Assembly (NCBI GenBank): GCA_905479295.1 | Contig: CAJQLY010000017.1 | Span: forward strand, 12,380 to 76,379 | DNA: 64,000 nucleotides | Source: an uncultured Gammaproteobacteria bacterium | GTDB taxonomy: Bacteria; Pseudomonadota; Gammaproteobacteria; UBA4575 | Direction: 5' to 3' | In this document: one piece after another, positions 1-64,000 of the stretch | How the letters are laid out: every line of letters begins with the position of its first letter | Numbering within the stretch: position 1 is the first letter of the stretch | Program-made: the position numbers and the translations under genes | Notes under the pieces: model-generated | What the model was told of the DNA's origin: nothing | Databases searched by the model: none | The model's input: the letters and a program-made list of their open reading frames with translations, nothing else

Positions 1-190
1 ATAGCTTGTGGATAACTTGTGTACAGGATGTTGCTCTAAAAAAACTTTTTAAGTATCCGCAACTTAAGAATTAGTGCCCAATATAAGGGCAATAAAAATG
101 GCTGAATTAATTTATTTTTCTGGTGTTTAATCGATTAAATTTATTTAATGCGAGACCTTTTTCTCACCGATAATTATAAAACAGGATCTT

Positions 191-1990
191 ATGATCAGTA
201 GAACACAGGCTCGCGTTAGCGAACCGCATAAAAAACGAACAGATTGGGCTAATTTACGTCGATTATTCCCCTATTTATGGGCTTATCGAGGACGTATTCT
301 GCTCGCATTGGCCTGTTTAATGCTGGCTAAGGTGGCAACGGTTGCTGTGCCGTTAGTATTGAAGCAGATTGTGGATCAGTTTGATGTTGAAGATGTCATG
401 CTCACGTTGCCTTTGGCCTTATTGCTGGCATACGGTGCTCTGCGCTTATCGACGGCCCTATTTAACGAATTGCGTGATGTCTTGTTTGCCCGAGCCCGCT
501 TTCATGCGGTGCGCACGATGTCGGCAGACGTTTTGGCCCATTTGCATAGGTTGTCCATGCGGTTTCATCTGGATCGTCGCACTGGGTCGATCTCGAGAGA
601 TTTAGAACGGGGCACTCAAAGTCTCAGTTCTTTATCCAACTACTTCATCTTTATTGTGATTCCAACGGTATTTGAGATCACTTTAGTCATGGCTATTCTG
701 TTTAGCTCCTATGCCGCCCACTTTGCTGTGATCACGCTAGCTACCGTGATGTTCTACATATTATTTACGGCATTGGTGACGAACTGGCGTATGCACTATC
801 GGCATACAGCGAATCAACTGGATTCAGAAGCTCATTCTCAGGCGGTTGATAGCCTGATGAATTATGAGACAGTGAAATACTTCAATAATGAGGAGTATGA
901 GGTCAACCGTTATGCCAATACCCTGTTTCGTTGGGAGCAGGCCTTAGTTAAAAGTACCGTAACCATGTCTTTGCTGAATTTTGGTCAAGCATCGATTATT
1001 GCTATTGGTGTGACACTTATTATGGTGTTTGCAGCGAATGGTGTGGTTAGTGGTGAGATGACGATTGGTGACCTTGTCTTGGTGAATGCTTTGATGTTGC
1101 AACTATTTGTACCGATGAATATGTTGGGCATCGTGTATCGGCAGATTACCTATGCCCTGGCTGATATGGATTTGTTGACGAAATTATTAAATGAAAAGCC
1201 AGAGGTGAAGGATCAGGAGGGTGCGCAGGCGCTTCAGCTAAAGCAGGGTGCAGTGGAATTTGAACGTGTAGCTTTTTCCTATAACCCAGATCGAGTGATC
1301 TTACGTGATATTTCTATGCGTATAGCGCCAGGACAGAAGATTGCTGTTGTTGGCCCATCAGGTGCCGGTAAGTCGACGATTGCACGTTTATTGTTTCGTT
1401 TTTATGAGCCGACAAGTGGGCGAGTGCTGGTGGATGGTCAAGATATCGCCGAATCGACCCAAGACAGTCTGCGCCAACAGATCGGTATGGTGCCGCAGGA
1501 GACGGTACTGTTTAACAACAGTATTCATTTTAATATTGAATATGCCAGGCCAGGAGCAACTGAAGCAGAGATTCAAGCTGCGATACAGATTGCACAACTT
1601 GATCAACTGATTGCTCAGTTACCAGAGGGAATGAATACCATCGTTGGTGAGCGAGGACTGAAGCTGTCTGGCGGTGAACTACAGCGGGTGGCTATCGCAC
1701 GTGCGATCCTGAAAAAACCAAAAATCCTTATCTTTGATGAGGCTACATCCAGTTTAGATTCTGATACAGAGGTTGCACTGATGCAGTCTATACGTGAGGC
1801 CGCTAGTGGTGTCACATCACTGATTATTGCCCATCGCCTATCGACTATTGTTGATGCGGATTGTATCTATGTTTTAGAAGCTGGGCGTGTGGTGGAGCAA
1901 GGCAGTCATGCGCAACTATTGGCTATGGCTGGGTTATACTCGCGGTTATGGAATTTGCAGCAATCGAAACAAAGGCATAAGGAAGGCTAA
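191..1990 (+). CDS. ABC exporter, fused permease-ATPase (ATM1/HMT1-like)
   Basis: 599-aa ORF. N-terminal multi-helix membrane domain and C-terminal NBD with Walker A GPSGAGKST, signature LSGGELQR and Walker B ILIFDEATS. Confidence 0.9.
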   Translation: MISRTQARVSEPHKKRTDWANLRRLFPYLWAYRGRILLALACLMLAKVATVAVPLVLKQIVDQFDVEDVMLTLPLALLLAYGALRLSTALFNELRDVLFARARFHAVRTMSADVLAHLHRLSMRFHLDRRTGSISRDLERGTQSLSSLSNYFIFIVIPTVFEITLVMAILFSSYAAHFAVITLATVMFYILFTALVTNWRMHYRHTANQLDSEAHSQAVDSLMNYETVKYFNNEEYEVNRYANTLFRWEQALVKSTVTMSLLNFGQASIIAIGVTLIMVFAANGVVSGEMTIGDLVLVNALMLQLFVPMNMLGIVYRQITYALADMDLLTKLLNEKPEVKDQEGAQALQLKQGAVEFERVAFSYNPDRVILRDISMRIAPGQKIAVVGPSGAGKSTIARLLFRFYEPTSGRVLVDGQDIAESTQDSLRQQIGMVPQETVLFNNSIHFNIEYARPGATEAEIQAAIQIAQLDQLIAQLPEGMNTIVGERGLKLSGGELQRVAIARAILKKPKILIFDEATSSLDSDTEVALMQSIREAASGVTSLIIAHRLSTIVDADCIYVLEAGRVVEQGSHAQLLAMAGLYSRLWNLQQSKQRHKEG

Positions 1991-2355
1991 TGGCAACTGA
2001 AGATACTCAAAGAATTAAGATAGAAGAAGAACTGACGGATATGGATGGTAGCGGCTGTGCGAGCAGTGAGCCGTTTGCCTTGCGTGTGCTTGGCGATAGT
2101 ATGGAGCCAGAATTTAAAGATGGCTGCGTTATTATTATTGATCCTGATGGGGTTGCTGAGAATGGAAATTATGTGATTGCAGAGATCGATGGTGATTATA
2201 TTTTCCGCCAATATATGGAAGAGGCAAGTCAGGGATTTTTACAGGCAATTAATCCTGGGTATCCGCGGCAAGATATAGAGAGTAAGAGTGTTATTCGAGG
2301 TGTGGTTACGCAGCGTGCAGGTGCACGGCGTAAGTATCATAAGCGCTATGAATAA
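1990..2355 (+). CDS. stand-alone S24 (LexA/UmuD-like) peptidase domain protein without a DNA-binding domain
   Basis: 121-aa ORF with the LGDSMEP nucleophile motif. The C-terminal part aligns by eye to the LexA C-domain. Its ATG overlaps the TAA of the ABC gene (TAATG). Confidence 0.75.
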   Translation: MATEDTQRIKIEEELTDMDGSGCASSEPFALRVLGDSMEPEFKDGCVIIIDPDGVAENGNYVIAEIDGDYIFRQYMEEASQGFLQAINPGYPRQDIESKSVIRGVVTQRAGARRKYHKRYE

Positions 2356-2369
2356 AATGTTGGGCCGAC

Positions 2370-2537
2370 TTAACTGCGATAGGAGTTGAAGTAACGTACA
2401 AAGAGAAAAAAAACTAAGCCATAAAGCGCAATTAAAGAAACCATCTGGCCTATGCTCAGGCTGGGGTAATTCATAGTTACAACAGCAGCTATTATTATAG
2501 CGACTAATGCGAATCGATTTCTTTGCCAAGGCTTCAT
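2370..2537 (-). CDS. small two-helix membrane protein (55 aa), below the ORF-track size cutoff
   Basis: My own translation: MKPWQRNRFALVAIIIAAVVTMNYPSLSIGQMVSLIALYGLVFFLFVRYFNSYRS. AAGGA lies 8 nt upstream of the ATG. Two hydrophobic segments. Confidence 0.35.
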   Translation of the reverse strand: MKPWQRNRFALVAIIIAAVVTMNYPSLSIGQMVSLIALYGLVFFLFVRYFNSYRS

Positions 2538-2549
2538 GGGTAACGTCCT

Positions 2550-2633
2550 TTATAGATCAAAAATTCCAGCCAGATAAAATCCCAGCCAAACTAAGCCAAC
2601 AATAGTGAAGGCAGCGGGTAATAACCAGCGCAT
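2550..2633 (-). CDS. 27-aa single-helix peptide, below the ORF-track size cutoff
   Basis: My own translation: MRWLLPAAFTIVGLVWLGFYLAGIFDL. AAAGGA lies 6 nt upstream. Its TAA is 12 nt before the ATG of the 55-aa ORF and overlaps that ORF's AAGGA. Confidence 0.25.
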   Translation of the reverse strand: MRWLLPAAFTIVGLVWLGFYLAGIFDL

Positions 2634-2743
2634 ACGCAATCCTTTGTGGTGCGATAATTAATAGGTGAAATCAAGAGCAGCAGAGACCGTCTTCAGCGTC
2701 TTATTACACGATAAACTTTAACCTAAGCGTGAGGCTGCTGTCG

Positions 2744-2802
2744 AGTGAATAAGGCAGTGATTAGTGATTGAACTAGGTTTAATCACTCCATGAGGAGTGA
2801 TC
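2744..2802. repeat. heptamer array AGTGAAT / AGTGATT / AGTGATT / (inverted) AATCACT / AGTGAT able to form mutually exclusive hairpins
   Basis: Copies read at 2744, 2756, 2763, 2781 (inverted) and 2796. AATCACT(CC) can pair either with an upstream AGTGATT or with the downstream (GG)AGTGAT. Confidence 0.4.
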
Positions 2803-2853
2803 TTCGATGCCGTATAAGAGTAGTGCTGACTCGATCTGATAGTGACTCGTTTT

Positions 2854-3480
2854 TCAGGGTCTTTCAACGGGTACTAATATTTCATTTCGTCTCAAAAACC
2901 ACGGCATGAATGGAGGGTTATATCTAGCCCATATGGGCTCTCCGATCACACTGAGGTTTTGTTTCTCAATCCAAGCATTCAACTTGTCCAAGTTGCGGCG
3001 GTAGCCTTGTTCACTCCAGAAGCCAGAGTACTTGATGGCCGCAATGTATCGTGCGGGGACTTGATGTAAGGTCACACTCGGATCTATAGGTGTAGGGAGT
3101 GTCTCCATCGAATAGGACGAAGGCATCATAAAGCTTACGACCCACCGACCATTCTTACGCTGTTGGCCGACAGGTGAAGTCATGGCAATTTTTTCGCTGA
3201 TAGGGCTTTCAGTAATGGATGCAGGCATTTTAACTTTTTGCTGGGACTTGTTGTTGCCAGAAATGTATTTGAATAGCGGGCTAAAGGCTTTTTTCCCTGC
3301 ACTCTCAAGGTCTCCATCTACTATAGTTTTGGCAACAACATGAGGCTCATATTGGCGTACTTCAAAGCTTTTCTCATTAAGTAAGACTGTGTATTCGGCT
3401 TCCTCTGTTGCCATTGTATTCTCTACTCCAAGAACCATAAAAATAACAGCCCAATAAGCTCGTTTCATTTTAGCCATCAA
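2854..3480 (-). CDS. SOUL/HEBP-family heme-binding protein with an N-terminal signal-like segment
   Basis: 208 aa. Hydrophobic N-terminus AYWAVIFMVLGVENTMA. The core EAEYTVLL..FEVRQYEPHVVA and the overall length fit the SOUL family as I recall it. Confidence 0.75.
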   Translation of the reverse strand: MMAKMKRAYWAVIFMVLGVENTMATEEAEYTVLLNEKSFEVRQYEPHVVAKTIVDGDLESAGKKAFSPLFKYISGNNKSQQKVKMPASITESPISEKIAMTSPVGQQRKNGRWVVSFMMPSSYSMETLPTPIDPSVTLHQVPARYIAAIKYSGFWSEQGYRRNLDKLNAWIEKQNLSVIGEPIWARYNPPFMPWFLRRNEILVPVERP

Positions 3481-3496
3481 ATCCCACCTTTATATC

Positions 3497-3518
3497 TTCA
3501 ATAAATATATTTATTGAA
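3497..3518. promoter_or_regulatory. perfect 22-bp AT-rich palindrome TTCAATAAATATATTTATTGAA upstream of the SOUL gene (candidate operator)
   Basis: Read directly. The two 11-nt halves are exact reverse complements. It lies 17-38 nt upstream of the minus-strand ATG at 3480. Confidence 0.4.
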
Positions 3519-3807
3519 ACCATTAATCATCTAATATTCTTAGTGTCATTACCTTGTCTTTGATAATTTGGATGCGTAATGTTCACACTATATATACACC
3601 AGGTCAGTTACCCATTGCTCATTATAATCGACGAGCTTTGGCTCTAATAGGCTCGGATTTATGCTTGCCTGTTGGAACCGTTTTAGCTTAGGCCTGCATG
3701 GCGTCAGGACATGACCCTTTAGTCAATTCTTTACCAAATAAGTATTGATTCATTCGCAAGCTACTGTAGGACATATTAGACCGAAATTAATATATGGGAT
3801 ATTAGAG

Positions 3808-4620
3808 TTATATGCGTTGCTTGTCCTTGTAAGGTAGTAGTATGCGGAAGCACGTGCCTTCGCCCAGAGTGCTATTGACTTCAATTTTTCCAGAATGATT
3901 GTTCACTACATTGTCGACCATATGTAACCCTAACCCAGTACCTTTACCTTTTTCCTTTGTTGTGTAGAAAGGCTCGAAGATGAAGGGTAAATCTTTTTCT
4001 GCTATGCCATGACCATTGTCGCTAATTTCAATAATGGCTATCTTCTGATCGTCCTCTTGTTTCATACGAGTACTTAAAGTGATTAGGCCATCCTGTCTAA
4101 TTGAGTGGACAGCATTCATTAACAAGCTTAGGAATGCTTGGCCTAATCGTCCTTCGCTGGAATAGATTAAATCTAATTCATTTAAGTCCCATTGTATGGT
4201 GGTTTGAAATTTGATTTCATTAAAGGCTAGTTTGACGGTTTTTTGAAGTAGCTTGTTGACATCGACTAGCTGCCAATCGATATCTTTGGCATGGGTGAAA
4301 CTCATGAGATCGGTAACGATGTTGCGAATCCGATTAGCCCCGAGTAAGCAGTCCTCTAATAGACTAGCTGTTTCTTTTTGTATGTAGTCGAAATCAACCT
4401 CTTTTTTCATGCGTTCTAAGCGTTGAATAAGGATAATCCTCTCCTGCTCACTAGGCCTGTGTGGAGAAGTAATTTCTTCTTGCAAGCTAAGGATTTCAAT
4501 ACAGTGTTTACGGTAATCGGCAAGCATTTCAAGGTTGCTAGTGAGGAAGCCAACTGGATTATTTATCTCATGGTTGGAGAGGTTGGCTAGGATGTATAAT
4601 TTGAGACAAAAAAAAGCCAC
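3808..4620 (-). CDS. histidine kinase transmitter core only (HisKA + HATPase_c), no sensor or TM region; possibly a 5'-truncated remnant
   Basis: H-box SNHEINNPVGF sits at residue ~17. G1 (DNGHGI) and G2 (GTGLGL) boxes are present. The only start upstream of the phospho-His is GTG 4618-4620, inside the terminator stem of the upstream gene. No response regulator is adjacent. Confidence 0.6.
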   Translation of the reverse strand: MAFFCLKLYILANLSNHEINNPVGFLTSNLEMLADYRKHCIEILSLQEEITSPHRPSEQERIILIQRLERMKKEVDFDYIQKETASLLEDCLLGANRIRNIVTDLMSFTHAKDIDWQLVDVNKLLQKTVKLAFNEIKFQTTIQWDLNELDLIYSSEGRLGQAFLSLLMNAVHSIRQDGLITLSTRMKQEDDQKIAIIEISDNGHGIAEKDLPFIFEPFYTTKEKGKGTGLGLHMVDNVVNNHSGKIEVNSTLGEGTCFRILLPYKDKQRI

Positions 4621-4634
4621 GTTTTTAACGCGGC
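4608..4634 (-). terminator. intrinsic terminator after the 67-aa ORF
   Basis: The minus-strand RNA reads GCCGCG-UUAAAAA-CGUGGC followed by U8. The stem is 6 bp including one G-U pair. Confidence 0.6.
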
Positions 4635-4666
4635 CTTTTAAATAACTAATTTACTGCTCAGGGTAA

Positions 4667-4870
4667 CTATTCGTGAGAACCCTTTTCCGCGTGGGCATCA
4701 GCAATCACTTCTGTCGCGAGTTTTGAATACTCTTCGCGATAGCCATCAAGCTCTGAACCGTCTTCTGGGGTGAAGTACTCTTCTGCTGAAACGCCGTTCG
4801 CACGGTCTAACTCGCTGAATTTCTTCTGCATTTCCAGCATTCTTTTGATCTTATCCTGCTTAGAGCTCAT
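4667..4870 (-). CDS. hypothetical acidic 67-aa protein
   Basis: ORF with GGAGGA immediately upstream of the ATG and a terminator directly downstream. I recognise no family. Confidence 0.5.
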   Translation of the reverse strand: MSSKQDKIKRMLEMQKKFSELDRANGVSAEEYFTPEDGSELDGYREEYSKLATEVIADAHAEKGSHE

Positions 4871-5041
4871 ATATCCTCCGAACGAAAAGCTTTGGTGTTT
4901 AATTTGCGTATCTTGGGCCGAAGTCTAGGAGATCGGCGCGGACACTTCTGTATCTCTATTGAGAGGCTGCGGGCAGCAATAGTCTTGATTCCTTCCACTG
5001 TTGCTGCGTGATGGTTAGCCTGCTGGGTGTCCTACTCGGGC

Positions 5042-5383
5042 CTAGTAACCGCCTTTACGACGACTTTCTGGTAATCCACCGATACGACCACCCTGCTTGC
5101 TAGGGTCGCCCGGGAATAGGTCATATAAGGTTTTTGCATTAACACTTTTGTCATCCCAGGCTTTGCTCATGGCCTTCACCATATTGCGGGTGTTGGGCTG
5201 ATTGCCTGCATTGTTGATGAATTCATCACGTAAGAAGTTAATTACATCCCAGTGACGATCAGTTAATTCTACGGTTTCTTCCTTGGCAATAATTAGTGCC
5301 AATTCTTTCGACCACTCTTCAATATTGACTAAAAAGCCACTGGCTGTGGTTTCTATGCTTTTTCCATCTATTTCAAATGCCAT
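5042..5383 (-). CDS. DsrC/TusE-family paralogue lacking both conserved C-terminal cysteines
   Basis: 113 aa, aligning along its whole length with the canonical DsrC at 11320-11652 (HW[DE]VINFLR[DE].., LY[DE]LFP). The C-terminal arm reads SKQGGRIGGLPESRRKGGY instead of AKQACKYAGLPKPTGCV. AGGAGA RBS. Confidence 0.85.
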   Translation of the reverse strand: MAFEIDGKSIETTASGFLVNIEEWSKELALIIAKEETVELTDRHWDVINFLRDEFINNAGNQPNTRNMVKAMSKAWDDKSVNAKTLYDLFPGDPSKQGGRIGGLPESRRKGGY

Positions 5384-5517
5384 AACAGTATCTCCTGAAC
5401 TCCAAATGTATGAAAAAAATCGCTTGCTGGAAGCTCGCTGAGCTTAACGCACTCTGCTAATTTCACTCAAGTTCTGTGATCAATATATCCTGAGTAAAGC
5501 GACTCTTATAAAGGAAG

Positions 5518-6207
5518 CTATTTTTCCTGTGCCTCACTGATCGCGTCAATACCCTTATGAGGTAGAAACAAACCACAACCGAGTAATCGCCCGAGACCGA
5601 TACCGCGTTGCTGTAATAATACGGATTGTGCAACATCAATGCCGTCTATCATGAGGCTGCGCGTCACAGCAGGCTGGCCATTGAGTATTAATTGGGTAAT
5701 CTTTCCACACATCATCTTTTTTGGCCGTATGCTAAGCAGCTGTAGCTCTTTTAGGGCTTGTTGTAGAAAGGCATCCTCATCCTCTACCGGGCCTAAATCA
5801 ACATAGCGGCAAAATAAAGTGGTTAAGCGTGATAGTGGTCTAACGCTTGATTTCCCAAACTCTAAAGTGACACCATCGACTTCGATATGATCACCCTGTA
5901 AGGCTTCAGTTGTTGCCAGTCTTTGATTGCTGATACGAAGCGTAAAAAGAGTGCGTCGTGAAGGATAGATGAGATCATCCGGATTTTGTGGGCGTATCCA
6001 ACCATTGCCTGATTCAGCACCATGAATAGAAAAAATACCACTGTATGGGTCTGTTACTAACCACGGTAGTTTGTCGCACATAGCCTGTGATAGGGCGTCG
6101 ATATGGTCTAGCTTGAGTTGCGCACACTTAATCCTGAAGTTGACATCGATAATGTCTTCGGGGACTTTATATTCCGCTTCTTCGTTCGTGTCCTCATTCC
6201 AATACAT
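5518..6207 (-). CDS. Cas6/Cmx6-like RAMP-superfamily protein (orphan; no CRISPR context)
   Basis: 229 aa. The C-terminal glycine-rich loop RGIGLGRLLGCGLFLPHKG matches the RAMP/Cas6 G-loop pattern. The N-terminus MYWNED..VPEDIIDVNFRI and the length match my recollection of the type I-MYXAN Cas6/Cmx6 family. Not verified by HMM. Confidence 0.55.
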   Translation of the reverse strand: MYWNEDTNEEAEYKVPEDIIDVNFRIKCAQLKLDHIDALSQAMCDKLPWLVTDPYSGIFSIHGAESGNGWIRPQNPDDLIYPSRRTLFTLRISNQRLATTEALQGDHIEVDGVTLEFGKSSVRPLSRLTTLFCRYVDLGPVEDEDAFLQQALKELQLLSIRPKKMMCGKITQLILNGQPAVTRSLMIDGIDVAQSVLLQQRGIGLGRLLGCGLFLPHKGIDAISEAQEK

Positions 6208-6243
6208 GGTTTCTATCCGTTGATATCTTGCACAAAGCGTATT

Positions 6244-6435
6244 TTAGGAGCGAGCGGAAGTGAAGACGGCTTCTAATTCATCTTCCCAGTTTTCCGGGGT
6301 ATCTTTAAAGGGTGGGCGTACGTCCATCTGAAAAAACATCTCACCAGCGACAGCACGCTTAATAATTGCACTTTTTAGTTCATCGAAAGACTGCATGCTG
6401 AATTCTTCGATTAATATGTCGCTTAGTGCGAGCAT
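6244..6435 (-). CDS. hypothetical 63-aa acidic protein
   Basis: The track ORF was trimmed to the internal ATG (MLALSDILIEEF...). This start lies 4 nt after the TAG of the upstream dioxygenase. The longer version overlaps that gene by 86 nt. Confidence 0.45.
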   Translation of the reverse strand: MLALSDILIEEFSMQSFDELKSAIIKRAVAGEMFFQMDVRPPFKDTPENWEDELEAVFTSARS

Positions 6436-6439
6436 TCCG

Positions 6440-7318
6440 CTACTCCTCTGAAAATAAGCGATTATGGGAGCGCACACGATACAGCAGTCGCTGTTGCTGC
6501 GGAATACTACCGTTAGTAAAGGCACTGCGGGAATGCAAGATGTTGTTGCATATCAGGCCTTCACCTGGCTTGAGGCGATAGTCTAAGACAGCTTCACTCT
6601 GTTCAAGCTGTGCGTTAATTTGCTTTACGGCCGCTGCAACGCGGCTGCAAGCCTTCCACTGAATGCTGCGGCTGCGTGCGGTATAGCGCATATTCAGACT
6701 GCCATCATTGGGGTTGTTGAAAAATACAGGCCCACTTTGCACCGGTCTAAGTTCAACGCCATTCTCAATGTTAGCTGGAATCGTCATGCTATCTGTGGCC
6801 ATTAAAGCGTGGCAGAGCTCGGGGTCTTCGTCGTATAACGAGATATAGAGCAACTCATGATTCAGTAGGCGATTACTGCCACCTTCGGCAGCGGCTTGAG
6901 CGCAATGTAAAAGAAAAGAACGGATCTCATGTCCCGGTGGATTGTAATAACCATCGGTATGCCAATTTAAGCGTTGGTCTGAATAGGGGATATAACCTTT
7001 TGTGCGCCCCATAGGCATGACTTGTAGTGTGCTGATACTGTCTTCATCTGCACACAAATTTTGATCTAGCTTGTGCATACCAATTTGTTCGCAAAAACGT
7101 TGTATAATAGTGCGATCAACGGGTTCTGTTTGATTGAACCGATAGATCGCCATATTGTTTTCTGCGACCTGTTTGGTCAACTGTAGGTGCTCGCCCTCGG
7201 TTAGTAGTGAGGGGTTTTGAATGACGATAGCGGGTTCCGTTTTTAGACGAGACCAAGCTGCAAGTTTATGTGCTCGCCATTCTGGGTAATGCTCGAGGTG
7301 ATTGAGCTGAGACTGCAT
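6440..7318 (-). CDS. TauD/TfdA-family Fe(II)/2-oxoglutarate dioxygenase
   Basis: 292 aa. HxD facial-triad motif in LNWHTDGYY, distal His in NNILHSRSAF, and a length typical of the family. Confidence 0.75.
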   Translation of the reverse strand: MQSQLNHLEHYPEWRAHKLAAWSRLKTEPAIVIQNPSLLTEGEHLQLTKQVAENNMAIYRFNQTEPVDRTIIQRFCEQIGMHKLDQNLCADEDSISTLQVMPMGRTKGYIPYSDQRLNWHTDGYYNPPGHEIRSFLLHCAQAAAEGGSNRLLNHELLYISLYDEDPELCHALMATDSMTIPANIENGVELRPVQSGPVFFNNPNDGSLNMRYTARSRSIQWKACSRVAAAVKQINAQLEQSEAVLDYRLKPGEGLICNNILHSRSAFTNGSIPQQQRLLYRVRSHNRLFSEE

Positions 7319-7631
7319 AGAAATCCTGTAGAGTACGGCGCTAGTTGAGACGAAAAATGATTCTAATTACGGTTTATACTCTAAGTTACTGATTTAAAGA
7401 AATAAAAAATGACTCATAAAGTGACGTTTTAGGCCATTTCTGGTCATACAGAGTTGTTTGTTGGCGCCGCGTATATCCCAGTTGAGATAAGGCCCCTACA
7501 GCACCGCACCCCATAGGTAAGGTTTCGATGTTAGGGGGCGCTAACTAGACTCTACGGCATACAACTGGGTTCAAAACTCAGTGCGCTAATGCGTGGAAAT
7601 TAATTCTATTAGGAACGAGGAGAAATACAAA

Positions 7632-8900
7632 ATGGCTAACCAGCATCATGACACTCCAATGCTTGATGAGTTGGAAAATGGGCCTTGGCCTAGCTTCATT
7701 TCTGGCATCAAACGTCTGCGAGACCAGCACTCTGATGAGCGCATCAACGGTATGGCAAACGACTTGCTGGGGCAGCTAGAGCACTCATACGAGACTCGTA
7801 AAGGTTACTGGAAAGGCGGCACCGTCAGTGTCTTCGGATATGGCTCAGGTATTATTCCTCGCTTCTCAGAAGTTGGCAGCTCGTTCCCAGAATCAAAAGA
7901 ATTCCACACACTACGTGTGCAGCCTCCAGCAGGTAACTACTACACTACTGACATGCTACGTCAGCTTGGCGATAGCTGGGAGAAATGGGGTTCAGGTCTC
8001 GTTACTTTCCACGGTCAGACAGGCAACATCATGTTTATCGGTACTACTACTGATAACACTCAGCACTTCTTTGATGAAGTGAACGAATACGGTTGGGACC
8101 TTGGTGGTGCCGGTCCTTGTGTTCGTACCGGTATGTCTTGTGTTGGTGCAGCACGCTGTGAGATGTCTAACATCGACGAAATGCGCATTCACCGCACACT
8201 ACTAAATAACTTTACTGATGACGTTCACCGTCCAGCACTACCTTATAAGTTCAAGTTTAAGGTGTCTGGTTGTGGTAACGATTGCATGAACTCTATTGAG
8301 CGTTCTGATTTTGCGATCATCGGTACTTGGCGCGACAACATGAAAGTCGACCAAGACGAAGTGAAAGCATTCGTTGAAAAGAAAGGCCGTGAATACGTTA
8401 TTGATAACGTAGTAACACGTTGCCCAACGAAAGCATTGTCACTAAAAGATGACAACACTATGGAAGTCGACAACCGTAACTGTGTACGTTGCATGCATTG
8501 CATGAATGTCATGGTTAAGGCGCTTGGCCCAGGTGAAGATAAAGGCGCAACTATCCTAATCGGTGGTAAGCGTACGCTGAAGATTGGTGACTTGATGGGA
8601 ACAGTTGTTGTTCCATTCATGAAGCTTGAATCAGATGAAGATTACGAAAAGCTAACTGAAATGGCTGAAGAGACTATCGACTTCTGGGCTGAGAATGGCC
8701 TAGAGCACGAGCGTTGTGGTGAGATGATCGAGCGTATCGGTCTGGTTAACTTCCTCGAAGGTGTCGGTATTGAAGTTGATCCAAACATGGTCAACGATCC
8801 TCGCCAAAGTTCATACGTGCGTATGGATGATTGGGATCAGGAAGCTGAGAAATGGTTTAACCGTAAAGCTGAAGAAAAAGCAGCTGCTGCTGCAGGTTAG
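7632..8900 (+). CDS. dsrA: dissimilatory sulfite reductase alpha subunit (oxidative type)
   Basis: Start set at ATG 7632, preceded by GAGGAG. Siroheme/[4Fe-4S] Cys motifs CVGAARC and CGNDC, plus a ferredoxin-like insert CPTKAL..CVRCMHC. Followed by dsrB and dsrEFHC. Confidence 0.95.
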   Translation: MANQHHDTPMLDELENGPWPSFISGIKRLRDQHSDERINGMANDLLGQLEHSYETRKGYWKGGTVSVFGYGSGIIPRFSEVGSSFPESKEFHTLRVQPPAGNYYTTDMLRQLGDSWEKWGSGLVTFHGQTGNIMFIGTTTDNTQHFFDEVNEYGWDLGGAGPCVRTGMSCVGAARCEMSNIDEMRIHRTLLNNFTDDVHRPALPYKFKFKVSGCGNDCMNSIERSDFAIIGTWRDNMKVDQDEVKAFVEKKGREYVIDNVVTRCPTKALSLKDDNTMEVDNRNCVRCMHCMNVMVKALGPGEDKGATILIGGKRTLKIGDLMGTVVVPFMKLESDEDYEKLTEMAEETIDFWAENGLEHERCGEMIERIGLVNFLEGVGIEVDPNMVNDPRQSSYVRMDDWDQEAEKWFNRKAEEKAAAAAG

Positions 8901-9039
8901 TCCTAAGCAGTTATCAATAAGTTAAGAGATTAGGTTCGGATAACGAGTCAGTGTAAAGGTAGCCTTTATCGGTTGCCTTATTACTCTAACCAAACCTAAC
9001 CATAAAGATTATTACCCTGAAACTCGGGAGAGATTAATA

Positions 9040-10113
9040 ATGGCATTAGATCTAAGACCACCAATTGAATCAGGCTGTCCAGACGGCTTCCAATACATGC
9101 ATCCAGTGATGCGTAAGAACTATGGCAACTGGGACTACCATGAGCATCCACGTCCAGGTGTATTACTACACGTGGCCAAAGGTGGTGAACAAATTTGGAC
9201 AGTACGTGCAGGTACACAGCGTATTCTTGATGTTTTCACTCTGCGTAAGCTGTGTGACATCGGTGACAAATTTGCTGATGGCTATGTGCGTTTTACTATT
9301 CGCTCAAACATTGAGTACATGATTTCTGAGGAATCTAAAGTACAAGCATTAATCGACGCACTAGAAGCTGAAGGCTTTGTTGTCGGTGGTACTAAGAACT
9401 CAGTAGCTATGATTTCTCACACCCAGGGTTGGTTGCACTGTGATATTCCAGGCACTGACGCATCAGGTGTTGTGAAGGCAATGATGGATGAGTTGATTGA
9501 CGAGTTCCGTGAAAACAACATGCCTAACCGTGTGCACATCACGACTTCTTGCTGCCAGATTAACTGTGGTGGTCAAGGTGATATCGCGATTAACGTTCAA
9601 CATACTAAGCCACCAAAGATTAACCATGACTTAGTTTCAAATGTTTGTGAGCGCCCATCAGTGGTAGCTCGTTGCCCAGTGGCAGCGATTCGCCCAGCTC
9701 AAGTTAATGGCAAGCCATCGTTAGAAGTTGATGAGAAGAAATGTATCTGTTGTGGTGCTTGTTTCCCACCTTGTCCTCCAATGCAAATTAACGATGCTGA
9801 ACATAGTAAGTTAGCTGTATGGGTTGGTGGTAATCACTCTAATGCACGTGGCAAGCCTACTTTCCAGAAATTAGTTGCTGCTGGTATTCCAAATAACCCA
9901 CCACGTTGGCCTGAAGCGACAGCGATTGTTAAGCGTATCCTTGCTGCATATAAAGAAGATGCACGCGATTGGGAACGTATTAACGATTGGATTGAGCGCG
10001 TTGGTTGGCCTCGTTTCTTCGAGCTAACGGGTCTTCCGTTCACTAAGTTCCACATTGATAACTGGAAAGGTGCTCGTCGTAGCTTGAACTCTTCGACTCA
10101 TATTCGCTTCTAA
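9040..10113 (+). CDS. dsrB: dissimilatory sulfite reductase beta subunit
   Basis: 357 aa. Motifs TTSCCQINCGG, CPVAAI and CICCGACFPPCP. Position is directly after dsrA. Confidence 0.95.
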   Translation: MALDLRPPIESGCPDGFQYMHPVMRKNYGNWDYHEHPRPGVLLHVAKGGEQIWTVRAGTQRILDVFTLRKLCDIGDKFADGYVRFTIRSNIEYMISEESKVQALIDALEAEGFVVGGTKNSVAMISHTQGWLHCDIPGTDASGVVKAMMDELIDEFRENNMPNRVHITTSCCQINCGGQGDIAINVQHTKPPKINHDLVSNVCERPSVVARCPVAAIRPAQVNGKPSLEVDEKKCICCGACFPPCPPMQINDAEHSKLAVWVGGNHSNARGKPTFQKLVAAGIPNNPPRWPEATAIVKRILAAYKEDARDWERINDWIERVGWPRFFELTGLPFTKFHIDNWKGARRSLNSSTHIRF

Positions 10114-10127
10114 GAAAAGGGTTTATT

Positions 10128-10520
10128 GTGAAATATGGAATTTTAGTTAACGAGGGTCCGTACACGCATCAAGCGTCAGACTCTGCGTTAGCCTTCACTA
10201 AAGCAGCACTAGAGAAGGGGCACGAGATCTTTCGTGTCTTCTTCTACCACGATGGCGTGAATAACGGCACTAGCCTTGCTATTCCACCACAAGACGATCG
10301 TCACATTCCAAACCAATGGTCGGAATTAGCGAAAGAGTACAATATTGATCTTGTACTCTGTGTTGCGGCAGCACAACGCCGTGGGTTGTTGGATGAAAGT
10401 GAAGCTAAGCGTAATTCAAAAGCTGCAAGTAACATGATTGAGGGTTTCCGAATTTCAGGTTTGGGCCAGCTCATCGAAGCAGGTATCCAAGGCGATCGTA
10501 TGGTCGTTTTTGGCGATTAG
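10128..10520 (+). CDS. dsrE: sulfurtransferase DsrE
   Basis: 130 aa, GTG start. DsrE/TusD family with the conserved Cys in DLVLCVAAA. First gene of the dsrEFH triplet. Confidence 0.9.
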   Translation: MKYGILVNEGPYTHQASDSALAFTKAALEKGHEIFRVFFYHDGVNNGTSLAIPPQDDRHIPNQWSELAKEYNIDLVLCVAAAQRRGLLDESEAKRNSKAASNMIEGFRISGLGQLIEAGIQGDRMVVFGD

Positions 10521-10533
10521 GCCGGAGGATTAA

Positions 10534-10953
10534 ATGGAAGACGGTGATCAGGTAATTAAAAAATTCATGTATATGAACCGTAAGGCTCCTTACGGCACTA
10601 TATATGCGTGGGAATCACTGGAGGTCGTGCTGATTGCTGCGGCTTTCGATCAGGATATTAGTTTGGTATTCGCTGATGATGGTGTTTATCAGTTAATGAA
10701 AGATCAAAATACTGAAGAAGTAGGGATGAAGAATTTTTCTAAAACCTATTCAGCATTAGGTGATTACGATATTAAGAAAATTTATATTGAGCAAGAGTCA
10801 TTAGAAGAACGTGGCTTGAGTTTGGAAGATCTTCAAGGCCTAAAATATGAAGACGAAGATGATGACTGGGCAGAAAAGGATTCTATTATCTTAGTTTCTC
10901 GCGCAGAACTTGCAAAAGTCATTGACGAACAAGATGTCGTCTTTAGTTTCTAG
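10534..10953 (+). CDS. dsrF: DsrF
   Basis: 139 aa. KKFMYMNRKAPYGTIYAWE..FDQD is typical of DsrF/TusC. GGAGGA RBS. Confidence 0.9.
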   Translation: MEDGDQVIKKFMYMNRKAPYGTIYAWESLEVVLIAAAFDQDISLVFADDGVYQLMKDQNTEEVGMKNFSKTYSALGDYDIKKIYIEQESLEERGLSLEDLQGLKYEDEDDDWAEKDSIILVSRAELAKVIDEQDVVFSF

Positions 10954-10964
10954 GGGATTTTAAG

Positions 10965-11273
10965 ATGTCTATGCTACATACAGTAAACAAGAGCCCATTC
11001 GAGCGAAATACTCTCGAGTCTTGCATTAGCCTTGCAGTACCAGGAAGCGCTATCCTTCTTATCGAAGATGGTGTGATCGGAGCAATGGCGAATACTAAGC
11101 ATTCAGAGATGGTCAAAGCGGCAATGGCAAATGTAAAGATTTACGTACTCGGCCCAGATTTAAAAGCGCGTGGGTTGAATGAAGGTAATGTCGTTGATGG
11201 AATTAGCGTAGTTGGTTACGGCGAATTTGTCGATCTAACTACAGAACACTCGGCAGTGCAATCTTGGCTATAA
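10965..11273 (+). CDS. dsrH: DsrH
   Basis: 102 aa. DsrH/TusB family with the conserved Cys in LESCISLA. Confidence 0.9.
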   Translation: MSMLHTVNKSPFERNTLESCISLAVPGSAILLIEDGVIGAMANTKHSEMVKAAMANVKIYVLGPDLKARGLNEGNVVDGISVVGYGEFVDLTTEHSAVQSWL

Positions 11274-11319
11274 ATAGCTGATTTATAGCACTTACAATTC
11301 AATATAGGAGAGAACGAAA

Positions 11320-11652
11320 ATGGCAATTGAAGTAGACGGCCAAAGTTACGAAACTGACGAAGAAGGTTACCTAGAAGACTTAAACCAGTGGCGCCCAGAA
11401 TTGGGTAGCGCAATGGCTTTAGCTGACGGTGCACCTCTTGATGAAAACCACTGGGAAGTTATTAATTTCCTACGTGAGTACTACGAAGAATACCAAATTG
11501 CACCAGCAGTTCGTGTGCTAACTAAAGCTATCGGTAAGAAGCTCGGTAAAGATAAGGGTACAAGTAAGTATCTTTATGAGTTATTCCCTTACGGTCCTGC
11601 AAAGCAGGCTTGTAAGTATGCGGGTCTACCAAAGCCAACTGGCTGCGTATAA
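11320..11652 (+). CDS. dsrC: DsrC, canonical
   Basis: 110 aa. The C-terminal arm QACKYAGLPKPTGCV carries both conserved cysteines. Confidence 0.95.
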   Translation: MAIEVDGQSYETDEEGYLEDLNQWRPELGSAMALADGAPLDENHWEVINFLREYYEEYQIAPAVRVLTKAIGKKLGKDKGTSKYLYELFPYGPAKQACKYAGLPKPTGCV

Positions 11653-11723
11653 GTCCGTCTTAATTATCGGGTGGGTAAAAGCCCATCCGATATTATTTGA
11701 TAGATATAAAAAATATTCTAAAT

Positions 11724-12446
11724 ATGTCGATATTATTTGCTGTTTTATTCTACTTCGCGACTGCAGTTCTAGTCCTTGGAGTGGGATCACGCATTCGAAA
11801 ATACGCGAAAACTCCCGCGCCTCTAAAAATTCCAACAACGCCTGCGCCAACTACGCGCCGTGGTGTTGTGTTCCGTATGATTAAAGAGCTGACTATCTTT
11901 GAAAGCTTGTTTAAATCAAACAAGTGGATCTGGCTATTCGGCTGGCTTTTCCATATGGGCATGTTATTAGTGCTATTACGTCATCTACGCTACTTCACAG
12001 ACCCAGTATGGTCTTGGGTAGTGTTTATTCAGCCGTTTGGCAAATATGCATCGATAGCGATGCTACTAGGCTTAATCGGCCTCTTGGTCCGACGTATTGT
12101 CGTTGACCGTGTGCGATACATCTCTGCACCCTCTGATTTTTTAATGTTGGGACTGTTATTAGTGATTGGTGGAACTGGCGCAATGATGAGTTTTGTCACC
12201 AGTGCTGACATTATCTCACTAAAGTCTTACCTACTTGGCCTGATGGTGTTCGATATTCGCTACCTGCCAAGCGATCCAATTTTGTTGGTGCATCTGGCCT
12301 CAGTTGCTATTTTAATGATCATTTTCCCTATTTCTAAGTTGCTACATGCGCCGGGTATATTCTTTAGCCCAACACGAAACCAAGTGGATAATCCACGTGA
12401 ACGTCGCCATGTTGCTGCATGGGCCATTAAGTTAGAACAGAAATAA
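11724..12446 (+). CDS. dsrM: DsrM, NarI/HdrE-like membrane cytochrome b subunit
   Basis: Hydrophobic multi-helix ORF between dsrC and dsrK. ATG 11724 is preferred over the TTG at 11697 given in the track. Confidence 0.85.
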   Translation: MSILFAVLFYFATAVLVLGVGSRIRKYAKTPAPLKIPTTPAPTTRRGVVFRMIKELTIFESLFKSNKWIWLFGWLFHMGMLLVLLRHLRYFTDPVWSWVVFIQPFGKYASIAMLLGLIGLLVRRIVVDRVRYISAPSDFLMLGLLLVIGGTGAMMSFVTSADIISLKSYLLGLMVFDIRYLPSDPILLVHLASVAILMIIFPISKLLHAPGIFFSPTRNQVDNPRERRHVAAWAIKLEQK

Positions 12447-12462
12447 GAGCAAGGAGCAGATA

Positions 12463-14010
12463 ATGGCCAAAGTTGATTATGAAATTCCAGAGCTAAAAGA
12501 ATACCCAGTTATTCCTAAGCTAAAGAAAGATGCGATGGCGCATAGTGCTCCATATGTTGCTAAGGAAAAATTTCAAACCTCATTAGGTTATGCCGGTGAG
12601 CTAGTCGACAACTGGCAAGAAGTGGCCATCGCTAAGATGGGTGAGTTAACGACTAAGTATCGTTCACTCTCAGTATTCCTTGATTCGTGCGTGAAGTGTG
12701 GCGCTTGTACTGATAAGTGTCATTATTATCTTGGTACGACAGACCCTAAAAACATGCCGGTCGCGCGACAAGATTTATTCCGTAATGTTTACCGTCGTTA
12801 CTTCACGTTAGCCGGTAAGTTAGTACCTAAATTAGTTGGTGCACAAGACTTAACAGAAGAAGTGCTAGATGACTGGTATACCTACTTTCATCAGTGTTCT
12901 CAATGTCGTCGTTGTTCTGTTTACTGCCCTTATGGTATTGATACTGCAGAGATATCAATGGCCGCACGAGAAGTAATGGCGACCGTAGGTAAAGGACAAA
13001 AGTACTGTAACGAAATTATCGGTAAGGCACAGACATTAGGTAATAATTTAGGTCTGCCTGAGCCAGCACTAGCTGACACATTAGAAGGCTTGGAAGAAGA
13101 CGTCGAAGAAGATACCGGCGTTGCTGTTAAATTCCCACTAGATAAAAAAGGCTGTGATGTCTTACTGATCACACCATCGGCTGACTTTTTTGCAGAACCA
13201 CACGTTGATGGTTTAATCGGTTACGCCAAAGTCTTTCATGAGGCAGGTGTCTCATGGACTATGAGTTCTTACGCAAGTGAAGCAGCCAACTTTGGTATGT
13301 TCATTGGTAGTTACGAAAACATGCGTAAATTAGCTTTACGTATTCGTGAGGCAGCTATCGAGCTTGGTTGTAAGCGTATTGTATTTGGTGAATGTGGTCA
13401 TGCATGGCGTGTGGCTTATAGTTTCTTGAATACCTTAGCTGGCCCATTTGATTTCTTAGATCCAGCCTATCCAGTGCCACAGCATATTTGTGAGTTCACT
13501 CACGACTTGATCAGTAAAGACAAGCTTAAGTTTGATAAGTCAGAAAATGATCATATGACACTGACCTTCCATGATTCTTGTAACGTCGCACGTGCTTCAC
13601 GCATGGGTGATGAGGCCGGTGGTCAGTTCACGTTGCCACGCGATATTATCAACGCGACATGCAATAACTTCTATGACATGCCAAAGCATGCCATTAAAGA
13701 AGGAACTTACTGCTGTGGCGGTGGTGGTGGCTTGCTCACTGACGACTTGATGGAATTACGAGTTAAAGGCGCACTTCCACGTATGGAAGCATTAAAGAAT
13801 GTCACTGAGAATAACGGCGTGACACACATGGCAGCGATCTGTGCGATCTGTAAGAGTCAGTTTAGTAAAGTGCTACCGTATTACGGTTTTGAAATGGATC
13901 AGATTGTCAGCGTGCACCAATTGGTCAGCAACGCGATTATCTTAACCAAAGATGAAGATAGTGTAATTGATAATGAAGCTGAAACTGATGACACGGTAGT
14001 AGCAGCGTAA
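12463..14010 (+). CDS. dsrK: DsrK, HdrD-like catalytic Fe-S subunit
   Basis: 515 aa. Motifs CVKCGACTDKCH and CSQCRRCSVYCP, plus a CCG-type motif (YCCGGGGG). Confidence 0.92.
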   Translation: MAKVDYEIPELKEYPVIPKLKKDAMAHSAPYVAKEKFQTSLGYAGELVDNWQEVAIAKMGELTTKYRSLSVFLDSCVKCGACTDKCHYYLGTTDPKNMPVARQDLFRNVYRRYFTLAGKLVPKLVGAQDLTEEVLDDWYTYFHQCSQCRRCSVYCPYGIDTAEISMAAREVMATVGKGQKYCNEIIGKAQTLGNNLGLPEPALADTLEGLEEDVEEDTGVAVKFPLDKKGCDVLLITPSADFFAEPHVDGLIGYAKVFHEAGVSWTMSSYASEAANFGMFIGSYENMRKLALRIREAAIELGCKRIVFGECGHAWRVAYSFLNTLAGPFDFLDPAYPVPQHICEFTHDLISKDKLKFDKSENDHMTLTFHDSCNVARASRMGDEAGGQFTLPRDIINATCNNFYDMPKHAIKEGTYCCGGGGGLLTDDLMELRVKGALPRMEALKNVTENNGVTHMAAICAICKSQFSKVLPYYGFEMDQIVSVHQLVSNAIILTKDEDSVIDNEAETDDTVVAA

Positions 14011-14162
14011 TTAATTTGTACTAAGTATTTAATTTATAAGGGGCGCAAACGATAGCCGAGCAGAGTATACCGGGGACATTTGGGGAAATAATTCCCACCT
14101 GATCCGGGCTTGCGCTAACAAAGTGACCCAACTTATTTAAGAGTTTTAATAGGAGCATTATT

Positions 14163-16115
14163 ATGGCTACGTCTAAAGATGAAATGTCTTATAACTTAAC
14201 GTTTCGTAAGTACGAAGAAGGCGATCACACCTGGGGTAACTACGGAGATCAAATCTTCTCAGAAGATACCTCACACAAGTGTCCGACCTACGTACACCGT
14301 ACGCCACCCTGTCAGGGTAGTTGCCCGTCAGGCGAAGATATTCGTGGTTGGTTAGACATTATTCGTGGTATTGAAAACCCACCAACTGACATGTCTATGC
14401 AGGAATATGCATTCCGTCGTTCTACTGATGCTAATCCATTCCCATCAATGATGGGTCGTGTTTGCCCAGCACCTTGTCAAGAAGGTTGTAACCGTAACAA
14501 CGTCGAAGACTTTGTTGGTATTAATGCGGTTGAGCAATACATTGGTGACACAGCGAAGACTGAAAACTTCCAATTTGATGCTGCACCAGCACTATCTGGT
14601 AAGCGTATTGCGATCATCGGTGGTGGCCCAGCCGGTCTAGCTGCAGCATTCCAGCTTCGTAAGAAAGGCCATGCCAGCACCATCTTTGATGATCATGATG
14701 AGTTAGGCGGTATGTTCCGTTACGGCATTCCTGGTTACCGTACACCACGTGATGTGCTTGACCATGAAATTCAGCGAATCATTAACCTAGGTGATATTGA
14801 GACCCGTATGAATATACGTGTTGGTCGCGATGTATCTATGGAAGATGTCGAGAAAGAATTTGATGCAGTTATTTGGGCGCTAGGTTGCCAATCAGGTCGT
14901 AGCTTACCTGTGCCAAACGGTGACGCACCAAACTGTGTCTCTGGTGTTAAATTCCTAGAAGCCTTTAATAAAGGTCTGCTAAAAGTAGCCGCTGACCGTG
15001 TTGTTTGTGTTGGTGGTGGTGATACCTCAATTGACGTTGTATCTGTAGCACGTCGTTTAGGTAAAATTGATAAATTAGAAGCTGAGCAAGCGCCTGAGTT
15101 TGTTATCGGTGGATACGTAGCCCATGACGCAGCTTTTGCTGCTGCCCGTGAAGGTGCTGAAGTCACACTGACATCACTATTCCAACGCGCTGAAATGACA
15201 GCTGCTGAGTGGGAAGTTCATGAAGCAGTACACGAAGGTGTTCGTATCGATAACGGTGTTATGCCAGTTGAAGTTATCGTCAACGCTGAAGGCCGTGCAA
15301 CAGCATTACGTATGGCAAAATGTGAATTAGAAGGTGGTCGTCCAACACCAGTTGCCGGTACTGAATACGATATCGAATGTGATTTGATCGTATCAGCGAT
15401 TGGTCAGGGTGGTGATTTAGAAGGCCTAGAAGGTATGGATAATGGTCGTGGTCTAATCGACGCAGACAAGCATTACCAAGTACCAGAAAAAGAAGGTCAC
15501 TTCGTTTGTGGTGACATCATTCGTCCACACTTACTAACTACAGCGATTGGCCAAGCCTCTATCTGTGCAGATAGTGTTGACCATTACCTTGCTGAAAGTG
15601 AGATGGCTAAGCGTCCTAAAGTTGACGTCCATCACTTCAGCCTACTATCGAAATTACAAGAGACTGGTTTAGAGCCAGGTGATTACGAGAGTGGCGCACA
15701 TCACGGTACAGACGAAGCAGAATACTCAGTACACAACTATGAAGATCGTTCAGCGCAAGAAGTGATTGCATCAGATCGTTTGTACTTGGCGCACTTTGAT
15801 TACACACCACGCGGTCAACGCGACACAGAAGTGCCTGATTCAGAAACAGTACTAGGACACTTTGAAGAGCGTGTAATTGGCTTTAGTGAAGCAGAAGCTG
15901 TCGAAGAAGCAAAACGTTGCATGAGTTGTGGTATGTGTTTTGAGTGTGATAACTGTGTTATCTACTGCCCACAAGATGCTGTTTTCCGAGTTAGCAAAGA
16001 CAAGAAGACCACAGGTCGTTACGTTGATACTGACTACGCAAAATGTATTGGTTGCCACATTTGTGCTGATGTTTGCCCTACAGGCTACATTGATATGGCA
16101 CTAGGTGATCACTAA
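14163..16115 (+). CDS. dsrL: DsrL, GltD-like NAD(P)H oxidoreductase with a C-terminal ferredoxin domain
   Basis: 650 aa. Dinucleotide folds IIGGGPAGLAAA and VGGGDTSIDV. C-terminal CMSCGMCFECDNC..CP and CIGCHICADVCP. Confidence 0.92.
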   Translation: MATSKDEMSYNLTFRKYEEGDHTWGNYGDQIFSEDTSHKCPTYVHRTPPCQGSCPSGEDIRGWLDIIRGIENPPTDMSMQEYAFRRSTDANPFPSMMGRVCPAPCQEGCNRNNVEDFVGINAVEQYIGDTAKTENFQFDAAPALSGKRIAIIGGGPAGLAAAFQLRKKGHASTIFDDHDELGGMFRYGIPGYRTPRDVLDHEIQRIINLGDIETRMNIRVGRDVSMEDVEKEFDAVIWALGCQSGRSLPVPNGDAPNCVSGVKFLEAFNKGLLKVAADRVVCVGGGDTSIDVVSVARRLGKIDKLEAEQAPEFVIGGYVAHDAAFAAAREGAEVTLTSLFQRAEMTAAEWEVHEAVHEGVRIDNGVMPVEVIVNAEGRATALRMAKCELEGGRPTPVAGTEYDIECDLIVSAIGQGGDLEGLEGMDNGRGLIDADKHYQVPEKEGHFVCGDIIRPHLLTTAIGQASICADSVDHYLAESEMAKRPKVDVHHFSLLSKLQETGLEPGDYESGAHHGTDEAEYSVHNYEDRSAQEVIASDRLYLAHFDYTPRGQRDTEVPDSETVLGHFEERVIGFSEAEAVEEAKRCMSCGMCFECDNCVIYCPQDAVFRVSKDKKTTGRYVDTDYAKCIGCHICADVCPTGYIDMALGDH

Positions 16116-16160
16116 GCAATCCTGACGCTAGACGTACAGTAGTAGAAGTAAACGACTATT

Positions 16161-16652
16161 ATGGGAATACTCTTGTCAAAGTTAGCTGTAATTAAGCATA
16201 GCCTTGCCCTTATCCTGGTTTTAATCCTGGGTATGGGCTCGGTATATGCGGTTGATAAGCACGCCATCAATGTTCCAGCACCGAAAGGTGAAGAATGTGT
16301 TGAAGATGCAAAATGGATGCGTGTTAATCACTTTAAGACCGTATTAAATCATCGTGATGATACGGTTATACGTGGTATTCGTACGGAAAAGCATAGCTTA
16401 AAGAACTGCATCGACTGTCATATTACACCGAATAAAACAGGTGACTATGCGCGCTATTCTAATAGTGAAGAGCATTTTTGTGCGTCTTGTCATACCACTG
16501 CTGCGGTCTCTATTGACTGCTTTAGTTGTCATGCCGATCGTCCAGAGCATGTCATTCGTGCAGCACGTCAACAGAGTCAACTTGAAGCCCTCAAGAAAAA
16601 CTCAGTTCACGTTAGCGCAACCGAATTAATTCTCAACACACCACAGCCGTAA
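16161..16652 (+). CDS. dsrJ: DsrJ, triheme cytochrome c
   Basis: 163 aa. N-terminal signal/anchor and three CxxCH motifs (CIDCH, CASCH, CFSCH). Confidence 0.92.
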   Translation: MGILLSKLAVIKHSLALILVLILGMGSVYAVDKHAINVPAPKGEECVEDAKWMRVNHFKTVLNHRDDTVIRGIRTEKHSLKNCIDCHITPNKTGDYARYSNSEEHFCASCHTTAAVSIDCFSCHADRPEHVIRAARQQSQLEALKKNSVHVSATELILNTPQP

Positions 16653-17443
16653 TGAATGAGATGAATAAGAAGTACGCACTTCTGAGTAAGTCAGATGACA
16701 ACGCAAGCCAAGCTGTAGACCAAGGCAAGCGTACATTTATTGGTGGGCTTGTCGGTGCCAGTGGCCTCGCAGTTGCGCCAGGCGTTATGCTTTATCAAAC
16801 AGCCGCTGCAAAACCATTGGAACAAGCTGTTAGTAATGCAGTGCGTTGGGGCATGCTAGTTAACGTGAATCAATGTGCAGAAGATTGTGATGACTGTGTC
16901 ACCGCCTGTAATGATGAACATGGTTTATGGCCTGAAGAAGGTTCGACCACTGACTCGCAATGGATTCGTAAGTTAACAGTGAAAGATCCAAGCACAGGGA
17001 ATGCCAAGTCATTGCCAATGATGTGCCAACACTGTGAGAATCCACCCTGTGTTGATGTTTGCCCAACGGGTGCATCGTTTAAACGCGAAGACGGTATCGT
17101 ACTAGTTAACATGCACACCTGTATCGGTTGTCGTTATTGCATGATGGCCTGCCCATATAAGGCGCGTTCATTTGTTCACGAAACCTTAGAAAACCAATTG
17201 CCAGATTCGCCACGCGGTAAGGGCTGTGTCGAAAGCTGTAATATGTGTGTGAACAAGATTGATGCGGGTGATAACACCACCGCCTGTGCTGAAGCCTGTT
17301 CTAAAGCAGGTCATGAAGCCATCACCTTTGGTGATCTAAATGATCCAGAAAGTGATATTTCAACGCAACTTAAAGCCCATGGCGGTAACCAGATCCGTGC
17401 TGATCTTGGATTAAATACCGGCGTTCGCTACCAGGGACTATAA
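16652..17443 (+). CDS. dsrO: DsrO, periplasmic Fe-S (ferredoxin-like) subunit
   Basis: 263 aa. ATG overlaps the dsrJ stop (TAATG). Leader KRTFIGGLVGASGLAVAP. Motifs CQHCENPPCVDVCP and CIGCRYCMMACP. Confidence 0.9.
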   Translation: MNEMNKKYALLSKSDDNASQAVDQGKRTFIGGLVGASGLAVAPGVMLYQTAAAKPLEQAVSNAVRWGMLVNVNQCAEDCDDCVTACNDEHGLWPEEGSTTDSQWIRKLTVKDPSTGNAKSLPMMCQHCENPPCVDVCPTGASFKREDGIVLVNMHTCIGCRYCMMACPYKARSFVHETLENQLPDSPRGKGCVESCNMCVNKIDAGDNTTACAEACSKAGHEAITFGDLNDPESDISTQLKAHGGNQIRADLGLNTGVRYQGL

Positions 17444-17445
17444 GC

Positions 17446-18648
17446 ATGGATACCCTCAGATACGGTGCAATTGATGCGCGTTCTCCTAAATATTGGGCCT
17501 TATTAATTGGCCTTGGTTTGGTTGCTATGATTGGCGTGCTATCGGCACACCACATGGAAGTTGAAGGTCATGTCATTAGTGGCATGAACAACCAAATCGT
17601 ATGGGGCATGCCTCATGTATTCGCAGTATTTCTTATTGTCGCCGCTTCTGGCGCACTTAACGTGGCCTCTATTGCCTCAGTCTTTGGTAAAACTGAATAC
17701 AAGCCTTTGGGCCGGTTATCAGCACTACTAGCGATTGCATTATTGGCTGGCGGTCTAGCGGTACTGGTACTCGATTTAGGTCGTCCTGATCGCCTCATCG
17801 TTGCCATGACCACATATAACTTTAAGTCGATTTTTGCTTGGAATATTCTGCTCTACACCGGTTTCTTTGCCATAGTTGGTTTCTACATGTGGTGCATGAT
17901 GGATCACGCCATGCAGAAATTCAGTAAACAAGCAGGCCTATTCGCATTTATCTGGCGCTTGATCCTAACCACCGGTACTGGTTCAATTTTTGGTTTCTTA
18001 GTCGCACGTAGTGCTTATGATACGGCGATGCTAGCACCGATGTTCATCATGATGTCCTTTGCTCTTGGTCTAGCTTTCTACATTATTGTTATGTTGGCTA
18101 GTTATCAGTGGAGCGAACGCCCGGTTGGTGACTTGATTGTTAACCGTATGCGTAACCTGTTGGGTATCTTTGTAGCTGCTGTGATGTACTTTGTAGCGGT
18201 CTATCACGTAACCAACCTGTATGCCACAGAACACCATGCAGTAGAGAAATTCCTCCTATTAGATGGCGGTATCTTCACACAGCTATTCTGGTACGTGCAG
18301 ATCTTGCTTGGTGGCATAGTGCCATTAGCCTTGATCTATGCACCGCAAACACGCAACTGTAGACGTGCATTATTAGCCGCCTGTGCACTCGTATTGATTG
18401 GTGGCATGGCACACATCTATATCATTATTGTTGGTGGCCAAGCGTTTCCAATAGAGATGTTCCCAGGAATGGAAGTCAGCAGTAGCTTCTTTGATGGCGA
18501 GGTGAGTGCTTACACACCAAGTCTATGGGAAATCCTGTTAGGCTTTGGTGGCATCGCCATCACTCTATTATTGGTAACGGTAGGTGTAGCAATTTTAGAC
18601 TTCTTGCCTGAGAGCCTAGCGGACAATATCGTCAGCCATAAGAAATAA
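17446..18648 (+). CDS. dsrP: DsrP, NrfD/PsrC-like integral membrane subunit
   Basis: 400-aa polytopic membrane ORF starting 2 nt after dsrO. Last gene before the terminator. Confidence 0.9.
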   Translation: MDTLRYGAIDARSPKYWALLIGLGLVAMIGVLSAHHMEVEGHVISGMNNQIVWGMPHVFAVFLIVAASGALNVASIASVFGKTEYKPLGRLSALLAIALLAGGLAVLVLDLGRPDRLIVAMTTYNFKSIFAWNILLYTGFFAIVGFYMWCMMDHAMQKFSKQAGLFAFIWRLILTTGTGSIFGFLVARSAYDTAMLAPMFIMMSFALGLAFYIIVMLASYQWSERPVGDLIVNRMRNLLGIFVAAVMYFVAVYHVTNLYATEHHAVEKFLLLDGGIFTQLFWYVQILLGGIVPLALIYAPQTRNCRRALLAACALVLIGGMAHIYIIIVGGQAFPIEMFPGMEVSSSFFDGEVSAYTPSLWEILLGFGGIAITLLLVTVGVAILDFLPESLADNIVSHKK

Positions 18649-18683
18649 GACTATCTGCATTACTTAAGACTTAAATCTTAGTC

Positions 18684-18724
18684 AAAAAAAGCGGGCCCTG
18701 ATTAATTCAGGGCCCGCTTTTTTT
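18684..18724 (+). terminator. intrinsic (bidirectional-looking) terminator of the dsrA-P operon
   Basis: A7, then GCGGGCCCTGA-TTAAT-TCAGGGCCCGC, then T7. The 11-bp stem is perfect. Confidence 0.85.
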
Positions 18725-18748
18725 ATACCTACGATTTAATGAATGATT

Positions 18749-18794
18749 TTATAGGCGGGTAATAATTTGCTGGGTGAACTCAATGGTGGATGCA
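18749..18794 (-). pseudogene. orphan duplicate of the 3' end of the icd-like gene
   Basis: Minus-strand translation gives ..SASTIEFTQQIITRL*, compared with ..SASTTEFTQQIIARL* at the real gene end (19659). No upstream coding continuation. Confidence 0.7.
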
Positions 18795-18795
18795 G

Positions 18796-18822
18796 AATCA
18801 ATAGGGTCAGACTCGATTGATT
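18796..18822. repeat. 27-bp palindromic element AATCAATAGGGTCAGACTCGATTGATT (copy 1)
   Basis: 7-bp terminal inverted repeats AATCAAT/ATTGATT. Lies 6 nt downstream of the DJ-1-like stop. A second copy at 19536-19562 differs at 1 nt. Confidence 0.8.
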
Positions 18823-18828
18823 CTCTAG

Positions 18829-19509
18829 TTATGAAAAAAGCTCAAGAATAGCTTTTGCAACAGCTTCAGATGATGCTGGATTTTGACCCGTTATAAGTTT
18901 CCCATCTGTTATTGCATACGATTGCCAATCATCAACTTTGGAATATTCACCGCCTAATCTAATAAGCTCATCTTCAACTAAAAGTGGGACGACTTGAGTT
19001 AATTGCACTGCATCTTCTTCGGAGTTTGTAAAACCAGCTACTTTTTTACCCTTAACCAAGGGCTCCCCATTAGGAGTCTTCGCTTTGAGTAGAACTGCTG
19101 GCGCATGACAGACTGATGCAACGGGCTTATTTGCTGCAACCATAGCCTCAATAATAGCAATTGAATCTTGGTCATTTGCTAAATCCCAAAGCAGACCATG
19201 CCCTCCTGGATACATAACAGCATCATAATCCTCTGGCTTTATATCTGAGAGCTTAGAAGTATTAGCAAGAACTGCCTGAGCATTGGAATCGCTTTTGAAT
19301 CGTTCAGTGGCAGCAGTCTGAAAGTCTGGCTCATCACTTTTTGGATCAATTGGTGGTTGTCCACCCTTTGGCGATGCCAATGTGATATTGGCCCCTGCAT
19401 CCAGCAAGGTAAAGTAAGGAGCCGCAAACTCCTCCAGCCAAAAACCAGTCTTAAGACCTGTTTCTCCTAATTTATTATGCGATGTGAGTATTATTAAAAC
19501 ATTCATCAT
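18829..19509 (-). CDS. DJ-1/PfpI (class I glutamine amidotransferase-like) family protein
   Basis: Nucleophile-elbow Cys in PVASVCHAPAVL. Start trimmed to MMNVLIILTSH so that it does not run into the upstream repeat. Confidence 0.8.
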   Translation of the reverse strand: MMNVLIILTSHNKLGETGLKTGFWLEEFAAPYFTLLDAGANITLASPKGGQPPIDPKSDEPDFQTAATERFKSDSNAQAVLANTSKLSDIKPEDYDAVMYPGGHGLLWDLANDQDSIAIIEAMVAANKPVASVCHAPAVLLKAKTPNGEPLVKGKKVAGFTNSEEDAVQLTQVVPLLVEDELIRLGGEYSKVDDWQSYAITDGKLITGQNPASSEAVAKAILELFS

Positions 19510-19535
19510 GTGATCTCTATATGTAGTTGGTGGCA

Positions 19536-19562
19536 AATCAATAGGGTCAGACTCTATTGATT
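19536..19562. repeat. 27-bp palindromic element AATCAATAGGGTCAGACTCTATTGATT (copy 2)
   Basis: Direct-orientation copy on the other side of the DJ-1-like gene. Confidence 0.8.
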
Positions 19563-19590
19563 ATGGTCTCCAATACTGAAGTCTTGATCC

Positions 19591-19704
19591 AAAAAAAAGC
19601 GGGCCCTAATTAATTCAGAGTCCGCTCTTTATTATGCCTAGGATTTAACGAATGCTTTTTATAGGCGGGCAATAATTTGCTGAGTGAACTCAGTAGTGGA
19701 TGCA
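19591..19704. repeat. copy B of the duplication (degenerate terminator + functional 3' end of the icd-like gene)
   Basis: The hairpin is decayed here: GCGGGCCCT..AGAGTCCGC has 2 stem mismatches and the T-tract is interrupted. Confidence 0.8.
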
Positions 19705-20675
19705 CTGCCACCTAGGTCGCCAGTCAAATGTTTACCTGAAGCCAGCTGGGCATCTAGCGCTTCACGCAGACGTGTAGCTTTCTCATGTTCTTCAACGTGA
19801 TCCAACATCATTGCTGATGCGAGCATCAATGCGGTTGGGTTGGCTAATTGCTTGCCGGTGATATCAGGGGCTGATCCGTGCACAGCTTCGAATATAGCCG
19901 CATCTTCACCGATGTTACCGGATGGCGCCAAGCCTAGGCCGCCAACTAAGCCAGCAATCTCGTCGGATAGAATATCGCCAAACATATTGGTCGTGATCAA
20001 GACATCGAACTGGTTGGGGTTGAGTACTAACTGCATCGCACAGTTGTCGACAATGCGTTCATCAATTTTTAGCTTATCAACGTATTTTTTACCGATGTTA
20101 GTTGCAGTCTCTAAGAATAGGCCCGTGAGTTTTTTTAAAATATTCGCTTTATGCACGATGGTGACACGCTTGCGGTTGTTTCGAATGGCCCAATTAAAGG
20201 CGAACTCGGAAAAGCGGGTGCAGCCATGGCGGGTGATAATGCCAGAGGCCTCGGCCACAGCATGTGGGTCATCGGCAATCGGAATATAGTGTTCGACACC
20301 GACATAGAGACCTTCTAGATTTTCACGAATCAGGACTAAATCAACGTTCTCAAAGCGTCCGCCGACTAAAAAGCTACGTGCTGGGCGGACATTAGCGAAA
20401 AGTTTAAATTCCTCACGTAAACGGACATTAATAGAGCGGAAACCATCCCCTACAGGCGTCGTCAGAGGCCCTTTCAGCGCAAGTTTTGTCTTGCGAATAC
20501 TAGTGATAGTATTTTCTGGGAGAGGGTCGCCATGGGCATCTACTGCCGCCATGCCGGCGAGTTGTGTATCCCAATCAAACTTTGCGCCTAATACATCTAA
20601 AACTTGTAATGTGGCATCTACGATTTCGGGACCGATGCCATCACCGGGAATTAGGGTTGCAGGTATTCTTTCCAC
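19659..20675 (-). CDS. isocitrate/isopropylmalate dehydrogenase family protein (probably NAD-dependent isocitrate dehydrogenase)
   Basis: 338 aa. GDGIGPEI, LKGPLTTPVG..FRS.NV.LR and NMFGDILSD motifs of beta-decarboxylating dehydrogenases. Confidence 0.8.
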   Translation of the reverse strand: MERIPATLIPGDGIGPEIVDATLQVLDVLGAKFDWDTQLAGMAAVDAHGDPLPENTITSIRKTKLALKGPLTTPVGDGFRSINVRLREEFKLFANVRPARSFLVGGRFENVDLVLIRENLEGLYVGVEHYIPIADDPHAVAEASGIITRHGCTRFSEFAFNWAIRNNRKRVTIVHKANILKKLTGLFLETATNIGKKYVDKLKIDERIVDNCAMQLVLNPNQFDVLITTNMFGDILSDEIAGLVGGLGLAPSGNIGEDAAIFEAVHGSAPDITGKQLANPTALMLASAMMLDHVEEHEKATRLREALDAQLASGKHLTGDLGGSASTTEFTQQIIARL

Positions 20676-20807
20676 TGAAAATGAACCTCATTGTGTGTAC
20701 TTTTTACTTTCTGTGCCTCAGATGAGGCGTGGCTACATTATCTCGCCCCTAGCTAAGGGTGCAACCATTTATGCAAAATCTTTAAGCCCAATATGGCATA
20801 GAGATAT

Positions 20808-20833
20808 AAAAAAGGCACCTATTTATAGGTGCC
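20808..20833 (-). terminator. intrinsic terminator downstream of rimO
   Basis: The minus-strand RNA reads GGCACCUA-UAAA-UAGGUGCC followed by U6. Confidence 0.75.
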
Positions 20834-20963
20834 TAAATAGGAAAAACTAGCTTAGCTATCAGCTAGTTAGAACGTATGGAGTGTTGAAAGTCACATGCTG
20901 GCCCAGTAACGAGCAATGGCATAATGCATTAATATTTTTACACTGTGATGACGCTGACTTCAC

Positions 20964-22295
20964 CTAATCGGCTACACTTGCGATTAAGTCGTACTCAGTG
21001 GCCTCTTCAATATTGACCTTGATGATGTCACCAACGGCCAAATTTTCACCACCATAAACGCGAACTACGCCATCAATCTCAGGTGCATCGGCGTAACTCC
21101 TAGCGGTGGCGACTTCCTCATCAATGGTATCGATCAACACATCTAAGCTATGGCCAACTTTTTGCTCCAACTTATCTTCACTAATCTCTGCTTGTGTTTG
21201 CATAAATCTGTGCCAGCGTTCTTCTTTAACTTCATCCGGCACTTGATCTTCAATGGCATTCGCAGTTGCCCCCTGTACCGGTGAATACTGAAAACAGCCA
21301 ACCCGCTCGAGCTGAGCCTCACGTAGAAAATCGAGTAACTGCTGGAAATCATCATCAGTCTCGCCGGGGAAGCCAACAATAAAAGTACTGCGAATGGCAA
21401 TATCTGGGCAGATTTCACGCCAGCGATTAATTTGCGCCATGGTGTTGCTGCTTGATGCTGGACGTTTCATCGCTTTCAGGATGCGTGGACTAGCATGCTG
21501 AAATGGTACATCGATATACGGCAGAATCTTACCTTCAGCCATCAACGGGATAATTTTTTCGACATGTGGGTAAGGGTAAACGTAATGTAGACGTACCCAA
21601 ATGCCTAATTCTGATAATGCAGAGCAGAGATCGAGTAGAGTGTTTTGGTAAACCCGGCCACGCCACATCTGTGCCTCATTACGGATATCGAGGCCATAGG
21701 CGCTGGTGTCTTGCGAAATAATCAGTAATTCTTTCACCCCAGCAGCGGCTAGTGCCTCTGCTTCTTGCATAATGCTACCGAGCTCTCGACTCGCTAGTTT
21801 GCCGCGCATCGAAGGGATAATACAAAAACTGCATTTGTGATTGCAGCCTTCAGAAATCTTGATGTAAGCGTAGTGTTTGGGCGTTAATTTGATGCCCTGT
21901 GGTGGAATTAAACTCGTAAAGGGGTCGTTTTTGATGGGTACTGCAGAGCGAATACTCCGCATAACACTATCGACATCCTGTGGCCTAGAGATACTCAAGA
22001 CTTCAGCTGGGATGGCGTCCACATCTTCAGGGTTGACGCCCATGCAGCCGGTAACAATTACCTTGCCATTTTCTTCTAAGGCTTCAGCGATGGTTTCTAA
22101 TGATTCTTGTTTTGCTGAATCAATAAAGCCACAGGTGTTTACGACTACGGCATCTGCACCGTCGTAGTCAGGTGCAATCTCATAACCTTCTGAGCGCAGT
22201 TGCGTAATAATGCGTTCTGAGTCGACTAGTGCCTTCGGGCAGCCGAGACTAATAAGACCAATTTTTGGCATAGAACTGTTGTTAGTTGAAGTCAC
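20964..22295 (-). CDS. rimO: ribosomal protein S12 methylthiotransferase
   Basis: 443 aa. N-terminal MTTase cysteines (LGCPKA, NTCGF, TGCMG), radical-SAM CNHKCSFC, and a C-terminal TRAM-like region. Confidence 0.9.
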
Positions 22296-22391
22296 TGTGT
22301 TCGCTATCGCAAGGTTGGAGTGCTAAAGTGAGAACCTTCACATTGCACTATAAAAGCATCATTTTCTTACAGTTCTTAGCCAGTTAAGCCT

Positions 22392-23759
22392 ATGGGCCAA
22401 ATTCTTATTTCTGCCGCACATAAATCCTCCGGCAAAACAATTATAAGCAGCGGTATCTGTGCCGCGCTAGTTGCACGTGGTTTGCGCGTACAACCATTCA
22501 AAAAGGGTCCTGATTATATCGATCCTATGTGGTTAAGCACAGCAGCAAAACGAGATTGTTATAACTTAGACTTTTGGACACAAAGCGATGCCGAGATTAC
22601 GACCTTATTCAAAAGTAAAAGTGCAGATGCTGACTTTACTCTGATTGAAGCCAATAAGGGGCTTTATGATGGCCTGGATCTGGATGGCTCGAATAGTAAT
22701 GCGGCATTGGCAAAGCTCTTAGGTAGTTCGGTTGTGTTGGTGTTGGATTGTCGTGGCACGATTCGAGGGGTTGCACCTTTGTTATTGGGCTACCAACAGT
22801 TTGACCCTGAGGTGAATATCAGCGGTGTGATTCTGAATTTTGTCGGTGGTGCACGACACGAACAGAAATTACGTGAGGTGATAGCACGTTATACCGATAT
22901 CCCAGTCCTAGGTGCAGTGCAACGAAATGATGAGGTATTCGTAGAAGAGCGTTACCTCGGTTTAATCCCAAGCAACGAGGATGCAATTGCCAATGCACGC
23001 GTGCAAGCCTTGGCGGCGGTGATTGAGCAACAGGTGGATTTGGATCTGTTATTACAAAACGCTGCTGTCATCGAGCAGGGTGATAGCATCATGCCAATTA
23101 GCAGCCCCTCCATGCCCTCACGCCGATTACGTGTGGCTTACGCCCATGATGAGGCTTTCGGCTTTTACTATCCAGATGATTTAGAGACTTTCACTGCACT
23201 GGGTGCTGAACTATTGCCTTTTAATAGTCTGCAAGATGAACGGTTACCAGAGGCAGATGCTTTGTTTATTGGGGGTGGATTTCCTGAACGCAAAGCACAG
23301 CAGTTAGAACATAACAGCAGCTTACGTCATGAGATTAAGCAGGCATTAGTGAATGGTATGCCCGCTTATGCAGAATGTGGTGGTCTGATGTATCTATGTA
23401 ATGCCATCGTGGAAAAAGGTCAGCGCAGTGAGATGGTTGGACTGATTGATGCAGACTGCGTGATGAGTGATAAACCCCAAGGTCGTGGTTATACCTGTTT
23501 TAAGGATACCGCTGAGAGTCTGTGGCAGCCAACACGGACTGCAAGTATGAACGCACACGAATTTCATTACTCACAGCTATCAGAGTTAGGGCAGGACTAT
23601 GCTATGAGTTTTAGCGTTACACGCGGACAGGGGATTAGCGGTAAGCAGGATGGTTTACGTGTACACAATACACTAGCTTGCTATACACATCAGCGACACA
23701 CCGAGCAAAATCAGTGGATTAGTCGATTTTTAGCCTTTGCCGCGAGTTGTACGCGGTAA
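22392..23759 (+). CDS. dsrN: DsrN, CobB/CbiA-like amidotransferase (siroheme amidase)
   Basis: 455 aa. P-loop HKSSGKT and a C-terminal GATase-type Cys in AECGGLMYL. Followed by dsrR. Confidence 0.8.
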   Translation: MGQILISAAHKSSGKTIISSGICAALVARGLRVQPFKKGPDYIDPMWLSTAAKRDCYNLDFWTQSDAEITTLFKSKSADADFTLIEANKGLYDGLDLDGSNSNAALAKLLGSSVVLVLDCRGTIRGVAPLLLGYQQFDPEVNISGVILNFVGGARHEQKLREVIARYTDIPVLGAVQRNDEVFVEERYLGLIPSNEDAIANARVQALAAVIEQQVDLDLLLQNAAVIEQGDSIMPISSPSMPSRRLRVAYAHDEAFGFYYPDDLETFTALGAELLPFNSLQDERLPEADALFIGGGFPERKAQQLEHNSSLRHEIKQALVNGMPAYAECGGLMYLCNAIVEKGQRSEMVGLIDADCVMSDKPQGRGYTCFKDTAESLWQPTRTASMNAHEFHYSQLSELGQDYAMSFSVTRGQGISGKQDGLRVHNTLACYTHQRHTEQNQWISRFLAFAASCTR

Positions 23760-23830
23760 AGGTTAATAGTGTGGGCTGGTATACTTACCCATATCATATT
23801 TAAAAAATTCGGAAGGTTTAGGTTAAATAG

Positions 23831-24169
23831 ATGGAAAATATTAGTGTTTCAGAAGTGGCAGCAGGACAAATTAAAAAAGCGGCAATCGAATCTCAAGTGG
23901 ATATGCTGCCATTACGTTTAGCAGCGACTAAAAATGCCGATGGCTCACTGCACTACGGTATGGGTTTTGATGATGTTGGTAATGCAAAGGGTGAAGATGT
24001 CAGTTTTGAATCTCATGGTGTGACGATCGTAGTCGCTAAAACAAGCCTTCCACTACTACAAGGTACCGTAATTGATTACGTCGAATTAGAGCCGAAACAA
24101 TTTCACTTTGTTTTTCTCAACCCAAATGACCCGAACTACAAGCCACCTGCAGAAGAGTCTGCAGAATAG
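23831..24169 (+). CDS. dsrR: DsrR, IscA/HesB-like protein without cysteines
   Basis: 112 aa. IscA-like length and pattern (LRL....G..Y.M.FD, G..IDYV) but no Cys anywhere in the sequence. Position directly after dsrN. Confidence 0.75.
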   Translation: MENISVSEVAAGQIKKAAIESQVDMLPLRLAATKNADGSLHYGMGFDDVGNAKGEDVSFESHGVTIVVAKTSLPLLQGTVIDYVELEPKQFHFVFLNPNDPNYKPPAEESAE

Positions 24170-24192
24170 CTTAAGAAATTAATTAGGCTTCC

Positions 24193-25686
24193 TTGAAACC
24201 ACTCATGCGCATAACACAAAGCCGTATTTTGTTGCTCGTATTTGTGTGTAGCCAGCTACTACTATTGGCCGCTGCATTTGGTGTGACAGAGCCGCAGCGT
24301 AGCATTGTCTTAGCGGTTAGCTTATTGCTCTTGATCGCGATCAGAGTGTGGTTGCAATACATGCAGCCTAGTGAAGTTATAACGGATTGGATTCAACGTA
24401 TCCGAGCAGGTAACTTTGATGATCAGTTGCGCCTTAAGTCTGTCGATGAGTACAGCGAGCTTGATCAAGATCTAAGTTTTATTACTGAAATGCTACGCTC
24501 TTTATCACGCGATGCCGAGATACAAGTGCAGAGGCATACCGCTTATATTGCTCAGAAAACACGTTCATTATCTATCCTTTATGATATTGCCAGTAGTATT
24601 AATAGCTCAGAAAACGTCGATTCCTTATTAACCAGATTTTTACATACCACCAGCGAATTAATTAACTCATCAGCAGCTAGTGCAACAGTCACTAATGATA
24701 TTGGTAACCAACAGCTAATAAACCATATTAACTGTGATGATGAAGGGTTGTTGCGATACGCCGAACATTGCCAAGAATATATTAAAGAGACTGCTGGTGT
24801 TGAGACCTTCCCTTTACTGCAAGCAAATGTCAGTGTTTGTAATAAAGATATCTGTCGGCGGTTTTTCTCTTCAGAAAAGACACATTTACTACTCATTCCT
24901 TTGCAATACCATGGCAAGTTACTCGGTGTTTTTAGCCTCTATCTGCCAGAAGAAAGTCTGAATGACTTTGAAGATTTACAAGAGACTCTCACCAGTGTTG
25001 GCCGACATTTAGGTGCAGCGATTGAGCGAGAAAAGCTAGATGAACAAAAAACACAGCTATCAATCATGCGCGAGCGTACGCATATTGCGAATGAGTTGCA
25101 TGATTCATTGGCGCAAACTTTAACTAGTATCCGCTTTAGAGTGCGGTTATTAGATCAAAGTCTGCAGCAGGGTAATGAAGTTCAAGTATGGGATGAATTA
25201 GAGAAGGTTGAAGCGACTGTTACTGAAGCGCATGCTGAGATCCGAGAGCTGATTGCGCATTTCCGCTCACCAACTGTTTTGGCTAATCTTATTTCGGCTG
25301 TAGAGCAAACTATAGAGCGGTTTCGTCAGATTAATGATGATATTCAGATCTTTTTTCAGAATGAGTGGCCTGAGACTAATTTACCCGCTGAGACGGAGTT
25401 CCATGTTTTGCGTATCATGCAGGAGTCGCTGAATAATATCCGTAAACATAGTGAAGCAGAAAATGTGCGCATTATGATGGCTGGCGATCAGCAGGGCAGC
25501 TATAAAGTATTGATAGAAGATGATGGTGTGGGCTTTAAAGAGCCACAAAGCAGTAGTCACAGTGGCGAACATATTGGCCTCTCCATCATGCAGGATCGTG
25601 CCCGCCGTTTTGGTGGTGTACTGGAAATAGAAAGTGAACCGGGCGAAGGAACACGAATTGTTCTAGAATTCAGTCATGAACCATAA
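24193..25686 (+). CDS. NarX/NarQ-class sensor histidine kinase (2 TM, HAMP, GAF-like region, HisKA_3, HATPase_c)
   Basis: Two N-terminal hydrophobic helices are separated by only ~6 residues. H-box HIANELHDSLAQTL. C-terminal DDGVGF and GEHIGLSIM. The start could instead be ATG 24205. Confidence 0.85.
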   Translation: MKPLMRITQSRILLLVFVCSQLLLLAAAFGVTEPQRSIVLAVSLLLLIAIRVWLQYMQPSEVITDWIQRIRAGNFDDQLRLKSVDEYSELDQDLSFITEMLRSLSRDAEIQVQRHTAYIAQKTRSLSILYDIASSINSSENVDSLLTRFLHTTSELINSSAASATVTNDIGNQQLINHINCDDEGLLRYAEHCQEYIKETAGVETFPLLQANVSVCNKDICRRFFSSEKTHLLLIPLQYHGKLLGVFSLYLPEESLNDFEDLQETLTSVGRHLGAAIEREKLDEQKTQLSIMRERTHIANELHDSLAQTLTSIRFRVRLLDQSLQQGNEVQVWDELEKVEATVTEAHAEIRELIAHFRSPTVLANLISAVEQTIERFRQINDDIQIFFQNEWPETNLPAETEFHVLRIMQESLNNIRKHSEAENVRIMMAGDQQGSYKVLIEDDGVGFKEPQSSSHSGEHIGLSIMQDRARRFGGVLEIESEPGEGTRIVLEFSHEP

Positions 25687-25713
25687 ACAACTAACTAAGG
25701 TGAGGGTACACAA

Positions 25714-26364
25714 TTGCGCGTACTGATTATCGACGACCACACGTTATTTCGTGATGGCTTACAAGGATTGTTAGAGCGACATAATATTGAGGTCGTAGCC
25801 TCACTTGGTGACGGCCAAGAAGGTATTCGTCTCGCTCAAACGCTATTACCAGATATCGTCCTTTTGGACATGCGTATGCCGACGATTACAGGTCTTGAGG
25901 TATTGAAGAATCTGCAGGCAAATAAGTTCGAAGCGCCAGTAGTGATGTTAACTACCAGCAATGATGAGCGAGATCTAGTAGAAGCTTTACGCAACGGTGC
26001 CAAGGGATATCTCCTAAAAGAAATGGAGCCTGATGATGTGGTGGCAGCATTGCGTGAGATCGTTAAAGGTGAGACGGTGGTTGCACCAAATCTGACCCAG
26101 ATCTTGGCGCGTGTGGTCAAGGGTGAGCCTATCCTTGAAACAGAGCCTAGCCCGATTGATGACCTGACTCCGCGGGAGGCAGAGATTCTTAGTCTGCTTG
26201 CTGAAGGTCAAAGTAATAAAGTGATTGCACGTAATCTGGGCATCTCTGATGGCACAGTGAAACTGCATGTGAAGGCAATCTTACGTAAATTAAATATTCA
26301 TTCACGGGTTGAAGCTGCAGTGATTGCAGTTGAGCATGGCCTACGTGCAAGTAAACAAAACTAA
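25714..26364 (+). CDS. NarL/LuxR-family response regulator
   Basis: TTG start after AAGGTGAGGG. Receiver domain (IVLLDMRMP) and C-terminal HTH GQSNKVIARNLGISDGTVKLHV. Confidence 0.9.
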   Translation: MRVLIIDDHTLFRDGLQGLLERHNIEVVASLGDGQEGIRLAQTLLPDIVLLDMRMPTITGLEVLKNLQANKFEAPVVMLTTSNDERDLVEALRNGAKGYLLKEMEPDDVVAALREIVKGETVVAPNLTQILARVVKGEPILETEPSPIDDLTPREAEILSLLAEGQSNKVIARNLGISDGTVKLHVKAILRKLNIHSRVEAAVIAVEHGLRASKQN

Positions 26365-26385
26365 GATTGAAGCTATAGCGCAACG

Positions 26386-26835
26386 ATGAAAACATTTGAT
26401 CAGTTAGTGGCTGATGCGACCACAGGCATCGAAGAATGGATGCCATGGGATTTGCAGTCAGCCCTAGAGCAACAGCCTAATCTATTGATGATTGATGTAC
26501 GTGAGGCCGATGAATTTCAGAGTATGCAGATTAAAGGCTCACTGAATATTCCGCGTGGTATTTTAGAGGCAGCCAGTGAGTATGGTTTTGATGAAACTGA
26601 ACCGCGTTTGGCAGATGCTCGCGCTGAACAGGTGATTGTGATTTGTCGCTCGGGTCGGCGTAGCTGTTTGGCAGCCGACACCCTAAAGCAGTTAGGTTTT
26701 GAAAAGGCTATCTCATTAAAGACCGGATTGCGTGGCTGGAATGACGCAGATGCAGAATTGGTTGATCAGGCACAAAATTTGGTCGACGGTGATGTTGCTG
26801 AAGTTTACCTCTCGCCAAAGGTAGTGAACCCATAA
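26386..26835 (+). CDS. single-domain rhodanese-like sulfurtransferase
   Basis: 149 aa. Active-site loop CRSGRRS. Confidence 0.85.
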   Translation: MKTFDQLVADATTGIEEWMPWDLQSALEQQPNLLMIDVREADEFQSMQIKGSLNIPRGILEAASEYGFDETEPRLADARAEQVIVICRSGRRSCLAADTLKQLGFEKAISLKTGLRGWNDADAELVDQAQNLVDGDVAEVYLSPKVVNP

Positions 26836-26858
26836 TCTAAGCTAGTCTAAATGACTAT

Positions 26859-27125
26859 TTATTCAGCATCACTTCGGCGATTGTAGTAGTCATAAAATTC
26901 AAATTTCGTGATAACACCTTCACCGCTAGTATCATATTTCTCGAATACTTCTTGTTTGCCTAGAGAGTAAATTTCTTGTGCTTCTTGCAGTGTAATCTGT
27001 TGATTGTGATCGCGATCAGCATGCCAAAACAGCCCATCTTTTAAATCCATACCACCCCCTAATGCGGATGCCTGCCCAGCATAAATTGCAGTTAGTAGGT
27101 GTAATGTCAGTATGTATTTAGTCAT
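26859..27125 (-). CDS. secreted EF-hand calcium-binding protein
   Basis: Signal peptide ..AGQASA and two EF loops, DRDHNQQITLQE and DTSGEGVITKFE. Confidence 0.75.
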   Translation of the reverse strand: MTKYILTLHLLTAIYAGQASALGGGMDLKDGLFWHADRDHNQQITLQEAQEIYSLGKQEVFEKYDTSGEGVITKFEFYDYYNRRSDAE

Positions 27126-27219
27126 TAGAAATCCTTATCTTATATCGCTAATTGATAATACCAGTCTACTTGCATAGTTAATAACTTAACAAGTTCCTCA
27201 AGTATAGGTCTTTTACAGA

Positions 27220-27852
27220 TTAAACCTTAGGTAAAGTAGGCTTATTGTCAGATCGAAAGTAAGCCCTTATTTGTTGCCATAACTTGCGGATGCCACGCCA
27301 TAAACGAGGTAGCAACCAGACTAAGAATAGTATGAACAAGAAGAGTAATAAGCAGAATAGAAGAGGATGAGTAAGGGCCGTCCAAAGACCTGCAATCACG
27401 AGTAAATCTTCAGCTATTGAGAAGGTCCAATTGCTGAAAGGCTCAGGTGATGTATTGATTATTAGGCGGGTGCCTGTTTTGCTAGCGTGGGTGGCTGCAC
27501 TTAGCCCACCACCAACTACAGCAGCGGCTAATGCTAAAGTAGGTGATATTTCAATAACTGCACTGGCTGCTAATAAAGCGCCCGCCGGAATTCTAATAAA
27601 GCTGTGGATGGCATCCCAGATGCTATCTACACCAGGTATTTTATCGGCAAAAAATTCGACCGCAAACATCAATCCAGCTGCCGCTATAACGAGTGGATTT
27701 TGTAGCAAATACAAGCTATCGGGTAATACTAATTGTCCATTATTAGCACCTATTCCCAAGACTAAGATGGTTGCATATAGATTGATACCACTAGCCCAGG
27801 CCACGCCCATGGTCAAAGCAATAATGCTGATAATTTGTTGGTATCCAGCCAT
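27220..27852 (-). CDS. DUF4126-like integral membrane protein
   Basis: 210-aa polytopic ORF. The pattern ASGINLYATILVLGI matches my recollection of DUF4126. Confidence 0.6.
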   Translation of the reverse strand: MAGYQQIISIIALTMGVAWASGINLYATILVLGIGANNGQLVLPDSLYLLQNPLVIAAAGLMFAVEFFADKIPGVDSIWDAIHSFIRIPAGALLAASAVIEISPTLALAAAVVGGGLSAATHASKTGTRLIINTSPEPFSNWTFSIAEDLLVIAGLWTALTHPLLFCLLLFLFILFLVWLLPRLWRGIRKLWQQIRAYFRSDNKPTLPKV

Positions 27853-27919
27853 ACAGCGGTTGCTAGTAGATTAAGAATTATTCAGCATACGTTATGCCGA
27901 TAGATGTTGTGGATGACAA

Positions 27920-27967
27920 ATAACCATTAGTTGCCTATAAATTAAGCTGCTAATGGTTATTTTTTTA
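27920..27967 (-). terminator. hairpin downstream of apt; the better T-tract is on the opposite (+) strand
   Basis: Perfect 11-bp stem ATAACCATTAG/CTAATGGTTAT with a 19-nt loop. T7 follows on the + strand; only UUUGU follows on the minus strand. Confidence 0.45.
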
Positions 27968-28017
27968 GGTCACTGATGAGCTCTGTGGCCAAGCTGGGCT
28001 GGTAGATCTAGGAGATA

Positions 28018-28533
28018 TTAATACTGCAATAAGCTATGAGATTTGCCGAAAGAGGCTAATTGCTTGCGACCAGCAAGTTGATTTAACTCGATAACAAAGG
28101 CAAATTCATGCAGCTGACAATTAAAGTTTTGTAATAATTGGGCAGCTGCATTGGCAGTTCCACCCGTAGCCAATAAATCATCAATGAGTAAGACACGCGC
28201 ACCGTCTTCGATGGCATCTTTGTGTATTTCTAGAGAATCTTCGCCATACTCTAGTTGATAACTGACGGAGTAATGCTCAGCTGGTAGTTTTCCTGGTTTG
28301 CGTATTGGGATGAAGCCGACACCTAAGGCATGGGCTAAGGGTGTACCAAATATAAATCCGCGTGATTCAATGCCAATAACATAATCAATCTTTGCATCAA
28401 TGTAGCGCAGTCTAAATTGCTCTATGACGTGGCTAAAGGCATCAGCTGACTTGAGTAAGGTAGTAATGTCACGATACAAAATACCTGGTTTGGGAAAGTC
28501 TGCGACAGTGCGGATATAGTCTTGTAGTTGCAT
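28018..28533 (-). CDS. apt: adenine phosphoribosyltransferase
   Basis: 171 aa. PRPP-binding motif VLLIDDLLATGGT. Overall match to Apt. Confidence 0.92.
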   Translation of the reverse strand: MQLQDYIRTVADFPKPGILYRDITTLLKSADAFSHVIEQFRLRYIDAKIDYVIGIESRGFIFGTPLAHALGVGFIPIRKPGKLPAEHYSVSYQLEYGEDSLEIHKDAIEDGARVLLIDDLLATGGTANAAAQLLQNFNCQLHEFAFVIELNQLAGRKQLASFGKSHSLLQY

Positions 28534-28563
28534 AGTACTTGAGGTCCATTCATTAATTGAGAC

Positions 28564-29235
28564 TTAGACATCGCTCCAACGACGCACCAGGTTGATATAA
28601 GCTGAGTCAACTTGCTTGGTATAAGTTTCTGTTGGTTGTTTACGTAATAGTTTTTCACGAGCACAGCTTAGTTGATACAGTAACTCACGTTTTTCAGCAT
28701 CACGTACAGAGCTTTGTACCCAGGTTACAGCAACCTGACGTTTACCTTGGGTGACCTGCGCAACGCGGTGACGACTACTTGCAGGGTAGAGTACAGCATC
28801 ACCAGCTGGATACTTGATTACTTGCTCACCTAGAGGAGTCTGAATCACAAGTTCACCTCCTTCATATTCTTCAGGGGAATTTAAAAATATTGTGATCGCA
28901 ATATCTGATCGGTATTTGTCTTGCCCACCCATGATTGGATCATCAATATGTTCACCATATTCCATGCCAGTTTCATAACAAGCATAAAATGGGCTAGCAA
29001 TACGTAAGGGTAGAGCCGCACGTTGGTAGGTTTTATGTCGTAATAGATTAGTCATGACCAAGGCATTTAACTGTTGTGTTAGCGGATCATTCATAGCCAG
29101 CTCTTGGTTGTTTTTAACCATTGCTGCAACATCCCCTGCACTGAGTTTGCCATCGATAAACTGTGCTTTTTTTAGCAGTTCAGCAATTGCCGTGAGTTGT
29201 TGTGTGCCTAGCACCTGTTTAAGTTGGATAAGCAA
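28564..29235 (-). CDS. PKHD-type Fe(II)/2OG hydroxylase (PiuC/YbiX-like)
   Basis: 223 aa, colinear by eye with E. coli YbiX. HxD in GEHIDD; distal His in SSRHRV. Confidence 0.8.
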   Translation of the reverse strand: MLIQLKQVLGTQQLTAIAELLKKAQFIDGKLSAGDVAAMVKNNQELAMNDPLTQQLNALVMTNLLRHKTYQRAALPLRIASPFYACYETGMEYGEHIDDPIMGGQDKYRSDIAITIFLNSPEEYEGGELVIQTPLGEQVIKYPAGDAVLYPASSRHRVAQVTQGKRQVAVTWVQSSVRDAEKRELLYQLSCAREKLLRKQPTETYTKQVDSAYINLVRRWSDV

Positions 29236-29299
29236 AATATAATTCTTCCCGTTATACTGCGTTTTTATAAGACTACTATCTAAAATAAAGTCCTAAGCC

Positions 29300-29629
29300 A
29301 TGATACTGAAAGTTATTGTAGATGAAAGAACCATTCCGATCGAAGTTCCAGATTATATGCTTGCTGAGGCAGCTGATTTTTTCTCTCGAATGGATAGTGA
29401 TATGGATGCAGGTTGGCAAATGAGCCGGCAATGGGTGGAAAAACCTGATGGTATTCAGCGGTGCCAAATTGCAGCTGACAAAATACTGACAGCCTTGGAG
29501 TCTGGTGACGAAAAAGTAGCAACATTAATGGCGGGTTATATTTTACGTACACTGCCCGGGGTGGATCGCGCCGATATCGATACTGGTGGTGATATGAGTC
29601 AGACTGAATTTGCTATGGCAGATAGCTAG
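29300..29629 (+). CDS. hypothetical protein
   Basis: 109-aa ORF. No recognisable motif. Confidence 0.4.
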   Translation: MILKVIVDERTIPIEVPDYMLAEAADFFSRMDSDMDAGWQMSRQWVEKPDGIQRCQIAADKILTALESGDEKVATLMAGYILRTLPGVDRADIDTGGDMSQTEFAMADS

Positions 29630-29638
29630 TCTAATCAC

Positions 29639-30097
29639 CTAGCCCAATCGTACTTGCATAAGAAAGTGAGGGTGATCTAGCTCTGACTGAATACTCTCTT
29701 TGAGTTCAAACCCTATCGCCTGGTAAAAGCCACAGGCCTCTTCACGTGCATGTAGATAGCAACCTGTCACACCTCGGTTACGTGCATCGGCAAGTAACTG
29801 CATTACCAGCTCACGACCAATCCCCAGTCCTTGAAATTCAGTGGCGACTGCCATATAGCGAATACGAGCAGACAATTGCTGAGCATTTATTGTTTCGTAA
29901 TGAATCCGTCCAATACCTATGATGTTGTTATCTTCAGTCAAACAAATCCGGTGATAGGCCTGATCCTCTAAGGCGTCACGCTCAGAGCCTAGCGCAAGGC
30001 CAAAAGGGCTCCTGAGCTGCTGCCAGCGGAATTGATAATAGGCTTGCCACTGCTCATTAGTTACTGGAGTGCCGTAATGAAATGATGGCATGACCAA
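29639..30097 (-). CDS. GNAT-family N-acetyltransferase
   Basis: 152 aa. Acetyl-CoA motif A: FQGLGIGRELV. Confidence 0.8.
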   Translation of the reverse strand: MVMPSFHYGTPVTNEQWQAYYQFRWQQLRSPFGLALGSERDALEDQAYHRICLTEDNNIIGIGRIHYETINAQQLSARIRYMAVATEFQGLGIGRELVMQLLADARNRGVTGCYLHAREEACGFYQAIGFELKESIQSELDHPHFLMQVRLG

Positions 30098-30103
30098 AAT
30101 TAA

Positions 30104-30697
30104 TTAGGCGAATACGACCCATGTCGTAGCAATATATTTACTGCCTTTTTCTAAGGCGATACCACGGTGCTCATGAGTCCAAAAGGGTGGGAATAAAATA
30201 AGACTGCCTTGAGAGGGCGTGATTTTAAGCTCCTGTGATGAGAATTCAGTTTCACCACCTGGGCCTTCGACATCGTTTAGATACCAAATGGCGACTAACT
30301 GACGTTGGCTAAATTCATGGCTACCACCATCGATATGCCAGTGATAAAACTCACCGGGTAGCGTACGTTGCAGGCCATAACCCATATCTTTAAATGAACC
30401 AGAGAAGAATGGAAACTGCAGACGAAATTCTCGAAGAGCAATGCCTAAAGATCGGAATAGTGCACGATCTACATCCTGCCAATGTGGTTTGCCACTAACG
30501 ACAAGATCAGTGGAACGTTTAATGCTGCTGTCTTCATTTGCCATTTGGCCGACACGACCCAGATATTGATCTTCTGGAGAGGCCTCAAAACGCTGAATCA
30601 CATCGGCACAGAATTCTGCTGCTAAAGCATTTTTCTTTTCAAAAACAAAGCTTCCAGGTTTGCATTCCTGAATGGTTACTAAACGGTTTTCTTTCAT
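30104..30697 (-). CDS. 2OG-Fe(II) oxygenase (prolyl-4-hydroxylase-like)
   Basis: 197 aa. HxD in YHWHIDGG; distal His in WTHEHRG. Its ATG overlaps the stop of the upstream 345-aa gene by 4 nt. Confidence 0.7.
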   Translation of the reverse strand: MKENRLVTIQECKPGSFVFEKKNALAAEFCADVIQRFEASPEDQYLGRVGQMANEDSSIKRSTDLVVSGKPHWQDVDRALFRSLGIALREFRLQFPFFSGSFKDMGYGLQRTLPGEFYHWHIDGGSHEFSQRQLVAIWYLNDVEGPGGETEFSSQELKITPSQGSLILFPPFWTHEHRGIALEKGSKYIATTWVVFA

Positions 30698-31731
30698 TCT
30701 TTAAAGGCTTCGGCAGTCAAAAAGGCATCGATCTCTGAGCTTGTTTTTTGTGCGGCAAAAAAGCTTAGACATTGCTGCATTATATCATGCCAATAGTGCC
30801 TGCTGCGGCTTACCCAGATCGCTAACTTCTCATAGTTATGATCTTGATGCCACTGATTGTAAGCGCTTATAAAAGAGGGGCAGAGTTCTTTTCGTGTTGC
30901 GTTCATGTTGCCAGCATAAAAATGGATGGAGGCTGTGCTTTCATCTTCAATCAGGGCCGGTAAGGTCGATAATGCATCGGCAAATAAATCTTTAATTGCA
31001 CGAAGCTTGAGTTCAACACGCGGGTTATTGATCTCAAGTAATAGTTTTTTCCAATCAGGTCCAATAATCTGACTCGCCTTAATTTCACCGATTTCATGTA
31101 GCTTGATTGCCTCAGCCTCGACTTTGGCCATAGTATGTAAGGCCATATGCACATCTTCTTCAAATGGGTAGTACTTCATTGCCCTAGACATGCCATTTTC
31201 ATTGCCATGCCAGCGCCATTCTTGAACCCTTTCCCAGATCATTCGAGCAATAGATTGTTGGCGAATGAAGATGTTGTTTCCCAAGGTCATAGCTGGTGGT
31301 GAGGCAAGATCACGCGCATATTCTTGACCACTAATAAATATAGTAAAGTCGTGATGTGATTCACTGCTTAACTTTTCAGCAAGGAAAAAATGTGGTGTCT
31401 GGTTAGCGCCAAGCCCACCACTATAAATTAAGCCATGTGAATTAATTTGTTGGTTAATGGTGACGGTGTCAAAAGGATCAGTCTGTTGGCCGTTGATATT
31501 CAGGTTTTGAAAATCATCATCTTCAAGCTGCTCCCAGACTGCTTCACGTTCAGTCACCCATTGGCCTACTGGCCCGCTGGTGAGGTTGTCTTGATAATCT
31601 AGTTTCTCTGACCAACGATAGAACTCACGCATTTTCATTAGATAAATGCAGAGGGTGAAATTGCCGGCATGACGGGCATCGGCAATGTTGCAGTTATGTT
31701 GAACCTGCGCAGAAAGGAGATCGGTATTCAT
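30694..31731 (-). CDS. conserved-looking hypothetical protein (345 aa)
   Basis: Long ORF translationally coupled (ATGA overlap) to the downstream oxygenase. I cannot assign a family with confidence. Confidence 0.55.
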   Translation of the reverse strand: MNTDLLSAQVQHNCNIADARHAGNFTLCIYLMKMREFYRWSEKLDYQDNLTSGPVGQWVTEREAVWEQLEDDDFQNLNINGQQTDPFDTVTINQQINSHGLIYSGGLGANQTPHFFLAEKLSSESHHDFTIFISGQEYARDLASPPAMTLGNNIFIRQQSIARMIWERVQEWRWHGNENGMSRAMKYYPFEEDVHMALHTMAKVEAEAIKLHEIGEIKASQIIGPDWKKLLLEINNPRVELKLRAIKDLFADALSTLPALIEDESTASIHFYAGNMNATRKELCPSFISAYNQWHQDHNYEKLAIWVSRSRHYWHDIMQQCLSFFAAQKTSSEIDAFLTAEAFKE

Positions 31732-31832
31732 AGGTTTAGAGGTATAATCGGCTTGCTATTAAATTACAAGCAAGACAACAATGTTTGTCCTAGTATTAAA
31801 TGCGTACAGTGGATTAGAGATTAGTAAAAGAT

Positions 31833-32447
31833 ATGGCCAGATTAAAAGCGAAATGGAATCAGACACAGCATGAGCGCTCTCCAGAGCAGATTGCTTCAGT
31901 GGTCAGTAGTAATATTTGGATGCTTGCAGCCGATAGCTGCTTGAGTCTTGAAAATGAAGGTTTTGAAACCAATACCCATTCACAACGTATGGATGTTATC
32001 TGTGAATTCCTCGCCTTTTCACTGCATGTGGTCGATCGCATGACCTTTGGTGAATTAGAAGAGGAGGAGCGTGTACGCTTTATCAATGCTTTAGGCGTTA
32101 ATCTAGCGAATTTAGTGCATGATAATCGCTTGGATTCAAATGGCCCAGGTGAGCATCGCAAGCAATTTATTGCGCTACTAAATGTGCGTATGGATGAATA
32201 CTCTGAGTGTGATTACGACATTGATGAAGGGCCTGGCTTTGGTCTCAGACGTATTGCTGGTAATCATGTGATGGCAGTGATGGGCTCAAAAGACCAGAAG
32301 TGGATTCCTGATTATGTCATTGATATCGAAGCCCCAAAGATAGTGAAGGGTATACAGCGTGTTATGACCGGTATGGGTGAGTCTTTAGATGATGCTGATT
32401 TTGAGATGCCACCAATTCCAGAAAATGGCACCTGGGGTGATGAGTAA
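31833..32447 (+). CDS. hypothetical acidic cytoplasmic protein
   Basis: 204-aa ORF. No recognisable motif. Confidence 0.5.
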   Translation: MARLKAKWNQTQHERSPEQIASVVSSNIWMLAADSCLSLENEGFETNTHSQRMDVICEFLAFSLHVVDRMTFGELEEEERVRFINALGVNLANLVHDNRLDSNGPGEHRKQFIALLNVRMDEYSECDYDIDEGPGFGLRRIAGNHVMAVMGSKDQKWIPDYVIDIEAPKIVKGIQRVMTGMGESLDDADFEMPPIPENGTWGDE

Positions 32448-33309
32448 GTATTTATCCTCAATCAGCCTAGTCATATTAATAGGCTTATGTTGGCAGGGTG
32501 TAGTGCAAGCACAACCACTGCTGCAGTCATCAATAGGACCTGAACGGATTGAACACTGCCATATTGGTAGTGCTGATGAGATTGTTGAGTTTTATGCACT
32601 GAACCATTACGTTTTATTTGCTCAAGCACAGCATAAGACAGCACAAGGTAAGCAGTCTCAAGTTCAGTTCTTAGTGACTTCTGACATGGCTTATTTTTAT
32701 ATTGCTAAGATTCGCTTATTACAAGGTGATGTCCGCGAGGCCTGTTTGAAGTTGCTGGCTAGGGAAGTGGATTATCAATTGGTCGCACCGATGGCCGGCC
32801 TACTTGAAAGAAAACCTAGGCATCATTTTTTGTTCTTTGAGAAATTACCCAATCGCAGTCGTTGCGCTGCAGAGAAGCTAGGCTGTGCGAGCTGGTCGCA
32901 ATGGTCAGAAGACTCTGAGGGCGAGTATTTACTGACAGCTTACCGTTATTCTTTGAAGCAGAAAGCACATTTTGAGCAGGCAGTAAGGGTACGAGTAGGC
33001 GATAAGCAAATAGCACCAGGACGTGGCAAGTTGAGTGCATTTGCGCGCCTGCAATATGTGCGACGTTTACGTAATGAGGTGAATGAAAGTCCATCGGATA
33101 GGGAAGAGGCAAAAACGTTTTATCAGCAATTACTAGAGAGTACTGATCACGGGTTACCGCTTTTAAGCCTAAGGCAGTTGCCAGAACAGGGCTGGGATCT
33201 GACAGTAATTGATCGCCAGAAAGGATTGGTTTTTACTGTCATGCAGGGCGATCAGCTAGAGCTGTACCCGCAAAGTAGGGAGTACTACCGGCACTTATCA
33301 GCCCAGTAG
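32440..33309 (+). CDS. hypothetical secreted protein
   Basis: Start moved to ATG 32440 (MSKYLSSISLVILIGLCWQGVVQA, signal-peptide-like). It overlaps the upstream stop by 8 nt. Confidence 0.5.
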   Translation: MSKYLSSISLVILIGLCWQGVVQAQPLLQSSIGPERIEHCHIGSADEIVEFYALNHYVLFAQAQHKTAQGKQSQVQFLVTSDMAYFYIAKIRLLQGDVREACLKLLAREVDYQLVAPMAGLLERKPRHHFLFFEKLPNRSRCAAEKLGCASWSQWSEDSEGEYLLTAYRYSLKQKAHFEQAVRVRVGDKQIAPGRGKLSAFARLQYVRRLRNEVNESPSDREEAKTFYQQLLESTDHGLPLLSLRQLPEQGWDLTVIDRQKGLVFTVMQGDQLELYPQSREYYRHLSAQ

Positions 33310-33321
33310 AGTGATGCTAAA

Positions 33322-33353
33322 AGACATCGCTAACTTAGAGGCTAGCGATGTCT
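33322..33353. terminator. perfect 11-bp hairpin between convergent genes, without a clear U-tract
   Basis: AGACATCGCTA-(10 nt)-TAGCGATGTCT. Confidence 0.4.
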
Positions 33354-33365
33354 ACGCAATCTGTA

Positions 33366-33560
33366 TTATTTAGCCCAACTTGAGAAGTTGTCAGCGGTCT
33401 TTTCTTGACCATCACTAAAGCCTGCTGAGTAAGCTTCGCTTAAACGCTGCTCTTCACGCTCTGGGTGACCTAAGTAACCACCTTGCCAACCCAATACGTA
33501 TTCTGGGTCAACGCCCTGCGATTCCATTGAAGTAATTGTGTCGCGATAAGTTTGATCCAT
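33366..33560 (-). CDS. hypothetical 64-aa protein
   Basis: Track ORF trimmed to MDQTYRDTI... so that it no longer overlaps the upstream gene end at 33604. Confidence 0.4.
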   Translation of the reverse strand: MDQTYRDTITSMESQGVDPEYVLGWQGGYLGHPEREEQRLSEAYSAGFSDGQEKTADNFSSWAK

Positions 33561-33603
33561 TATTTTGCTCCTGTTTAAAAATGTATAAATAGTGCGGCGT
33601 TTA

Positions 33604-34728
33604 TTAAAACGCTTCAAATCTTTTCAGTGCGATGCCTGCATCTATAGCCTTCTGAGCTATATCAGCGCCAGCGCGAAGTGTATCTGCTTTTCCTAAATGC
33701 TTCAGCATAATGGCAGCAGAATAACGCAAACAGTCTTGTGCCGGGCCTGCTTTCCCATCCAATGCGGCTAAACCGGCTTCAGCGCTAACCTTGGCGAGTG
33801 CTTCAACGTCGACTACGGCATCTTCGCCTTCAATCTCGCGTAATACCGATGCTGGCACTGGCTCACAACGTTGAGATTGATCAATACCTAGGTCTGCAGG
33901 GGTCATATTGACCTCTTCTAGGGCGCCATCAAGGCCGTGATATTCAAAATACTTAGCTGGCTTGTTGAGTGCCGGTGTAATGCCACCTTCAACACCTCGA
34001 ATGATCACACTGGAATCAAAGCCTGCAAGTTTCGCTAAGGCTTCATATACCGGTGGATAGGGTTTATGTACATAACCAGTCATCAGGTGTGTCGATAGCT
34101 TGCCACAAATGGGCTTTAGTAAGACCTCAACCGTAGTCAGTACGGGACGCTTAATAATACGTTTACGTAGGCCGACTAAATCATGTAATGGCTTACAAAA
34201 TTGTGCTTGATCAATATACGACCAACCACAATCAGGGTCATTAATCTTGGCTACTGCCTGTTGTGGACTCAGATCCACTGCCTTGCCTGCTGCACGTATG
34301 ACTTTACGGTGTGTCACGCCAAATTTAGGGCCGACATCTTCCAGGCCATGGCTCTGTGCTGGTAAGCCACAGGCGGCTAGTAAGGCGGGTAAAAAGGCCA
34401 TCACTGGAGCACCACGCATATAGCCATCGTAAGGCTCAGCGATATCAATCACGTGATCGACTTCTGCAGTGACGCGATCACAGGCATCTAGCAGGGCTTG
34501 TAAGCTGCCACCATTTTCATCGCTGGTCTCACGTTTCATACGCAAGGCGATCAGGTAAACGGCGCTTTGGACTGGGTCAATTTGATCACGCAGGATATAT
34601 TTCAGCGTATCTCTAGCCTCTTCAAAGGAAAGATTCTTACTGTATTCTGGGCCAGTTGCGACACGTCCGACGACGCTGCGCATAAAGGCATCAATCTCTG
34701 ATTGGGTGCGATCTAGTTCTACTGTCAC
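33604..34728 (-). CDS. anthranilate phosphoribosyltransferase-like (glycosyltransferase family 3, TrpD2/YbiB-like) protein
   Basis: 374 aa. The N-terminal helical-bundle pattern (LSFEEARDTL..ILRDQIDPVQSAVYLIALRMKRET) resembles the TrpD family. No other trp genes are nearby. Confidence 0.5.
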   Translation of the reverse strand: MTVELDRTQSEIDAFMRSVVGRVATGPEYSKNLSFEEARDTLKYILRDQIDPVQSAVYLIALRMKRETSDENGGSLQALLDACDRVTAEVDHVIDIAEPYDGYMRGAPVMAFLPALLAACGLPAQSHGLEDVGPKFGVTHRKVIRAAGKAVDLSPQQAVAKINDPDCGWSYIDQAQFCKPLHDLVGLRKRIIKRPVLTTVEVLLKPICGKLSTHLMTGYVHKPYPPVYEALAKLAGFDSSVIIRGVEGGITPALNKPAKYFEYHGLDGALEEVNMTPADLGIDQSQRCEPVPASVLREIEGEDAVVDVEALAKVSAEAGLAALDGKAGPAQDCLRYSAAIMLKHLGKADTLRAGADIAQKAIDAGIALKRFEAF

Positions 34729-34904
34729 AGTCTATATAATCCTTAAACGGTTGCCGAGCATACAAAATGTGCTGTGAATCCTATATATCCCTATGGAGGG
34801 GCGGTTAAGCCATTGATTTAAAATGATTTAATGTGTTCTTTTGGGTGACTCAACCGGGGTATTCGGCAGCCCCCTGCTTTGTTTTAAACTACGTGGCTTA
34901 AAAC

Positions 34905-35348
34905 ATGACAGGATTAAACCTTATGGATGAGTCGGAAGAGATTGATTTCGCCAGTGGCATACAAGCTTTTGAGTCTAAACACTTTGCACGAGCGATGCAG
35001 TTGTTGTCGCCATTAGCTGCTCTAGGCTATGCCGATGCACAACATCGTTGTGCCATTATGCTGCAAAACGGTCTTGGCAATAAGGCCAATCCAGAAGCGG
35101 CTTTTCGTTGGATGAATGCTGCTGCTGAGCAGGGACACCCATTGGCACAACACGGCTTGGGTTTCATGTATATGGAAGGTGACTGCGCAGAAAAAGATGG
35201 TGAGAAAGCAGCTTTTTGGTTTACCAAGGCAGCTGAACAAGGTCTAGCGGGTTCACAAACAACATTAGCAATGATGTATGAGCAGGGCACGTTGATTGAG
35301 AAGGATGAAGAAAAGGCTAAGGAATGGTACAAAAAAGCGGGTTTTTAG
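34905..35348 (+). CDS. Sel1-repeat (TPR-like) protein
   Basis: Three tandem repeats of the AxxWxxKAAEQGxxxAQxxLGxMYxxG type. Confidence 0.85.
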   Translation: MTGLNLMDESEEIDFASGIQAFESKHFARAMQLLSPLAALGYADAQHRCAIMLQNGLGNKANPEAAFRWMNAAAEQGHPLAQHGLGFMYMEGDCAEKDGEKAAFWFTKAAEQGLAGSQTTLAMMYEQGTLIEKDEEKAKEWYKKAGF

Positions 35349-35424
35349 TATTTTAAGTAACCGCCTATTTATCCATAAGTTATTGCTTCGATTAAGATTT
35401 TAAAGAATTAACAGCAGAGTTAGC

Positions 35425-36471
35425 ATGCGTCCCGCTTATTTAAATAATATTCTTGATAAAGAGTTTCATGCCGCCCAATCAGGTCAGCACACCCCAGTTA
35501 TGTTATGGGGGCCGCCTGGTGTTGGTAAGTCGCAAATCGTGGCGCAAGTTGCTGAACGTAATCAAGTGGCAATGATTGATATCCGTTTGTCACAAATGGA
35601 GCCTAGTGATCTACGCGGGATTCCATTTCAACAAGAAAACTCTGTTGAGTGGGCAATCCCAGCAATGTTGCCAGATGAGAAAAGACATGGTGTTAAAGGG
35701 ATTTTATTTTTAGATGAAATCACATCAGCGGCTCCCAGTGTTTCAGCTGCCGCCTACCAACTGATCCTAGATCGTCGTTTGGGTCAGTATGAAGTACCAG
35801 AAGGCTGGGCTATTTTAGCGGCTGGTAATCGTCAAGGAGATAGGGGGGTCACCTATACCATGCCAGCACCTTTAGCGAACCGCTTCTCGCATTATGAAGT
35901 CGATGTGAACTTAGATGATTGGGTGGCTTGGGCCTATGCCAATGAGATCGATGAACGTGTTATCGCCTTTCTACGATTTCGACCTGATCTGATCTTTAGT
36001 TTTGATGCGGCACAGAATCCAATGGCCTTTCCAACACCACGGTCTTGGGAATTCGCCAACCGAGCCTTACACAAGTTTGAGCAGAGTCAGGAAGTGTTAT
36101 TGGAAAGCTTGCAAGCCTGCGTCGGTGCAGCAGCAGGCATTGAATTGAATGCCTTTGTTGAACACCTAGAAGATATGCCAGATCTAGATGCGATAGTCAG
36201 TGGCACTGAAGCTTCAGTACCAACTGAAATTGATCTGCAATATGCAGTTGCTACAGCTTTAGTTGGGCGTGCAATCCGTGCCAAAGAAGGCACTGCAGGT
36301 AACCTTATTCTTGGCAATATCTTGCGTTATGCTCAGCTTTTCCCACAACGTGAAATGGGTGTGATGATGATCTCTGATATGCACCGCGCCATTGGTGAGC
36401 GGCTCTTTGCAGTCGAAGAATTTGCACTATGGGCAGATTCTGTTGCCGACCTTATGTTATACGAAGCCTAA
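35425..36471 (+). CDS. MoxR-class AAA+ ATPase
   Basis: 348 aa. Walker A GPPGVGKS, Walker B ILFLDEI, and AAGNRQGDRG..PAPLANRF typical of AAA_5/MoxR. Confidence 0.85.
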   Translation: MRPAYLNNILDKEFHAAQSGQHTPVMLWGPPGVGKSQIVAQVAERNQVAMIDIRLSQMEPSDLRGIPFQQENSVEWAIPAMLPDEKRHGVKGILFLDEITSAAPSVSAAAYQLILDRRLGQYEVPEGWAILAAGNRQGDRGVTYTMPAPLANRFSHYEVDVNLDDWVAWAYANEIDERVIAFLRFRPDLIFSFDAAQNPMAFPTPRSWEFANRALHKFEQSQEVLLESLQACVGAAAGIELNAFVEHLEDMPDLDAIVSGTEASVPTEIDLQYAVATALVGRAIRAKEGTAGNLILGNILRYAQLFPQREMGVMMISDMHRAIGERLFAVEEFALWADSVADLMLYEA

Positions 36472-36496
36472 GATCATCAGTCGATAAGGCCTAGCT

Positions 36497-37762
36497 ATGG
36501 ACACCGATAAGGTTGAAACAAAACTAGCTGCAGCACGGACCCGGTTGATTTTGGATAAGCCCTTTTTAGGCGCCTTGGTATTACGTATGCCACTGCAACA
36601 GGGTGATTCTGCTTGGTGTATTACAGCAGCCACTGATGCCAAAAAAATCTTTTATAACTATGATTATATTCTTGCGCTGACCCCAGCAGAGACGCAATTC
36701 GTATTAGCCAAGCAAGCCTTACATTGTGCTTTATCGCATTTTGCGCGGCGCCAACACCGGATTAAACATTTATGGGATTTGGCCTGTGATTATGCTGTTA
36801 GTCCACTATTAATTGATGAAGGGCTACAGGCGCCACCGGGTACATTTCTAGAAAAAAGTTATCGTGGTTTAAGTGCTGAAGAGATTTATCCTTATTTACA
36901 AGATAAAGATGATGGTGACGCCGAGACTGGTGGTAAGCAGGAAGCAGGTAGTGATCCATCAACTGACCCAACCGATGAACAAGATCAGTCAGCTAGCGAT
37001 AAACCCCCTGGGCCAGATCCTGATGATAAATCTGATGGTGGTAGTAGTTCTGACCCACAACAAGACCCTGAACAACAGCCAGATGATGAGGCGCAAGGAC
37101 AAAGCCAAGAGGCAAGCTTGAGTCAGCAGGAATTAGATAATCTCTCAGTGCAATGGCAGCAACGCTTAGCAGGTGCTGCCCAACAGGCGCAGCAGGCCGG
37201 TAAGCTGAGTGCAGGTATGGCGCGCATGGTCGAATTAATGCTGCAGCCTAAGTTGCCTTGGCGTGCTTTATTAGCCCGTTTTATGGTGGCAACTGCGAGA
37301 GATGATTATAGCTATGCACGGCCTTCCTCTAGGCGTGGTGGGTCTGCCATTTTTCCAAGCTTGCGTAGTTCACAGGTGAATATTGTGGTGGCATTAGATA
37401 TCAGTGGGTCTATCAGTGGACAAGAGATACAAGAGTTTATGACCGAGATCGATGCGATTAAAGGCCAACTGCGCGCGCGTGTGAGCTTACTTGCCTGTGA
37501 TGAAAAACTGGTGAAAGGAAGTCCATGGTTATTTGAAGCGTGGGAAGAATTCAAACTGCCTAAAAGTTTTCGTGGTGGCGGTGGTACCGACTTTCGACCT
37601 GTGTTTGACTGGGTTGAAAAACAAGATCAAGCCCCTGAGTTATTGGTCTATTTTAGTGACTGCTTAGGACGCTTTCCTGAGTATCAGCCTAGCTATCCAG
37701 TATTATGGTTAGTCAAAGGTGGTAAACAGCCAGCCTTTGGACAACGGGTGCAACTAAACTAA
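36497..37762 (+). CDS. VWA-domain protein with an N-terminal DUF2201-type metallopeptidase-like domain
   Basis: 421 aa. MIDAS motif DISGS in VVALDISGSISGQE. N-terminal LILDKPFLGAL.. region with HCALSH where I recall an HExxH motif. Long D/P/Q/S-rich acidic linker. Confidence 0.7.
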   Translation: MDTDKVETKLAAARTRLILDKPFLGALVLRMPLQQGDSAWCITAATDAKKIFYNYDYILALTPAETQFVLAKQALHCALSHFARRQHRIKHLWDLACDYAVSPLLIDEGLQAPPGTFLEKSYRGLSAEEIYPYLQDKDDGDAETGGKQEAGSDPSTDPTDEQDQSASDKPPGPDPDDKSDGGSSSDPQQDPEQQPDDEAQGQSQEASLSQQELDNLSVQWQQRLAGAAQQAQQAGKLSAGMARMVELMLQPKLPWRALLARFMVATARDDYSYARPSSRRGGSAIFPSLRSSQVNIVVALDISGSISGQEIQEFMTEIDAIKGQLRARVSLLACDEKLVKGSPWLFEAWEEFKLPKSFRGGGGTDFRPVFDWVEKQDQAPELLVYFSDCLGRFPEYQPSYPVLWLVKGGKQPAFGQRVQLN

Positions 37763-37766
37763 GTGT

Positions 37767-38873
37767 ATGGATTTAACTAACGAAGATACCTTGCGCTTAA
37801 ATGTATTATTAGCGCAAAAGCCACAGGCCGTACGTATTGATGAGTCACGTATGGAAGTACATGCCTTAACCGAACGTGGTGAAGCTAAAGTAGTCTTGCA
37901 TGCGACTGGTCGTGATGAGAAATATCTACGCAATGTACGTCAGTGGTTATCCACTCAAGTGTTGGGTTCTCCTGGTGGTTATCCAGTTTTTTTACGCCGT
38001 TGGACACGTATGGGCCAGGCGCGTGATGACAGCTTAGAAAAATTGCTATTACTGGGTGAGCCAGAAGCTATTGTTGCCGTAGTGCATGCCAGTGGCTTGA
38101 CTAATGAGCTTGCTAAACGCGCTTGGTGGTGTGTGCCGAATGCCGATAATGCGCGTTGTATGCTAGAGAGCCAAGACGTAGTTACAGGTAGTATGGGGCC
38201 AGAATTGGCACAGTTTTTAGTTGAGTTTTTACCGTTTGAAGAGAGTTCGGCGGCGACTATGCGCTCAGTTCGTCTAGTCTTACAAGGCGACTTAGTGGAT
38301 CAGGCAACCAAGGAATCTATTTGGCAGCGTGGCAAGCGTAAGAACACTTATTTTGTTGGTTTTTTACAGCAGTGTCCGGAATGTCTGCCTATAGAGCAGT
38401 TGCCACATGCTGACTTTCAGGTGATATCTGAGCAATTAAGCAGGCTTGAAGTGAGTAATCCTTGGGCACAAAAAGTACAATGGCTACTCAGTGGTGAGGG
38501 GCAAGCGATGCTCGAAACCTATAGTTCAGTAATGAAGAAGCCAAGTGATCAAGATGTAGTGGTTACATTGTTTAATACGATGGGGCATTACTTCACGGTA
38601 GAAGAAACAGGTTTTCCGAAACCACGCCAAATTGAAGAAGTGCATGCATTTGTTGGCCACCTCATGCAAAATCCGCAGGGTGCACTGCATGAGCTACTAC
38701 AAATTTGGCCACAGGCTAAATCTATTTGTAGTGCGATTATTTTTCTGTCCATGGTCAGTGAGAGTTTACTGGACCCCGTCTTTGGTGTGACTGATGCTAT
38801 TGGCACAGTTATGCGAAAGCGTATCGCTCATTTGATTGAGCCTATTCAGCAGCAGGTAGCTGCATTACGATAA
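37767..38873 (+). CDS. hypothetical 368-aa cytoplasmic protein (third gene of the MoxR-VWA operon; DsrS-like is only a guess)
   Basis: ORF starts 4 nt after the VWA gene and ends 1 nt before cysG. No motif recognised. Confidence 0.5.
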   Translation: MDLTNEDTLRLNVLLAQKPQAVRIDESRMEVHALTERGEAKVVLHATGRDEKYLRNVRQWLSTQVLGSPGGYPVFLRRWTRMGQARDDSLEKLLLLGEPEAIVAVVHASGLTNELAKRAWWCVPNADNARCMLESQDVVTGSMGPELAQFLVEFLPFEESSAATMRSVRLVLQGDLVDQATKESIWQRGKRKNTYFVGFLQQCPECLPIEQLPHADFQVISEQLSRLEVSNPWAQKVQWLLSGEGQAMLETYSSVMKKPSDQDVVVTLFNTMGHYFTVEETGFPKPRQIEEVHAFVGHLMQNPQGALHELLQIWPQAKSICSAIIFLSMVSESLLDPVFGVTDAIGTVMRKRIAHLIEPIQQQVAALR

Positions 38874-38874
38874 T

Positions 38875-40278
38875 ATGAGTTTATTACCCCTATTTATTGA
38901 TTTAAAAGAGCAGCATTGTTTGGTCGTGGGTGGCGGTACAATCGCTGCTCGGAAGCTAGCTATGTTGTGTAAAGCAGGTGCTTACGTAACCGTAGTGAGC
39001 CCTGAAGTTTCTGCACAAGCTGAAAAGTTATGCCAAGAGTATAATTGTCAGCTTGAACGACGTGCATTTGCAGAAGAAGATATTCAGGATCAACGCTTAA
39101 TTATTGCAGCCACTTCCATTGCTACAGTTAATCAGCAGGTGAGTGAGCTAGCAAAAGCGAAAGGTATCTTGGTTAATGTTGCCGATGACTTTAGCCAAGG
39201 TGATGTTGTATTACCTTCTGTTATTGATCGGGACCCTATTCAAATTGCCATCACAACAGGTGGTGCCTCTCCAGTTTTGGCACGTATGATTCGTCGCAAT
39301 CTAGAACGCCACATGCCAGCTGCTTATGGTCAATTAGCTAATTTGGTGGAAAAGTATCGAAGCCCAGTAAGCAAACAATTAACCGATGAAACACAGCGCC
39401 GACGATTCTGGGAAGACGTGTTGCAAGGACCGATTGCTGAATCAGTCTTTGCTGGTAATCTGCAGATTGCAGAACAGGCATTAAGTCAGCGTATTGTAGA
39501 AGAGGACTTTACTACAGATAGTCATGGTGAAGTTTATTTGGTGGGTGCTGGCCCGGGTGATCCTGACTTACTGACATTTCGTGCCCTGCGTTTGATGCAA
39601 CAGGCAGATGCTGTAGTTTATGATCGACTAGTATCAGATGAGATTATGTCTCTAGTGCGTAAAGACGCTGAAAAGATTTATGCCGGTAAACAACGTTCTA
39701 ACCATGCCATCCCACAGGAATCAATTAACCATCTGCTGGTTCGTTTAGCCAAGGAAGGTAAGCGTGTCTTAAGATTGAAAGGCGGCGATCCATTTATTTT
39801 TGGTCGTGGTGGTGAAGAGATTGAGACTTTAATGGATGAGGGTGTGGCCTTTCAGGTGGTACCAGCAGTGACTGCAGCAGCAGGCTGTGCAGCCTATTCT
39901 GGTATTCCTTTAACTCATCGAGATCATGCCCAGGCCTGTATTTTTGTTACTGGTCATTTAAAAGATGGCAGTGTCGATCTGAATTGGAAGATGCTCGCAC
40001 ATAAGCAACAAACCATTGTTTTCTATATGGGTTTGTATGGCTTATCGATGATCTGTGAACAATTGATCAAGCATGGTCTAGATTCAGACACCCCTGCAGC
40101 CCTAGTCAGCAAAGGAACTACCCCTGACCAGCGTGTTCTGATTGGTGATCTGAATAACCTACCTGGTTTAGTCGACAAACATGCAGTCAGTGGCCCTACA
40201 TTGATTATTGTTGGTAGTGTGGTGAGTCTGCATAGTAAGTTGCATTGGTATCAGACAGAAACTGAAATTACCGATTAA
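38875..40278 (+). CDS. cysG: siroheme synthase (precorrin-2 dehydrogenase/ferrochelatase + uroporphyrinogen-III methyltransferase)
   Basis: 467 aa. N-terminal Rossmann motif VVGGGTIAARK. C-terminal SUMT motifs VGAGPGDPDLLT and GGDPFIFGRG. Confidence 0.92.
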   Translation: MSLLPLFIDLKEQHCLVVGGGTIAARKLAMLCKAGAYVTVVSPEVSAQAEKLCQEYNCQLERRAFAEEDIQDQRLIIAATSIATVNQQVSELAKAKGILVNVADDFSQGDVVLPSVIDRDPIQIAITTGGASPVLARMIRRNLERHMPAAYGQLANLVEKYRSPVSKQLTDETQRRRFWEDVLQGPIAESVFAGNLQIAEQALSQRIVEEDFTTDSHGEVYLVGAGPGDPDLLTFRALRLMQQADAVVYDRLVSDEIMSLVRKDAEKIYAGKQRSNHAIPQESINHLLVRLAKEGKRVLRLKGGDPFIFGRGGEEIETLMDEGVAFQVVPAVTAAAGCAAYSGIPLTHRDHAQACIFVTGHLKDGSVDLNWKMLAHKQQTIVFYMGLYGLSMICEQLIKHGLDSDTPAALVSKGTTPDQRVLIGDLNNLPGLVDKHAVSGPTLIIVGSVVSLHSKLHWYQTETEITD

Positions 40279-40308
40279 ATAATTCACTAGTCTCCTTATC
40301 AATTTCTT

Positions 40309-40797
40309 ATGAGCCTCATATCTGCATTTACTCCTAGTGAAGCCTTAGTGCTGAATACACCAGCACCGACTTTTGATTTGATCGATCATAGCGGTATACG
40401 TCATACCCTCGCAGATTATCGTGGGTCGTGGTTGGTCCTATACTTTTATCCGAAAGATAACACCCCTAGTTGCACTGCTGAGGCCTGTGCCTTGCGTGAT
40501 AACTACACACCTTTGCAGCAGGAACAGACGCAGATATTGGGCGTTAGCATTGGTTCAGGTGATAGTCATCAGCGATTTGCTCAGCGTCATCAGTTACCCT
40601 TCCCACTATTGATAGACGATGGTGATCTCGCTAGTCGCTATCATGCCTTGTTCCAGCTGGGGCCGATCAAGATTGCGAAACGACATAGTTTTATTATTGA
40701 TCCTGCTGGCAACTTACGAAAGATATACCGTAAGGTGTCTAGCCGATCACATGCGCAACAACTCCTCATTGATATTAAGTTTCTGAAGAGCGATTAA
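40309..40797 (+). CDS. bcp: Bcp-type peroxiredoxin
   Basis: 162 aa. FYPKDNTPSCTAEAC motif containing the CxxxxC pair. Confidence 0.85.
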   Translation: MSLISAFTPSEALVLNTPAPTFDLIDHSGIRHTLADYRGSWLVLYFYPKDNTPSCTAEACALRDNYTPLQQEQTQILGVSIGSGDSHQRFAQRHQLPFPLLIDDGDLASRYHALFQLGPIKIAKRHSFIIDPAGNLRKIYRKVSSRSHAQQLLIDIKFLKSD

Positions 40798-40834
40798 ACG
40801 TGGTACGCTCTAGCCTCTTAGAAATACACATGCG

Positions 40835-41052
40835 GTTCAGGTGCTTGCCTTGGCTTAATTGTTCAACGGTAAGTGAAACAGGGAATCTGGTAAAAGCCAG
40901 AGCTGCCCCCGCAACGGTAAAAGAGTTTATCTGCATTATTTACCACTGTGCTCATAAGGCATGGGAAGGTTATGTAGATGTTTAGCTGATTTGACTGAAG
41001 AGTTTTCAGTAAGTCGACTAAACCGCTCTTGAGCCCGGAGACCGGCCTGAAC
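40835..41052 (+). promoter_or_regulatory. cobalamin (B12) riboswitch aptamer
   Basis: Conserved core GGGAATCTGGTAAAAGCCAGAGCTGCCCCCGCAACGGTAA (40881-40920). CCACTG...GGGAAGG element. B12 box AGCCCGGAGACCGGCC (41032-41047). Closing P1 stem GTTCAGG/CCTGAAC. Sits upstream of btuB. Confidence 0.9.
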
Positions 41053-41192
41053 TGTACGGCAAATTGCGGTGGGCAATTTAGGTTGGAATATGCATAGTTG
41101 ATTTTGTATCGACTATCTAATTTATTGTGTGCGATAAATTATTATTGTGCCCACTGCGTTTGCTCATAACATACTATCCGGAAGGGGGTCTT

Positions 41193-43067
41193 ATGAGTTT
41201 TATGCGCGTCTTTATTTTATTGTCTATTTTTTTATTCAAGCCTGTAATGGCGGAAGATAGCCTGCCGAACATCTCTGTTACTGCTAGTCGCACACCGATA
41301 GAGGTGCAGCATAGCTCGACTAGCATCAGTATTATCACAGCAGAAGAGATTGCTCAGAGCAAAGCAGTCTATGTCAGTGAGCTGCTGCAATCTGTGCCAG
41401 GTTTGAATATCTCACGCACTGGTGCCCCTGGAAACATAACGCAGTTACGAATGCGTGGTGGTGAAGCTAATCATGTCTTGGTTCTGATTGATGGAGTTGA
41501 GGCGAATAGGCTATCGTCAGGATCAGAATTCCGATTTGATAAAATTAGTACTGAGCAGGTTGAGCGTATTGAAGTGTTGCGAGGAGCGCAAAGTTCACTA
41601 TGGGGTAGTGATGCGCTAAGTGGTGTCATTAACATCATTACTAAACGAGCAAAAAAAGGACGAGAGATAACACTTAGTTCAAGTCTTGGGCAGCGTGATT
41701 ATTGGAGAAAAGGATTAAGCCTTGGGTATGGAGAGGATCGGTTTGATATTCAGTTAGGTGCTGATCTTGTCAGAACTGATGGCATTAATTCGATTAGATT
41801 AGGTAATGAAAAAGATGGTTTTAATCAGAAAGTCGTAAATCTAAAGAGCTATTATGATTTCGATAATGGCGCAGAACTTGGTTTGGTTTTCCATTATAAA
41901 ACTAGTGATGGTGAATCTGATCCTGGCACTACTTCAGATGGATATGCTGAAGATGATGAGAAAGAATATTTAAGCCGTATTTTTTATAAATGGAATTTAT
42001 GGCAGAGCCGTTGGCAACAACAGCTTGCTTACTCTGTTGTCGATCAAAAAAATAAAAATAAACAGGCCTCTTCTATATCAAAGTATAACGGTAAGAAACA
42101 TAAATGGATGTATCAGAGCACCTTTAAACTACCTATCTCTAATGACAATATTGATCGTCAAAGCCTAACCTTTGCAGTCGAACGCGAACGCGACAACTAT
42201 GAGCAGATTACTAGTAGTTCTAGTCATAAACAGCGCATAGTGAATTATGGGTATGTTGCAGAATATCGATTAGGATTTATGGATGACTTTAGTTTTTCTG
42301 CTAGTGGTCGTGCAGATGATAATGATGAGTTTAAGAATTCAAAAACCTACCGATTAGGTTTGAGCTATATTCATCCTGACTGGGGCACTAAATTGCATAT
42401 TGCACATGCAACAGGTGTTAAAAATCCAACTTTTACTGAGCTATTTGGTTGGGCGCCAGCAAACTTTATTGGTAATCCAGATCTAAAGGCTGAGCACTCT
42501 AAGGATTGGGAGTTGGGAATATCTCAGGGGTTTTTTGACGAGAAGATGAATCTAACATTGACCCTGTTTCAGCAACGGCTTAAAGACGAGGTTACTAGTA
42601 ACGCGTTCTATAATGGATCAATTAATTCTGATGGGGAGAGTAAACGTGATGGCCTTGAGTTGGATTTGCAGGGTAACCTATTAGATGATATTCGTTATGG
42701 TTTTTCTTATACCTACCTTGTTGCAGCTGAAGGCGTCAGTGGTGCTGATGATAAAACCGAAGTTAGACGGCCTAAACATCAATGGAGTGGTTTGTTGAAT
42801 TATGTCTTCTTGGAAAATAAGGCTAATCTGCAAGTGTCAGCTGATCATATTGGCAAGCATCGAAATGTTGATTGGGGAATAGGTTCCGGTACTAGGGTTG
42901 AATTAGATGATTACTTATTGATTAATATGGCCATGAGTTATGCAGTAGCTTCTGATGTTGAATTATGGGGGCGTGTGACCAACCTATTCGATGAAGATTA
43001 TACCGAGGTTTCAGGATACAACGATGAAGGAACCACTATCTATGCTGGTTTTGAAATTACATTATAG
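41193..43067 (+). CDS. btuB: TonB-dependent cobalamin receptor
   Basis: Start set at ATG 41193 after GGAAGGGGG. Signal peptide ..KPVMA. Plug motifs ISVTASRTP and RMRGGEANHVLVLIDGV. Under the B12 riboswitch. Confidence 0.88.
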   Translation: MSFMRVFILLSIFLFKPVMAEDSLPNISVTASRTPIEVQHSSTSISIITAEEIAQSKAVYVSELLQSVPGLNISRTGAPGNITQLRMRGGEANHVLVLIDGVEANRLSSGSEFRFDKISTEQVERIEVLRGAQSSLWGSDALSGVINIITKRAKKGREITLSSSLGQRDYWRKGLSLGYGEDRFDIQLGADLVRTDGINSIRLGNEKDGFNQKVVNLKSYYDFDNGAELGLVFHYKTSDGESDPGTTSDGYAEDDEKEYLSRIFYKWNLWQSRWQQQLAYSVVDQKNKNKQASSISKYNGKKHKWMYQSTFKLPISNDNIDRQSLTFAVERERDNYEQITSSSSHKQRIVNYGYVAEYRLGFMDDFSFSASGRADDNDEFKNSKTYRLGLSYIHPDWGTKLHIAHATGVKNPTFTELFGWAPANFIGNPDLKAEHSKDWELGISQGFFDEKMNLTLTLFQQRLKDEVTSNAFYNGSINSDGESKRDGLELDLQGNLLDDIRYGFSYTYLVAAEGVSGADDKTEVRRPKHQWSGLLNYVFLENKANLQVSADHIGKHRNVDWGIGSGTRVELDDYLLINMAMSYAVASDVELWGRVTNLFDEDYTEVSGYNDEGTTIYAGFEITL

Positions 43068-43078
43068 GAGCTGATGTT

Positions 43079-43654
43079 ATGGGTAATCGTTTAACTAAGA
43101 TATACACCCGCACGGGTGATGATGGCAGTACGGGTTTGGCGACTGGTGAGCGTGTTAGTAAAGACTGTTCATTGATTAAAGCACAGGGTGATCTAGATGA
43201 GCTGAATGCTAATCTTGCCTGTGTTTTAGTACATAGTGCAGAGCAGGATGAGGTCTGTAGTATTATTCGTGCTGTCCAGCATCAGTTATTTAATGTTGGT
43301 GGAGAGCTAAGTGCGCCACAATGTGAATTAACTCATGCCGATGATATTTTTTGGTTGGAGCGGTGGATTGATTATTTTAATCAGGGCTTGGCACCGCTCA
43401 AAGATTTTATTTTACCCGGTGGTGATGCCGCTGTTGCTCATTGCCATGTTGCGCGGACAGTATGCAGAAGGGCAGAACGCCACTTAGTCGAGTGGTCGCA
43501 TGAGCATGAAGTGCGTGCAGAGTTAGTACAGTATGTTAATCGCTTGTCTGATTTACTCTTCGTACTTTGTCGCGTGATTGAACAACTAAAACAGACAGCT
43601 CTAAGTTATTGGCAGAAAGATTTAAAGCTACCTGAGCCTAATAATGATGAATGA
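43079..43654 (+). CDS. ATP:cob(I)alamin adenosyltransferase, PduO type
   Basis: 191 aa. N-terminal IYTRTGDDGSTGL motif. Confidence 0.88.
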   Translation: MGNRLTKIYTRTGDDGSTGLATGERVSKDCSLIKAQGDLDELNANLACVLVHSAEQDEVCSIIRAVQHQLFNVGGELSAPQCELTHADDIFWLERWIDYFNQGLAPLKDFILPGGDAAVAHCHVARTVCRRAERHLVEWSHEHEVRAELVQYVNRLSDLLFVLCRVIEQLKQTALSYWQKDLKLPEPNNDE

Positions 43655-43713
43655 TTACTTATAGGTAACGCTGTAAATTAAATGAGTAATAGGTTGATTG
43701 TCTGGAGATCGCT

Positions 43714-44610
43714 ATGCTGAGATTTGGAATAGACTTAGGCGGTAGTAAAATCGAATTAATTGCCTTAGATGACGCAGGCAATGAATGTTATCACCAGCGG
43801 GTTACTACTCCGCAGGGTGATTATGAAAAGACGTTACTGGCAATAGGTGGTTTAGTTGCCACGGCCGAGACTGAACTGGCTACTGTAGGTAGTGTTGGTA
43901 TTGGTACACCAGGTTCGATTTCACCGGCAACAGGCTTACTTCGTAATAGCAACTCAGTTTGCCTTAATGGCATGCCGTTGCAGCAAGATATAGAAAGGAT
44001 ATTGTCGCGTCCAGTGCGTCTAGCAAATGATGCTAACTGTTTTGCCCTGTCTGAAGCTATCGATGGTGCAGCGATGGATGTGGCTAATGTCTTTGCTGTA
44101 ATTATTGGTACCGGCTGTGGTGCTGGTTTAGTAATTGATAAAAAACTAATTAATGGGCCCAATGCGATTAGCGGTGAGTGGGGGCATAATCCTTTGCCGG
44201 CACCAAGTCAGGAAGAGTATGCAGTTCCCAATTGTTGGTGTGGCAAAAGTCTTTGCGTAGAAAGTTTTTTATCTGGGCCTGCGTTGTCTGCTGATTATCA
44301 GCGGGTAGGCCAACAGTCTAGATCTGTGCAAGAGATAGTAGCCTTGGCAGTCAAAGGTGATGTGGTGGCTGAGGCCGTGCTGCAAACATATGAATTGCGC
44401 TTAGCAAAAAGTTTGGCTCAGGTGATTAATATTTTAGACCCACATGTTATTGTGTTTGGCGGTGGCCTATCTAATATGACTAGACTCTATGACAATGTGC
44501 CATCGTTATTGTCTGAGTTTGTTTTTACTGATGTAGTGCAAACGGAATTACGTAGACCAAAGTTTGGCGACTCTAGTGGAGTTCGTGGTGCTGCCCGATT
44601 ATGGTCTTGA
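43714..44610 (+). CDS. ROK-family sugar kinase (NagK/Mak-like)
   Basis: 298 aa. DLGGSKIE ATP motif, NDANCFALSE, and the zinc motif GEWGHNPL..CWCGKSLCVE. Confidence 0.8.
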   Translation: MLRFGIDLGGSKIELIALDDAGNECYHQRVTTPQGDYEKTLLAIGGLVATAETELATVGSVGIGTPGSISPATGLLRNSNSVCLNGMPLQQDIERILSRPVRLANDANCFALSEAIDGAAMDVANVFAVIIGTGCGAGLVIDKKLINGPNAISGEWGHNPLPAPSQEEYAVPNCWCGKSLCVESFLSGPALSADYQRVGQQSRSVQEIVALAVKGDVVAEAVLQTYELRLAKSLAQVINILDPHVIVFGGGLSNMTRLYDNVPSLLSEFVFTDVVQTELRRPKFGDSSGVRGAARLWS

Positions 44611-44615
44611 GGATT

Positions 44616-45155
44616 ATGATGAAAGATAGAATTGAAGCGCCTGCAGTAATGAGCTGGAAATGGTTGGTCGCAATTATTGCATTTCTGGCCTTGAGCCGAT
44701 GCCTGCCACATCCACCTAATTTCACACCACTTGCGGCCATGAGTTTATTATCAGGTGCCTTTCTGCGTGACTGGCGTCTAGCCTTAATTATTCCTCTGGG
44801 TGCGATGCTGCTCAGTGATCTATATTTAGGCCTACATAATTCAATGCTGTTTGTGTATGCAGCGATGGCCAGCATAGTTATTTTTAGTCGTTATGGCTTA
44901 CGGCGAGTTTCCTTATTTAGGCTCACATCAGCTTCAGTCTTGTCAGCGGTTTGGTTTTTCTTATTGACGAACTTTGGTGCTTGGCTGGGCCATGAAACTT
45001 ATGCGCCGAGCCTGAATGGCTTGATGCAGGCGTATGTCGCTGGCATTCCATTCTTTCGCAACACCCTGTTATCTAGCGTGTTGTTTACGTTGCTTGCCTA
45101 TCTTGCATTATTTACTGCAGTGCGTTGGCAGCGTAGCCGTACAGAAGTGGTCTAA
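44616..45155 (+). CDS. DUF6580-like small polytopic membrane protein (candidate transporter component)
   Basis: Start set at ATG 44616 after GAGGA. The motif LPHPPNFTPLAAMSLLSGA matches my recollection of DUF6580. About 5 hydrophobic helices. Confidence 0.55.
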   Translation: MMKDRIEAPAVMSWKWLVAIIAFLALSRCLPHPPNFTPLAAMSLLSGAFLRDWRLALIIPLGAMLLSDLYLGLHNSMLFVYAAMASIVIFSRYGLRRVSLFRLTSASVLSAVWFFLLTNFGAWLGHETYAPSLNGLMQAYVAGIPFFRNTLLSSVLFTLLAYLALFTAVRWQRSRTEVV

Positions 45156-45160
45156 TATAT

Positions 45161-45802
45161 CTAAGTATCGGTGCTGGTTTTTTGACGGTATTCACAGAGC
45201 TCACGGATAACACATTGTGAACATAAAGGTTTACGCGCAATACAGGTATAGCGCCCGTGCAAGATCAGCCAGTGATGGGCATCGCGTTTAAATTCCTCAG
45301 GGACCAAACGCTCTAAGCGTTTTTCTACTTCCAGTACATTCTTCCCCGGTGCAATGGCAGTGCGGTTAGACACACGAAAGATATGAGTGTCTACGGCAAT
45401 AGTTGGATGACCAAAAGCCGTGTTTAAAACTACATTTGCTGTTTTTCTACCGACCCCAGGTAGTGACTCTAAAGCGGCACGATCTTCCGGCACGATGCTA
45501 TCGTAATCATCGATTAAGATCTTGCAGGTCTTAATCACATTTTTTGCCTTGGTGTTGAATAATCCAATACTTTGCACAAAGGTCTTTAGTTTTTTCTCAC
45601 CCAAATCATAAATAGCCTGTGGTGTGTTAGCAACGAGATATAATTTATCAGTAGCCTTATTGACGCTGATATCAGTTGCCTGCGCAGATAAAATAACAGC
45701 GATTAATAATTCAAACTCATTAGCATAGTGCAGCTCAGGTTTTGGCTTTGGGTTTTGTTCACGCAAGATTGAAAAAATTGCGCTGCGTTTTTCACGATTC
45801 AT
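45161..45802 (-). CDS. nth: endonuclease III
   Basis: 213 aa. HhH-GPD ([12 protein letters not shown]) and Fe-S cluster loop [17 protein letters not shown]. Confidence 0.93.
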
Positions 45803-46200
45803 GATTTTTCTTGTAGGCGTTTGAGCTCAGCTAATTTATCCGCCATGCTGGCCTTGCTCTGTTGTCGAGCAGCATGCACAACTTGGCTGCGTGACTCTAA
45901 CCGTAGTTTACGTAGTTGTAAGCGTTGCTTGCTGGCGCTGGCAAAATCTTTACGATCTTGTTTATATTCATCAGCTTTAATGGCTTCGCTATATTCGGGA
46001 TTTTCTCGCATCTCAATACAATCAACCGGGCAGGGTTGTATGCATAGTTTGCAGCCTGTGCAATAACTTTTTATTACGCTATGCATCAGTTGTGAAGTGC
46101 CGAGGATAGCATCAAAGGGGCAGGCCTTCAGGCAGAGAGCACAACCAATACAGCGTTGCTCATCAATAAACGCAAGCTGTGCGCTGTATTGATTATGCAT
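45799..46200 (-). CDS. 2x[4Fe-4S] ferredoxin, RnfB C-terminal-like
   Basis: [12 protein letters not shown] and [12 protein letters not shown]. 4-nt overlap with nth. Confidence 0.8.
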
Positions 46201-46208
46201 AAATAGCC

Positions 46209-48245
46209 TTACTTCACGCGCATGCCGGCTTCGGCACCACTGTCTGGGTGAATCACAAATAGGCCAGAATCATCGCCACTAGCGGCAAGCACCATGCCTT
46301 CAGATAAACCGAAACGCATTTTTCGTGCAGCTAAATTGGCAACCATAACGACTAGCTTGCCTTCCAACTCGGCGGGTGAGTAGGCGCTCTTGATACCAGC
46401 GAATACATTCTTTTGTAGGCCACCAGTGGCCTCACCTAGGTCTAAGGTTAATTGCAATAATTTGTCTGCACCTTCAACCAGTTCTGCTTTGCTAATGCGT
46501 GCAACTCGTAGATCGAGTTTGGCAAAGTCATCAAAACTGATTTCACTATCGATTGGGTCGCTAGCAGCAACAGCATTCGTTTGTATGTTGGCCTGTTGTT
46601 TGGTTTCTTCAATCATGGCTTCTATCTTATCGCTTTCAATGCGTGTCATCAGGGGTTTGAATTTATTGATGCTATGGCCTTCTGGCAAGGTTTCTCCTGA
46701 CGCCAAGTCGGCCCATGTCAGTTCATTGTTGAAAAAGTCTTCAGCCTTGCTTGCAAGTTCTGGTAAGACCGGTTTCAAATAACCGATTAAGAGACGAAAC
46801 ATATTGATACCAAAGCTACAGATTTGATGGACTTCCTGTCTGCAATTTTCGTCTTTGATTTTTTCCCAAGGCTTGTATTGATCGATCAGCTGGTTGGTTT
46901 GATCGGCAATCTTCATGATGCTGCGAATTGCTTCAGCATAGCGACGCTGTTCATAATGATCTTTGATCTCTTCATTAGCAGCACTGGCTGCAACAAAGGC
47001 TTGCTCACATTCAGTAGAGAAGCTCGCACTCAGTTTGGCGTCAAATTTCTTGCTGATAAAGCCTGCACAGCGGCTAGCAATATTGACTAACTTACCAACA
47101 ACATCACTGTTTACACGCTGTTGAAAATCATCAAGATTAAGGTCTAAGTCATTAACTCCAGGGCCTAGCTTGGCTGCAAAATAGTAGCGCAGGTATTCTG
47201 GTTGCAGATGATTTAGATAGGTGCGTGCCTTGATAAAGGTGCCCCTAGACTTAGACATCTTCTGGCCATTGATCATTAAAAAGCCATGGCAGAAGACATT
47301 GGTAGGTTTACGATAACCGGCACCCATTAAGGTGGCTGGCCAGAATAACGTATGGAAGTAGGCAATATCCTTGCCGATAAAGTGATATAGCTCAGCCTCA
47401 CTATCCGCCTTCCAGTAAGCATCAAAATCTTCACCACTTCGGTCACAGTAATTCTTAAAGCTAGCCATGTAGCCGATTGGTGCATCTAACCAAACATAAA
47501 AATACTTGCCAGTAGCACCTGGGATCTCAAAACCGAAATAAGGCGCATCACGTGAGATATCCCAATCTTTTAGGCCATCTTCAAACCACTCAGAAATCTT
47601 GTTGCTGATTTCAGGCTGTAGGCTATTAGATTGTGTCCAAGTCTTGAGTTCTTCTTCTAATTTTTTCAGTTGAAAGAAGTAATGCAGATTTTCTTTTTCA
47701 ACTGGAGTGGCACCACTGAGCGCTGAACGAGGATCGATCAGGTCGGCGGGTGTGTAGGTCGCACCACAGGCTTCGCAGTTGTCACCATATTGATCTTCGG
47801 CCTTACATTTTGGACAGGTACCGCGAACAAAGCGATCAGGTAAGAATACTTTTTGCTCGGGATCAAATAGATCGATCACGCTTTGAGTGTTGATCAGCCC
47901 CTTATCTTGTAACTTCTTGAAGATATCTTCGGCGAAATGGCGGTTTTCTTCGGAGTGTGTGCTGTGAAAATTATCGAAATTGACAAGAAATTCGGAAAAG
48001 TCGGCCTCATGCTCTGCCTTGGTCTTGGCAATCAGCTCTTCAGGCTTAATCCCTTCTTGTTGTGCGCGCAGCATAATCGGTGTGCCATGGGCATCATCGG
48101 CGCAGACATAAACACAATGGTGGCCACACATTTTTTGTAGGCGTACCCAGATGTCGGTCTGGATATATTCCACTAAATGGCCTAGATGGATCGAGCCATT
48201 GGCATAGGGTAGGGCGCTAGTAACGAGTATTTTTCGAGATTCCAC
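46209..48245 (-). CDS. metG: methionyl-tRNA synthetase
   Basis: 678 aa, GTG start. HIGH-type (SIHLGHL), KMSKS, zinc knuckles CPKC..CEAC, and a C-terminal tRNA-binding domain. Confidence 0.95.
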
Positions 48246-48447
48246 GGCAGTACAACTTATTTAATAGTGCGCGTACCTTACCAGCTTAATAAACTAGGCT
48301 CTATATAGGAGCGAAACTCTATTTTGAATAAATAGTTGCTAGACTGACCCTATACACGGGATAACTACCTCAAGATGGGGCTTGGAAAATGTATTTTTGG
48401 GTGCTTTACTGCGCTTCATTATAAATAGCTTGTACGAGGAAAAACAG

Positions 48448-49539
48448 ATGGCGGGCATCACGCGTGAGCAGGTCGAACAGTCACTTAAATCGATTATAGA
48501 CCCAAATATTGGTAAAGACCTGGTGGTCACTAAGTCGATCAAGAGCATTACTATCGATGGTGACAAGGTCACTGTTGCGATTGAATTAGGTTATCCAGCG
48601 AAAAGTATGCGTGAAACCTTCAGTCAGCAAGTGACTGCTGCTGTTTCTGCACTCGATGGTGTTGCTTCTGTTGAAGTCAGTGTGGATTGGAAGATTACTG
48701 CGCACTCGGTACAAAAGAGTCTGAAGCCACTGGATAACATTAAAAATGTCATCGCAGTCGCTTCTGGTAAAGGCGGTGTTGGAAAATCAACCACTGCGGT
48801 TAATTTAGCCCTAGCATTGGCTGCCGAAGGCGCCACTGTAGGTATTCTAGATGCAGATATCTATGGCCCTAGTCAGCCACGGATGCTCGGTATTAGCGGG
48901 CAGCCAGACTCAACCGATGGTAAGAGCTTAGAGCCGATGGAAGGTCACGGTCTACAAGCGATGTCGATTGGCTTTTTGATCGATGATGAGACGCCGATGA
49001 TTTGGCGTGGTCCTATGGTGACACAAGCCTTGGAGCAATTATTAAATGATACGCAATGGCGTGGCCTGGATTACTTGGTTGTCGATTTACCGCCAGGTAC
49101 TGGTGATGTGCAATTGACGTTGGCGCAAAAGATTCCAGTGAGTGGTGCCGTGATTGTGACCACTCCGCAGGACATCGCACTACTTGATGCCCGTAAAGGT
49201 CTGAAGATGTTTGAGAAGGTCGAAGTGCCAGTCTTAGGCATTGTTGAAAATATGAGTATTCACATCTGTAGTAAATGTGGCCATGAAGAGCCTATTTTTG
49301 GTAGTGGTGGTGGTGAGAAAATGGCCGCTGAATATAGTGTTGACCTCTTGGGCGCCTTGCCGTTAGATATGAGTATCCGTAAGCAAGCCGATGGTGGTGT
49401 TCCTACCGTTGTTGCCGAGCCGGAGAGTCGAGTGGCGCAGATCTATGGAGAAATTGCACGTAAGACAGCGGCGAAATTAGCAGCTAAGAGTAAAGATTAC
49501 AGTGCTAAATTTCCAAAGATTGTTATTCAAAACACTTAA
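48448..49539 (+). CDS. apbC: Fe-S cluster carrier ATPase ApbC/Mrp
   Basis: Start set at MAGITREQ. Deviant Walker [17 protein letters not shown] motif. Divergent from metG, as in enterobacteria. Confidence 0.9.
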
Positions 49540-49568
49540 GTTCACATTTAGTATTTGCGAGCAGAGTT

Positions 49569-50135
49569 ATGTCTATAAAGTCAGATTCATGGATTCGGCG
49601 CCAAGCTGAAGAGCATAAGATGATCGAACCGTTTACCGCGGGCCAAGTAAAGACGGCCAACGATGAACGTATTATTTCTTATGGTACTTCTAGCTATGGT
49701 TATGACGTACGCTGCTCGAAACACTTTAAAATATTTACTAATATCAATTCGGCGGTAGTCGATCCAAAGGCATTTAATCCAGAGAGTTTTGTCGATTTTG
49801 AGGGGGATGTGTGCATTATTCCTCCTAATTCCTTCGCCTTAGCGAGCACGGTGGAATATTTTCGTATCCCACGCTCTGTATTGACCGTATGTCTAGGTAA
49901 ATCAACCTATGCGCGTTGCGGTATTATCGTTAATGTCACACCGTTAGAACCGGAGTGGGAAGGCCACGTCACGTTGGAGTTCTCTAACACCACGCCTTTG
50001 CCTGCAAAGATTTATGCTAATGAGGGTGTAGCACAGATGATCTTCTTTGAATCAGATGAGCCCTGTGAAACCTCATATAAAGATCGTAATGGTAAGTATC
50101 AAGGTCAGACTGGCGTTACATTGCCTAAGACCTAA
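49569..50135 (+). CDS. dcd: dCTP deaminase
   Basis: 188 aa. Colinear with Dcd (SYGYDVR, EPEWEG..TLE.SN). Confidence 0.92.
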
Positions 50136-50148
50136 GTTTTTAGAGCTG

Positions 50149-51501
50149 CTAGATAAGCAGTACTGTCGCTAGTCCCAAAAAGGCAAAAATACCAACCACA
50201 TCGGTAATAGTGGTGAGTACGACACCACCAGCAAGTGCCGGATCAATACCATAACGACGTAGCGCAATTGGGATAAGGGCGCCAGCCAAGCCTGCACACA
50301 CGAGATTAGCGATCATCGCGAGTCCAATAACCCAGCCAAGTTGTAGGTTTCCAAACCAAAGATAGGCAATTAGTCCAACAATAACTGCCCAGACCAATCC
50401 ATTCAGAGCACCAATGGCGAGTTCACGCCAGATTAGAATTTTTGAGTTTATCGGGCCAATTTGGTCTAGTGCGATACCACGAATAACTAAGATTAGGGTT
50501 TGGCTACCAGCAATACCACCCATGCTAGCGACTACTGGTATTAATACAGCAAGTACGATTAATTCTTCTAGGGTGGATTGAAACAAGCTAATTACCCAGG
50601 CGGCTAAAAAAGCAGTGGCCATATTCACGCCTAGCCATAGCGCACGTCGTTTAGTTGATTGTGTTACTGGTGCAAATAAATCTTCCTCTTCAGTTAGACC
50701 CGCCATACTCATCACTGAGTGCTCACCTTCCTCACGAATAACATCGACCACGTCATCAATAGTGATACGGCCGATTAACTTATTGTCTTCATCAATAACT
50801 GGCGCGGTGACGAGATCAAGGGTTTCAAAGCGCATCGCCACTTCTTTGTTGGATAGGCTATGGAGTAGTGGGTCGATGCTGTCTTCCATTAAATCCAGTA
50901 CGACATGGGATGGGTCACTAGTGAGTACTGAAGTTAGTGGCAGGCTACCAATATAGTGATCATTCTGATCGACTACGAATAAAGTATCAGTATGAGCTGG
51001 CAGCTCATCACGTGCCCGTAGATAGCGCAGAACTACATCGATAGTGACTTCTTTGCGTACGGTTACGGTATCGGTGTTCATTAAGCCGCCAGCACTTTCC
51101 TCATCGAAGGATAGTACTGATTCGACGCGTTGACGGTCACGGATGCTCATAGAGCTAAGTGCCGATAATGCAACAGTTTCTGGCAGGTCGGCTAATAAGT
51201 CAGCCAAGTCATCAAGCTCAAGGCCTTCTGTTGCTGAGAGCATTTCATCCTGATTCATATTCTTGATCAGGCCACTACGTACTTCTTCACCGACTAACAG
51301 CAGAATTTCACCCAGATCATCTGGACCTAAGGTATTCCAAATGTATGAGCGTTGTGAATAAGGTACTGACTCGAGTAGTGTCGCGACCTCGGCAGGATGC
51401 AGGGCATTGAGGATTGTTGAGGCACGCTGCAACTCGCCAGACTCTAATGCCTGACCAATAACCTGTAGGTTGTTGAGTGCTTGAGTTGCCAAATTAGCCA
51501 T
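50149..51501 (-). CDS. mgtE: magnesium transporter MgtE
   Basis: 450 aa. N-domain, CBS pair and C-terminal 5-TM domain (GNLVCAGLAGALIP). Confidence 0.9.
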   Translation of the reverse strand: MANLATQALNNLQVIGQALESGELQRASTILNALHPAEVATLLESVPYSQRSYIWNTLGPDDLGEILLLVGEEVRSGLIKNMNQDEMLSATEGLELDDLADLLADLPETVALSALSSMSIRDRQRVESVLSFDEESAGGLMNTDTVTVRKEVTIDVVLRYLRARDELPAHTDTLFVVDQNDHYIGSLPLTSVLTSDPSHVVLDLMEDSIDPLLHSLSNKEVAMRFETLDLVTAPVIDEDNKLIGRITIDDVVDVIREEGEHSVMSMAGLTEEEDLFAPVTQSTKRRALWLGVNMATAFLAAWVISLFQSTLEELIVLAVLIPVVASMGGIAGSQTLILVIRGIALDQIGPINSKILIWRELAIGALNGLVWAVIVGLIAYLWFGNLQLGWVIGLAMIANLVCAGLAGALIPIALRRYGIDPALAGGVVLTTITDVVGIFAFLGLATVLLI

Positions 51502-51614
51502 TGATGCGCCCGAAACTGGGCCAGCATTGGACCCTATTCAATAAACATGAAACTGCGAGTTAGTGTACTTATATCTGTACTGAATGCCAAAGAGTTTAGA
51601 CCGTGCTAAGTAAG

Positions 51615-53348
51615 TTATAGATTAAGCTGGTCAACTAGATGATGAATTTTTGCGGAAGAAATATGTTTATTCAGAATATCTTTACAGCGTTTTTCTAAGG
51701 CAGAGACATCAGTGGCGTTAATAACCGACTTCACTTCTAACAAGCTGGCTGGATGGGTACTGAACTCACGTAAGCCCATGCCAAGTAATAGCTTGGTGTA
51801 ACGGATATCACCTGCCATTTCGCCACACATAGAAACAGGAATACCAGCCCGTTGCCCAGCCTTCAAAGTGAGATGGATTAATTGCAGTACAGCTGGGTGT
51901 AAGGGGTCATACAGGTAGTTAACCGCTTCATCGATACGATCGATGGCTAATGTGTATTGGATAAGGTCATTAGTACCAATAGAAAGGAAGTCTAGATTTT
52001 TTGCAAACTGATTTGCTGCCAATGCTGAGGCTGGAACTTCAATCATTGCGCCGATAGCAATTGTGTCATCAAACGCCTGATCTTCTTTAATCAATTCGGA
52101 CTTTGCTTGGTTTAATACTACTAGTGCACTCTGTAACTCATCCTCACTTGTGAGCATAGGAAACATGAGTTTAGTTGGGCCTATGCTAGAGGCGCGTAGG
52201 ATTGCGCGTAGCTGTAGTTTAAATAGTTCGGTGTCACGCAGTGAGCGACGTAAGCCACGCAAGCCTAGTGCGGGATTTTGTGCCAGAGGTCCTTGGTATT
52301 TAGGATCGAATTCTTTCTCCGCACCTAGGTCTAAAGTACGGATAGTGACTGGGCGCCCTTTCATTAAGCGAATTACTTTGACATAGGCTTCGTACTGCTC
52401 GGCTTCGTTGGCTGGCTCAGTACGATCAATGTATAAAAACTCAGTACGGTAAAGACCGACACCATCAGCACCACAATTAGCGAGTGCTCGGGTATCGTCA
52501 AGTAGCTCAACATTGGCCTGCAGGTTAATCAGTACATTGTCTTGTGTCTTTGCTGCAACCTTGCGCAATGAATGCAGTTTGCGCTTAGCTTGTTCTAGAG
52601 ACTTCTGCTTGCGTTGATAATTAGTAATTGTATCTTGATCAACACCCGCAAGTATCATGCCTTCACTACCATCGACAATAACGGTCTCATTATTCTTCAG
52701 TAGTAATCTTGCATCAGGTACGCCAACTACAGCTGGGATGCCTAAGCTGCGTGCAATAATCGCTGTATGCGATAGAGGGCCACCTAACTCAGTAATAAAG
52801 CCTGCAATATTTTGATTTTGTAGCAGTACGGTATCAGCTGGGGTCAGATCGTCGGCAACAATAATGCTGCCAGCCAAGGTCTGTACTTCTTCACTGACGA
52901 GGTACTGTTGGTCAAAGAGAATCTTTTGGATGAGGTAAATAACATGGTCAATATCATTTTGTCGTGTGCGTAAATATTCATCTTCCATTTCTTCAAAGAC
53001 GGAGGCTATCTGATCACGTTGAATCTTAAGTGCCCATTCAGCATTGCATTGACGCTCACGGATTAGATCAATAGGCACCTGCGACAGCATAGAGTCATCT
53101 AGCATCAAGAGGTGTGAACCAATAAAAGAGATGATGTCTTTGGGTGCATCAGCCGGAACACTGTCTTGGATATCAAGTAATTGTTGTGATGCCATGATGA
53201 CAGCCGATTGGAAGCGTTGCACCTCAGCGTCTACCTCTGTGGCTTTAAGATGGCGCTCATAGATTTCAAGTGCACTACGCTGCATGACGTGCACAGCACC
53301 AATAGCCACACCGCGAGAAACGCCTAAACCACTAATCATTAATGCCAT
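51615..53348 (-). CDS. ptsI: phosphoenolpyruvate-protein phosphotransferase (PTS enzyme I, no GAF domain)
   Basis: 577 aa. Phospho-His region GGPLSHTAIIARSLGIP. C-terminal PEP-utilising motifs. Confidence 0.9.
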   Translation of the reverse strand: MALMISGLGVSRGVAIGAVHVMQRSALEIYERHLKATEVDAEVQRFQSAVIMASQQLLDIQDSVPADAPKDIISFIGSHLLMLDDSMLSQVPIDLIRERQCNAEWALKIQRDQIASVFEEMEDEYLRTRQNDIDHVIYLIQKILFDQQYLVSEEVQTLAGSIIVADDLTPADTVLLQNQNIAGFITELGGPLSHTAIIARSLGIPAVVGVPDARLLLKNNETVIVDGSEGMILAGVDQDTITNYQRKQKSLEQAKRKLHSLRKVAAKTQDNVLINLQANVELLDDTRALANCGADGVGLYRTEFLYIDRTEPANEAEQYEAYVKVIRLMKGRPVTIRTLDLGAEKEFDPKYQGPLAQNPALGLRGLRRSLRDTELFKLQLRAILRASSIGPTKLMFPMLTSEDELQSALVVLNQAKSELIKEDQAFDDTIAIGAMIEVPASALAANQFAKNLDFLSIGTNDLIQYTLAIDRIDEAVNYLYDPLHPAVLQLIHLTLKAGQRAGIPVSMCGEMAGDIRYTKLLLGMGLREFSTHPASLLEVKSVINATDVSALEKRCKDILNKHISSAKIHHLVDQLNL

Positions 53349-53362
53349 TGGATTTCTATTCC

Positions 53363-53644
53363 TTACTCTGCTTCACCAAAACGATTGGCTACCAAGGTGC
53401 GTAATTTTTCCATTGCGGCATCAGCATCTTCCCCTGCAATATATAGAGTGATACTAGATCCTTGGCTGGCGGCTAACATCATCACTCCCATAATACTTTT
53501 TCCATTGACTCGGCGACTATCTTTTTCCACCTCTATGCTGGCAGAAAACTCAGCTGAAACAGAGACAAACTTTGCTGCTGCTCGCGCATGTAGGCCTAAT
53601 TTATTACAGATAGTAAGTACTTCTTGGATTGAATTGTTATTCAT
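53363..53644 (-). CDS. ptsH: HPr/NPr phosphocarrier protein
   Basis: 93 aa. His15 context GLHARAA and Ser46 context GKSIMGV. Confidence 0.9.
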   Translation of the reverse strand: MNNNSIQEVLTICNKLGLHARAAAKFVSVSAEFSASIEVEKDSRRVNGKSIMGVMMLAASQGSSITLYIAGEDADAAMEKLRTLVANRFGEAE

Positions 53645-54030
53645 GAGCAGATGATGATCCCGTCTTGTCCGCCATTAAAGGCGATAGTGCTTAGTTCGTT
53701 CAGTGATTGCTCTGGATAATTGAAGACACGTAATAACATCGGTAAATTGACACCAGCAATAACCTTGCTTGTACCTATGGCTGCTAGGCGGTTAGCGATA
53801 TTGCTCGGTGTCGAGCCATAGGCGTCGGTGAAGATCAGTACACCATCACCTTGGTCTAGTTTGACAATCATATCGGTATTGGCCGCCGCCACTAAATCTG
53901 GGTCACAGGTTTGTGAGACCGAGAGCGATTTGCACTGCAAGGGTGCCACACCACCAAACGTTGAAGTCGCAATCTGAATCAGTTGCTCTGCAAGTTGACC
54001 GTGAGAGACGATTAAAATACTAACGCTCAT
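53641..54030 (-). CDS. PTS EIIA, mannose/fructose family
   Basis: 129 aa. N-terminal ILIVSHGQLA (phospho-His). Confidence 0.85.
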   Translation of the reverse strand: MSVSILIVSHGQLAEQLIQIATSTFGGVAPLQCKSLSVSQTCDPDLVAAANTDMIVKLDQGDGVLIFTDAYGSTPSNIANRLAAIGTSKVIAGVNLPMLLRVFNYPEQSLNELSTIAFNGGQDGIIICS

Positions 54031-54067
54031 ATTTTTTTATAGTTCCAAATTTCAATATGCTGGTGTT

Positions 54068-54943
54068 TTAATTTTCTAGTTCGCGATGACGAACTATTGT
54101 TCGAAATAAATTATCTTGCTGTAAGAATTTAGCTAGCTGATCAACGCAGTATACTGAGCGGTGTTGTCCACCAGTGCAGCCGATGGAAAATGTAAGATAG
54201 CTACGGTCTTCAGCATTAAAGTATGGAATCCATTGTCGCATAAAAGTTTGAATGGATTTTATCATCTCTATAGTTTCATCTTGTTCACTTAAATATTGCT
54301 GTACTAAGTCGTCGTGACCAGTGAGTTCGCGTAGCTGAGGTTGCCAGTAAGGGTTGGGCAAGCAGCGGACATCAAACATATAGTCAGAATCATTTGGGGT
54401 GCCATATTTAAAGCCAAAAGACTGTAGTACGACTGTTAGTCCAATGGGTGTTATGTTGGAATTATTCTGGATGACGATACTCTGAATCAGGCTACGTAAC
54501 TGTCGTACATTGATCTGGCTGCTATCCAACTGCAGATCAGCGGCAGTGGCTAGCCCAGATAAGGTTTCTATCTCGGTATCGATAGCTTCGATTAGAGAAT
54601 TGTTGTTGTCGCTTAAAGGATGTTTGCGACGTGTCTCACTATATCGTTTTAAGAGCGTGTTTTTGTCGGCATTGATGAACAGCAGATCGACGTGGTGACC
54701 ATCATTCTTCATATCTTTAATAAAGCTGAGTAAATGGTCTAACTCCACTTTTTTGGAATGTGCACTAACACCAATAGCAAGTTGCTCATAACGTGTCTCA
54801 TGAGTAGTCATGCATTGTCTGATTAATTCTGGGAGTAATGCAGTGGGTGCATTGTCGACGCAGTAGTAGCCGTAATCTTCAAAGGTGTTTAACGTGATGG
54901 ATTTGCCCGAGCCTGAAAGGCCGGCAATGAAGATCATCCTCAT
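54068..54943 (-). CDS. rapZ: RNase adapter protein RapZ
   Basis: 291 aa. Walker A GLSGSGKS and C-terminal CTGGQHRSV. Confidence 0.92.
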   Translation of the reverse strand: MRMIFIAGLSGSGKSITLNTFEDYGYYCVDNAPTALLPELIRQCMTTHETRYEQLAIGVSAHSKKVELDHLLSFIKDMKNDGHHVDLLFINADKNTLLKRYSETRRKHPLSDNNNSLIEAIDTEIETLSGLATAADLQLDSSQINVRQLRSLIQSIVIQNNSNITPIGLTVVLQSFGFKYGTPNDSDYMFDVRCLPNPYWQPQLRELTGHDDLVQQYLSEQDETIEMIKSIQTFMRQWIPYFNAEDRSYLTFSIGCTGGQHRSVYCVDQLAKFLQQDNLFRTIVRHRELEN

Positions 54944-55878
54944 CCACGGTCCTCAGCAATAGCTTTATGTTGACGCCGAATGAAATCAGCAGAGGCATCA
55001 TGACCGCTGCGGCGTAGAAGGTGATTACGTACGGCCGCCTCAGCCAGTACAGCAAGGTTTCTTCCTGGGGCCACTGGTAATGGGATTACTGGAATATCTA
55101 AACCAAGAATATTTTTGGTGTCTTGAATGCTATTTAAGCGGTCTTCAGGTGCCTGATTAAATGGTGTTAAATGCAAAATCAGACGCAAATACTTACTTAA
55201 TTTAATCGATGAATCACCATACATCTCTCGGATATTGAGTACCCCTAAACCACGTACTTCCAGAAAATCTAATAATACAGGGGGACATTTTCCGGTGATG
55301 GTATCTGGTGCGACACGCATGAATTCAGGTGCATCATCAGCAATTAAGCGATGACCACGAGTAATTAACTCTAGGGCTAATTCACTTTTGCCTAAGCCGC
55401 TCTCGCCAGTAAGTAATACACCTAGACTGATGATCTCCATAAACACACCATGTAGAATTTCTTTATCTGCAAGAGAGTGTGATAGGAAATAACGCAGGCG
55501 AGTAATCAGTTCAGTTGATGAGGTGTTAGAACAAAAGATAGGCTTTTGGTAACGTTTGGCAAAGCGTTCTAAGCTGGCCGGTGGCTGCAGACTGTCAGAT
55601 ACACAGACAGCTACCGTTGAGGCCGCAAACATGCGGGTTAGGACTTGTTCTTGTTCGGCTTCTGCTAGATTGGAGATATAACTTTTTTCTACGCTGCCAA
55701 TCACCTGCACTTGGCTGGTGTGAATCGAATTAAAATAGCCGACCAGACTAGCGGAGTCATCACTGAAGCTATGGTGAGAAAAGGGGTTATTAAGGTACTC
55801 AGCGCCAGCCCATACGGATAGAGTGAGCTTTTCTCCAAGCGTTTCTAAGATCGATAAAGGGGTGATCTGTTCGTGCAT
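54940..55878 (-). CDS. hprK: HPr kinase/phosphorylase
   Basis: 312 aa. P-loop GESGLGKSE and the LEVRGLG motif. Confidence 0.9.
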   Translation of the reverse strand: MHEQITPLSILETLGEKLTLSVWAGAEYLNNPFSHHSFSDDSASLVGYFNSIHTSQVQVIGSVEKSYISNLAEAEQEQVLTRMFAASTVAVCVSDSLQPPASLERFAKRYQKPIFCSNTSSTELITRLRYFLSHSLADKEILHGVFMEIISLGVLLTGESGLGKSELALELITRGHRLIADDAPEFMRVAPDTITGKCPPVLLDFLEVRGLGVLNIREMYGDSSIKLSKYLRLILHLTPFNQAPEDRLNSIQDTKNILGLDIPVIPLPVAPGRNLAVLAEAAVRNHLLRRSGHDASADFIRRQHKAIAEDRG

Positions 55879-55899
55879 GAAAAGCTCTTGGTGGTTAGG

Positions 55900-56376
55900 T
55901 TAGGCAGCTTGGTGGTTGTTGTCTAGCATTAGGGCATCGAGTAAAGCCTGTGCATTTTGACAATCTCGTAGACGCACCCGATTTTCTTCGTTTGAGAGAA
56001 ATTTGGCTAGCTCAGAGAGGGTTTCTAAATGTTCTTGATTGGCTTGCTGTGGGACTAATAAGGCAAATATAAGATCGACAGGTTTGTTGTCGGGGGCATC
56101 GTATTCAATACCGGTGTCCAATTTAATTATAGCGCTGCGTATCTCTGTGACATTATCGATACGACAATGTGGGATAGCGACACCATGTCCCAAAGCAGTA
56201 CAGCCCAAGCGCTCACGTGCTTGTAGTTCCATACTGATTTGCGTGTCTTGAATCTGCTCCAGCCCAGTGCTTAATAGCTCACCCAAAATCTCAAAGGCTC
56301 GCTTTTGACTACTCATTTCACCACTGACTACGATGCGATCAGTGTCTAAATATGGGGCTAATTTTGAATTTTTCAT
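55900..56376 (-). CDS. ptsN: PTS EIIA-Ntr
   Basis: 158 aa. Active-site region GHGVAIPHCR. Confidence 0.9.
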   Translation of the reverse strand: MKNSKLAPYLDTDRIVVSGEMSSQKRAFEILGELLSTGLEQIQDTQISMELQARERLGCTALGHGVAIPHCRIDNVTEIRSAIIKLDTGIEYDAPDNKPVDLIFALLVPQQANQEHLETLSELAKFLSNEENRVRLRDCQNAQALLDALMLDNNHQAA

Positions 56377-56409
56377 GATTACTCAACAATGGATCTGAAG
56401 CATGTTGGA

Positions 56410-56730
56410 TTACACTAGATTGCGGTGCATGCCTTCCTGCTTATGATGATCTTTGGTTTTCTCTTTATGCTTAACGATCTGGCGGTCGAGTTTATCAATT
56501 AATTGATCGATAGCGGCATACATATCTTCGGATGTTGACTCAGCGAAAATTGTGTTGTGGCTTACCAGTATAGAGGCCTCTGCATGGTGCCTTAGTTTTT
56601 CTACAGAAAGTACAACATGGGAATTAATGACACGGTCAAAATGACGTTCAAGTCGTTTGAATTTTTCGTGCACATAGTCGCGTAGGGAAGGTGTGATATC
56701 GATGTGCTGGCCGGTTAACTCAATTTTCAT
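56410..56730 (-). CDS. hpf: ribosome hibernation promoting factor
   Basis: 106 aa, short HPF/YhbH type, directly downstream of rpoN. Confidence 0.9.
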   Translation of the reverse strand: MKIELTGQHIDITPSLRDYVHEKFKRLERHFDRVINSHVVLSVEKLRHHAEASILVSHNTIFAESTSEDMYAAIDQLIDKLDRQIVKHKEKTKDHHKQEGMHRNLV

Positions 56731-56830
56731 ATCTACCTCCTAGATATCGGGTTAATGATCTACCTGTGATTTCTAGTATAGGCCAGGCATAGGCAAGCGC
56801 AAGTGAGTTTGGATTATGGTTAAGGACTAA

Positions 56831-58273
56831 TTACAGGCTTTTACGTGAACTAGAGGGAGGAATGTGGAGGCCTTCACGGTATTTGGCAACTGTTCGTCGT
56901 GCGACATTAATGCCTTTCTCTTTAAGAATTTTTGAAATTTTGTTGTCGCTCAAGGGTTTTGAGTGACTTTCCTCACCGATGAGTTTTTTAATCATAGCTT
57001 GGATTGCAGTTGCCGAGCAGACACCACCACTACTGGTGCTGACATGGCTGGAAAAAAAGTACTTAAACTCGAATACACCACGTGGTGTATGCATGTACTT
57101 ATTTGTAGTTACACGCGATACGGTTGACTCATGTAGTTCCAGATCATCCGCGATGTCACGTAGCACCATAGGTGTCATGGCTTCCGGACCTTGGTCAAAA
57201 AATGGACGCTGATGATCAACGATGGCGGTAGCTACCCGCAGTAAGGTTTCATTACGATTTTGTAAGCTTTTAATAAACCAGCGCGCCTCTTGTAGGTGTT
57301 TACGAATGTAGTTGTTGGCCTCGTTATTTTCTTTGTTTCCTGCTAGCTCGGCATAAGCATGATTGATTTTTAGCTTTGGTGAGATATCGCTGTTGAGTTC
57401 TATTCGCCAACTACTGGCCGTACGTATTACGCTCACATCAGGTACGATATAATCCGGTCGGACATTAGATATCTGTGCACCGGGGCGAGGATTTAAGGAT
57501 TGGATTAGATTGATGACCAATTCCAGTTGTTCATCTGTAATGCCTAGCTTTCGCTGCAAAAAACGCATATCACGTTTACCCAATGCATCTATATGGTGTT
57601 GGACTAGCTGTCTAGTAACATCAAGTAGGGGTACATCTGTGTCTAGCTGTTGCAATTGTAGGTCTAAGCATTCACTCAAGTCGCGTGAGCCACTACCGAC
57701 AGGGTCCAGCTGTTGTATTAAGTGTAATACTGAAATTAGCTCATCGAGTTCTAGTTCAGGTAAAGACTCTAGTGTTTCTTGGTAAATACTTTCAATGCTG
57801 TCACATAGATAACCATCAGCATCGATTTCATCAATCAGTATGTAGGCTAAAGCACGGTCTGTTTCATTCAGATGGATGAGATTGATCTGATCAGATAAGT
57901 GTTGCTTTAGAGATTCACCAACGCCACTTTCATTGGCATAGATATCAGGTGCAGGTTCACTACTACTACTCTCACGATAGACGCTGGATTCAGGGTAGAT
58001 ATCTTCCCAATTGCTGTCGATTGGTAATTCTTCAGTTAGTGCTTGTTGTTCAGCATCGACTTCTGTTTCGGTGTTATCTAGATCCTTCGTGTCAGTATTA
58101 TCTTCGGTATCAAAATCCTCATCTTTTTCAAGCAAAGGATTGGATTCAAAGATATCTTGGATTTCAGTTTGCAATTCTAATGAGGAAAGCTGCAGTAAGC
58201 GAATCGCTTGTTGCAGTTGTGGCGTAATCGAGAGTGATTGTCCAAGGCGAAGTTGCAGAGAAGGCTTTAACAT
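56831..58273 (-). CDS. rpoN: RNA polymerase sigma-54
   Basis: 480 aa. N-terminal Q/L-rich region I, acidic region II, and the RpoN box ARRTVAKYR. Confidence 0.95.
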   Translation of the reverse strand: MLKPSLQLRLGQSLSITPQLQQAIRLLQLSSLELQTEIQDIFESNPLLEKDEDFDTEDNTDTKDLDNTETEVDAEQQALTEELPIDSNWEDIYPESSVYRESSSSEPAPDIYANESGVGESLKQHLSDQINLIHLNETDRALAYILIDEIDADGYLCDSIESIYQETLESLPELELDELISVLHLIQQLDPVGSGSRDLSECLDLQLQQLDTDVPLLDVTRQLVQHHIDALGKRDMRFLQRKLGITDEQLELVINLIQSLNPRPGAQISNVRPDYIVPDVSVIRTASSWRIELNSDISPKLKINHAYAELAGNKENNEANNYIRKHLQEARWFIKSLQNRNETLLRVATAIVDHQRPFFDQGPEAMTPMVLRDIADDLELHESTVSRVTTNKYMHTPRGVFEFKYFFSSHVSTSSGGVCSATAIQAMIKKLIGEESHSKPLSDNKISKILKEKGINVARRTVAKYREGLHIPPSSSRKSL

Positions 58274-58353
58274 AGTGTCAGTATGGCTTGATTACTGCCT
58301 GCAGGTATAGTTTAAATTACTGCTTTTGTATAGAGAGTTACATACTGCTACTG

Positions 58354-59079
58354 CTAGAGAGAGAAGTCGTTACCTAGGTAAACCTCGCGGACTTGTTGAT
58401 TGGCGAGTAGTTCCGTAGTTGAGCCCTGCGCTATAATTTTTCCTTGATTAAGGATGTAAGCGCTAGAACAAATGGATAACGTTTCACGCACATTATGATC
58501 GGTTATTAGTAAACCAATACCACGTTCAGTTAGCTGCTTTAGTAGACGCTGAATATCGATAACTGAGATAGGATCTACACCAGCAAAAGGCTCATCTAGC
58601 AGAATAAACTTAGGCTCCATTGCCAACGCACGTGCAATTTCTACACGACGACGTTCACCACCAGAAAGGCTGAGGCCTTTGTTGTGACGGATATGGTCAA
58701 CCTGTAACTCTTGCAGTAATTTTTCACAGTAGTTATGGCGCTCTTCCTTAGATAGGCCTTTACGCAACTCTAGGATGGCTAGGATATTATCTTCTACCGA
58801 GAGCCCACGAAAAACAGAGGCCTCTTGTGGTAGGTAACCTACACCTTCTAATGCACGTTGGTGCATAGCTGTGCCAGTGAGATCGATATCATCGAGACCT
58901 ATGCTGCCAGAATCAGTAGGAATTAATCCGGCTAACATATAGAAGCTTGTGGTTTTGCCAGCACCATTCGGTCCGAGTAGGCCGACAATTTGGCCACTTT
59001 CGATGCTGATATTGACATCTTGAACAACTTGTCGTTGCTTATATTTTTTGCATAGGCCTGTGGCCCAAAGCCGACTCAT
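58354..59079 (-). CDS. lptB: LPS export ABC ATPase
   Basis: 241 aa. [17 protein letters not shown] and ILLDEPFAG. Confidence 0.93.
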
Positions 59080-59092
59080 ACTAGGCCTTTAG

Positions 59093-59596
59093 TTAAGGTG
59101 TGTTGGGTTGTGTATCGGGCATGATGGTGATGTTGACGCGATCGGTCTTAGTGCCAGCATCAATCAGGCCATCTTCTAGATAATAAATAATGTGTTCGCT
59201 ATGAAATACATTATCGTTTTCAGTAATCTTGCCGCGACGAAACAGTTCAACTCGATCCTCAAGTTTGTAAAAATGCATCTCTTCTGCTTCAGAGAACAAG
59301 ATATCACCATCATCTGCCGTCTCTTGGTAGGTCGCAAGTTCACCTAGGGAAATCATTTTGCTGACTTTGCGCTCTAGCATGAATACGGTTACGGTATCGC
59401 CGGTGATGATGGTCGTGCCTTGAACCATTCTTACATTGCCACGATAAATACTAATACCAGTCTTGTCGTTCAGTTCAGCTGTATCTGCTGTGATATGAAG
59501 AGGTTGCTCACTATCATCACTACGTGCATGGACTTGTCCTAAGCCAAGCATAAGGCTGAGTAGTATTGGAAGACTAAATATTTGCTGCTTGATCAT
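59093..59596 (-). CDS. lptA: LPS transport periplasmic protein
   Basis: 167 aa. Signal peptide ..GQVHA and an OstA-like repeat pattern (PLHITADTAEL..G.V...QG...I.GD.V). Confidence 0.85.
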   Translation of the reverse strand: MIKQQIFSLPILLSLMLGLGQVHARSDDSEQPLHITADTAELNDKTGISIYRGNVRMVQGTTIITGDTVTVFMLERKVSKMISLGELATYQETADDGDILFSEAEEMHFYKLEDRVELFRRGKITENDNVFHSEHIIYYLEDGLIDAGTKTDRVNITIMPDTQPNTP

Positions 59597-59689
59597 GGGG
59601 TTGATTGTTTCTCTGCTACATTGGTTTTGAATCTACAATCTGTTCACCTTACGCTAGGGGTTGTGCTAAATCTAGAGCACTTAATCCAG

Positions 59690-60220
59690 TTATAGATTGT
59701 ACTCTAAGGCCTCATCCAGGCTTCCTTGGGCGGAGAGTATGAGCTCACAAATCTCACGCACTGCACCATGTCCCCCTTTTTCTTGAGTTACATAATCGGC
59801 GTGTTTGCAAACCATGGGATGGGCATCATTTACGGCGAAGCCTATAGCAGACTTACGTATTGGTCCTAAGTCGACAATATCATCGCCGATATAAGCAACT
59901 TGGTCTGCGGTTAGCTGCTTGCGTGCAAGTAACTCATCAAATACTGAGAGTTTGTCGATATGGCCTTGCAGTATGTCTGCATCTTGTAGGCCTAACTCAC
60001 GCATGCGAATTGTCACTGCGTTGGACTTGCGTCCAGATAAGACAGCAGCATCAACACCATAATGCATTAGTAGACGGACACCATGGCCATCACGCACATG
60101 GAAGGTTTTACTTTCTTCGCCAGATTGACTGAGTGAGATGCGACCATCAGTAAAGACACCATCGACATCAAAAACCACAAGCTTGATTTGTTTTAAGCGT
60201 TGTTTCAGCTCGGCCTGCAT
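59690..60220 (-). CDS. kdsC: KDO 8-phosphate phosphatase
   Basis: 176 aa. HAD motif FDVDGVFTDG. Confidence 0.92.
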   Translation of the reverse strand: MQAELKQRLKQIKLVVFDVDGVFTDGRISLSQSGEESKTFHVRDGHGVRLLMHYGVDAAVLSGRKSNAVTIRMRELGLQDADILQGHIDKLSVFDELLARKQLTADQVAYIGDDIVDLGPIRKSAIGFAVNDAHPMVCKHADYVTQEKGGHGAVREICELILSAQGSLDEALEYNL

Positions 60221-61206
60221 TAGATTACTCCTGCATTTAATAGATCGTGCATGCTAAGTGCACCAATTAGCGTTGTCTGTTCATTGACGACTGGAATCGA
60301 GCTGATACGTTTTGATTGCATTAGTTCAAGTACATCCACTGCTAATACCTCGGCATGGGTACATTGATAGTCTGTAGTCATGACATCTTGCATTTTAGTC
60401 TGGTCAATATTTAGACCTCGATCCAGTGCGCGGCGTAGATCACCATCAGTAAAGACAGCGATTAGACGATCATCTTTTTCTACGATTGCAGTCATGCCTA
60501 AGCCCTTATTACTGACTTCTAATAATCCCTGTTTTAGTGACATCTCGGCGCTGACTTTTGGAATTTGGTTGCCGCTACGCATAATATCTTGTACCCGTAG
60601 CGTCAATCGTTTACCGAGTTTCCCACCCGGGTGAGAGCGGGCAAAATCATTCTTATCAAAACCACGTGCATCGAGTAGGGCAATCGCGAGAGCATCACCC
60701 ATAACTAAAGTGGCTGTTGTGCTGGTAGTAGGTGCTAGCCCCAGTGGACAGGCCTCCTCTCGTACTGAAACATCGATATGAATATCTGCATTTTTAGAAA
60801 TAGTCGATGTTGGATTTCCAGTGAGGGCAATCAGGGGTGTGCCCAGTTGTTTCAGTGATGTAATCAGGCTGACTAGTTCATCTGACTCGCCTGAGTTAGA
60901 TAAGAGTAATACGATATCTCCGCGACAAATCATACCGAGGTCACCGTGGCTAGCCTCGGCTGCGCTAACAAAAAATGCGGGGGTACCAGTGCTGGCCATA
61001 GTGGCTGCAATCTTGCGTCCTATATGTCCTGATTTTCCAATCCCAACAATAATCACACGACCGTCCGTCTCTAGCATGAGACTACATGCTTTGGTGAAAT
61101 TATCATCAACCTGCTCGACTAGGTCTTCAAGCGCAGAGGCTTGAGTTTGTATTACCTGTTTTGCGAGCAGCAGGGTTTTATTGGGGTCACTGAGTGTCAT
61201 GATCAC
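60220..61206 (-). CDS. kdsD: arabinose-5-phosphate isomerase
   Basis: 328 aa. SIS domain GIGKSGHIGRK plus a C-terminal CBS pair. Confidence 0.93.
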   Translation of the reverse strand: MIMTLSDPNKTLLLAKQVIQTQASALEDLVEQVDDNFTKACSLMLETDGRVIIVGIGKSGHIGRKIAATMASTGTPAFFVSAAEASHGDLGMICRGDIVLLLSNSGESDELVSLITSLKQLGTPLIALTGNPTSTISKNADIHIDVSVREEACPLGLAPTTSTTATLVMGDALAIALLDARGFDKNDFARSHPGGKLGKRLTLRVQDIMRSGNQIPKVSAEMSLKQGLLEVSNKGLGMTAIVEKDDRLIAVFTDGDLRRALDRGLNIDQTKMQDVMTTDYQCTHAEVLAVDVLELMQSKRISSIPVVNEQTTLIGALSMHDLLNAGVI

Positions 61207-62153
61207 GTTCCACTGGTTTCAATGTAGAGCAGAGTTTGAAAGGCGATAAAGCCAAGTAACAGAATAACGCCACCGACACGGTAAATGCCACGACTTCTTA
61301 GTGCGAATAAACTCATAAGGAACAGTACCAGCATACTGAGTAATACCGCAGGGTAATCTCTATATAAGACTTCGTCGGCCACTGGGTAGGTCTGCAGTAT
61401 CGCTGGAATACCCACTACGGCCATGGAGTTAAAGAGGTTTGAACCAACCACATTACCAATGGCTAGTTCACTATGACCTTTTCGCGCTGCGTTCACCGAG
61501 GCTGCGAGTTCTGGCAGACTGGTGCCGATAGCGATGATACTAAGACCAATCACAAGGTCAGGGATATTGAAATATTCCGCCATATCGACAGCACTGATGA
61601 CCAATATTTTTGAGCCAACCAAGAGGCAGAATAGGCTGAATAGGGTCCAAGCGATCGCTTTAGCTTGCGTATAAGCAGGGATCTCAAGTGCAGAGAGTGA
61701 GGCAGTACGCATCGCAACATAGCTTAATGCAGCCAGTGCAATAATTAGGACGACTAACAATAAAATGCCATCAGTATGATCGAGCTGGCCATCTTTGAGC
61801 ACCAGCCAAAGCGCTATAGTAGCTAGTAGCAGTACTGGGAAATCAAAGCTGACGGTACGTTTGATCACGACTAAGGGGGTAATAATGGCGGTGACACCTA
61901 GAATCAGCAAGGTGTTTGCAATATTTGAGCCCAAGGCATTGCCAAGTGCCAGACCACCATTACCATCGACGGCAGCCATGCCAGAGATGAATAATTCAGG
62001 TGCCGAGGTGCCAAAGCCAATAATGACGATGCCAATGACGATGGGTGGAATGCGAAAATGATGTGATAAGGCGATCGATCCGTCTACGAAACGGTCAGCA
62101 CTCCAAACTAGTATGGCTAGACCAATAATAAGCCCAGCTAAAATAACCAACAT
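61203..62153 (-). CDS. Ca2+/Na+ antiporter family membrane protein (YrbG-like)
   Basis: 316 aa. Duplicated alpha-repeat motifs GTSAPEL and GTSLPEL. 4-nt overlap with kdsD. Confidence 0.85.
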   Translation of the reverse strand: MLVILAGLIIGLAILVWSADRFVDGSIALSHHFRIPPIVIGIVIIGFGTSAPELFISGMAAVDGNGGLALGNALGSNIANTLLILGVTAIITPLVVIKRTVSFDFPVLLLATIALWLVLKDGQLDHTDGILLLVVLIIALAALSYVAMRTASLSALEIPAYTQAKAIAWTLFSLFCLLVGSKILVISAVDMAEYFNIPDLVIGLSIIAIGTSLPELAASVNAARKGHSELAIGNVVGSNLFNSMAVVGIPAILQTYPVADEVLYRDYPAVLLSMLVLFLMSLFALRSRGIYRVGGVILLLGFIAFQTLLYIETSGT

Positions 62154-62276
62154 ATTTAAACCTATAGTCTATTGAGATCGCTTAAAATTCGGTGAATAAC
62201 GCATCCTGACACCAATTCACTAGTGATAGGGTAGGCTTGTTTAATTCACAGTTGCCATCAGTGCGCGTATTATGGC

Positions 62277-62305
62277 AAAAAACCACGACGCGTGTACGCG
62301 TGTGG
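62277..62305 (-). terminator. strong intrinsic-terminator-like hairpin in the leader of yrbG, with no upstream minus-strand gene
   Basis: The minus-strand RNA reads CCACACGCG-UACA-CGCGU(C)GUGG followed by U6. On the + strand it also reads as a tandem ACGCGTGT x2. Confidence 0.5.
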
Positions 62306-62416
62306 CGTTAAACTTACTAATCTAGAATTGAGCTCCTAGCTCGGTCGTTCATTCGTCAATATGCTTGAGTTTAGGGCTAGATTGCTACCAATTATTAGGA
62401 ATATCAGGAATCTGTT

Positions 62417-63034
62417 ATGAAAATTACTGCCACTATTTCACTACTCTGTAGTCTGCTCTTGAGCGCTAATGCCAGTGCAGATTCACGCACGCCAGAGCAA
62501 ATTATCGAGCAGACCTCAAGTGAGGTACTGACTATTGTGAATCAGCAGGCGGATCGTATTCGTAATGAAGCCGGTTATGTGAATACAGTCGTTGATGAGT
62601 TAATCCTACCGATTATTGATTTACAGTCGATGGGTAAACTGATTTTAGGTAAGCACTGGAAAAGCGCTACAAGTGGACAACAACAGCGCTTTATTGATGA
62701 GTTTAAATCAATGCTAGTACGCACCTATGCTAAGTCGATCGCTGATTATGGTCACGCTAAAGTGACTATTATGCGGGATGTGAAACAAAAATCGAAGAAA
62801 TTCCATATGGTGCATACCGAGCTTGATCTAGGTTCAGGCGCACCCCTGAAGGTGACTTATGTCTTTCGTCAGAAAGACTCAGCATGGCGAGTCTTTGACT
62901 TGGCCGTTGATGGGCTCAGCTTAGTCAAAAACTTTCGCAGTAGTTTTGACCAAGAGATTAGTGAGACTTCACTTCAGGCCTTGATTGAGCGTATTGCCAA
63001 TACAAATAGCGAGGCTGCTACGTCGTCCACTTAG
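62417..63034 (+). CDS. mlaC: phospholipid-binding periplasmic protein MlaC (Ttg2D)
   Basis: 205 aa. Signal peptide ..ANASA. ILGKHWKSATSGQQQRFIDEF and WRVFDLAVDGLSLVKNFRSSF are typical of MlaC. Confidence 0.85.
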   Translation: MKITATISLLCSLLLSANASADSRTPEQIIEQTSSEVLTIVNQQADRIRNEAGYVNTVVDELILPIIDLQSMGKLILGKHWKSATSGQQQRFIDEFKSMLVRTYAKSIADYGHAKVTIMRDVKQKSKKFHMVHTELDLGSGAPLKVTYVFRQKDSAWRVFDLAVDGLSLVKNFRSSFDQEISETSLQALIERIANTNSEAATSST

Positions 63035-63139
63035 GATTGGCTTGGGTAGTTTAAGGTGTTGGCAGTTAGTTGTTATTAATGACAGCTGTTATTAAATCCA
63101 CTATTAGCTTGAACAGCGGCCCTAGCTAGCAATCAATTT

Positions 63140-64000
63140 ATGGAAAAATTTCTCATTAACGGTGGTGTAGTGTTGCGCGGCTCTGTTCGGGCTTCGGGTT
63201 CCAAGAATGCGGTATTACCGATTCTTGCGGCCACCTTGCTCGCTGACAGTCCGATGATAGTGCGCAATGTGCCTGATTTGCGTGATGTCAAAACGACGGT
63301 GCAGTTACTGTCAGAAATGGGCGTCAAGCTAGAACATGACGCCAGTGGTGTGATTCAAGTCGACAGCAGTCAGATTACAGAATTTACAGCGCCATATGAT
63401 CTGGTTAAAACCATGCGCGCCTCAATACTCGTACTCGGTCCTTTATTAGCACGCTTTGGTCAGGCAGCGGTGTCACTGCCTGGTGGCTGTGCAATTGGTA
63501 CTCGGCCTGTTGATCTACATATTAAGGGCTTACGTGCATTGGGTGCAGAGGTGGAAGTTGAAGGGGGCTATATTCGTGCACAGGCTAAGCGTTTGAAAGG
63601 CGCACATATTGTACTCGAGACAGTAACCGTTACGGGCACTGAAAATCTATTGATGGCTGCCGTTCTAGCTGAGGGCACCAGTGTGATTGAAAATGCTGCA
63701 AGAGAGCCCGAGGTAAGCGATCTGGCTCACTGCTTAGTCGCTATGGGAGCTCAGATTGAAGGTATTGGTAGTGATACCCTAACTATTCAAGGTGTGGATA
63801 GTCTAGCCGGCTGTGATTATTCGGTGTTATCGGATCGTATCGAAACTGGAACTTATTTATTGGCAGCAGCGATTACTGGAGGCTGCGTTAAAGTCACTGA
63901 TACCCAACCAAATTTGTTAGAGAGCGTGCTTTTAAAACTAGAGCAGGCAGGCGCAGTAGTCGAGTCAGGTGATGATTGGGTGCAAGTGGATATGCAGGAG
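63140..64000 (+). CDS. murA: UDP-N-acetylglucosamine 1-carboxyvinyltransferase, 5' partial (runs off the window)
   Basis: Not in the ORF track because there is no stop in the window. My own translation from ATG 63140: [50 protein letters not shown]... Confidence 0.92.

What the first reader, a model, noticed from the sequence alone, without database searches (positions are those of the whole stretch)
5042..7318. Cas6/Cmx6-like + Cys-less DsrC + TauD-dioxygenase cassette sitting back-to-back with dsrA
Seen in the sequence:
- Four co-directional minus-strand genes: a TauD/TfdA-type dioxygenase (WHTDGYY, HSRSAF), a 63-aa acidic ORF 4 nt later, a 229-aa RAMP-like protein 36 nt later, and a 113-aa DsrC-fold protein 134 nt later.
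- The first gene starts only 314 bp from dsrA, on the opposite strand.
- No CRISPR repeats, no other cas gene, and no tusBCD-type partner specific to this cassette anywhere in the 64 kb.

Established knowledge:
- Cas6 proteins are sequence- and structure-specific endoribonucleases.
- DsrC is the sulfur-carrying substrate of DsrAB/DsrMKJOP.
- From memory, DsrC has also been reported to bind DNA upstream of dsrA in Allochromatium vinosum through an HTH-like motif.

Inference: combining an RNA-binding RAMP fold, a redox-dead DsrC fold and an oxygenase is not a described pathway. The cassette could be an RNA- or protein-directed regulatory or modification module tied to dsr expression, or to sulfonate/sulfur metabolism.
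Basis: partly seen in the sequence, partly recalled or inferred. Interest (0 to 1): 0.8.

Follow-up and report, generated by a model that had tools for sequence, protein, structure and literature searches.

The report
Non-CRISPR Cas6 operon beside dsrAB
Next to the genes bacteria use to oxidise stored sulfur lies a conserved five-gene operon of unknown function, built around a Cas6-type protein that has left CRISPR immunity and a sulfur-carrier look-alike with no sulfur-carrying cysteines.

Summary

- **Genes:** the minus strand carries dsrQ (a TauD-family dioxygenase), a 63-aa acidic protein, a Cas6-family protein, a cysteine-free DsrC paralogue, and an unreported 67-aa ORF followed by a terminator. 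Together they span 4611-7318.
- **Cas6 call:** HMMs and a confident model both support it. The best structural match is type I-B CAST Cas6 (TM 0.75-0.80).
- **No CRISPR link:** there is no array in the window. Among the 93 related loci, one array turned up, and it is unrelated.
- **Not a chance adjacency:** the same order and orientation, divergent from dsrAB, recur in the related loci. These include cultured purple sulfur bacteria.
- **Allochromatium vinosum:** Alvin_1248-1250, directly upstream of dsrA, are annotated as a Cas6-related protein plus two hypothetical proteins.
- **Shared regulatory site:** a 16-bp palindrome, TATCYC-N4-GRGATA, is conserved in the dsrA-dsrQ promoter region. A weaker copy lies upstream of the 67-aa gene.
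- **Function:** unproven. I favour a binding-based control module acting on Dsr proteins. Control of the dsr mRNA is the main rival.
- **What is already known:** dsrQ was named in 2012. I found no description of the Cas6/DsrC-like partnership.

The parts
6440..7318 (-). dsrQ: TauD-family Fe(II)/2-oxoglutarate dioxygenase, 292 aa
   Evidence: Pfam TauD 4e-20. HxD...H and the Arg after the distal His are conserved in 68 orthologues. Nearest NCBIfam and PDB relatives are TmpA, TMLH and BBOX, all weak. Present upstream of the Cas6-like gene in 83/88 loci. The name dsrQ comes from Lenk 2012, as cited in PMC7596348.
6244..6435 (-). 63-aa acidic protein, probably a DUF6967 relative
   Evidence: No Pfam or NCBIfam hit. 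Present in 90/92 loci. Median pI 4.6. Conserved motif MDV(R/K)PP..DTPE.WED. In a distant clade the gene in the same slot is Pfam DUF6967. The hhalign match to it is weak. It starts 4 nt after dsrQ and ends 36 nt before the next gene.
5518..6207 (-). Cas6-family (RAMP) protein, non-CRISPR clade, 229 aa
   Evidence: PF09559 1e-48; TIGR02807 96.5 bits against a 98.85 cut-off. AF2 model pLDDT 83, pTM 0.80. Foldseek top hits are all Cas6, led by 8fcj_B at TM 0.75-0.80. The G-rich loop GxGxGRxxGCGLFxPHK is conserved, and there is a family-specific loop HGAESGNGWxRP. Median pI 5.8.
5042..5383 (-). Cysteine-free DsrC/TusE-family paralogue, 113 aa, C-terminus RKGGY
   Evidence: PF04358 4e-33. Best PDB match is A. 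vinosum DsrC 1YX3, 3.9e-21. The C-terminal RKGGY is invariant in 77/77 locus orthologues and 120/120 database hits, with no Cys in the arm. 85-89% identical between genomes whose Cas6-like proteins are about 56% identical.
4667..4870 (-). 67-aa acidic protein, fifth gene of the unit (not in the finding)
   Evidence: No family. Present in 66/84 loci. Mutually exclusive with a 240-aa gene found between the small ORF and Cas6 in other lineages. 76-85% identity to the nearer relatives.
4611..4639 (-). Intrinsic terminator closing the unit
   Evidence: 13-bp stem followed by a U-tract, just after the 67-aa ORF stop.
4951..4966 (.). Degenerate copy of the palindromic box upstream of the 67-aa gene (minus strand CCTCTCAATAGAGATA), followed by the -10-like TAGACT at 4927-4922
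   Evidence: A conserved two-block element lies at a fixed 59-82 nt before the 67-aa ORF in most of the 70 loci examined; 63 distinct sequences were kept to build the model. It matches TATCYC-N4-GRGATA with 2 mismatches. It is absent in loci that lack the 67-aa gene.
7474..7489 (.). Box A: palindrome TATCCCAGTTGAGATA in the dsrA-dsrQ divergent promoter region
   Evidence: Exact match in the window. The pattern is exact in 54/71 related intergenic regions and within 1 mismatch in 67/71; shuffled controls give 0. Aligned.
7506..7551 (+). Probable dsrA promoter: box B (GCACCCCATAGGTAAGG, 7506-7522) and -10-like TAGACT (7546-7551)
   Evidence: Conserved block in 19 aligned loci. CTAGACT is present in 56/71 loci and the box B core in 67/71. 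The promoter assignment is inferred.
7564..7582 (+). Stem-loop in the dsrA leader (ACTGGG...CTCAGT)
   Evidence: Hairpins sit at the same place in related loci with different stem sequences: ACAGCC/GGCTGT, CAGCTGT/ACAGCTG, GCGGTCA/TGGCCGT. Median folding z-score is -1.0 over 50 leaders. RNAalifold gave no consensus. A link to the Cas6-like protein is speculative.
7632..18648 (+). Neighbouring dsrABEFHCMKLJOP operon (context)
   Evidence: ORFs and translations; Pfam for DsrL. The true DsrC at 11320-11652 ends ...QACKYAGLPKPTGCV.

Best explanation
**Shown.** This is a conserved accessory operon of the oxidative (reverse) Dsr sulfur-oxidation locus. It is not a CRISPR-Cas remnant and not a chance neighbour.

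**Inferred, my best guess.** It is a control module that acts on the Dsr machinery by binding, not by carrying sulfur.
- The cysteine-free DsrC paralogue keeps the DsrC fold and a flexible C-terminal arm with an invariant RKGGY end. It can therefore dock where DsrC docks (DsrAB, DsrEFH or DsrK) but cannot accept sulfur. That would make it a mimic, blocker or allosteric partner.
- The universal core is the small acidic protein plus the Cas6-derived protein. Their genes are almost always adjacent and tightly spaced. The Cas6-derived protein has become acidic and gained a new invariant loop. I take this pair to be a binding or processing subunit for one of the small proteins.
- DsrQ has an intact active site. 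Its nearest characterised relatives hydroxylate cationic lysine-derived substrates. Where it is present, it would add an O2- and 2-oxoglutarate-dependent hydroxylation of a basic residue on one of these small proteins.
- A palindromic operator shared with the dsrA promoter region ties expression of the operon to that of dsr.
For: - **Synteny:** small ORF 90/92, TauD 83/88, DsrC-like 83/87, divergent dsrA 75/77. The same module occurs in Thiocystis violacea, Thiorhodovibrio litoralis and a Thiohalocapsa MAG. In L045 it is kept next to dsrEFHCMKL even though dsrAB is absent there.
- **Conservation rates:** the three small proteins evolve almost as slowly as the Dsr core. Against locus L004 the DsrC-like protein is 86% identical, the 67-aa protein 80% and the 63-aa protein 73%. 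DsrA, DsrB and DsrC are 93-95%. The Cas6-like protein is 59% and TauD 57%.
- **Invariant arm:** RKGGY is invariant in 197/197 orthologues, with no Cys in the arm.
- **Charge:** the Cas6-like protein is acidic, median pI 5.8 and net charge -6.
- **Gene spacing:** gaps between dsrQ, the small ORF and the Cas6-like gene are short or overlapping in most loci.
- **DsrQ active site:** the catalytic residues are conserved. Nearest families are TmpA, TMLH and BBOX.
- **Shared operator:** box A is exact in 54/71 loci against 0 in shuffles, with a weaker copy before the 67-aa gene.
- **Expression in A. vinosum:** Table S2 of PMC11267869 gives S0-grown versus sulfide-grown ratios. Alvin_1248-1250 change 6-18 fold while dsrA-P fall to 0.09-0.29.
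- **Precedent:** DsrD is a small protein once taken for a DNA-binding regulator. It proved to be an allosteric activator of DsrAB and is absent from sulfur oxidisers (PMC8794893).
Against: - No interaction was tested.
- The Cas6-like protein keeps the G-rich loop and about ten invariant Arg, Lys or His residues. An RNA or other anionic ligand is therefore not excluded.
- The module is not uniform. dsrQ is missing in some lineages (L086, L042, L045, and by annotation A. vinosum). The DsrC-like gene is replaced by an unrelated 182-aa gene in a distant clade. By annotation it is also not adjacent in A. vinosum.
- The A. vinosum values come from a secondary table with some spreadsheet errors. In the pyrite data set the three genes do not change while dsrA falls 26-fold.
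- That Alvin_1249 and Alvin_1250 correspond to the 240-aa and small proteins is inferred from annotation and gene order only.
Confidence: 0.35

Rival explanations
1. RNA-level control. The Cas6-derived protein still binds, and perhaps cuts, one specific stem-loop. The most likely target is the structured 5' leader of the dsr mRNA or a site in its own transcript. It would then act as a post-transcriptional, probably negative, regulator of dsr expression. The small acidic protein and DsrQ would modulate it.
For: - The Cas6 fold is well supported and the G-rich loop is retained.
- Invariant His35 follows the first strand in an LDH motif, and about ten basic residues are invariant.
- A stem-loop sits at a fixed place in the dsrA leader, with different stem sequences in different lineages. 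Mean folding z-score is -1.0.
- In A. vinosum the Cas6-related trio and dsr mRNAs change in opposite directions, S0 versus sulfide.
- From memory, post-transcriptional control of dsr by DsrR and DsrS is known in A. vinosum. The window's dsr operon ends at dsrP without dsrR or dsrS.
Against: - The protein is acidic, unlike the mildly basic CAST Cas6 it matches (hand count on the alignment).
- No RNA element was found that tracks the Cas6-like gene across loci.
- The hairpin-like box inside the cassette tracks the 67-aa gene. It has a fixed-distance -10 element, so it behaves as DNA.
- RNAalifold found no consensus in the leader.
- 5' leader hairpins are common in mRNAs.
- Opposite regulation can come simply from divergent promoters that share an operator.
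Confidence: 0.25
2. Catabolic reading, the published speculation for DsrQ. The dioxygenase releases sulfite from an intracellular or ambient sulfonate, and the other genes are helpers for that pathway.
For: - The protein belongs to the TauD family and has an intact active site.
- The speculation is quoted in PMC7596348 and PMC9371685.
- A TauE-family exporter gene lies near the cassette in the Thiohalocapsa loci.
Against: - No NCBIfam taurine or alkylsulfonate dioxygenase model is hit. The nearest relatives act on quaternary-ammonium substrates.
- The rest of the module persists without dsrQ.
- This reading gives no role to a Cas6 fold or a cysteine-free DsrC.
- dsrQ also occurs in phototrophic purple sulfur bacteria.
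Confidence: 0.1
3. A decaying or minimal CRISPR-Cas or other defence element that happens to sit near dsr.
For: - Cas6 HMM hits, including the PADLOC Cas6 models.
- NCBI names relatives 'type I-MYXAN Cas6/Cmx6'.
- One related locus, L046, has a CRISPR array 6 kb away.
Against: - There is no array in the window.
- Only L046 among the 92 sequences scanned has a true array. Its repeat is unrelated and its close relatives lack it.
- No PADLOC hit for the four other proteins.
- The position next to a core metabolic operon is stable across divergent genomes. That is the opposite of how defence islands behave.
Confidence: 0.02

Closest known systems
Cas6 of type I-B / 'I-MYXAN' systems (Pfam PF09559, NCBIfam TIGR02807 Cas6/Cmx6; solved example 8fcj_B, Cas6 of a type I-B CAST Cascade)
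   Same: Two-RRM RAMP fold, TM 0.75-0.80. Profile match to 8fcj_B at 2.5e-18. C-terminal glycine-rich loop conserved. Similar length.
   Different: - No CRISPR array or cas neighbours.
- Always next to dsr genes.
- Acidic rather than basic.
- Carries an invariant inserted loop, HGAESGNGWxRP, that is absent from 8fcj_B and modelled with low confidence.
- The window protein falls just below the TIGR02807 cut-off. Chromatiaceae orthologues pass it and are therefore named Cas6/Cmx6 by NCBI.
DsrC/TusE/RspA family (PF04358); A. vinosum DsrC, PDB 1YX3
   Same: Same fold and length. Conserved HWD..N.LR core and a GLP hinge before a flexible C-terminal arm.
   Different: Both functional cysteines are missing, so it cannot be a sulfur carrier. 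The arm is two residues longer, basic, and ends in the invariant RKGGY. It fits the cysteine-free 'RspA' category of the family named in PMC8477390. That RspA proteins are thought to be regulatory is from memory.
dsrQ (TauD-like gene divergent from dsrA; Lenk et al. 2012)
   Same: Same family, same position and same orientation relative to dsrA.
   Different: Earlier accounts, as far as I could read them, treat it as a lone gene and speculate on sulfonate cleavage. Here it is the first gene of a conserved multi-gene operon. I could not read the 2012 paper.
DsrD, allosteric activator of reductive DsrAB
   Same: A small dsr-linked protein with no redox chemistry that works by binding DsrAB. It was long misread as a DNA-binding regulator (PMC8794893). 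This is a functional analogy for the small proteins here.
   Different: No sequence relationship. DsrD belongs to reductive systems and is absent from sulfur oxidisers.
DUF6967 (PF22295)
   Same: A small protein encoded between the TauD-like and Cas6-like genes in a distant clade of the same module. There is a weak motif-level match to the 63-aa protein.
   Different: The window protein does not reach any Pfam threshold. Homology is probable but not shown.

Membership tests
CRISPR-associated Cas6/Cmx6 (TIGR02807 equivalog) | Score at or above the curated cut-off of 98.85 bits | tested here: not met
   The window protein scores 96.5 bits. Orthologues from Chromatiaceae-type loci score 117-120 bits and pass.
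CRISPR-associated Cas6/Cmx6 (TIGR02807 equivalog) | RAMP fold (two RRM-like domains) with a C-terminal glycine-rich loop | tested here: met
   AF2 model pLDDT 83. Foldseek top 45 hits are Cas6, Cse3 or other CRISPR effector (RAMP) chains. The G-rich loop is invariant.
CRISPR-associated Cas6/Cmx6 (TIGR02807 equivalog) | Encoded next to a CRISPR array and other cas genes | tested here: not met
   No array in the window. Only L046 among the 92 sequences scanned has a true array, and it is unrelated. The neighbours are dsr genes.
CRISPR-associated Cas6/Cmx6 (TIGR02807 equivalog) | Sequence- or structure-specific endoribonuclease activity on a repeat hairpin | not testable with these tools
   His35 (LDH) is invariant, but the position aligned to it in 8fcj_B is Asn. 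No cognate RNA was identified. The protein is acidic.
DsrC (dissimilatory sulfur carrier) | PF04358 fold | tested here: met
   4e-33; 1YX3 at 3.9e-21.
DsrC (dissimilatory sulfur carrier) | Two conserved cysteines in the C-terminal arm (penultimate Cys, and a Cys about 10 residues before it) | tested here: not met
   The protein has no cysteine. None of 197 orthologues has a Cys in the last 25 residues. The true DsrC at 11320-11652 has both.
TusE (tRNA thiolation sulfur relay) | Equivalog score (cut-off 191 bits) and the conserved C-terminal Cys | tested here: not met
   87.5 bits against 191; no Cys.
TauD/TfdA-family Fe(II)/2OG dioxygenase; dsrQ | PF02668 match with the HxD/E...H iron triad and the 2OG-binding Arg | tested here: met
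   4e-20. WHTD and LHxR are conserved in 68 orthologues.
TauD/TfdA-family Fe(II)/2OG dioxygenase; dsrQ | Divergently transcribed directly upstream of oxidative-type dsrA (the defining context of dsrQ) | tested here: met
   313-nt spacer. Divergent dsrA is present in 75/77 loci. The definition is as quoted in PMC7596348.
Taurine dioxygenase proper | Match to a curated taurine or alkylsulfonate dioxygenase model | tested here: not met
   Only weak, sub-threshold NCBIfam hits to TmpA, TMLH, BBOX and GlaH.
Known anti-phage defence systems (PADLOC) | Hits to system components beyond Cas6 | tested here: not met
   Only Cas6 models hit. The other four proteins have none.

The most novel reading that the evidence does not exclude
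A Cas6 endoribonuclease lineage has been domesticated away from CRISPR. It would serve as a single-target RNA-binding or RNA-processing regulator of a core energy pathway, recognising the structured leader of the dsr mRNA. A small acidic partner and an O2-dependent hydroxylase (DsrQ) would gate it, so that expression of sulfur oxidation is coupled to oxygen and sulfur status. This would be the first housekeeping use of a Cas6 outside immunity and transposition.
Probability: 0.2. Interest if true: 0.85.

Novelty: new variant of a known kind. Interest (0 to 1): 0.66.

Why it matters
- **Sulfur oxidation.** The reverse-Dsr pathway is a main route of biological sulfur oxidation in sediments, oxygen-minimum zones, symbioses and phototrophic mats. 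Its gene set is treated as well charted. A four- to six-gene module sits at the head of the dsr locus in many Gammaproteobacteria, including the model organism A. vinosum by annotation. It has no assigned role, which points to a missing layer of control or maturation.
- **CRISPR biology.** There is a sizeable Cas6 clade: 220 clusters at 50% identity score E<=1e-30. Almost all of the 150 best-scoring representatives carry the new NGW loop. In the roughly 90 loci examined it sits beside dsr genes, with no CRISPR link. NCBI and JGI name such proteins Cas6 (NCBI: type I-MYXAN Cas6/Cmx6). That can inflate CRISPR counts in sulfur-oxidiser genomes.
- **Testability.** Gene deletions in A. vinosum, which as I recall is genetically tractable, would test the idea directly.

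Tried and rejected
- **Cassette box as a Cas6 hairpin.** I first read the conserved box between the DsrC-like and 67-aa genes as a possible Cas6 RNA hairpin. I rejected this for three reasons. It has a second conserved block (TAnnnT) at a fixed 20 nt. It sits 59-82 nt before the 67-aa ORF. It is missing wherever that ORF is missing. Its sequence also matches the DNA palindrome in the dsrA-dsrQ region.
- **Leader structure.** RNAalifold on 14 dsrA leaders gave no consensus structure. Only per-sequence folds and a modest z-score support a leader hairpin.
- **67-aa versus 240-aa protein.** The two are mutually exclusive across loci, but hhalign found no homology between them.
- **ThiF neighbour.** A ThiF gene follows the cassette in L088 and L089. 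Together with the GG-Y C-terminus this suggested a ubiquitin-like sulfur carrier. I dropped the idea because ThiF is absent from the sister loci L090 and L091 and from all other loci.
- **L046 CRISPR array.** I checked it and judged it incidental.
- **Literature.** Searches for Cmx6, Cas6 with dsr, solo or orphan Cas6, dsrQ, and Alvin_1248-1250 found no description of the module. Lenk et al. 2012 and Weissgerber et al. 2013 are not held. An earlier mention there cannot be excluded.
- **Not done.** I did not use the second structure job or the metagenome scan. Only single window sequences were eligible for the structure job, and neither would have separated the hypotheses.


Full report
**1. 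What is there**

On the minus strand the window has five co-directional ORFs:
- 6440-7318, 292 aa
- 6244-6435, 63 aa
- 5518-6207, 229 aa
- 5042-5383, 113 aa
- 4667-4870, 67 aa, not in the finding

A strong intrinsic terminator follows at 4639-4611. The gaps are 4, 36, 134 and 171 nt. The first gene starts 313 nt from the dsrA ATG at 7632. From there dsrABEFHCMKLJOP runs to 18648 on the plus strand.

**2. Identities**

- **292-aa protein.** It is a TauD-family Fe(II)/2-oxoglutarate dioxygenase (Pfam 4e-20). The HxD...H triad and the Arg after the distal His are conserved in 68 orthologues. No curated taurine-dioxygenase model is hit. The nearest relatives, all weak, are TmpA, trimethyllysine hydroxylase and gamma-butyrobetaine hydroxylase.
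- **229-aa protein.** It hits Pfam Cas6 PF09559 at 1e-48 and TIGR02807 Cas6/Cmx6 at 96.5 bits against a 98.85 cut-off.
  - A model built on 16 homologues is confident (pLDDT 83, pTM 0.80).
  - All its top structural matches are Cas6 proteins. The best is Cas6 of a type I-B CAST Cascade at TM 0.75-0.80 (sequence profile 2.5e-18).
- **113-aa protein.** It has the DsrC fold (Pfam 4e-33; A. vinosum DsrC 1YX3 at 3.9e-21) and contains no cysteine.
- **63-aa and 67-aa proteins.** Neither matches any family.

**3. Conservation**

A scan of one genome per species found 210 genomes with a relative of the Cas6-like protein. I looked at the best 80 loci plus 13 fetched by other routes. A few contigs were fetched twice. 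Among loci with enough flank:
- small ORF immediately upstream in 90/92
- TauD-like gene in 83/88
- DsrC-like gene downstream in 83/87
- 67-aa gene in 66/84
- dsrA divergent upstream in 75/77

The organisms are Gammaproteobacteria MAGs (Thiotrichales, Thiohalobacter, Thiogranum and Chromatiales labels) and one Burkholderiales MAG. Cultured purple sulfur bacteria also carry the module: Thiocystis violacea and Thiorhodovibrio litoralis.

[quoted passage not shown] Alvin_1249 and Alvin_1250 are hypothetical proteins, and Alvin_1251 is DsrA.

**4. Variation**

- Chromatiaceae-type loci and some others insert a 237-240-aa protein with no family between the small ORF and the Cas6-like gene. These loci lack the 67-aa gene. 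The two are mutually exclusive and show no homology.
- dsrQ is absent in a Thiohalocapsa MAG and in L042 and L045. In L045 the small-Cas6-DsrC-like trio faces dsrEFHCMKL instead of dsrAB.
- A distant clade next to dsrAB has TauD, DUF6967, the Cas6-like gene and then an unrelated 182-aa protein.
- The constant core is therefore the small acidic protein plus the Cas6-like protein. The 63-aa protein shares a motif with DUF6967, but the profile match is weak.

**5. Not CRISPR**

- The window has no array.
- Of the 92 sequences scanned, only L046 has a true array. It lies 6 kb away, its repeat is unrelated, and its close relatives lack it.
- PADLOC hits only Cas6 models.
- A profile search of 1.84 billion representatives gave 1329 clusters at E<=1e-3 and 220 at E<=1e-30.
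- Of the 146 listed representatives of 200 aa or more, 144 carry the loop motif (S/E)GNGWxRP or a close variant. That loop is absent from the CAST Cas6 and is modelled with low confidence.
- Orthologues from Chromatiaceae-type loci pass the TIGR02807 cut-off. This explains their NCBI name, 'type I-MYXAN Cas6/Cmx6'.

**6. Regulatory DNA**

- **Conserved core.** The dsrA-dsrQ spacer holds a roughly 90-nt core conserved in all loci aligned.
- **Box A.** This is the palindrome TATCYC-N4-GRGATA, at window 7474-7489. It is exact in 54/71 loci and within one mismatch in 67/71. Shuffled controls give none.
- **Box B and the dsrA -10.** Box B (7506-7522) lies closer to dsrA, followed by TAGACT (7546-7551). 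CTAGACT occurs in 56/71 loci.
- **Copy before the 67-aa gene.**
  - A degenerate copy of box A lies between the DsrC-like and 67-aa genes (4951-4966).
  - It is followed 20 nt later by a TAnnnT element.
  - It sits 59-82 nt before the ORF.
  - An HMM built from it finds box A in about 25 loci, in the cassette orientation.
- **My reading.** These are promoters sharing one operator for a dimeric regulator. This is inferred.
- **Candidate regulator.** From memory, the site resembles the 7-2-7 sites of NarL-type regulators. The window encodes such a two-component pair followed by a rhodanese at 24193-26835. This is a lead, not a result.

**7. Expression evidence from the literature**

Table S2 of PMC11267869 re-tabulates the microarray data of Weissgerber et al. 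2013. It compares S0-grown with sulfide-grown A. vinosum.
- Alvin_1248, 1249 and 1250 are at 12.5, 6.3 and 17.7 fold.
- dsrA to dsrP are at 0.09-0.29.
- In that paper's own pyrite-versus-sulfide RNA-seq, the three genes are unchanged (0.9-1.1) while dsrA is at 0.04.

So the genes respond to the sulfur substrate, and they do not simply follow dsr. The table has some spreadsheet errors, and I could not read the original paper.

**8. Clues to mechanism**

- **Conservation rates.** Between the window and locus L004, DsrA, DsrB and DsrC are 93-95% identical. The DsrC-like protein is 86%, the 67-aa protein 80% and the 63-aa protein 73%. The Cas6-like protein is only 59% and DsrQ 57%. The small proteins are thus constrained like the Dsr core.
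- **DsrC-like arm.** The DsrC-like C-terminus RKGGY is invariant in 197/197 sequences. In true DsrC this arm carries the reactive cysteines.
- **Charge.** The Cas6-like protein is acidic, with median pI 5.8 and net charge -6. The aligned part of the CAST Cas6 is about +5 by my hand count on the alignment.
- **Retained and new sites in the Cas6-like protein.** It keeps the G-rich loop, an LDH motif after the first strand, and about ten invariant basic residues. The new loop carries invariant His, Glu, Ser, Asn and Trp residues. This looks like a new active or binding site, and I cannot explain it.

**9. Best explanation and rivals**

- **Protein-level control module, 0.35.** The cysteine-free DsrC would act as a non-reactive mimic docking on a DsrC partner. 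The small-protein/Cas6-like pair would be a binding or processing subunit. DsrQ would add an oxygen-dependent hydroxylation of a basic residue. The precedent is DsrD, a small protein first taken for a DNA-binding regulator and then shown to be an allosteric activator of DsrAB. DsrD is absent from sulfur oxidisers (PMC8794893).
- **RNA-level control by a still RNA-binding Cas6, 0.25.** This is supported by the retained loop, by a leader stem-loop whose stem sequence differs between lineages, and by the opposite mRNA changes in A. vinosum. It is weakened by the acidic charge and by the lack of any RNA element that tracks the gene.
- **Sulfonate cleavage by DsrQ, 0.1.** This is the published speculation. 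It does not explain the partner genes, or why the module persists without dsrQ.
- **CRISPR remnant or chance adjacency.** Both are effectively excluded.
- **Something else.** About a quarter of the probability remains here.

**10. Novelty**

- Already known: dsrQ as a named gene, cysteine-free DsrC-family members as a class, and the Cas6-related annotation in A. vinosum.
- As far as the searchable literature shows, three things are new. The genes form one conserved operon. A large Cas6 clade is dedicated to dsr loci rather than CRISPR. The RKGGY subfamily and the shared operator are defined here.
- I file it as a new variant of known kinds, with unknown function. It is testable in an organism for which, as I recall, genetic tools exist.

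Noticed in passing
window 24193-26835 (+): A GAF/HisKA_3 histidine kinase, a NarL/LuxR-type response regulator and a rhodanese lie in a row about 5.5 kb past the end of the dsr operon. From memory, the box A palindrome resembles NarL-type 7-2-7 sites, so this pair is a candidate regulator of the dsr and cassette promoters.
   Followed up: no
window 18648-23759: The dsr operon ends at dsrP. No dsrN, dsrR or dsrS follows it. A CobB/CobQ-type amidase (dsrN-like, 455 aa) sits apart at 22392-23759, after DJ-1/PfpI, isocitrate/isopropylmalate dehydrogenase and radical-SAM/TRAM genes.
   Followed up: partly
L055, L067-L069, L073, L080, L082, L084-L087, L092, L093: A 237-240-aa protein with no known family is inserted between the small ORF and the Cas6-like gene. 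It is strictly exclusive with the 67-aa gene and shows no detectable homology to it. This suggests functional replacement.
   Followed up: partly
L088-L091: A distant clade of the module has TauD, DUF6967, the Cas6-like gene and a 182-aa unknown protein in place of the DsrC-like gene. In L088 and L089 a ThiF-family E1-like gene follows.
   Followed up: partly
L046 16674-18100: A true CRISPR array (36-nt repeat GTTGTCTTAGCACCACCTATTCCTGAGTGGTAAGCT, at least 22 copies) lies 6 kb downstream of the cassette in one locus only. Its repeat is unrelated to the boxes.
   Followed up: yes
window 5384-5517 (-), and the same spacer in L007-L012: In the window, the spacer between the Cas6-like and DsrC-like genes holds a weak hairpin-plus-U-tract (GCTTCCAGCAAGC GATTTTTTT). 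In several relatives it holds long inverted repeats (GGGGTCAGAGCCCTTT...AAAGGGCTCTGACC). This could be attenuation, a separate DsrC-like transcript, or a small mobile repeat.
   Followed up: no
window 7583-7631 (+) and related loci: The dsrA leader has conserved sequence blocks after the stem-loop: GCGTGGAA(A/T), and then TAACCCC in relatives.
   Followed up: no
L001, L002, L084 (downstream of the cassette): Two 2OG-Fe(II) oxygenase genes (PF13640), a GNAT acetyltransferase (in L001 and L002) and a DUF6866 gene recur a few kb downstream of the cassette in three distant loci. They are not in the window.
   Followed up: no
window 3808-4620 (-) and 2854-3480 (-): Directly downstream of the cassette lie a short histidine-kinase-like ORF (HATPase_c, with only a trace of HisKA and no sensor domain) and a SOUL haem-binding protein. 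In the A. vinosum table, a SOUL protein (Alvin_0055) is up 11-fold on S0.
   Followed up: no
window 40822-41064 (+): A cobalamin riboswitch (Rfam RF00174, 103 bits) lies upstream of a 646-aa ORF.
   Followed up: no
A. vinosum Alvin_1508 (literature): This DsrC/TusE-family paralogue sits next to a SufS cysteine desulfurase and falls together with the dsr genes (0.13 on pyrite, 0.27 on S0). The Cas6-related trio behaves differently. Whether it is the RKGGY type is unknown.
   Followed up: no

Follow-up and report, generated by a model that had tools for sequence, protein, structure and literature searches.

A cysteine-less DsrC paralogue with an invariant K-G-G-Y terminus accompanies the oxidative Dsr system of Proteobacteria

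Gene neighbourhood of the KGGY-type gene

The window, a stretch of 64,000 nucleotides of DNA from an uncultured gammaproteobacterium, carries a predicted five-gene operon on its minus strand, divergent from dsrABEFHC and comprising dsrQ (TauD-like), a 63-aa ORF, a Cas6-like gene, the gene for a cysteine-less, RspA-type DsrC paralogue and a 67-aa ORF. The fourth of these, which we call KGGY-type, occupies positions 5042..5383 (minus strand, stop codon included), opens with ATG and encodes 113 aa. An AGGAG ribosome-binding site, read from the sequence, lies 8 nt upstream of the ATG (5392..5396, minus strand).

The operon begins with the dsrQ equivalent (6440..7318, minus strand), whose product belongs to the TauD/TfdA family of Fe(II)/2-oxoglutarate dioxygenases (PF02668, E 4e-20). 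Its HxD...H/R motifs are retained (WHTDGYY, HSRSAF), and its best NCBIfam matches, which are weak and far below cut-off, are 2-trimethylaminoethylphosphonate dioxygenase TmpA (E 1.1e-11), trimethyllysine dioxygenase and gamma-butyrobetaine dioxygenase. The name dsrQ goes back to Lenk 2012, as cited in PMC7596348, where the gene is reported mainly from (facultatively) aerobic sulfur oxidisers and its product is speculated to act on sulfonates. Next comes a small ORF of 63 aa (6244..6435, minus strand) without a match in Pfam; in 40 of the 54 complete loci, tblastn recovered counterparts that are 35-90% identical. It is followed by the gene for a Cas6/Cmx6-like protein of 229 aa directly upstream of the KGGY gene (5518..6207, minus strand; PF09559, E 1e-48), which scores 96.5 bits against TIGR02807, under the cut-off of 98.85. 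The last operon gene, a conserved acidic 67-aa ORF (4667..4870, minus strand), was matched by tblastn in 50 of the 54 complete loci, with identities of 38-99%, and Thiohalobacter carries a 67-aa gene at the corresponding position. An intrinsic-terminator-like hairpin of 13 pairs with a T run lies after it (4611..4639, minus strand).

On the plus strand, dsrA (7593..8900, likely start ATG 7632) runs divergently from the cassette and is followed by dsrB, dsrEFH and dsrC. The latter (11320..11652, plus strand) encodes a true DsrC with CysB and CysA (...KQACKYAGLPKPTGCV; PF04358, E 5e-44, full profile) and served as comparator. The divergent dsrQ/dsrA control region contains an operator-like inverted repeat, TATCCCAGTTGAGATA (7474..7489), of the form TATCYC-N4-GRGATA. 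It was matched once per locus in 51 loci, always in the dsrQ/dsrA spacer and 142-221 nt upstream of the dsrA ATG; it is missing from the Thiohalobacter and Burkholderiales loci, which carry KGGY genes. A structured RNA beside the KGGY gene was dropped as a candidate because an Rfam scan of positions 3500-7700 gave two chance-level matches only and both flanking spacers folded no differently from shuffled sequence (z -0.13 and -0.78). A search for defence systems with PADLOC returned only generic Cas6 models, for the gene neighbouring KGGY.

Fold and family of the KGGY protein

The protein scores above both curated cut-offs of the DsrC/TusE/DsvC superfamily, PF04358 (E 4e-33; 114.5 bits, cut-off 24.9; profile positions 1-102 of 107 covered) and TIGR03342 (E 3.5e-28; 98.1 bits, cut-off 53.5). 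Its AF2 model (pLDDT 90.8) matches the DsrC fold, a beta-hairpin and helical bundle with an HTH-like motif and a C-terminal arm, and aligns with A. vinosum DsrC (PDB 1YX3; TM 0.86, E 6e-9) and with 1SAU (TM 0.86). In the structure search, 1YX3 was followed by seven further DsrC/TusE structures and then by winged-HTH matches, all of these with E > 0.25.

Compared with the DsrC of the same window, the KGGY protein shows 39% identity, and both lie in the dsr genomic system, the KGGY gene, unlike dsrC, in the divergent cassette outside dsrABEFHC. When 55 KGGY/DsrC pairs, each pair from one locus, were aligned with MAFFT, 28 columns proved invariant and identical in both proteins across the 55 genomes; they include HW..LR, R..K, LFP, P.KQ and GLP and represent the body and hinge. 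The initial annotation had described the globular part, including HWDVINFLRDEF, as well conserved, and HWDVINFLRDEF is indeed present. After the HW..LR helix, QIAPAVR of DsrC is replaced by a G(N/Q)xPNxR motif (GNQPNTR in the window protein); in a 122-sequence alignment (A1), its R66 never varies, and its G60, P63 and N64 hardly vary. With a pI of 4.8 and a net charge of -5.4, the core is acidic, about as much as that of DsrC (mean pI 4.8 vs 4.7). KGGY proteins measure 109-113 aa and share 67-97% identity among species-level genomes.

Judged from these comparisons, the window gene is a member of a sharply defined KGGY-type subfamily with the DsrC fold.

A rebuilt and invariant C-terminal arm

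The C-terminus of the window protein reads ...LFPGDPSKQGGRIGGLPESRRKGGY, ending in ...GLPESRRKGGY, and the whole protein contains no cysteine. In the alignment, Gly99 falls on CysB (KQGGR vs KQACK) and Gly112 on CysA (GGY vs GCV), and the arm is longer than that of DsrC by two residues, inserted after GLPES. The rebuilt arm, G103-LPESRRKGG-Y113 (5045..5077, minus strand), has a net charge of +2, ends in KGGY-COOH and stands in place of the thiol-bearing swinging arm of DsrC. A DsrC paralogue with glycine at both cysteine positions and a longer, more basic arm, as first proposed for this gene, is therefore what the PF04358 match and the alignment confirm. With the protein modelled alone, the arm has a pLDDT of ~55.

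K110, G111, G112 and Y113 are invariant among the 122 sequences of alignment A1, with Y113 as the last residue. All 120 of the 120 closest database homologues have RRKGGY-type tails, 119 of them without cysteine, and the K-G-G-Y-stop ending is kept in 358 database homologues and in 85 fetched loci. The residues preceding it vary (ESRRKGGY and QSTRKGGY in Gammaproteobacteria, KPFGKGGY in Burkholderiales-type genomes), and K110-G111-G112-Y113 is invariant in three divergent subclades. At the DNA level, the 36-nt pattern G-L-x5-K-G-G-Y-stop matches the window at 5042-5077 (expected by chance, 0) and occurs once per locus in 85/85 gene-carrying loci. The tail codons are saturated, with every synonymous codon and all three stop codons in use among 93 sequences; these were chosen by the K-G-G-Y-stop DNA pattern, and the invariance of K-G-G-Y and stop rests on the independent homologue and locus sets. 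The most constrained part of the protein is thus its flexible arm with the terminal K-G-G-Y-COOH, and the data show strong purifying selection on the arm.

A frame error at the 3' end hiding a cysteine-bearing arm, which the initial annotation had considered, is rejected: the other two reading frames contain no such arm at the 3' end, and K-G-G-Y-stop is fixed in homologues under synonymous codon variation. The window protein is thus a real protein with a putative accessory role, neither an error nor a decayed copy.

Distribution and linkage

Hundreds of sulfur-oxidising Proteobacteria carry the KGGY form, in most cases adjoining dsrAB. A systematic survey of its neighbours, proposed earlier for Cas6-like and TauD-like genes, showed that the KGGY gene adjoins both systematically, with the Cas6-like gene directly upstream in 63/68 loci and a divergent dsrA within 4 kb in 58/61 loci. 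The initial annotation had named common, randomly located paralogues as evidence against its reading. Cysteine-less forms of the DsrC family do occur widely (~2000 clusters at E <= 1e-5), but their placement is not random. Other cysteine-less lineages carry unrelated tails, for example ...GLLRTKGEH and ...GLPVPSDSADPSFGSVQ.

In a 401-genome sample of the phylum, occurrence is nested, from Cas6-like (5) through KGGY (9) and TauD-like DsrQ (47) to DsrA (62). All nine KGGY-positive genomes, the window's own included, contain DsrQ and a DsrA at >=61% identity; this DsrA type is accompanied by a KGGY gene in 9/11 genomes, the more distant DsrA type in 0/51. Cas6-like genes are restricted to KGGY-positive genomes (5/9 vs 0/53 others with DsrA), and DsrQ is found without any KGGY protein in 38/53 other DsrA-positive genomes. 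In four genomes of another class, probably alphaproteobacterial, a KGGY gene is present without a PF09559 Cas6-like gene; in these four and in genome G157, it is unlinked to dsr. The persistence of the gene in such settings implies that its function is bound neither to Cas6 nor to the local promoter.

Among 54 species-level loci, median identity to the window protein is 75% for the KGGY protein, compared with 74% for DsrE, 85% for DsrC, 85% for DsrA and 91% for DsrB; the Cas6-like protein (45%) and DsrQ (43%) lie far below it. The window protein belongs to a well-supported clade separate from true DsrC (99/97). Gamma-type and beta-type KGGY proteins came apart in the free tree, and an AU test did not reject a single clade, as expected from one origin (p 0.236; 113 columns only). 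Mirror-tree partial correlations of KGGY with DsrC, DsrE, Cas6-like, DsrQ and orf67 were weak and non-discriminating (0.08-0.36). No fusion of a KGGY protein was found, and one genome encodes a natural fusion of DUF6967 with the Cas6-like protein.

The survey demonstrates that the neighbourhood of the gene is conserved and that KGGY proteins strictly co-occur with DsrQ and with rDsrA of the proteobacterial type. On these genomic grounds, we regard the KGGY protein as a component of the proteobacterial Dsr system in its oxidative (reverse) form.

Relation to DsrC, TusE and RspA

In DsrC, the substrate protein and gamma subunit of dissimilatory sulfite reductase, two cysteines carry the persulfide and trisulfide chemistry, and TusE, which accepts sulfur from TusBCD in the tRNA 2-thiouridine relay, requires its penultimate cysteine. 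Lacking any cysteine, the KGGY protein cannot perform the sulfur chemistry of either. This agrees with the initial annotation, which had denied it a sulfur-carrier role; from the sequence and the established chemistry, such a role indeed appears closed to it. Of the features of a bona fide DsrC, the penultimate CysA is missing, the chain ends in KGGY and has Gly112 at the CysA position, and the CysB-X10-CysA spacing has no counterpart in a protein without cysteine. The motif by which DiSCo calls DsrC, AGLPKPTG(not N)CA (PMC8477390), is likewise absent, the corresponding arm being GGLPESRRKGGY.

The JGI annotation labels many homologues as TusE, "tRNA 2-thiouridine synthesizing protein E". The window protein does match the family model TIGR03342, yet it lacks the penultimate cysteine that TusE needs, and its score for the TusE equivalog NF008562, 87.5 bits, falls short of the cut-off of 191. 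A TusE identity was ruled out on both counts, and the annotation is wrong for the KGGY subfamily.

The term RspA, "regulatory sulfur-related protein", denotes DsrC-family proteins without the functional cysteines (Venceslau 2014, as cited in PMC8477390 and PMC9371685). The window protein belongs to the DsrC family and lacks these cysteines, and the KGGY type falls within this loosely defined group of the literature. RspA is defined negatively, by missing cysteines, with a presumed regulatory role; the KGGY type is defined positively, by its invariant arm and its co-occurrence. A comparable RspA-like case is Methylovirgula HY1, where the DsrC-like gene MHY1_00075 is found at a distance of three genes from dsrQ/dsrAB. 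The searchable literature, in which Venceslau 2014 is represented by papers citing it, yielded no account of the KGGY arm or of the KGGY module.

A possible role in docking to a Dsr partner

We propose, with a rough probability of 40%, that the KGGY protein is a non-thiol accessory of the oxidative Dsr system that docks its rebuilt arm into a partner protein. It would carry no sulfur and would work by protein-protein contact, with the conserved DsrC body docking on the partner and the flexible arm placing the K-G-G-Y carboxy terminus into the partner's pocket. The most likely partner would be rDsrAB, or another DsrC client such as DsrMK, on which the protein might exert a non-catalytic gating or modulation comparable in its logic to that of DsrD. 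A decoy or adaptor role is also possible.

Docking is supported by the fold, the body and hinge columns shared with DsrC, the invariant arm, an identity near that of the core Dsr proteins, the co-occurrence with rDsrA and DsrQ, and the acidic core. The persistence of the gene without a Cas6-like gene and without dsr linkage points the same way, as does the precedent of DsrD. DsrD is a small accessory protein of the Dsr system that has an HTH-type fold and no catalytic role; long presumed to bind DNA, it proved to activate reductive DsrAB allosterically (PMC8794893). The likeness is one of logic, and no homology is claimed: DsrD has an unrelated winged-helix fold, accompanies reductive DsrAB and is absent from sulfur oxidisers (PMC8794893).

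Several observations count against docking or against particular partners. In the mirror-tree analysis, none of the Dsr or cassette proteins showed specific co-evolution with the KGGY protein. The substrate channels of DsrAB are lined with basic residues, into which an arm of charge +2 is no obvious fit. The binding of DsrC by DsrEFH is reported to require the CysA equivalent strictly (PMC3397948), which argues against DsrEFH as the partner. Given the tight operon linkage in Gamma- and Betaproteobacteria, the real partner could be the Cas6-like protein or DsrQ, and the conserved palindrome in the dsrA control region keeps a regulatory reading alive.

Alternative readings

In that regulatory reading, which we regard as unlikely, an RspA-type transcriptional regulator would bind DNA in the dsrQ/dsrA control region through its HTH-like motif and tune dsr expression. 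A. vinosum DsrC itself reportedly binds DNA upstream of dsrA, in work by Grimm et al. of 2010, and the KGGY operon is divergent from dsrA in Gamma- and Betaproteobacteria, with the palindrome conserved in 51 loci; the nearest non-DsrC folds of the model are winged-HTH, but with E > 0.25 only. Cysteine-less DsrC-like proteins have been called probable regulators (PMC9371685, citing Venceslau 2014). However, the core is acidic (pI 4.8), KGGY identity is as high as that of core enzymes, and the strongest constraint lies on the flexible arm and terminal carboxylate, not on the HTH helices; an invariant K-G-G-Y-COOH on a flexible arm fits insertion into a protein pocket better than contact with DNA. 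Moreover, the four other-class genomes and G157 carry the gene without linkage to dsr, the palindrome is missing from KGGY-carrying Thiohalobacter and Burkholderiales loci, and, as DsrD illustrates (PMC8794893), DNA binding does not follow from the presence of an HTH in an accessory protein of the Dsr system. The regulator or nucleic-acid binder favoured by the initial annotation thus found no specific backing, the core being as acidic as that of DsrC. Quite improbable, in our view, is an RNA-linked module in which the KGGY and Cas6-like proteins form, for example, a ribonucleoprotein that processes or stabilises dsr transcripts, the basic arm touching RNA. It would account for the Cas6-like gene directly upstream (63/68 loci) and its confinement to KGGY-positive genomes (5/9 vs 0/53), and one member of the family, TusE, works alongside a tRNA-modifying enzyme; however, four KGGY-positive genomes lack a PF09559 gene, the Rfam and folding analyses gave no sign of structured RNA, and the fusion that was found joins the Cas6-like protein to DUF6967, not to the KGGY protein. 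We also ran AF2 docking on a Cas6-like-linker-KGGY read-through chain, using 25 paired rows with both genes in frame, stops replaced by Gly and unpaired rows added. The chain reached a pTM of 0.57 with the arm at a pLDDT of ~55, as in the protein alone, a weak negative in view of the 25 paired rows and the lack of PAE.

The arm could instead be a substrate or carrier, DsrQ hydroxylating or otherwise modifying Lys110, an Arg or Tyr113 to give an O2-dependent switch or a new working group, which we consider distinctly unlikely. KGGY genes occur only in genomes with DsrQ (9/9 in the sample) and are linked to it in the operon, the HxD...H/R motifs are intact, the weak, below-cut-off NCBIfam matches include trimethyllysine and gamma-butyrobetaine dioxygenases beside TmpA, an invariant Lys and a terminal Tyr sit on a flexible arm, and dsrQ is reported mainly from (facultatively) aerobic sulfur oxidisers (PMC7596348). 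Against this, DsrQ without KGGY in 38/53 other DsrA-positive genomes points to a KGGY-independent job, and no KGGY-DsrQ co-evolution signal was seen (partial r 0.16). TauD-family enzymes act mostly on small molecules, and sulfonates are the substrates on which the literature speculates (PMC7596348). As a long shot, K-G-G-Y might form a novel functional tip on the DsrC scaffold that is modified by the co-inherited, O2-dependent DsrQ, for example with Lys110 or an Arg hydroxylated or Tyr113 oxidised. In its modified or its unmodified state, the arm would then plug or open rDsrAB, and aerobic sulfur oxidisers would have an oxygen-responsive switch at the step that forms sulfite, resembling hydroxylase-based O2 sensing in its logic. 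A decaying or neutral dsrC duplicate that has lost its function would likewise have lost both catalytic cysteines, but the ~2000 homologous clusters, the narrow length range (109-113 aa), the tail invariant over saturated synonymous change, the 67-97% identity among species-level genomes and the intact ribosome-binding site refute it, and we give it a negligible chance.

Implications for dsr gene sets

Proteobacteria, both free-living and symbiotic, oxidise sulfur in the cytoplasm chiefly through the reverse Dsr pathway, whose named parts (DsrABEFHCMKLJOPNRS) are treated as a complete set. Many aerobic lineages nevertheless retain an extra DsrC look-alike, conserved nearly to enzyme grade and incapable of DsrC chemistry, often with a Cas6-fold protein and an oxygenase kept beside it. 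If the KGGY protein modulates rDsrAB, it would provide an oxidative counterpart to the DsrD story, and the reading of dsr gene sets in metagenomes would change. The subfamily, widely mis-annotated as TusE, can be separated cleanly from DsrC and TusE by the terminal KGGY rule or by the 36-nt DNA pattern.

The cysteine-free paralogue and its arm

The KGGY gene, named for the Lys-Gly-Gly-Tyr that ends its product, occupies positions 5042-5383 on the minus strand and encodes 113 aa from an ATG start, with AGGAG 8 nt upstream. Its product, KGGY-DsrC, matched PF04358 (Pfam DsrC, E 4e-33) and scored 98 bits with TIGR03342 (cut-off 53.5), while its 87.5 bits with the TusE equivalog lay far under the cut-off of 191. 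It shares 39% identity with the true DsrC (11320-11652, plus strand) and contains no cysteine. In an alignment of 55 KGGY/DsrC pairs, each pair from one locus, the CysB position is taken by Gly99 (KQGGR vs KQACK) and the CysA position by Gly112 (GGY vs GCV), and two residues are inserted after GLPES. The arm carries a net charge of +2; with a pI of 4.8, the core resembles that of DsrC in being acidic. The initial annotation had thus described the arm correctly (Gly at both Cys positions, two extra residues, more basic), omitting only the strand. It had also held that the paralogue cannot act as a sulfur carrier, which the absence of cysteine bears out: judging from its sequence, KGGY-DsrC cannot carry sulfur on a thiol.

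The AlphaFold2 (AF2) model, built with 122 homologues, reached a pLDDT of 90.8 and a pTM of 0.84, the last residues not being confident. Its best structural match was A. vinosum DsrC (1YX3, TM 0.86), and the other top matches were A. fulgidus DsrC and six more DsrC/TusE entries. Winged-HTH domains ranked next, with non-significant E-values.

Conservation of the gene

We searched a collection of 5.8 billion proteins and inspected the 120 closest clusters (73-94% identity). All 120 have a ...GLPESRRKGGY-type tail and 119 are devoid of Cys; 116 are 113 aa long and the other four 111-116 aa. A homology search of species-representative genomes yielded 80 loci, and in 80/80 of them K-G-G-Y is followed by an immediate stop, with 4/4 Gly, 2/2 Lys, 2/2 Tyr and 3/3 stop codons in use. 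The residues are thus kept while synonymous codons vary, which indicates purifying selection on protein sequence and chain end alike. The initial annotation had named a frame error as its possible undoing; translation of the two other frames at the 3' end gave nothing DsrC-like and, together with the conserved K-G-G-Y-stop, rules this out. A dead copy of dsrC is likewise excluded by this conservation.

Across 54 loci, median identity to the window was 75% for KGGY-DsrC and 74% for DsrE, next to 85% for DsrC and DsrA and 91% for DsrB, whereas the operon mates Cas6-like (45%) and DsrQ (43%) drift much faster. KGGY-DsrC is therefore maintained almost as strictly as core Dsr proteins, and its most constrained novelty is the flexible arm with its free carboxy terminus.

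Searching 1.84 billion cluster representatives without a profile, we found terminal [RG]KGGY in several divergent lineages. Separate searches gave hundreds of clusters each for a ...GLPQSTRKGGY clade (Thiogranum, Thiohalobacter) and a ...GLPKPFGKGGY clade (Burkholderiales, Rhodocyclaceae). Among 122 members of three clades, R66, K70, K84, P91, P94, K96, Q97, G103, L104, K110, G111, G112 and Y113 are invariant; most of these are DsrC features as well, K-G-G-Y and a G(N/Q)xPNxR motif being group-specific. Maximum-likelihood analysis grouped the gamma-type clades together (99/97), apart from every Cys-bearing DsrC/TusE sequence. It placed the beta-type clade elsewhere, although an AU test on the alignment of only 113 columns did not reject a single origin (p 0.236). 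Many members are named 'tRNA 2-thiouridine synthesizing protein E' at JGI, which cannot be right because the penultimate Cys is absent.

Cys-less DsrC homologues were noted earlier in a Solemya symbiont, a sulfur oxidiser (PMC4287430), and in Methylovirgula HY1 (PMC9371685), and form the RspA class of PMC9371685 and PMC8477390. Further Cys-less lineages have tails unrelated to KGGY, so 'Cys-less' is not one thing.

Gene neighbourhood

In 80 species-representative genomes (Gammaproteobacteria MAGs, 'Thiotrichales', the Olavius Gamma 3 symbiont, Sulfuriflexus, Porisulfidus, Granulosicoccaceae) the gene lies in a cassette of the order dsrQ (TauD-like) - small ORF - Cas6-like - KGGY-DsrC - 67-aa ORF, transcribed divergently from dsrABEFHC. 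In the window, DsrQ is encoded at 6440-7318 and the Cas6-like protein (PF09559) at 5518-6207, both on the minus strand, with a terminator-like hairpin beyond the 67-aa ORF, which makes the cassette a predicted five-gene operon. The tauD-like gene upstream of dsrA already bears the name dsrQ, with a speculative sulfonate role (PMC7596348). The association with Cas6-like and TauD-like genes, which the initial annotation had singled out for a survey, proved regular: Cas6-like is immediately upstream in 63/68 loci, DsrQ lies within 1.5 kb in 58/68, and a divergent dsrA within 4 kb in 58/61.

Thiohalobacter shares the window's layout. The Burkholderiales cassette is rearranged (DUF6967 - Cas6-like - tandem TusA - KGGY-DsrC - 223-aa unknown - DsrQ) and also divergent from dsrAB. 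Its 161-aa tandem TusA (L085:7504-7989), just upstream of the KGGY gene, has both CPxP cysteines intact, thus pairing a real sulfur carrier with a thiol-less DsrC look-alike. In Porisulfidus chromosomes (L075:6600-8000, L079) a toxin-antitoxin-like insert, an antitoxin-like 105-aa ORF and a 202-aa ORF, separates dsrA from the KGGY gene and so breaks the cassette; the Cas6-like gene persists ~760 kb away. A natural DUF6967/Cas6-like fusion of 295 aa (L118:3228-4115, minus strand, genome G578) hints, on Rosetta-stone grounds, that the two proteins may interact; the KGGY protein beside it still has a Cys in place of CysB (KQGCRIAGLPQPYGKGGY).

Distribution across genomes

We ran a 36-nt DNA pattern (GGNYT-N16-AARGGNGGNTAYTRR; 0 chance matches expected in the window, one match per gene-bearing locus) on a phylum-wide sample of 401 genomes, whose counts are not phylogenetically independent. 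It matched in 10/401, one being a chance match in a genome lacking DsrA. DsrA was present in 62/401: 11 genomes have a DsrA at least 61% identical to the window's, 9 of them with the KGGY gene, and 51 have one of 47-57% identity, none with the pattern. DsrQ occurs in 9/9 KGGY-positive genomes and 38/53 remaining DsrA-positive ones, and Cas6-like in 5/9 and 0/53, respectively (window included). Occurrence is thus nested: Cas6-like ⊂ KGGY ⊂ DsrQ ⊂ DsrA. The four KGGY-positive genomes lacking Cas6-like belong to another class, inferred to be probably Alphaproteobacteria, and there the KGGY gene stands alone among housekeeping genes.

Many genomes with the distant DsrA type have two dsrA copies. 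In G285, G305, G309, G317, G333, G341 and G345, which are of this type and lack KGGY and Cas6-like genes, the DsrQ homologue and a dsrA 3-4 kb from it share one strand and are not divergent. No description of the invariant KGGY arm, of a tie between Cys-less DsrC proteins and a Cas6-fold protein, or of this nested distribution turned up in the literature that could be searched.

Putative function

We favour, at a probability of roughly 40%, a putative function in which KGGY-DsrC would remain mechanically DsrC-like: its body would dock and its arm reach into a partner, where the tip would bind and not react. The likeliest partner would be rDsrAB or else one of the other DsrC clients, for example DsrMK, because the KGGY gene tracks one rDsrA type and outlasts loss of the Cas6-like gene and of dsr linkage. 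DsrEFH is less likely, as its binding of DsrC reportedly depends on the CysA equivalent (PMC3397948). A precedent is DsrD (PMC8794893): this Dsr accessory protein, although an 'HTH' one, proved to act on DsrAB as an allosteric effector.

A DNA-binding regulator, as the RspA name ('regulatory sulfur-related proteins', PMC9371685 and PMC8477390) would suggest, is unlikely. A conserved 16-bp inverted repeat upstream of dsrA, TATCYC-N4-GRGATA, speaks for it and looks like a candidate operator; each of 51 loci has a single copy in the dsrQ-dsrA spacer (window 7474-7489; e.g. L004:5897-5912), with the dsrA ATG 142-221 nt downstream of it. In 50/52 cases a TATCTC half-site is paired with a TATCCC one (Y/R pairs T/G 34, C/A 16, T/A 1, C/G 1). 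However, nothing ties the repeat to the KGGY protein, and Thiohalobacter and Burkholderiales loci lack it. Modification of the arm by DsrQ, attractive because KGGY was never found without DsrQ, is weakened by how often DsrQ occurs without KGGY, and we consider it somewhat less probable still. Least probable is an RNA-linked role with the Cas6-like protein, for all their adjacency: no structured RNA was detected beside the KGGY gene, and AF2 folded the natural read-through Cas6-like-linker-KGGY chain into two well-folded, unconnected domains (pTM 0.57), the arm staying at a pLDDT of ~55.

A second conserved block, CGCACCCCATAGGTAGGATTTTG ... CTAGACT, follows the inverted repeat.

Other DsrC-family members

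In the KGGY-negative genomes sampled, the DsrC family comprised true DsrC, TusE and a CysB-only type, and nothing else. No canonical TusE was seen in the source genome (77% complete). That genome encodes a third paralogue of 106 aa (C2:158394-158705; L002:1483-1803, minus strand), ending ...YGYGQQACKIAGMRLPRKLWLDV, which keeps CysB, has no Cys at the penultimate position and is encoded right after prmC and prfA. Its type (...QQACKIAGMRRPRGWSTG) also occurs in the KGGY-negative genomes G335 and G513.

Follow-up and report, generated by a model that had tools for sequence, protein, structure and literature searches.

The Cas6-like gene (5518–6207, minus strand; 229 aa) lies in a small gene cluster within the 64-kb window, which is the whole stretch of 64,000 nucleotides analysed here. 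The cluster is oriented divergently from a reverse dissimilatory sulfite reductase (dsr) operon, dsrABEFHCMKLJOP (7593–18648, plus strand), which was recognised from its open reading frames, from Pfam matches to DsrL, DsrO and DsrP, and from the presence of the same families in related loci; it includes a bona fide DsrC (11320–11652) with both C-terminal cysteines present. The first gene of the cluster (6440–7318, minus strand) codes for a 292-aa Fe(II)/2-oxoglutarate dioxygenase of the TauD/TfdA family (PF02668, E = 4e-20), in whose translation the motifs WHTDG and ILHSR are legible. A small conserved DUF6967-like ORF of 63 aa (6244–6435, minus strand; beginning MLALSD), identified by tblastn and by position, is situated directly upstream of the Cas6-like gene, and the gaps separating these three genes are 4 nt and 36 nt. 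Downstream, also on the minus strand, are a DsrC-family paralogue of 113 aa (5042–5383; PF04358, E = 4e-33), which ends in RKGGY and contains no cysteine, and a conserved ORF of 67 aa without a Pfam hit (4667–4870), the last gene of the cluster. A terminator-like hairpin lies after this last gene (4611–4639, minus strand), with a 13-pair stem followed by a T run, TTTTTTTTT. Because the gaps are short and no terminators are predicted between the genes, the cluster from the TauD-like gene to (usually) the Cys-less DsrC paralogue appears to be co-transcribed, divergently from dsrAB.

We compared 67 related loci; loci L071 and L072 are too short for synteny to be assessed. Divergent dsrA is located no more than 4 kb from the Cas6-like homologue in all 60 assessable loci, in which the homologues have 36–92% identity, and the same dsrAB-side arrangement is seen in four more distant loci (L068, L069, L073 and L074), with relatives of 31–33% identity. 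The order of the cluster is fixed: the TauD-like gene precedes the Cas6-like gene in 58 of the 63 loci that could be assessed, tblastn detects the 63-aa ORF in 62 of 67, 60 of 66 assessable loci have the DsrC-like paralogue after the Cas6-like gene, and the 67-aa ORF, which matches no family, is seen downstream in 53. The 3' partner differs by locus and can be a DsrC-like protein, a protein of 182 aa or of 238–242 aa without a known family, an S24 peptidase or, further downstream, ThiF. Cysteine is absent from 60 of 64 DsrC-like paralogues, the window copy included, and all seven C-termini inspected end in RKGGY. The window paralogue is a member of the DsrC family (named DsrC/TusE/RspA in PMC8477390) that has neither redox cysteines nor the sulfur-carrying C-terminal cysteine of DsrC and TusE; the Cys-less class goes by the name RspA in the literature.

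The place of the 63-aa ORF is taken in distant loci by a gene matching PF22295 (DUF6967; E = 3.6e-20). The window ORF alone gives no Pfam match to DUF6967 at threshold, and the two types align weakly over a common F..MD[LV]..T..W motif; we call the window ORF DUF6967-like because of the shared position and this weak motif alignment, homology not being established. The Cas6-like homologues have a steady length of about 229 aa, and the gene is evidently under purifying selection, the codon differences from a relative with 92% identity being 52 synonymous and 18 non-synonymous. In sulfur-oxidising Gammaproteobacteria the Cas6-like gene belongs to the reverse dsr locus as a fixed accessory component. 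Its carriers include the complete genomes OX638335.1, OZ245760.1, OY730298.1 and CP037918.1, Halochromatium (loci L050 and L059) and the scaly-foot snail endosymbiont (protein WP_043108406.1).

The protein matches the Pfam family PF09559 (Cas6 Crispr; E = 1e-48, 166.3 bits, the cut-off being 26.7), and the match begins at residue 20 and covers model positions 1–190 of 191, so that it is full-length for the family. PADLOC Cas6 models match with E = 8e-52, a family profile of the protein matches the solved type I-B Cas6 (8fcj_B) with E = 2.8e-19, and hhalign comparison of the window subfamily with CRISPR-linked Cmx6 gives a probability of 99.8% at 23% identity. The score with the NCBIfam equivalog TIGR02807 (type I-MYXAN Cas6/Cmx6) is 96.5 bits, just below the cut-off of 98.85. 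An AlphaFold2 model (pLDDT 87, pTM 0.83) has a beta-alpha-beta, RRM-like pattern in both halves, in agreement with a proposal made in the earlier note that a protein of this size would accommodate two RRM folds. All 40 Foldseek matches in the PDB with E < 1e-3 are Cas6, Cas6e or Cse3 structures, and the model superposes on the top match, 8fcj_B/8fcu_B (E = 1e-15), with TM scores of 0.73–0.79. The resemblance to Cas6 is far above chance, and the protein is, on the basis of these profiles and of the predicted structure, a Cas6 fold with tandem RRMs; we place it in a dsr-linked 'NGW' subfamily of PF09559 (Cas6/Cmx6).

The C-terminal glycine-rich loop on which the earlier note had based its identification spans residues 201–219, RGIGLGRLLGCGLFLPHKG (5551–5607, minus strand), and is indeed of the Cas6 type. 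Residues 201–214 pair with QEQGIGGKRKMMCGIFVP in 8fcj_B and with GIGPAKSMGCGLL in E. coli CasE, and alignment A1 shows no variation at G202, G204, G210, C211 or G212. An alignment of the window family with E. coli CasE restricted to the loop gives LVQQGIGPAKSMGCGLL. With the Cas6/Cmx6 proteins of type I-B (I-MYXAN), of which the Cas6 of the type I-B CAST Cascade (8fcj chain B) is the solved example, the window protein shares the Pfam family, the two-RRM fold, the loop LQxxGIGxxRxxxCGxF, a GIHxI strand, and R91 and R134, both of which are common to the dsr-linked subfamily and CRISPR Cmx6. As judged by alignment, the subfamily retains the RNA-backbone-binding G-rich loop together with these two arginines. 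The similarity to Cas6e (CasE/Cse3, type I-E) includes the aligned loop and a fold match (Foldseek E = 1e-5 to 1e-4), whereas sequence likeness is recognisable in the loop alone. CasE is a Cascade subunit that remains bound to the crRNA hairpin after cutting, and there is no Cascade at the window locus.

No CRISPR array was found in the 64-kb window with Tandem Repeats Finder, nor were spaced direct repeats, and the sole Rfam match in the window at gathering thresholds is a cobalamin riboswitch. Apart from the Cas6-like gene itself, no Cas family was found by Pfam among 51 scanned window ORFs, which take in 43 of the 45 ORFs of at least 150 aa between 14 and 64 kb. The absence of a direct-repeat/spacer array and of CRISPR-Cas context, reported earlier from inspection of the sequence, therefore holds for the window. 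Among the 67 related loci (1.17 Mb; Tandem Repeats Finder, spaced-repeat and k-mer scans) there is a single array, of type II, in L031, accompanied by cas1, cas2 and a cas9 fragment; it has no use for Cas6 because type II (Cas9) arrays need none. No cas genes are present among the called genes of the four distant 20-kb loci.

These observations bear on the explanation that the gene is an ordinary Cas6 that works in trans for a distant CRISPR-Cas locus of the same genome, or else a decaying relic of one that has been lost. Annotation pipelines label the homologues as 'type I-MYXAN CRISPR-associated protein Cas6/Cmx6', and the TIGR02807 score is close to its cut-off, as this explanation would have it; however, an ordinary trans-encoded Cas6 would not be expected to retain a dsrAB-side position that is fixed across 36–92% identity and persists down to about 31%. 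The steady length, the purifying selection, a sequence signature distinct from that of CRISPR-linked members, and the lack of any cas gene in the window or in the four fully annotated 20-kb loci also argue against it, and we consider it highly improbable. The gene is a member of a distinct and widespread Cas6/Cmx6 subfamily that, at the loci read here, stands apart from CRISPR-Cas systems of the types that use a Cas6. An origin of the gene from a phage or plasmid was considered separately and rejected, since no homologues were found in viral contigs or on plasmids.

The subfamily comprises 234 clusters at 50% identity with E < 1e-30, and nearly all of the best 150 of these carry an insertion that is absent from CRISPR-linked Cmx6. 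In the window protein this corresponds to residues 63–73 (GAESGNGWIRP; 5989–6021, minus strand), within which N68, G69 and W70 are conserved in 137, 150 and 149 of 151 sequences respectively; alignments with cyanobacterial Cmx6 and with 8fcj_B have a gap of 9–11 residues opposite it, and residues 65–68 have low pLDDT in the AlphaFold2 model. An acidic N-terminal extension of 18 residues, MYWNEDTNEEAEYKVPED (6154–6207, minus strand), precedes the Pfam match and includes W3, a residue shared by 136 of 151 sequences. The insertion, the extension and the SRRT and PHKGI motifs are found only in the window subfamily and not in type I-B Cas6/Cmx6, from which the window protein also differs in having only about 20–23% identity and in being encoded at a fixed position beside dsrAB, without a nearby array or cas genes. 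Cys28, the NGW loop and the PHKGI tail are among the new invariants of the subfamily. Members are acidic rather than basic (median pI 5.9, compared with 9.25 for CRISPR-linked Cmx6), and removal of both tails of the window protein changes its net charge from −7 to +1. The C-terminal beta-hairpin is 13 residues shorter in the dsr-linked subfamily.

Further differences are located in the beta1-alpha1 region (6055–6108, minus strand). CRISPR-linked Cmx6 proteins have tyrosine at position 37 and histidine at position 51 in all 20 sequences, whereas the dsr-type proteins vary at position 37 and have histidine at position 51 in none of 150 cluster representatives (the best 150 of 234); the corresponding residues of the window protein are Asp37 and Val51, and its residue 59 is Phe. 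A retained catalytic His/Tyr/Lys triad, which the earlier note had left to be looked for, is thus not supported by the alignment. The catalytic triad of Pyrococcus furiosus Cas6 is Tyr31/His46/Lys52, and it is by analogy with this triad, and because the two residues are invariant in CRISPR-linked members, that we describe the catalytic-type Tyr and His as probably lost in the dsr-linked subfamily.

An alternative explanation is that the protein is an active, domesticated endoribonuclease that recognises a hairpin unrelated to CRISPR in an adjacent transcript and cleaves it, perhaps to process its own operon or the dsr mRNA. The Cas6 fold and the G-rich loop are kept, and the dsr operon, being long and polycistronic, could plausibly be processed. 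Several Cas6 enzymes place the catalytic histidine at the beta1-alpha1 junction, where an Asp-His pair is conserved in the subfamily, with D34 in 129 of 151 sequences and H35 in 136; H59 and H62 are also widely conserved, and an alternative putative active site composed of H35, H59 and H62 is conceivable, with phenylalanine at position 59 in the window protein. Against this, the Cmx6-invariant Tyr and His are gone, the protein is acidic, its C-terminal hairpin is shortened, and no conserved hairpin is present in the three regions that had been proposed as structured targets in cis (5384–5517, 4871–5041 and 7463–7542) or elsewhere in the cluster.

None of these three spacers is unusually stable when its folding energy is compared with dinucleotide shuffles (z = −0.78, −0.13 and −0.98 respectively), nor are they conserved as structures. 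The spacer between the Cas6-like and DsrC-like genes (5384–5517) has counterparts of 13–406 nt across genomes, with one outlier of 1471 nt (L032), and these are unrelated and have no common hairpin; for the dsrA leader and divergent promoter region, an alignment of 54 loci is too divergent and lends no support to a shared structure. Within 4871–5041, upstream of the 67-aa ORF, is a 24-nt motif (4945–4968, minus strand), CAYCYC-N4-GRG-ATACAGAC/ATAGTGAC, of which each locus has a single high-scoring copy, without exception on the operon strand; a position weight matrix gives 18 weaker hits (scores of 14–22) elsewhere in 2 x 1.27 Mb. We considered this element, with its 8-nt tail, as a covarying hairpin and Cas6 substrate and rejected it, as only 67.5% of cells in the dyad pair, roughly half of the sequences disrupt three of the five pairs, and covariation is real at one pair only. 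A TAnnnT box is positioned 17 nt downstream (4922–4927), and because this spacing is fixed the element behaves like a promoter plus operator rather than a hairpin. The named cis targets are accordingly not supported, and we regard cleavage of a neighbouring hairpin by this protein as quite unlikely.

The earlier proposal of a domesticated Cas6 acting on an RNA hairpin therefore divides into two parts. That a Cas6-family protein is maintained outside CRISPR-Cas agrees with the synteny with dsrAB in 60 of 60 assessable loci and the purifying selection; action on a hairpin is not supported, in view of the lack of a conserved hairpin, the lost Tyr and His, and the acidic character of the protein. 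Domestication as such is well supported, because the subfamily is without the Cmx6-invariant Tyr and His and has an NGW insertion, an acidic extension, a shorter hairpin and an acidic pI.

A further possibility is that the Cas6 fold has been reused for a role that does not involve RNA, the protein being a subunit that binds proteins or ligands together with the TauD-like and DUF6967-like proteins, for instance in substrate presentation or as an escort of the DsrC-like protein, and in this way taking part in sulfur oxidation or in the handling of a cofactor. Such a role is consistent with the tight spacing and wide conservation of the TauD-like enzyme and the small protein, its most faithful neighbours, with the variation of the 3' partner between loci, with the acidic charge and the loss of Tyr and His, and with the new invariants at Cys28, the NGW loop and the PHKGI tail. 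It does not readily account for the strong conservation of the G-rich loop and of the arginines of RNA-binding Cas6 proteins, which is hard to explain other than by a phosphate-bearing ligand, and we know of no precedent for a Cas6 fold with a non-nucleic-acid function. We consider this explanation rather unlikely.

The interpretation that we favour, with a probability of about 0.6 for the whole, is that the gene represents a dsr-linked, remodelled Cas6-fold subfamily outside CRISPR. The protein would have abandoned RNA cutting in the manner of Cas6 and would bind an RNA or another phosphate-bearing ligand without cleavage; in concert with the small DUF6967-like protein and the DsrC-like protein, it may adjust how the adjacent dsr system is expressed or assembled. 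This more specific proposal, of a non-cleaving binder that tunes dsr with partners, is tentative, and we give it somewhat less than an even chance. One structural neighbour, the P. furiosus 'Cas6-related gene' product 3ufc (Foldseek rank 6, E = 4.8e-8), sets a precedent for binding without cutting; it has a Cas6 fold without catalytic residues, and we take it to be a non-catalytic Cas6 paralogue that binds RNA without cleaving it. It is from a CRISPR-bearing archaeon and recognises CRISPR repeats, whereas the window protein belongs to a separate bacterial subfamily at a metabolic locus. The acidic charge and shortened hairpin of the window protein speak against strong RNA binding of the classical type. 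Weighing against a non-cleaving binder, an RNA partner was not found, and the intergenic regions of the cluster are without conserved or unusually stable structure.

Accessory genes of the dsr locus reportedly act on dsr expression post-transcriptionally in Allochromatium vinosum, according to Grimm, Dahl and colleagues. Neither the A. vinosum regulators DsrR and DsrS nor the DsrC/TusE/RspA proteins have a Cas6 fold, and full-text literature searches found no papers tying Cas6/Cmx6 to dsr, RspA, TauD or DUF6967. A more ambitious proposal is that the TauD-like, DUF6967-like, Cas6-like and Cys-less DsrC proteins (four to five genes) constitute a module that controls the reverse-dsr operon post-transcriptionally, possibly sensing oxygen, iron or 2-oxoglutarate through the dioxygenase. 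We think this unlikely; if true, it would be the first exaptation of a Cas6 into core energy metabolism.

Whole effector modules, as well as relatives of Cas1, Cas9 and Cas12, are known to have been recruited to functions other than defence; our literature searches found no description of a free-standing Cas6 lineage that has become fixed at a metabolic locus. The dsr-linked Cas6/Cmx6 subfamily is large and unrecognised, and the label 'type I-MYXAN CRISPR-associated Cas6/Cmx6' is attached to protein clusters of sulfur oxidisers by the hundred, among them those of the scaly-foot snail symbiont and of Sedimenticolaceae. Since the dsr-linked clusters do not appear to be CRISPR-associated, counts of CRISPR-Cas systems in these lineages are probably inflated. 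The reverse-dsr pathway powers sulfur oxidation in bacteria of oxygen-minimum zones and in chemosynthetic symbionts, and a conserved, uncharacterised set of genes adjoining dsrAB is an obvious place to look for missing regulatory or assembly steps of sulfur oxidation.

The Cas6-like gene (5518-6207, - strand) is a 229-aa open reading frame whose product matches the Pfam family PF09559 (Cas6 Crispr) along the entire model (E 1e-48; 166 bits, cut-off 26.7) and the PADLOC Cas6 models (E 8e-52), and narrowly misses the equivalog cut-off that NCBIfam sets for type I-MYXAN Cas6/Cmx6 (96.5 versus 98.85 bits). The only convincing solved match to the family profile is 8fcj_B, the Cas6 of a type I-B CAST Cascade (E 2.8e-19); alignment of E. 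coli CasE to the profile is confined to the G-rich loop. We built an AlphaFold2 model on 36 homologues (pLDDT 87, pTM 0.83), and all 40 Foldseek hits in the PDB below E 1e-3 are Cas6, Cas6e or Cse3 structures. The earlier note had read residues 201-219, near the C-terminus, as a RAMP G-rich loop and the protein as two RRM folds; the loop indeed aligns to both 8fcj_B and CasE, the folds are recovered in the model and its structural matches, and superposition on the top match, 8fcj_B/8fcu_B, gives TM values of 0.73-0.79 (E 1e-15). Sequence and predicted structure thus identify the product as a Cas6-fold protein.

No tandem or spaced repeat array was found in the 64-kb window. Its sole Rfam match is a cobalamin riboswitch (40822-41064, + strand, 103 bits) upstream of a TonB-dependent receptor gene (41127-43067), which is followed by a cobalamin adenosyltransferase gene (43079-43654). 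Among 51 window ORFs scanned with Pfam, including 43 of the 45 ORFs of at least 150 aa between 14 and 64 kb, there is no Cas family match besides the Cas6-like gene; those scanned are dsr and housekeeping genes, such as those for MetRS, RpoN, siroheme synthase and an Mrp-type ATPase. The lack of CRISPR-Cas context noted earlier therefore holds throughout the window by repeat, Rfam and Pfam scans. A single CRISPR array is present in 1.17 Mb of homologue loci, at 16675-18099 of locus L031 (22 repeats, 36-nt repeat). It is adjoined by cas2, cas1 and a Cas9 C-terminal fragment, and the Cas6-like gene lies roughly 6 kb away. Type II CRISPR-Cas systems make no use of Cas6, and we rejected this type II array as a partner, its proximity being coincidental. 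The array and cas region spans 12846-20629 and contains an IS605 TnpB-like ORF (12846-14111). The 50-nt tandem repeat that separates the TauD-like gene from the small ORF in another locus (L041 9594-9772) has 3.6 copies with 93% matches and does not represent a CRISPR array. Viral and plasmid collections yielded no Cas6-like homologues. From the window and these loci, we conclude that the Cas6-like gene is not CRISPR-linked.

The gene instead belongs to a - strand cluster divergent from dsrABEFHCMKLJOP (7593-18648, + strand). It is preceded by a TauD/TfdA-family dioxygenase gene (6440-7318) and a 63-aa small ORF (6244-6435) starting 4 nt past the TauD stop, and followed by a DsrC-family gene encoding no cysteine (5042-5383) and a 67-aa ORF (4667-4870), with a terminator-like hairpin at the end of the cluster (4611-4639, - strand). 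Scanning a single genome for each species, we recovered 67 loci with relatives at 36-92% identity, all from uncultured Gammaproteobacteria or Thiotrichales, from Halochromatium, or from a Chromatiaceae genome. A divergent dsrA lies less than 4 kb away in all 60 loci with sufficient upstream sequence; 58 of the 63 loci that could be assessed contain the TauD-like gene, and the small upstream ORF is present in 62/67, the Cys-less DsrC paralogue in 60/66, and the last small ORF in 53. Codon differences from a 92% identical relative are 52 synonymous and 18 non-synonymous, a pattern of purifying selection. The Cas6-like gene thus has a fixed place in the conserved cluster adjoining dsrAB. The database name of the dsr-linked proteins is 'type I-MYXAN CRISPR-associated Cas6/Cmx6'; beside this conservation, an ordinary Cas6 working in trans, or a decaying one, seems barely credible. 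A full-text literature search of incomplete coverage linked Cas6/Cmx6 to none of dsr, RspA, TauD or DUF6967, and the CRISPR classification literature examined does not mention a dsr-linked Cas6 lineage.

The DsrC-family neighbour ends in RKGGY, as do all seven orthologue ends inspected, with a conserved Gly-Gly-Tyr at the tip of the flexible arm; 60 of 64 orthologues lack cysteine. Beyond dsrP are DJ-1, isocitrate/isopropylmalate dehydrogenase-family and MiaB-like radical SAM genes, followed by a CobB/CobQ-type amidotransferase gene (22392-23759, + strand) of the DsrN family; neither dsrR nor dsrS was seen after dsrP in the window.

Searching 1.84 billion cluster representatives exhaustively with the profile returned 1379 clusters at E <1e-3 and 234 at E <1e-30, and genomic context was checked for seven divergent members (L068-L074). 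The four on sufficiently long contigs (L068, L069, L073, L074) all show the divergent arrangement with dsrAB; L071 and L072 (contigs too short) and L070 (short duplicate context) were left out of this count. The small upstream gene of distant members matches DUF6967 (E 3.6e-20), and the 63-aa ORF of the window aligns weakly to it. The gene 3' of the Cas6-like gene is not constant: it encodes a DsrC-like protein, an unknown protein of either 182 or 238-242 aa, or an S24 peptidase, and one locus has ThiF farther downstream. What varies least is a core of TauD-like, small and Cas6-like proteins. A role not involving nucleic acid, performed jointly with the TauD-like enzyme, would suit this core; set beside the conserved G-rich loop and arginines described below, we consider it unlikely.

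In Chromatiaceae-type loci L050-L066 (examples are L057 9263-9985 and L069 9227-9943), the small ORF and Cas6-like gene are separated by an extra conserved gene of 238-242 aa lacking a Pfam match, whereas L072 and L074 have a gene for an unrelated-looking 182-aa protein 3' of the Cas6-like gene. The window also has an ABC exporter gene (191-1990, + strand) adjoined by the gene for a stand-alone S24 (LexA-like) peptidase domain protein (1990-2355, + strand). In L024 this pair comes after the small ORF, and in L071 an S24 peptidase gene lies directly 3' of the Cas6-like gene; the pair may belong to the extended neighbourhood of the cluster. A block at 28564-37762 (2OG-FeII_Oxy_3, GNAT, 2OG-FeII_Oxy_3, DUF6866, two unknown ORFs, a glycosyltransferase family 3 protein, a MoxR-type AAA protein and DUF2201) lies beyond the dsr operon in the window and, in L068 and L069, comes immediately after the Cas6 cluster, suggesting rearrangement or a looser functional neighbourhood.

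We aligned the dsr-linked proteins with CRISPR-linked Cmx6 proteins of cyanobacteria, relatives of the solved CAST Cas6 (profile-profile probability 99.8%, 23% identity). Both groups have the GIHxI strand, R91, R134, the G-rich loop including its Cys and, where beta1 meets alpha1, an Asp-(His/Asn) pair. Only the dsr-linked proteins have an acidic N-terminal extension of 18 residues that includes W3, an insertion of 9-11 residues with near-invariant N, G and W (137, 150 and 149 of 151 sequences), and the SRRT, R183 and PHKGI motifs, whereas their C-terminal beta-hairpin is 13 residues shorter. They are also acidic (median pI 5.9, net charge -5; 5.16 and -7 for the window protein), in contrast to CRISPR-linked Cmx6 (9.25 and +5.5). 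A Tyr and a His are each invariant (20/20) in CRISPR-linked Cmx6, at a spacing reminiscent of Tyr31/His46 in the P. furiosus Cas6 catalytic triad. Whether a His/Tyr/Lys triad persists is answered in the negative by alignment, because the Tyr position is variable in the dsr-linked group (W 32, Y 30, H 21, Q 13, L 12, others; Asp in the window protein) and the His position is never His (Val in the window protein). The dsr-linked protein is therefore remodelled at positions invariant in its CRISPR-linked relatives, although their catalytic role is putative. His59 of GIHxI is present in 130/151 dsr-linked representatives and 19/20 CRISPR-linked Cmx6, and is Phe in the window protein (6031-6033, - strand) and its closest relatives; an active endonuclease with a rebuilt site seems decidedly improbable.

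The spacers at 5384-5517, 4871-5041 and 7463-7542, proposed as structured cis targets, are no more stable than dinucleotide shuffles (z = -0.78, -0.13 and -0.98). Counterparts of 5384-5517 in other genomes are 13-406 nt long (with an outlier of 1471 nt in L032) and share no hairpin with it, and the dsrA-proximal region is too divergent between loci for alignment. Within 4871-5041, between the Cys-less DsrC gene and 67-aa ORF, is a conserved 24-nt element (4945-4968, - strand) of pattern CAYCYC-N4-GRG then ATACAGAC or ATAGTGAC. About 50 genomes carry it, in one copy per locus and invariably on the operon strand, and these copies score well above the 18 weaker PWM hits obtained from 2 x 1.27 Mb. 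The element has partial dyad symmetry, and we rejected it as a Cas6 substrate: pairing occurs in just 67.5% of cells, roughly half of the 39 distinct sequences disrupt three of the five pairs, and only one pair covaries. A TAnnnT (-10-like) box (4922-4927, - strand) lies a constant 17 nt downstream, and the two together are probably a promoter with operator for the last small ORF.

Among structural neighbours of the model found by Foldseek is 3ufc, a non-catalytic Cas6 paralogue and a precedent for a non-cleaving Cas6-like protein. We favor the interpretation, to which we assign as a whole a probability of roughly 35-40%, that the dsr-linked protein would have lost RNA cutting in the manner of Cas6 while its conserved G-rich loop and arginines would still hold an RNA or another phosphate-bearing ligand, and that, in concert with the DUF6967-like and DsrC-like proteins, it may influence how the dsr system is expressed or assembled.
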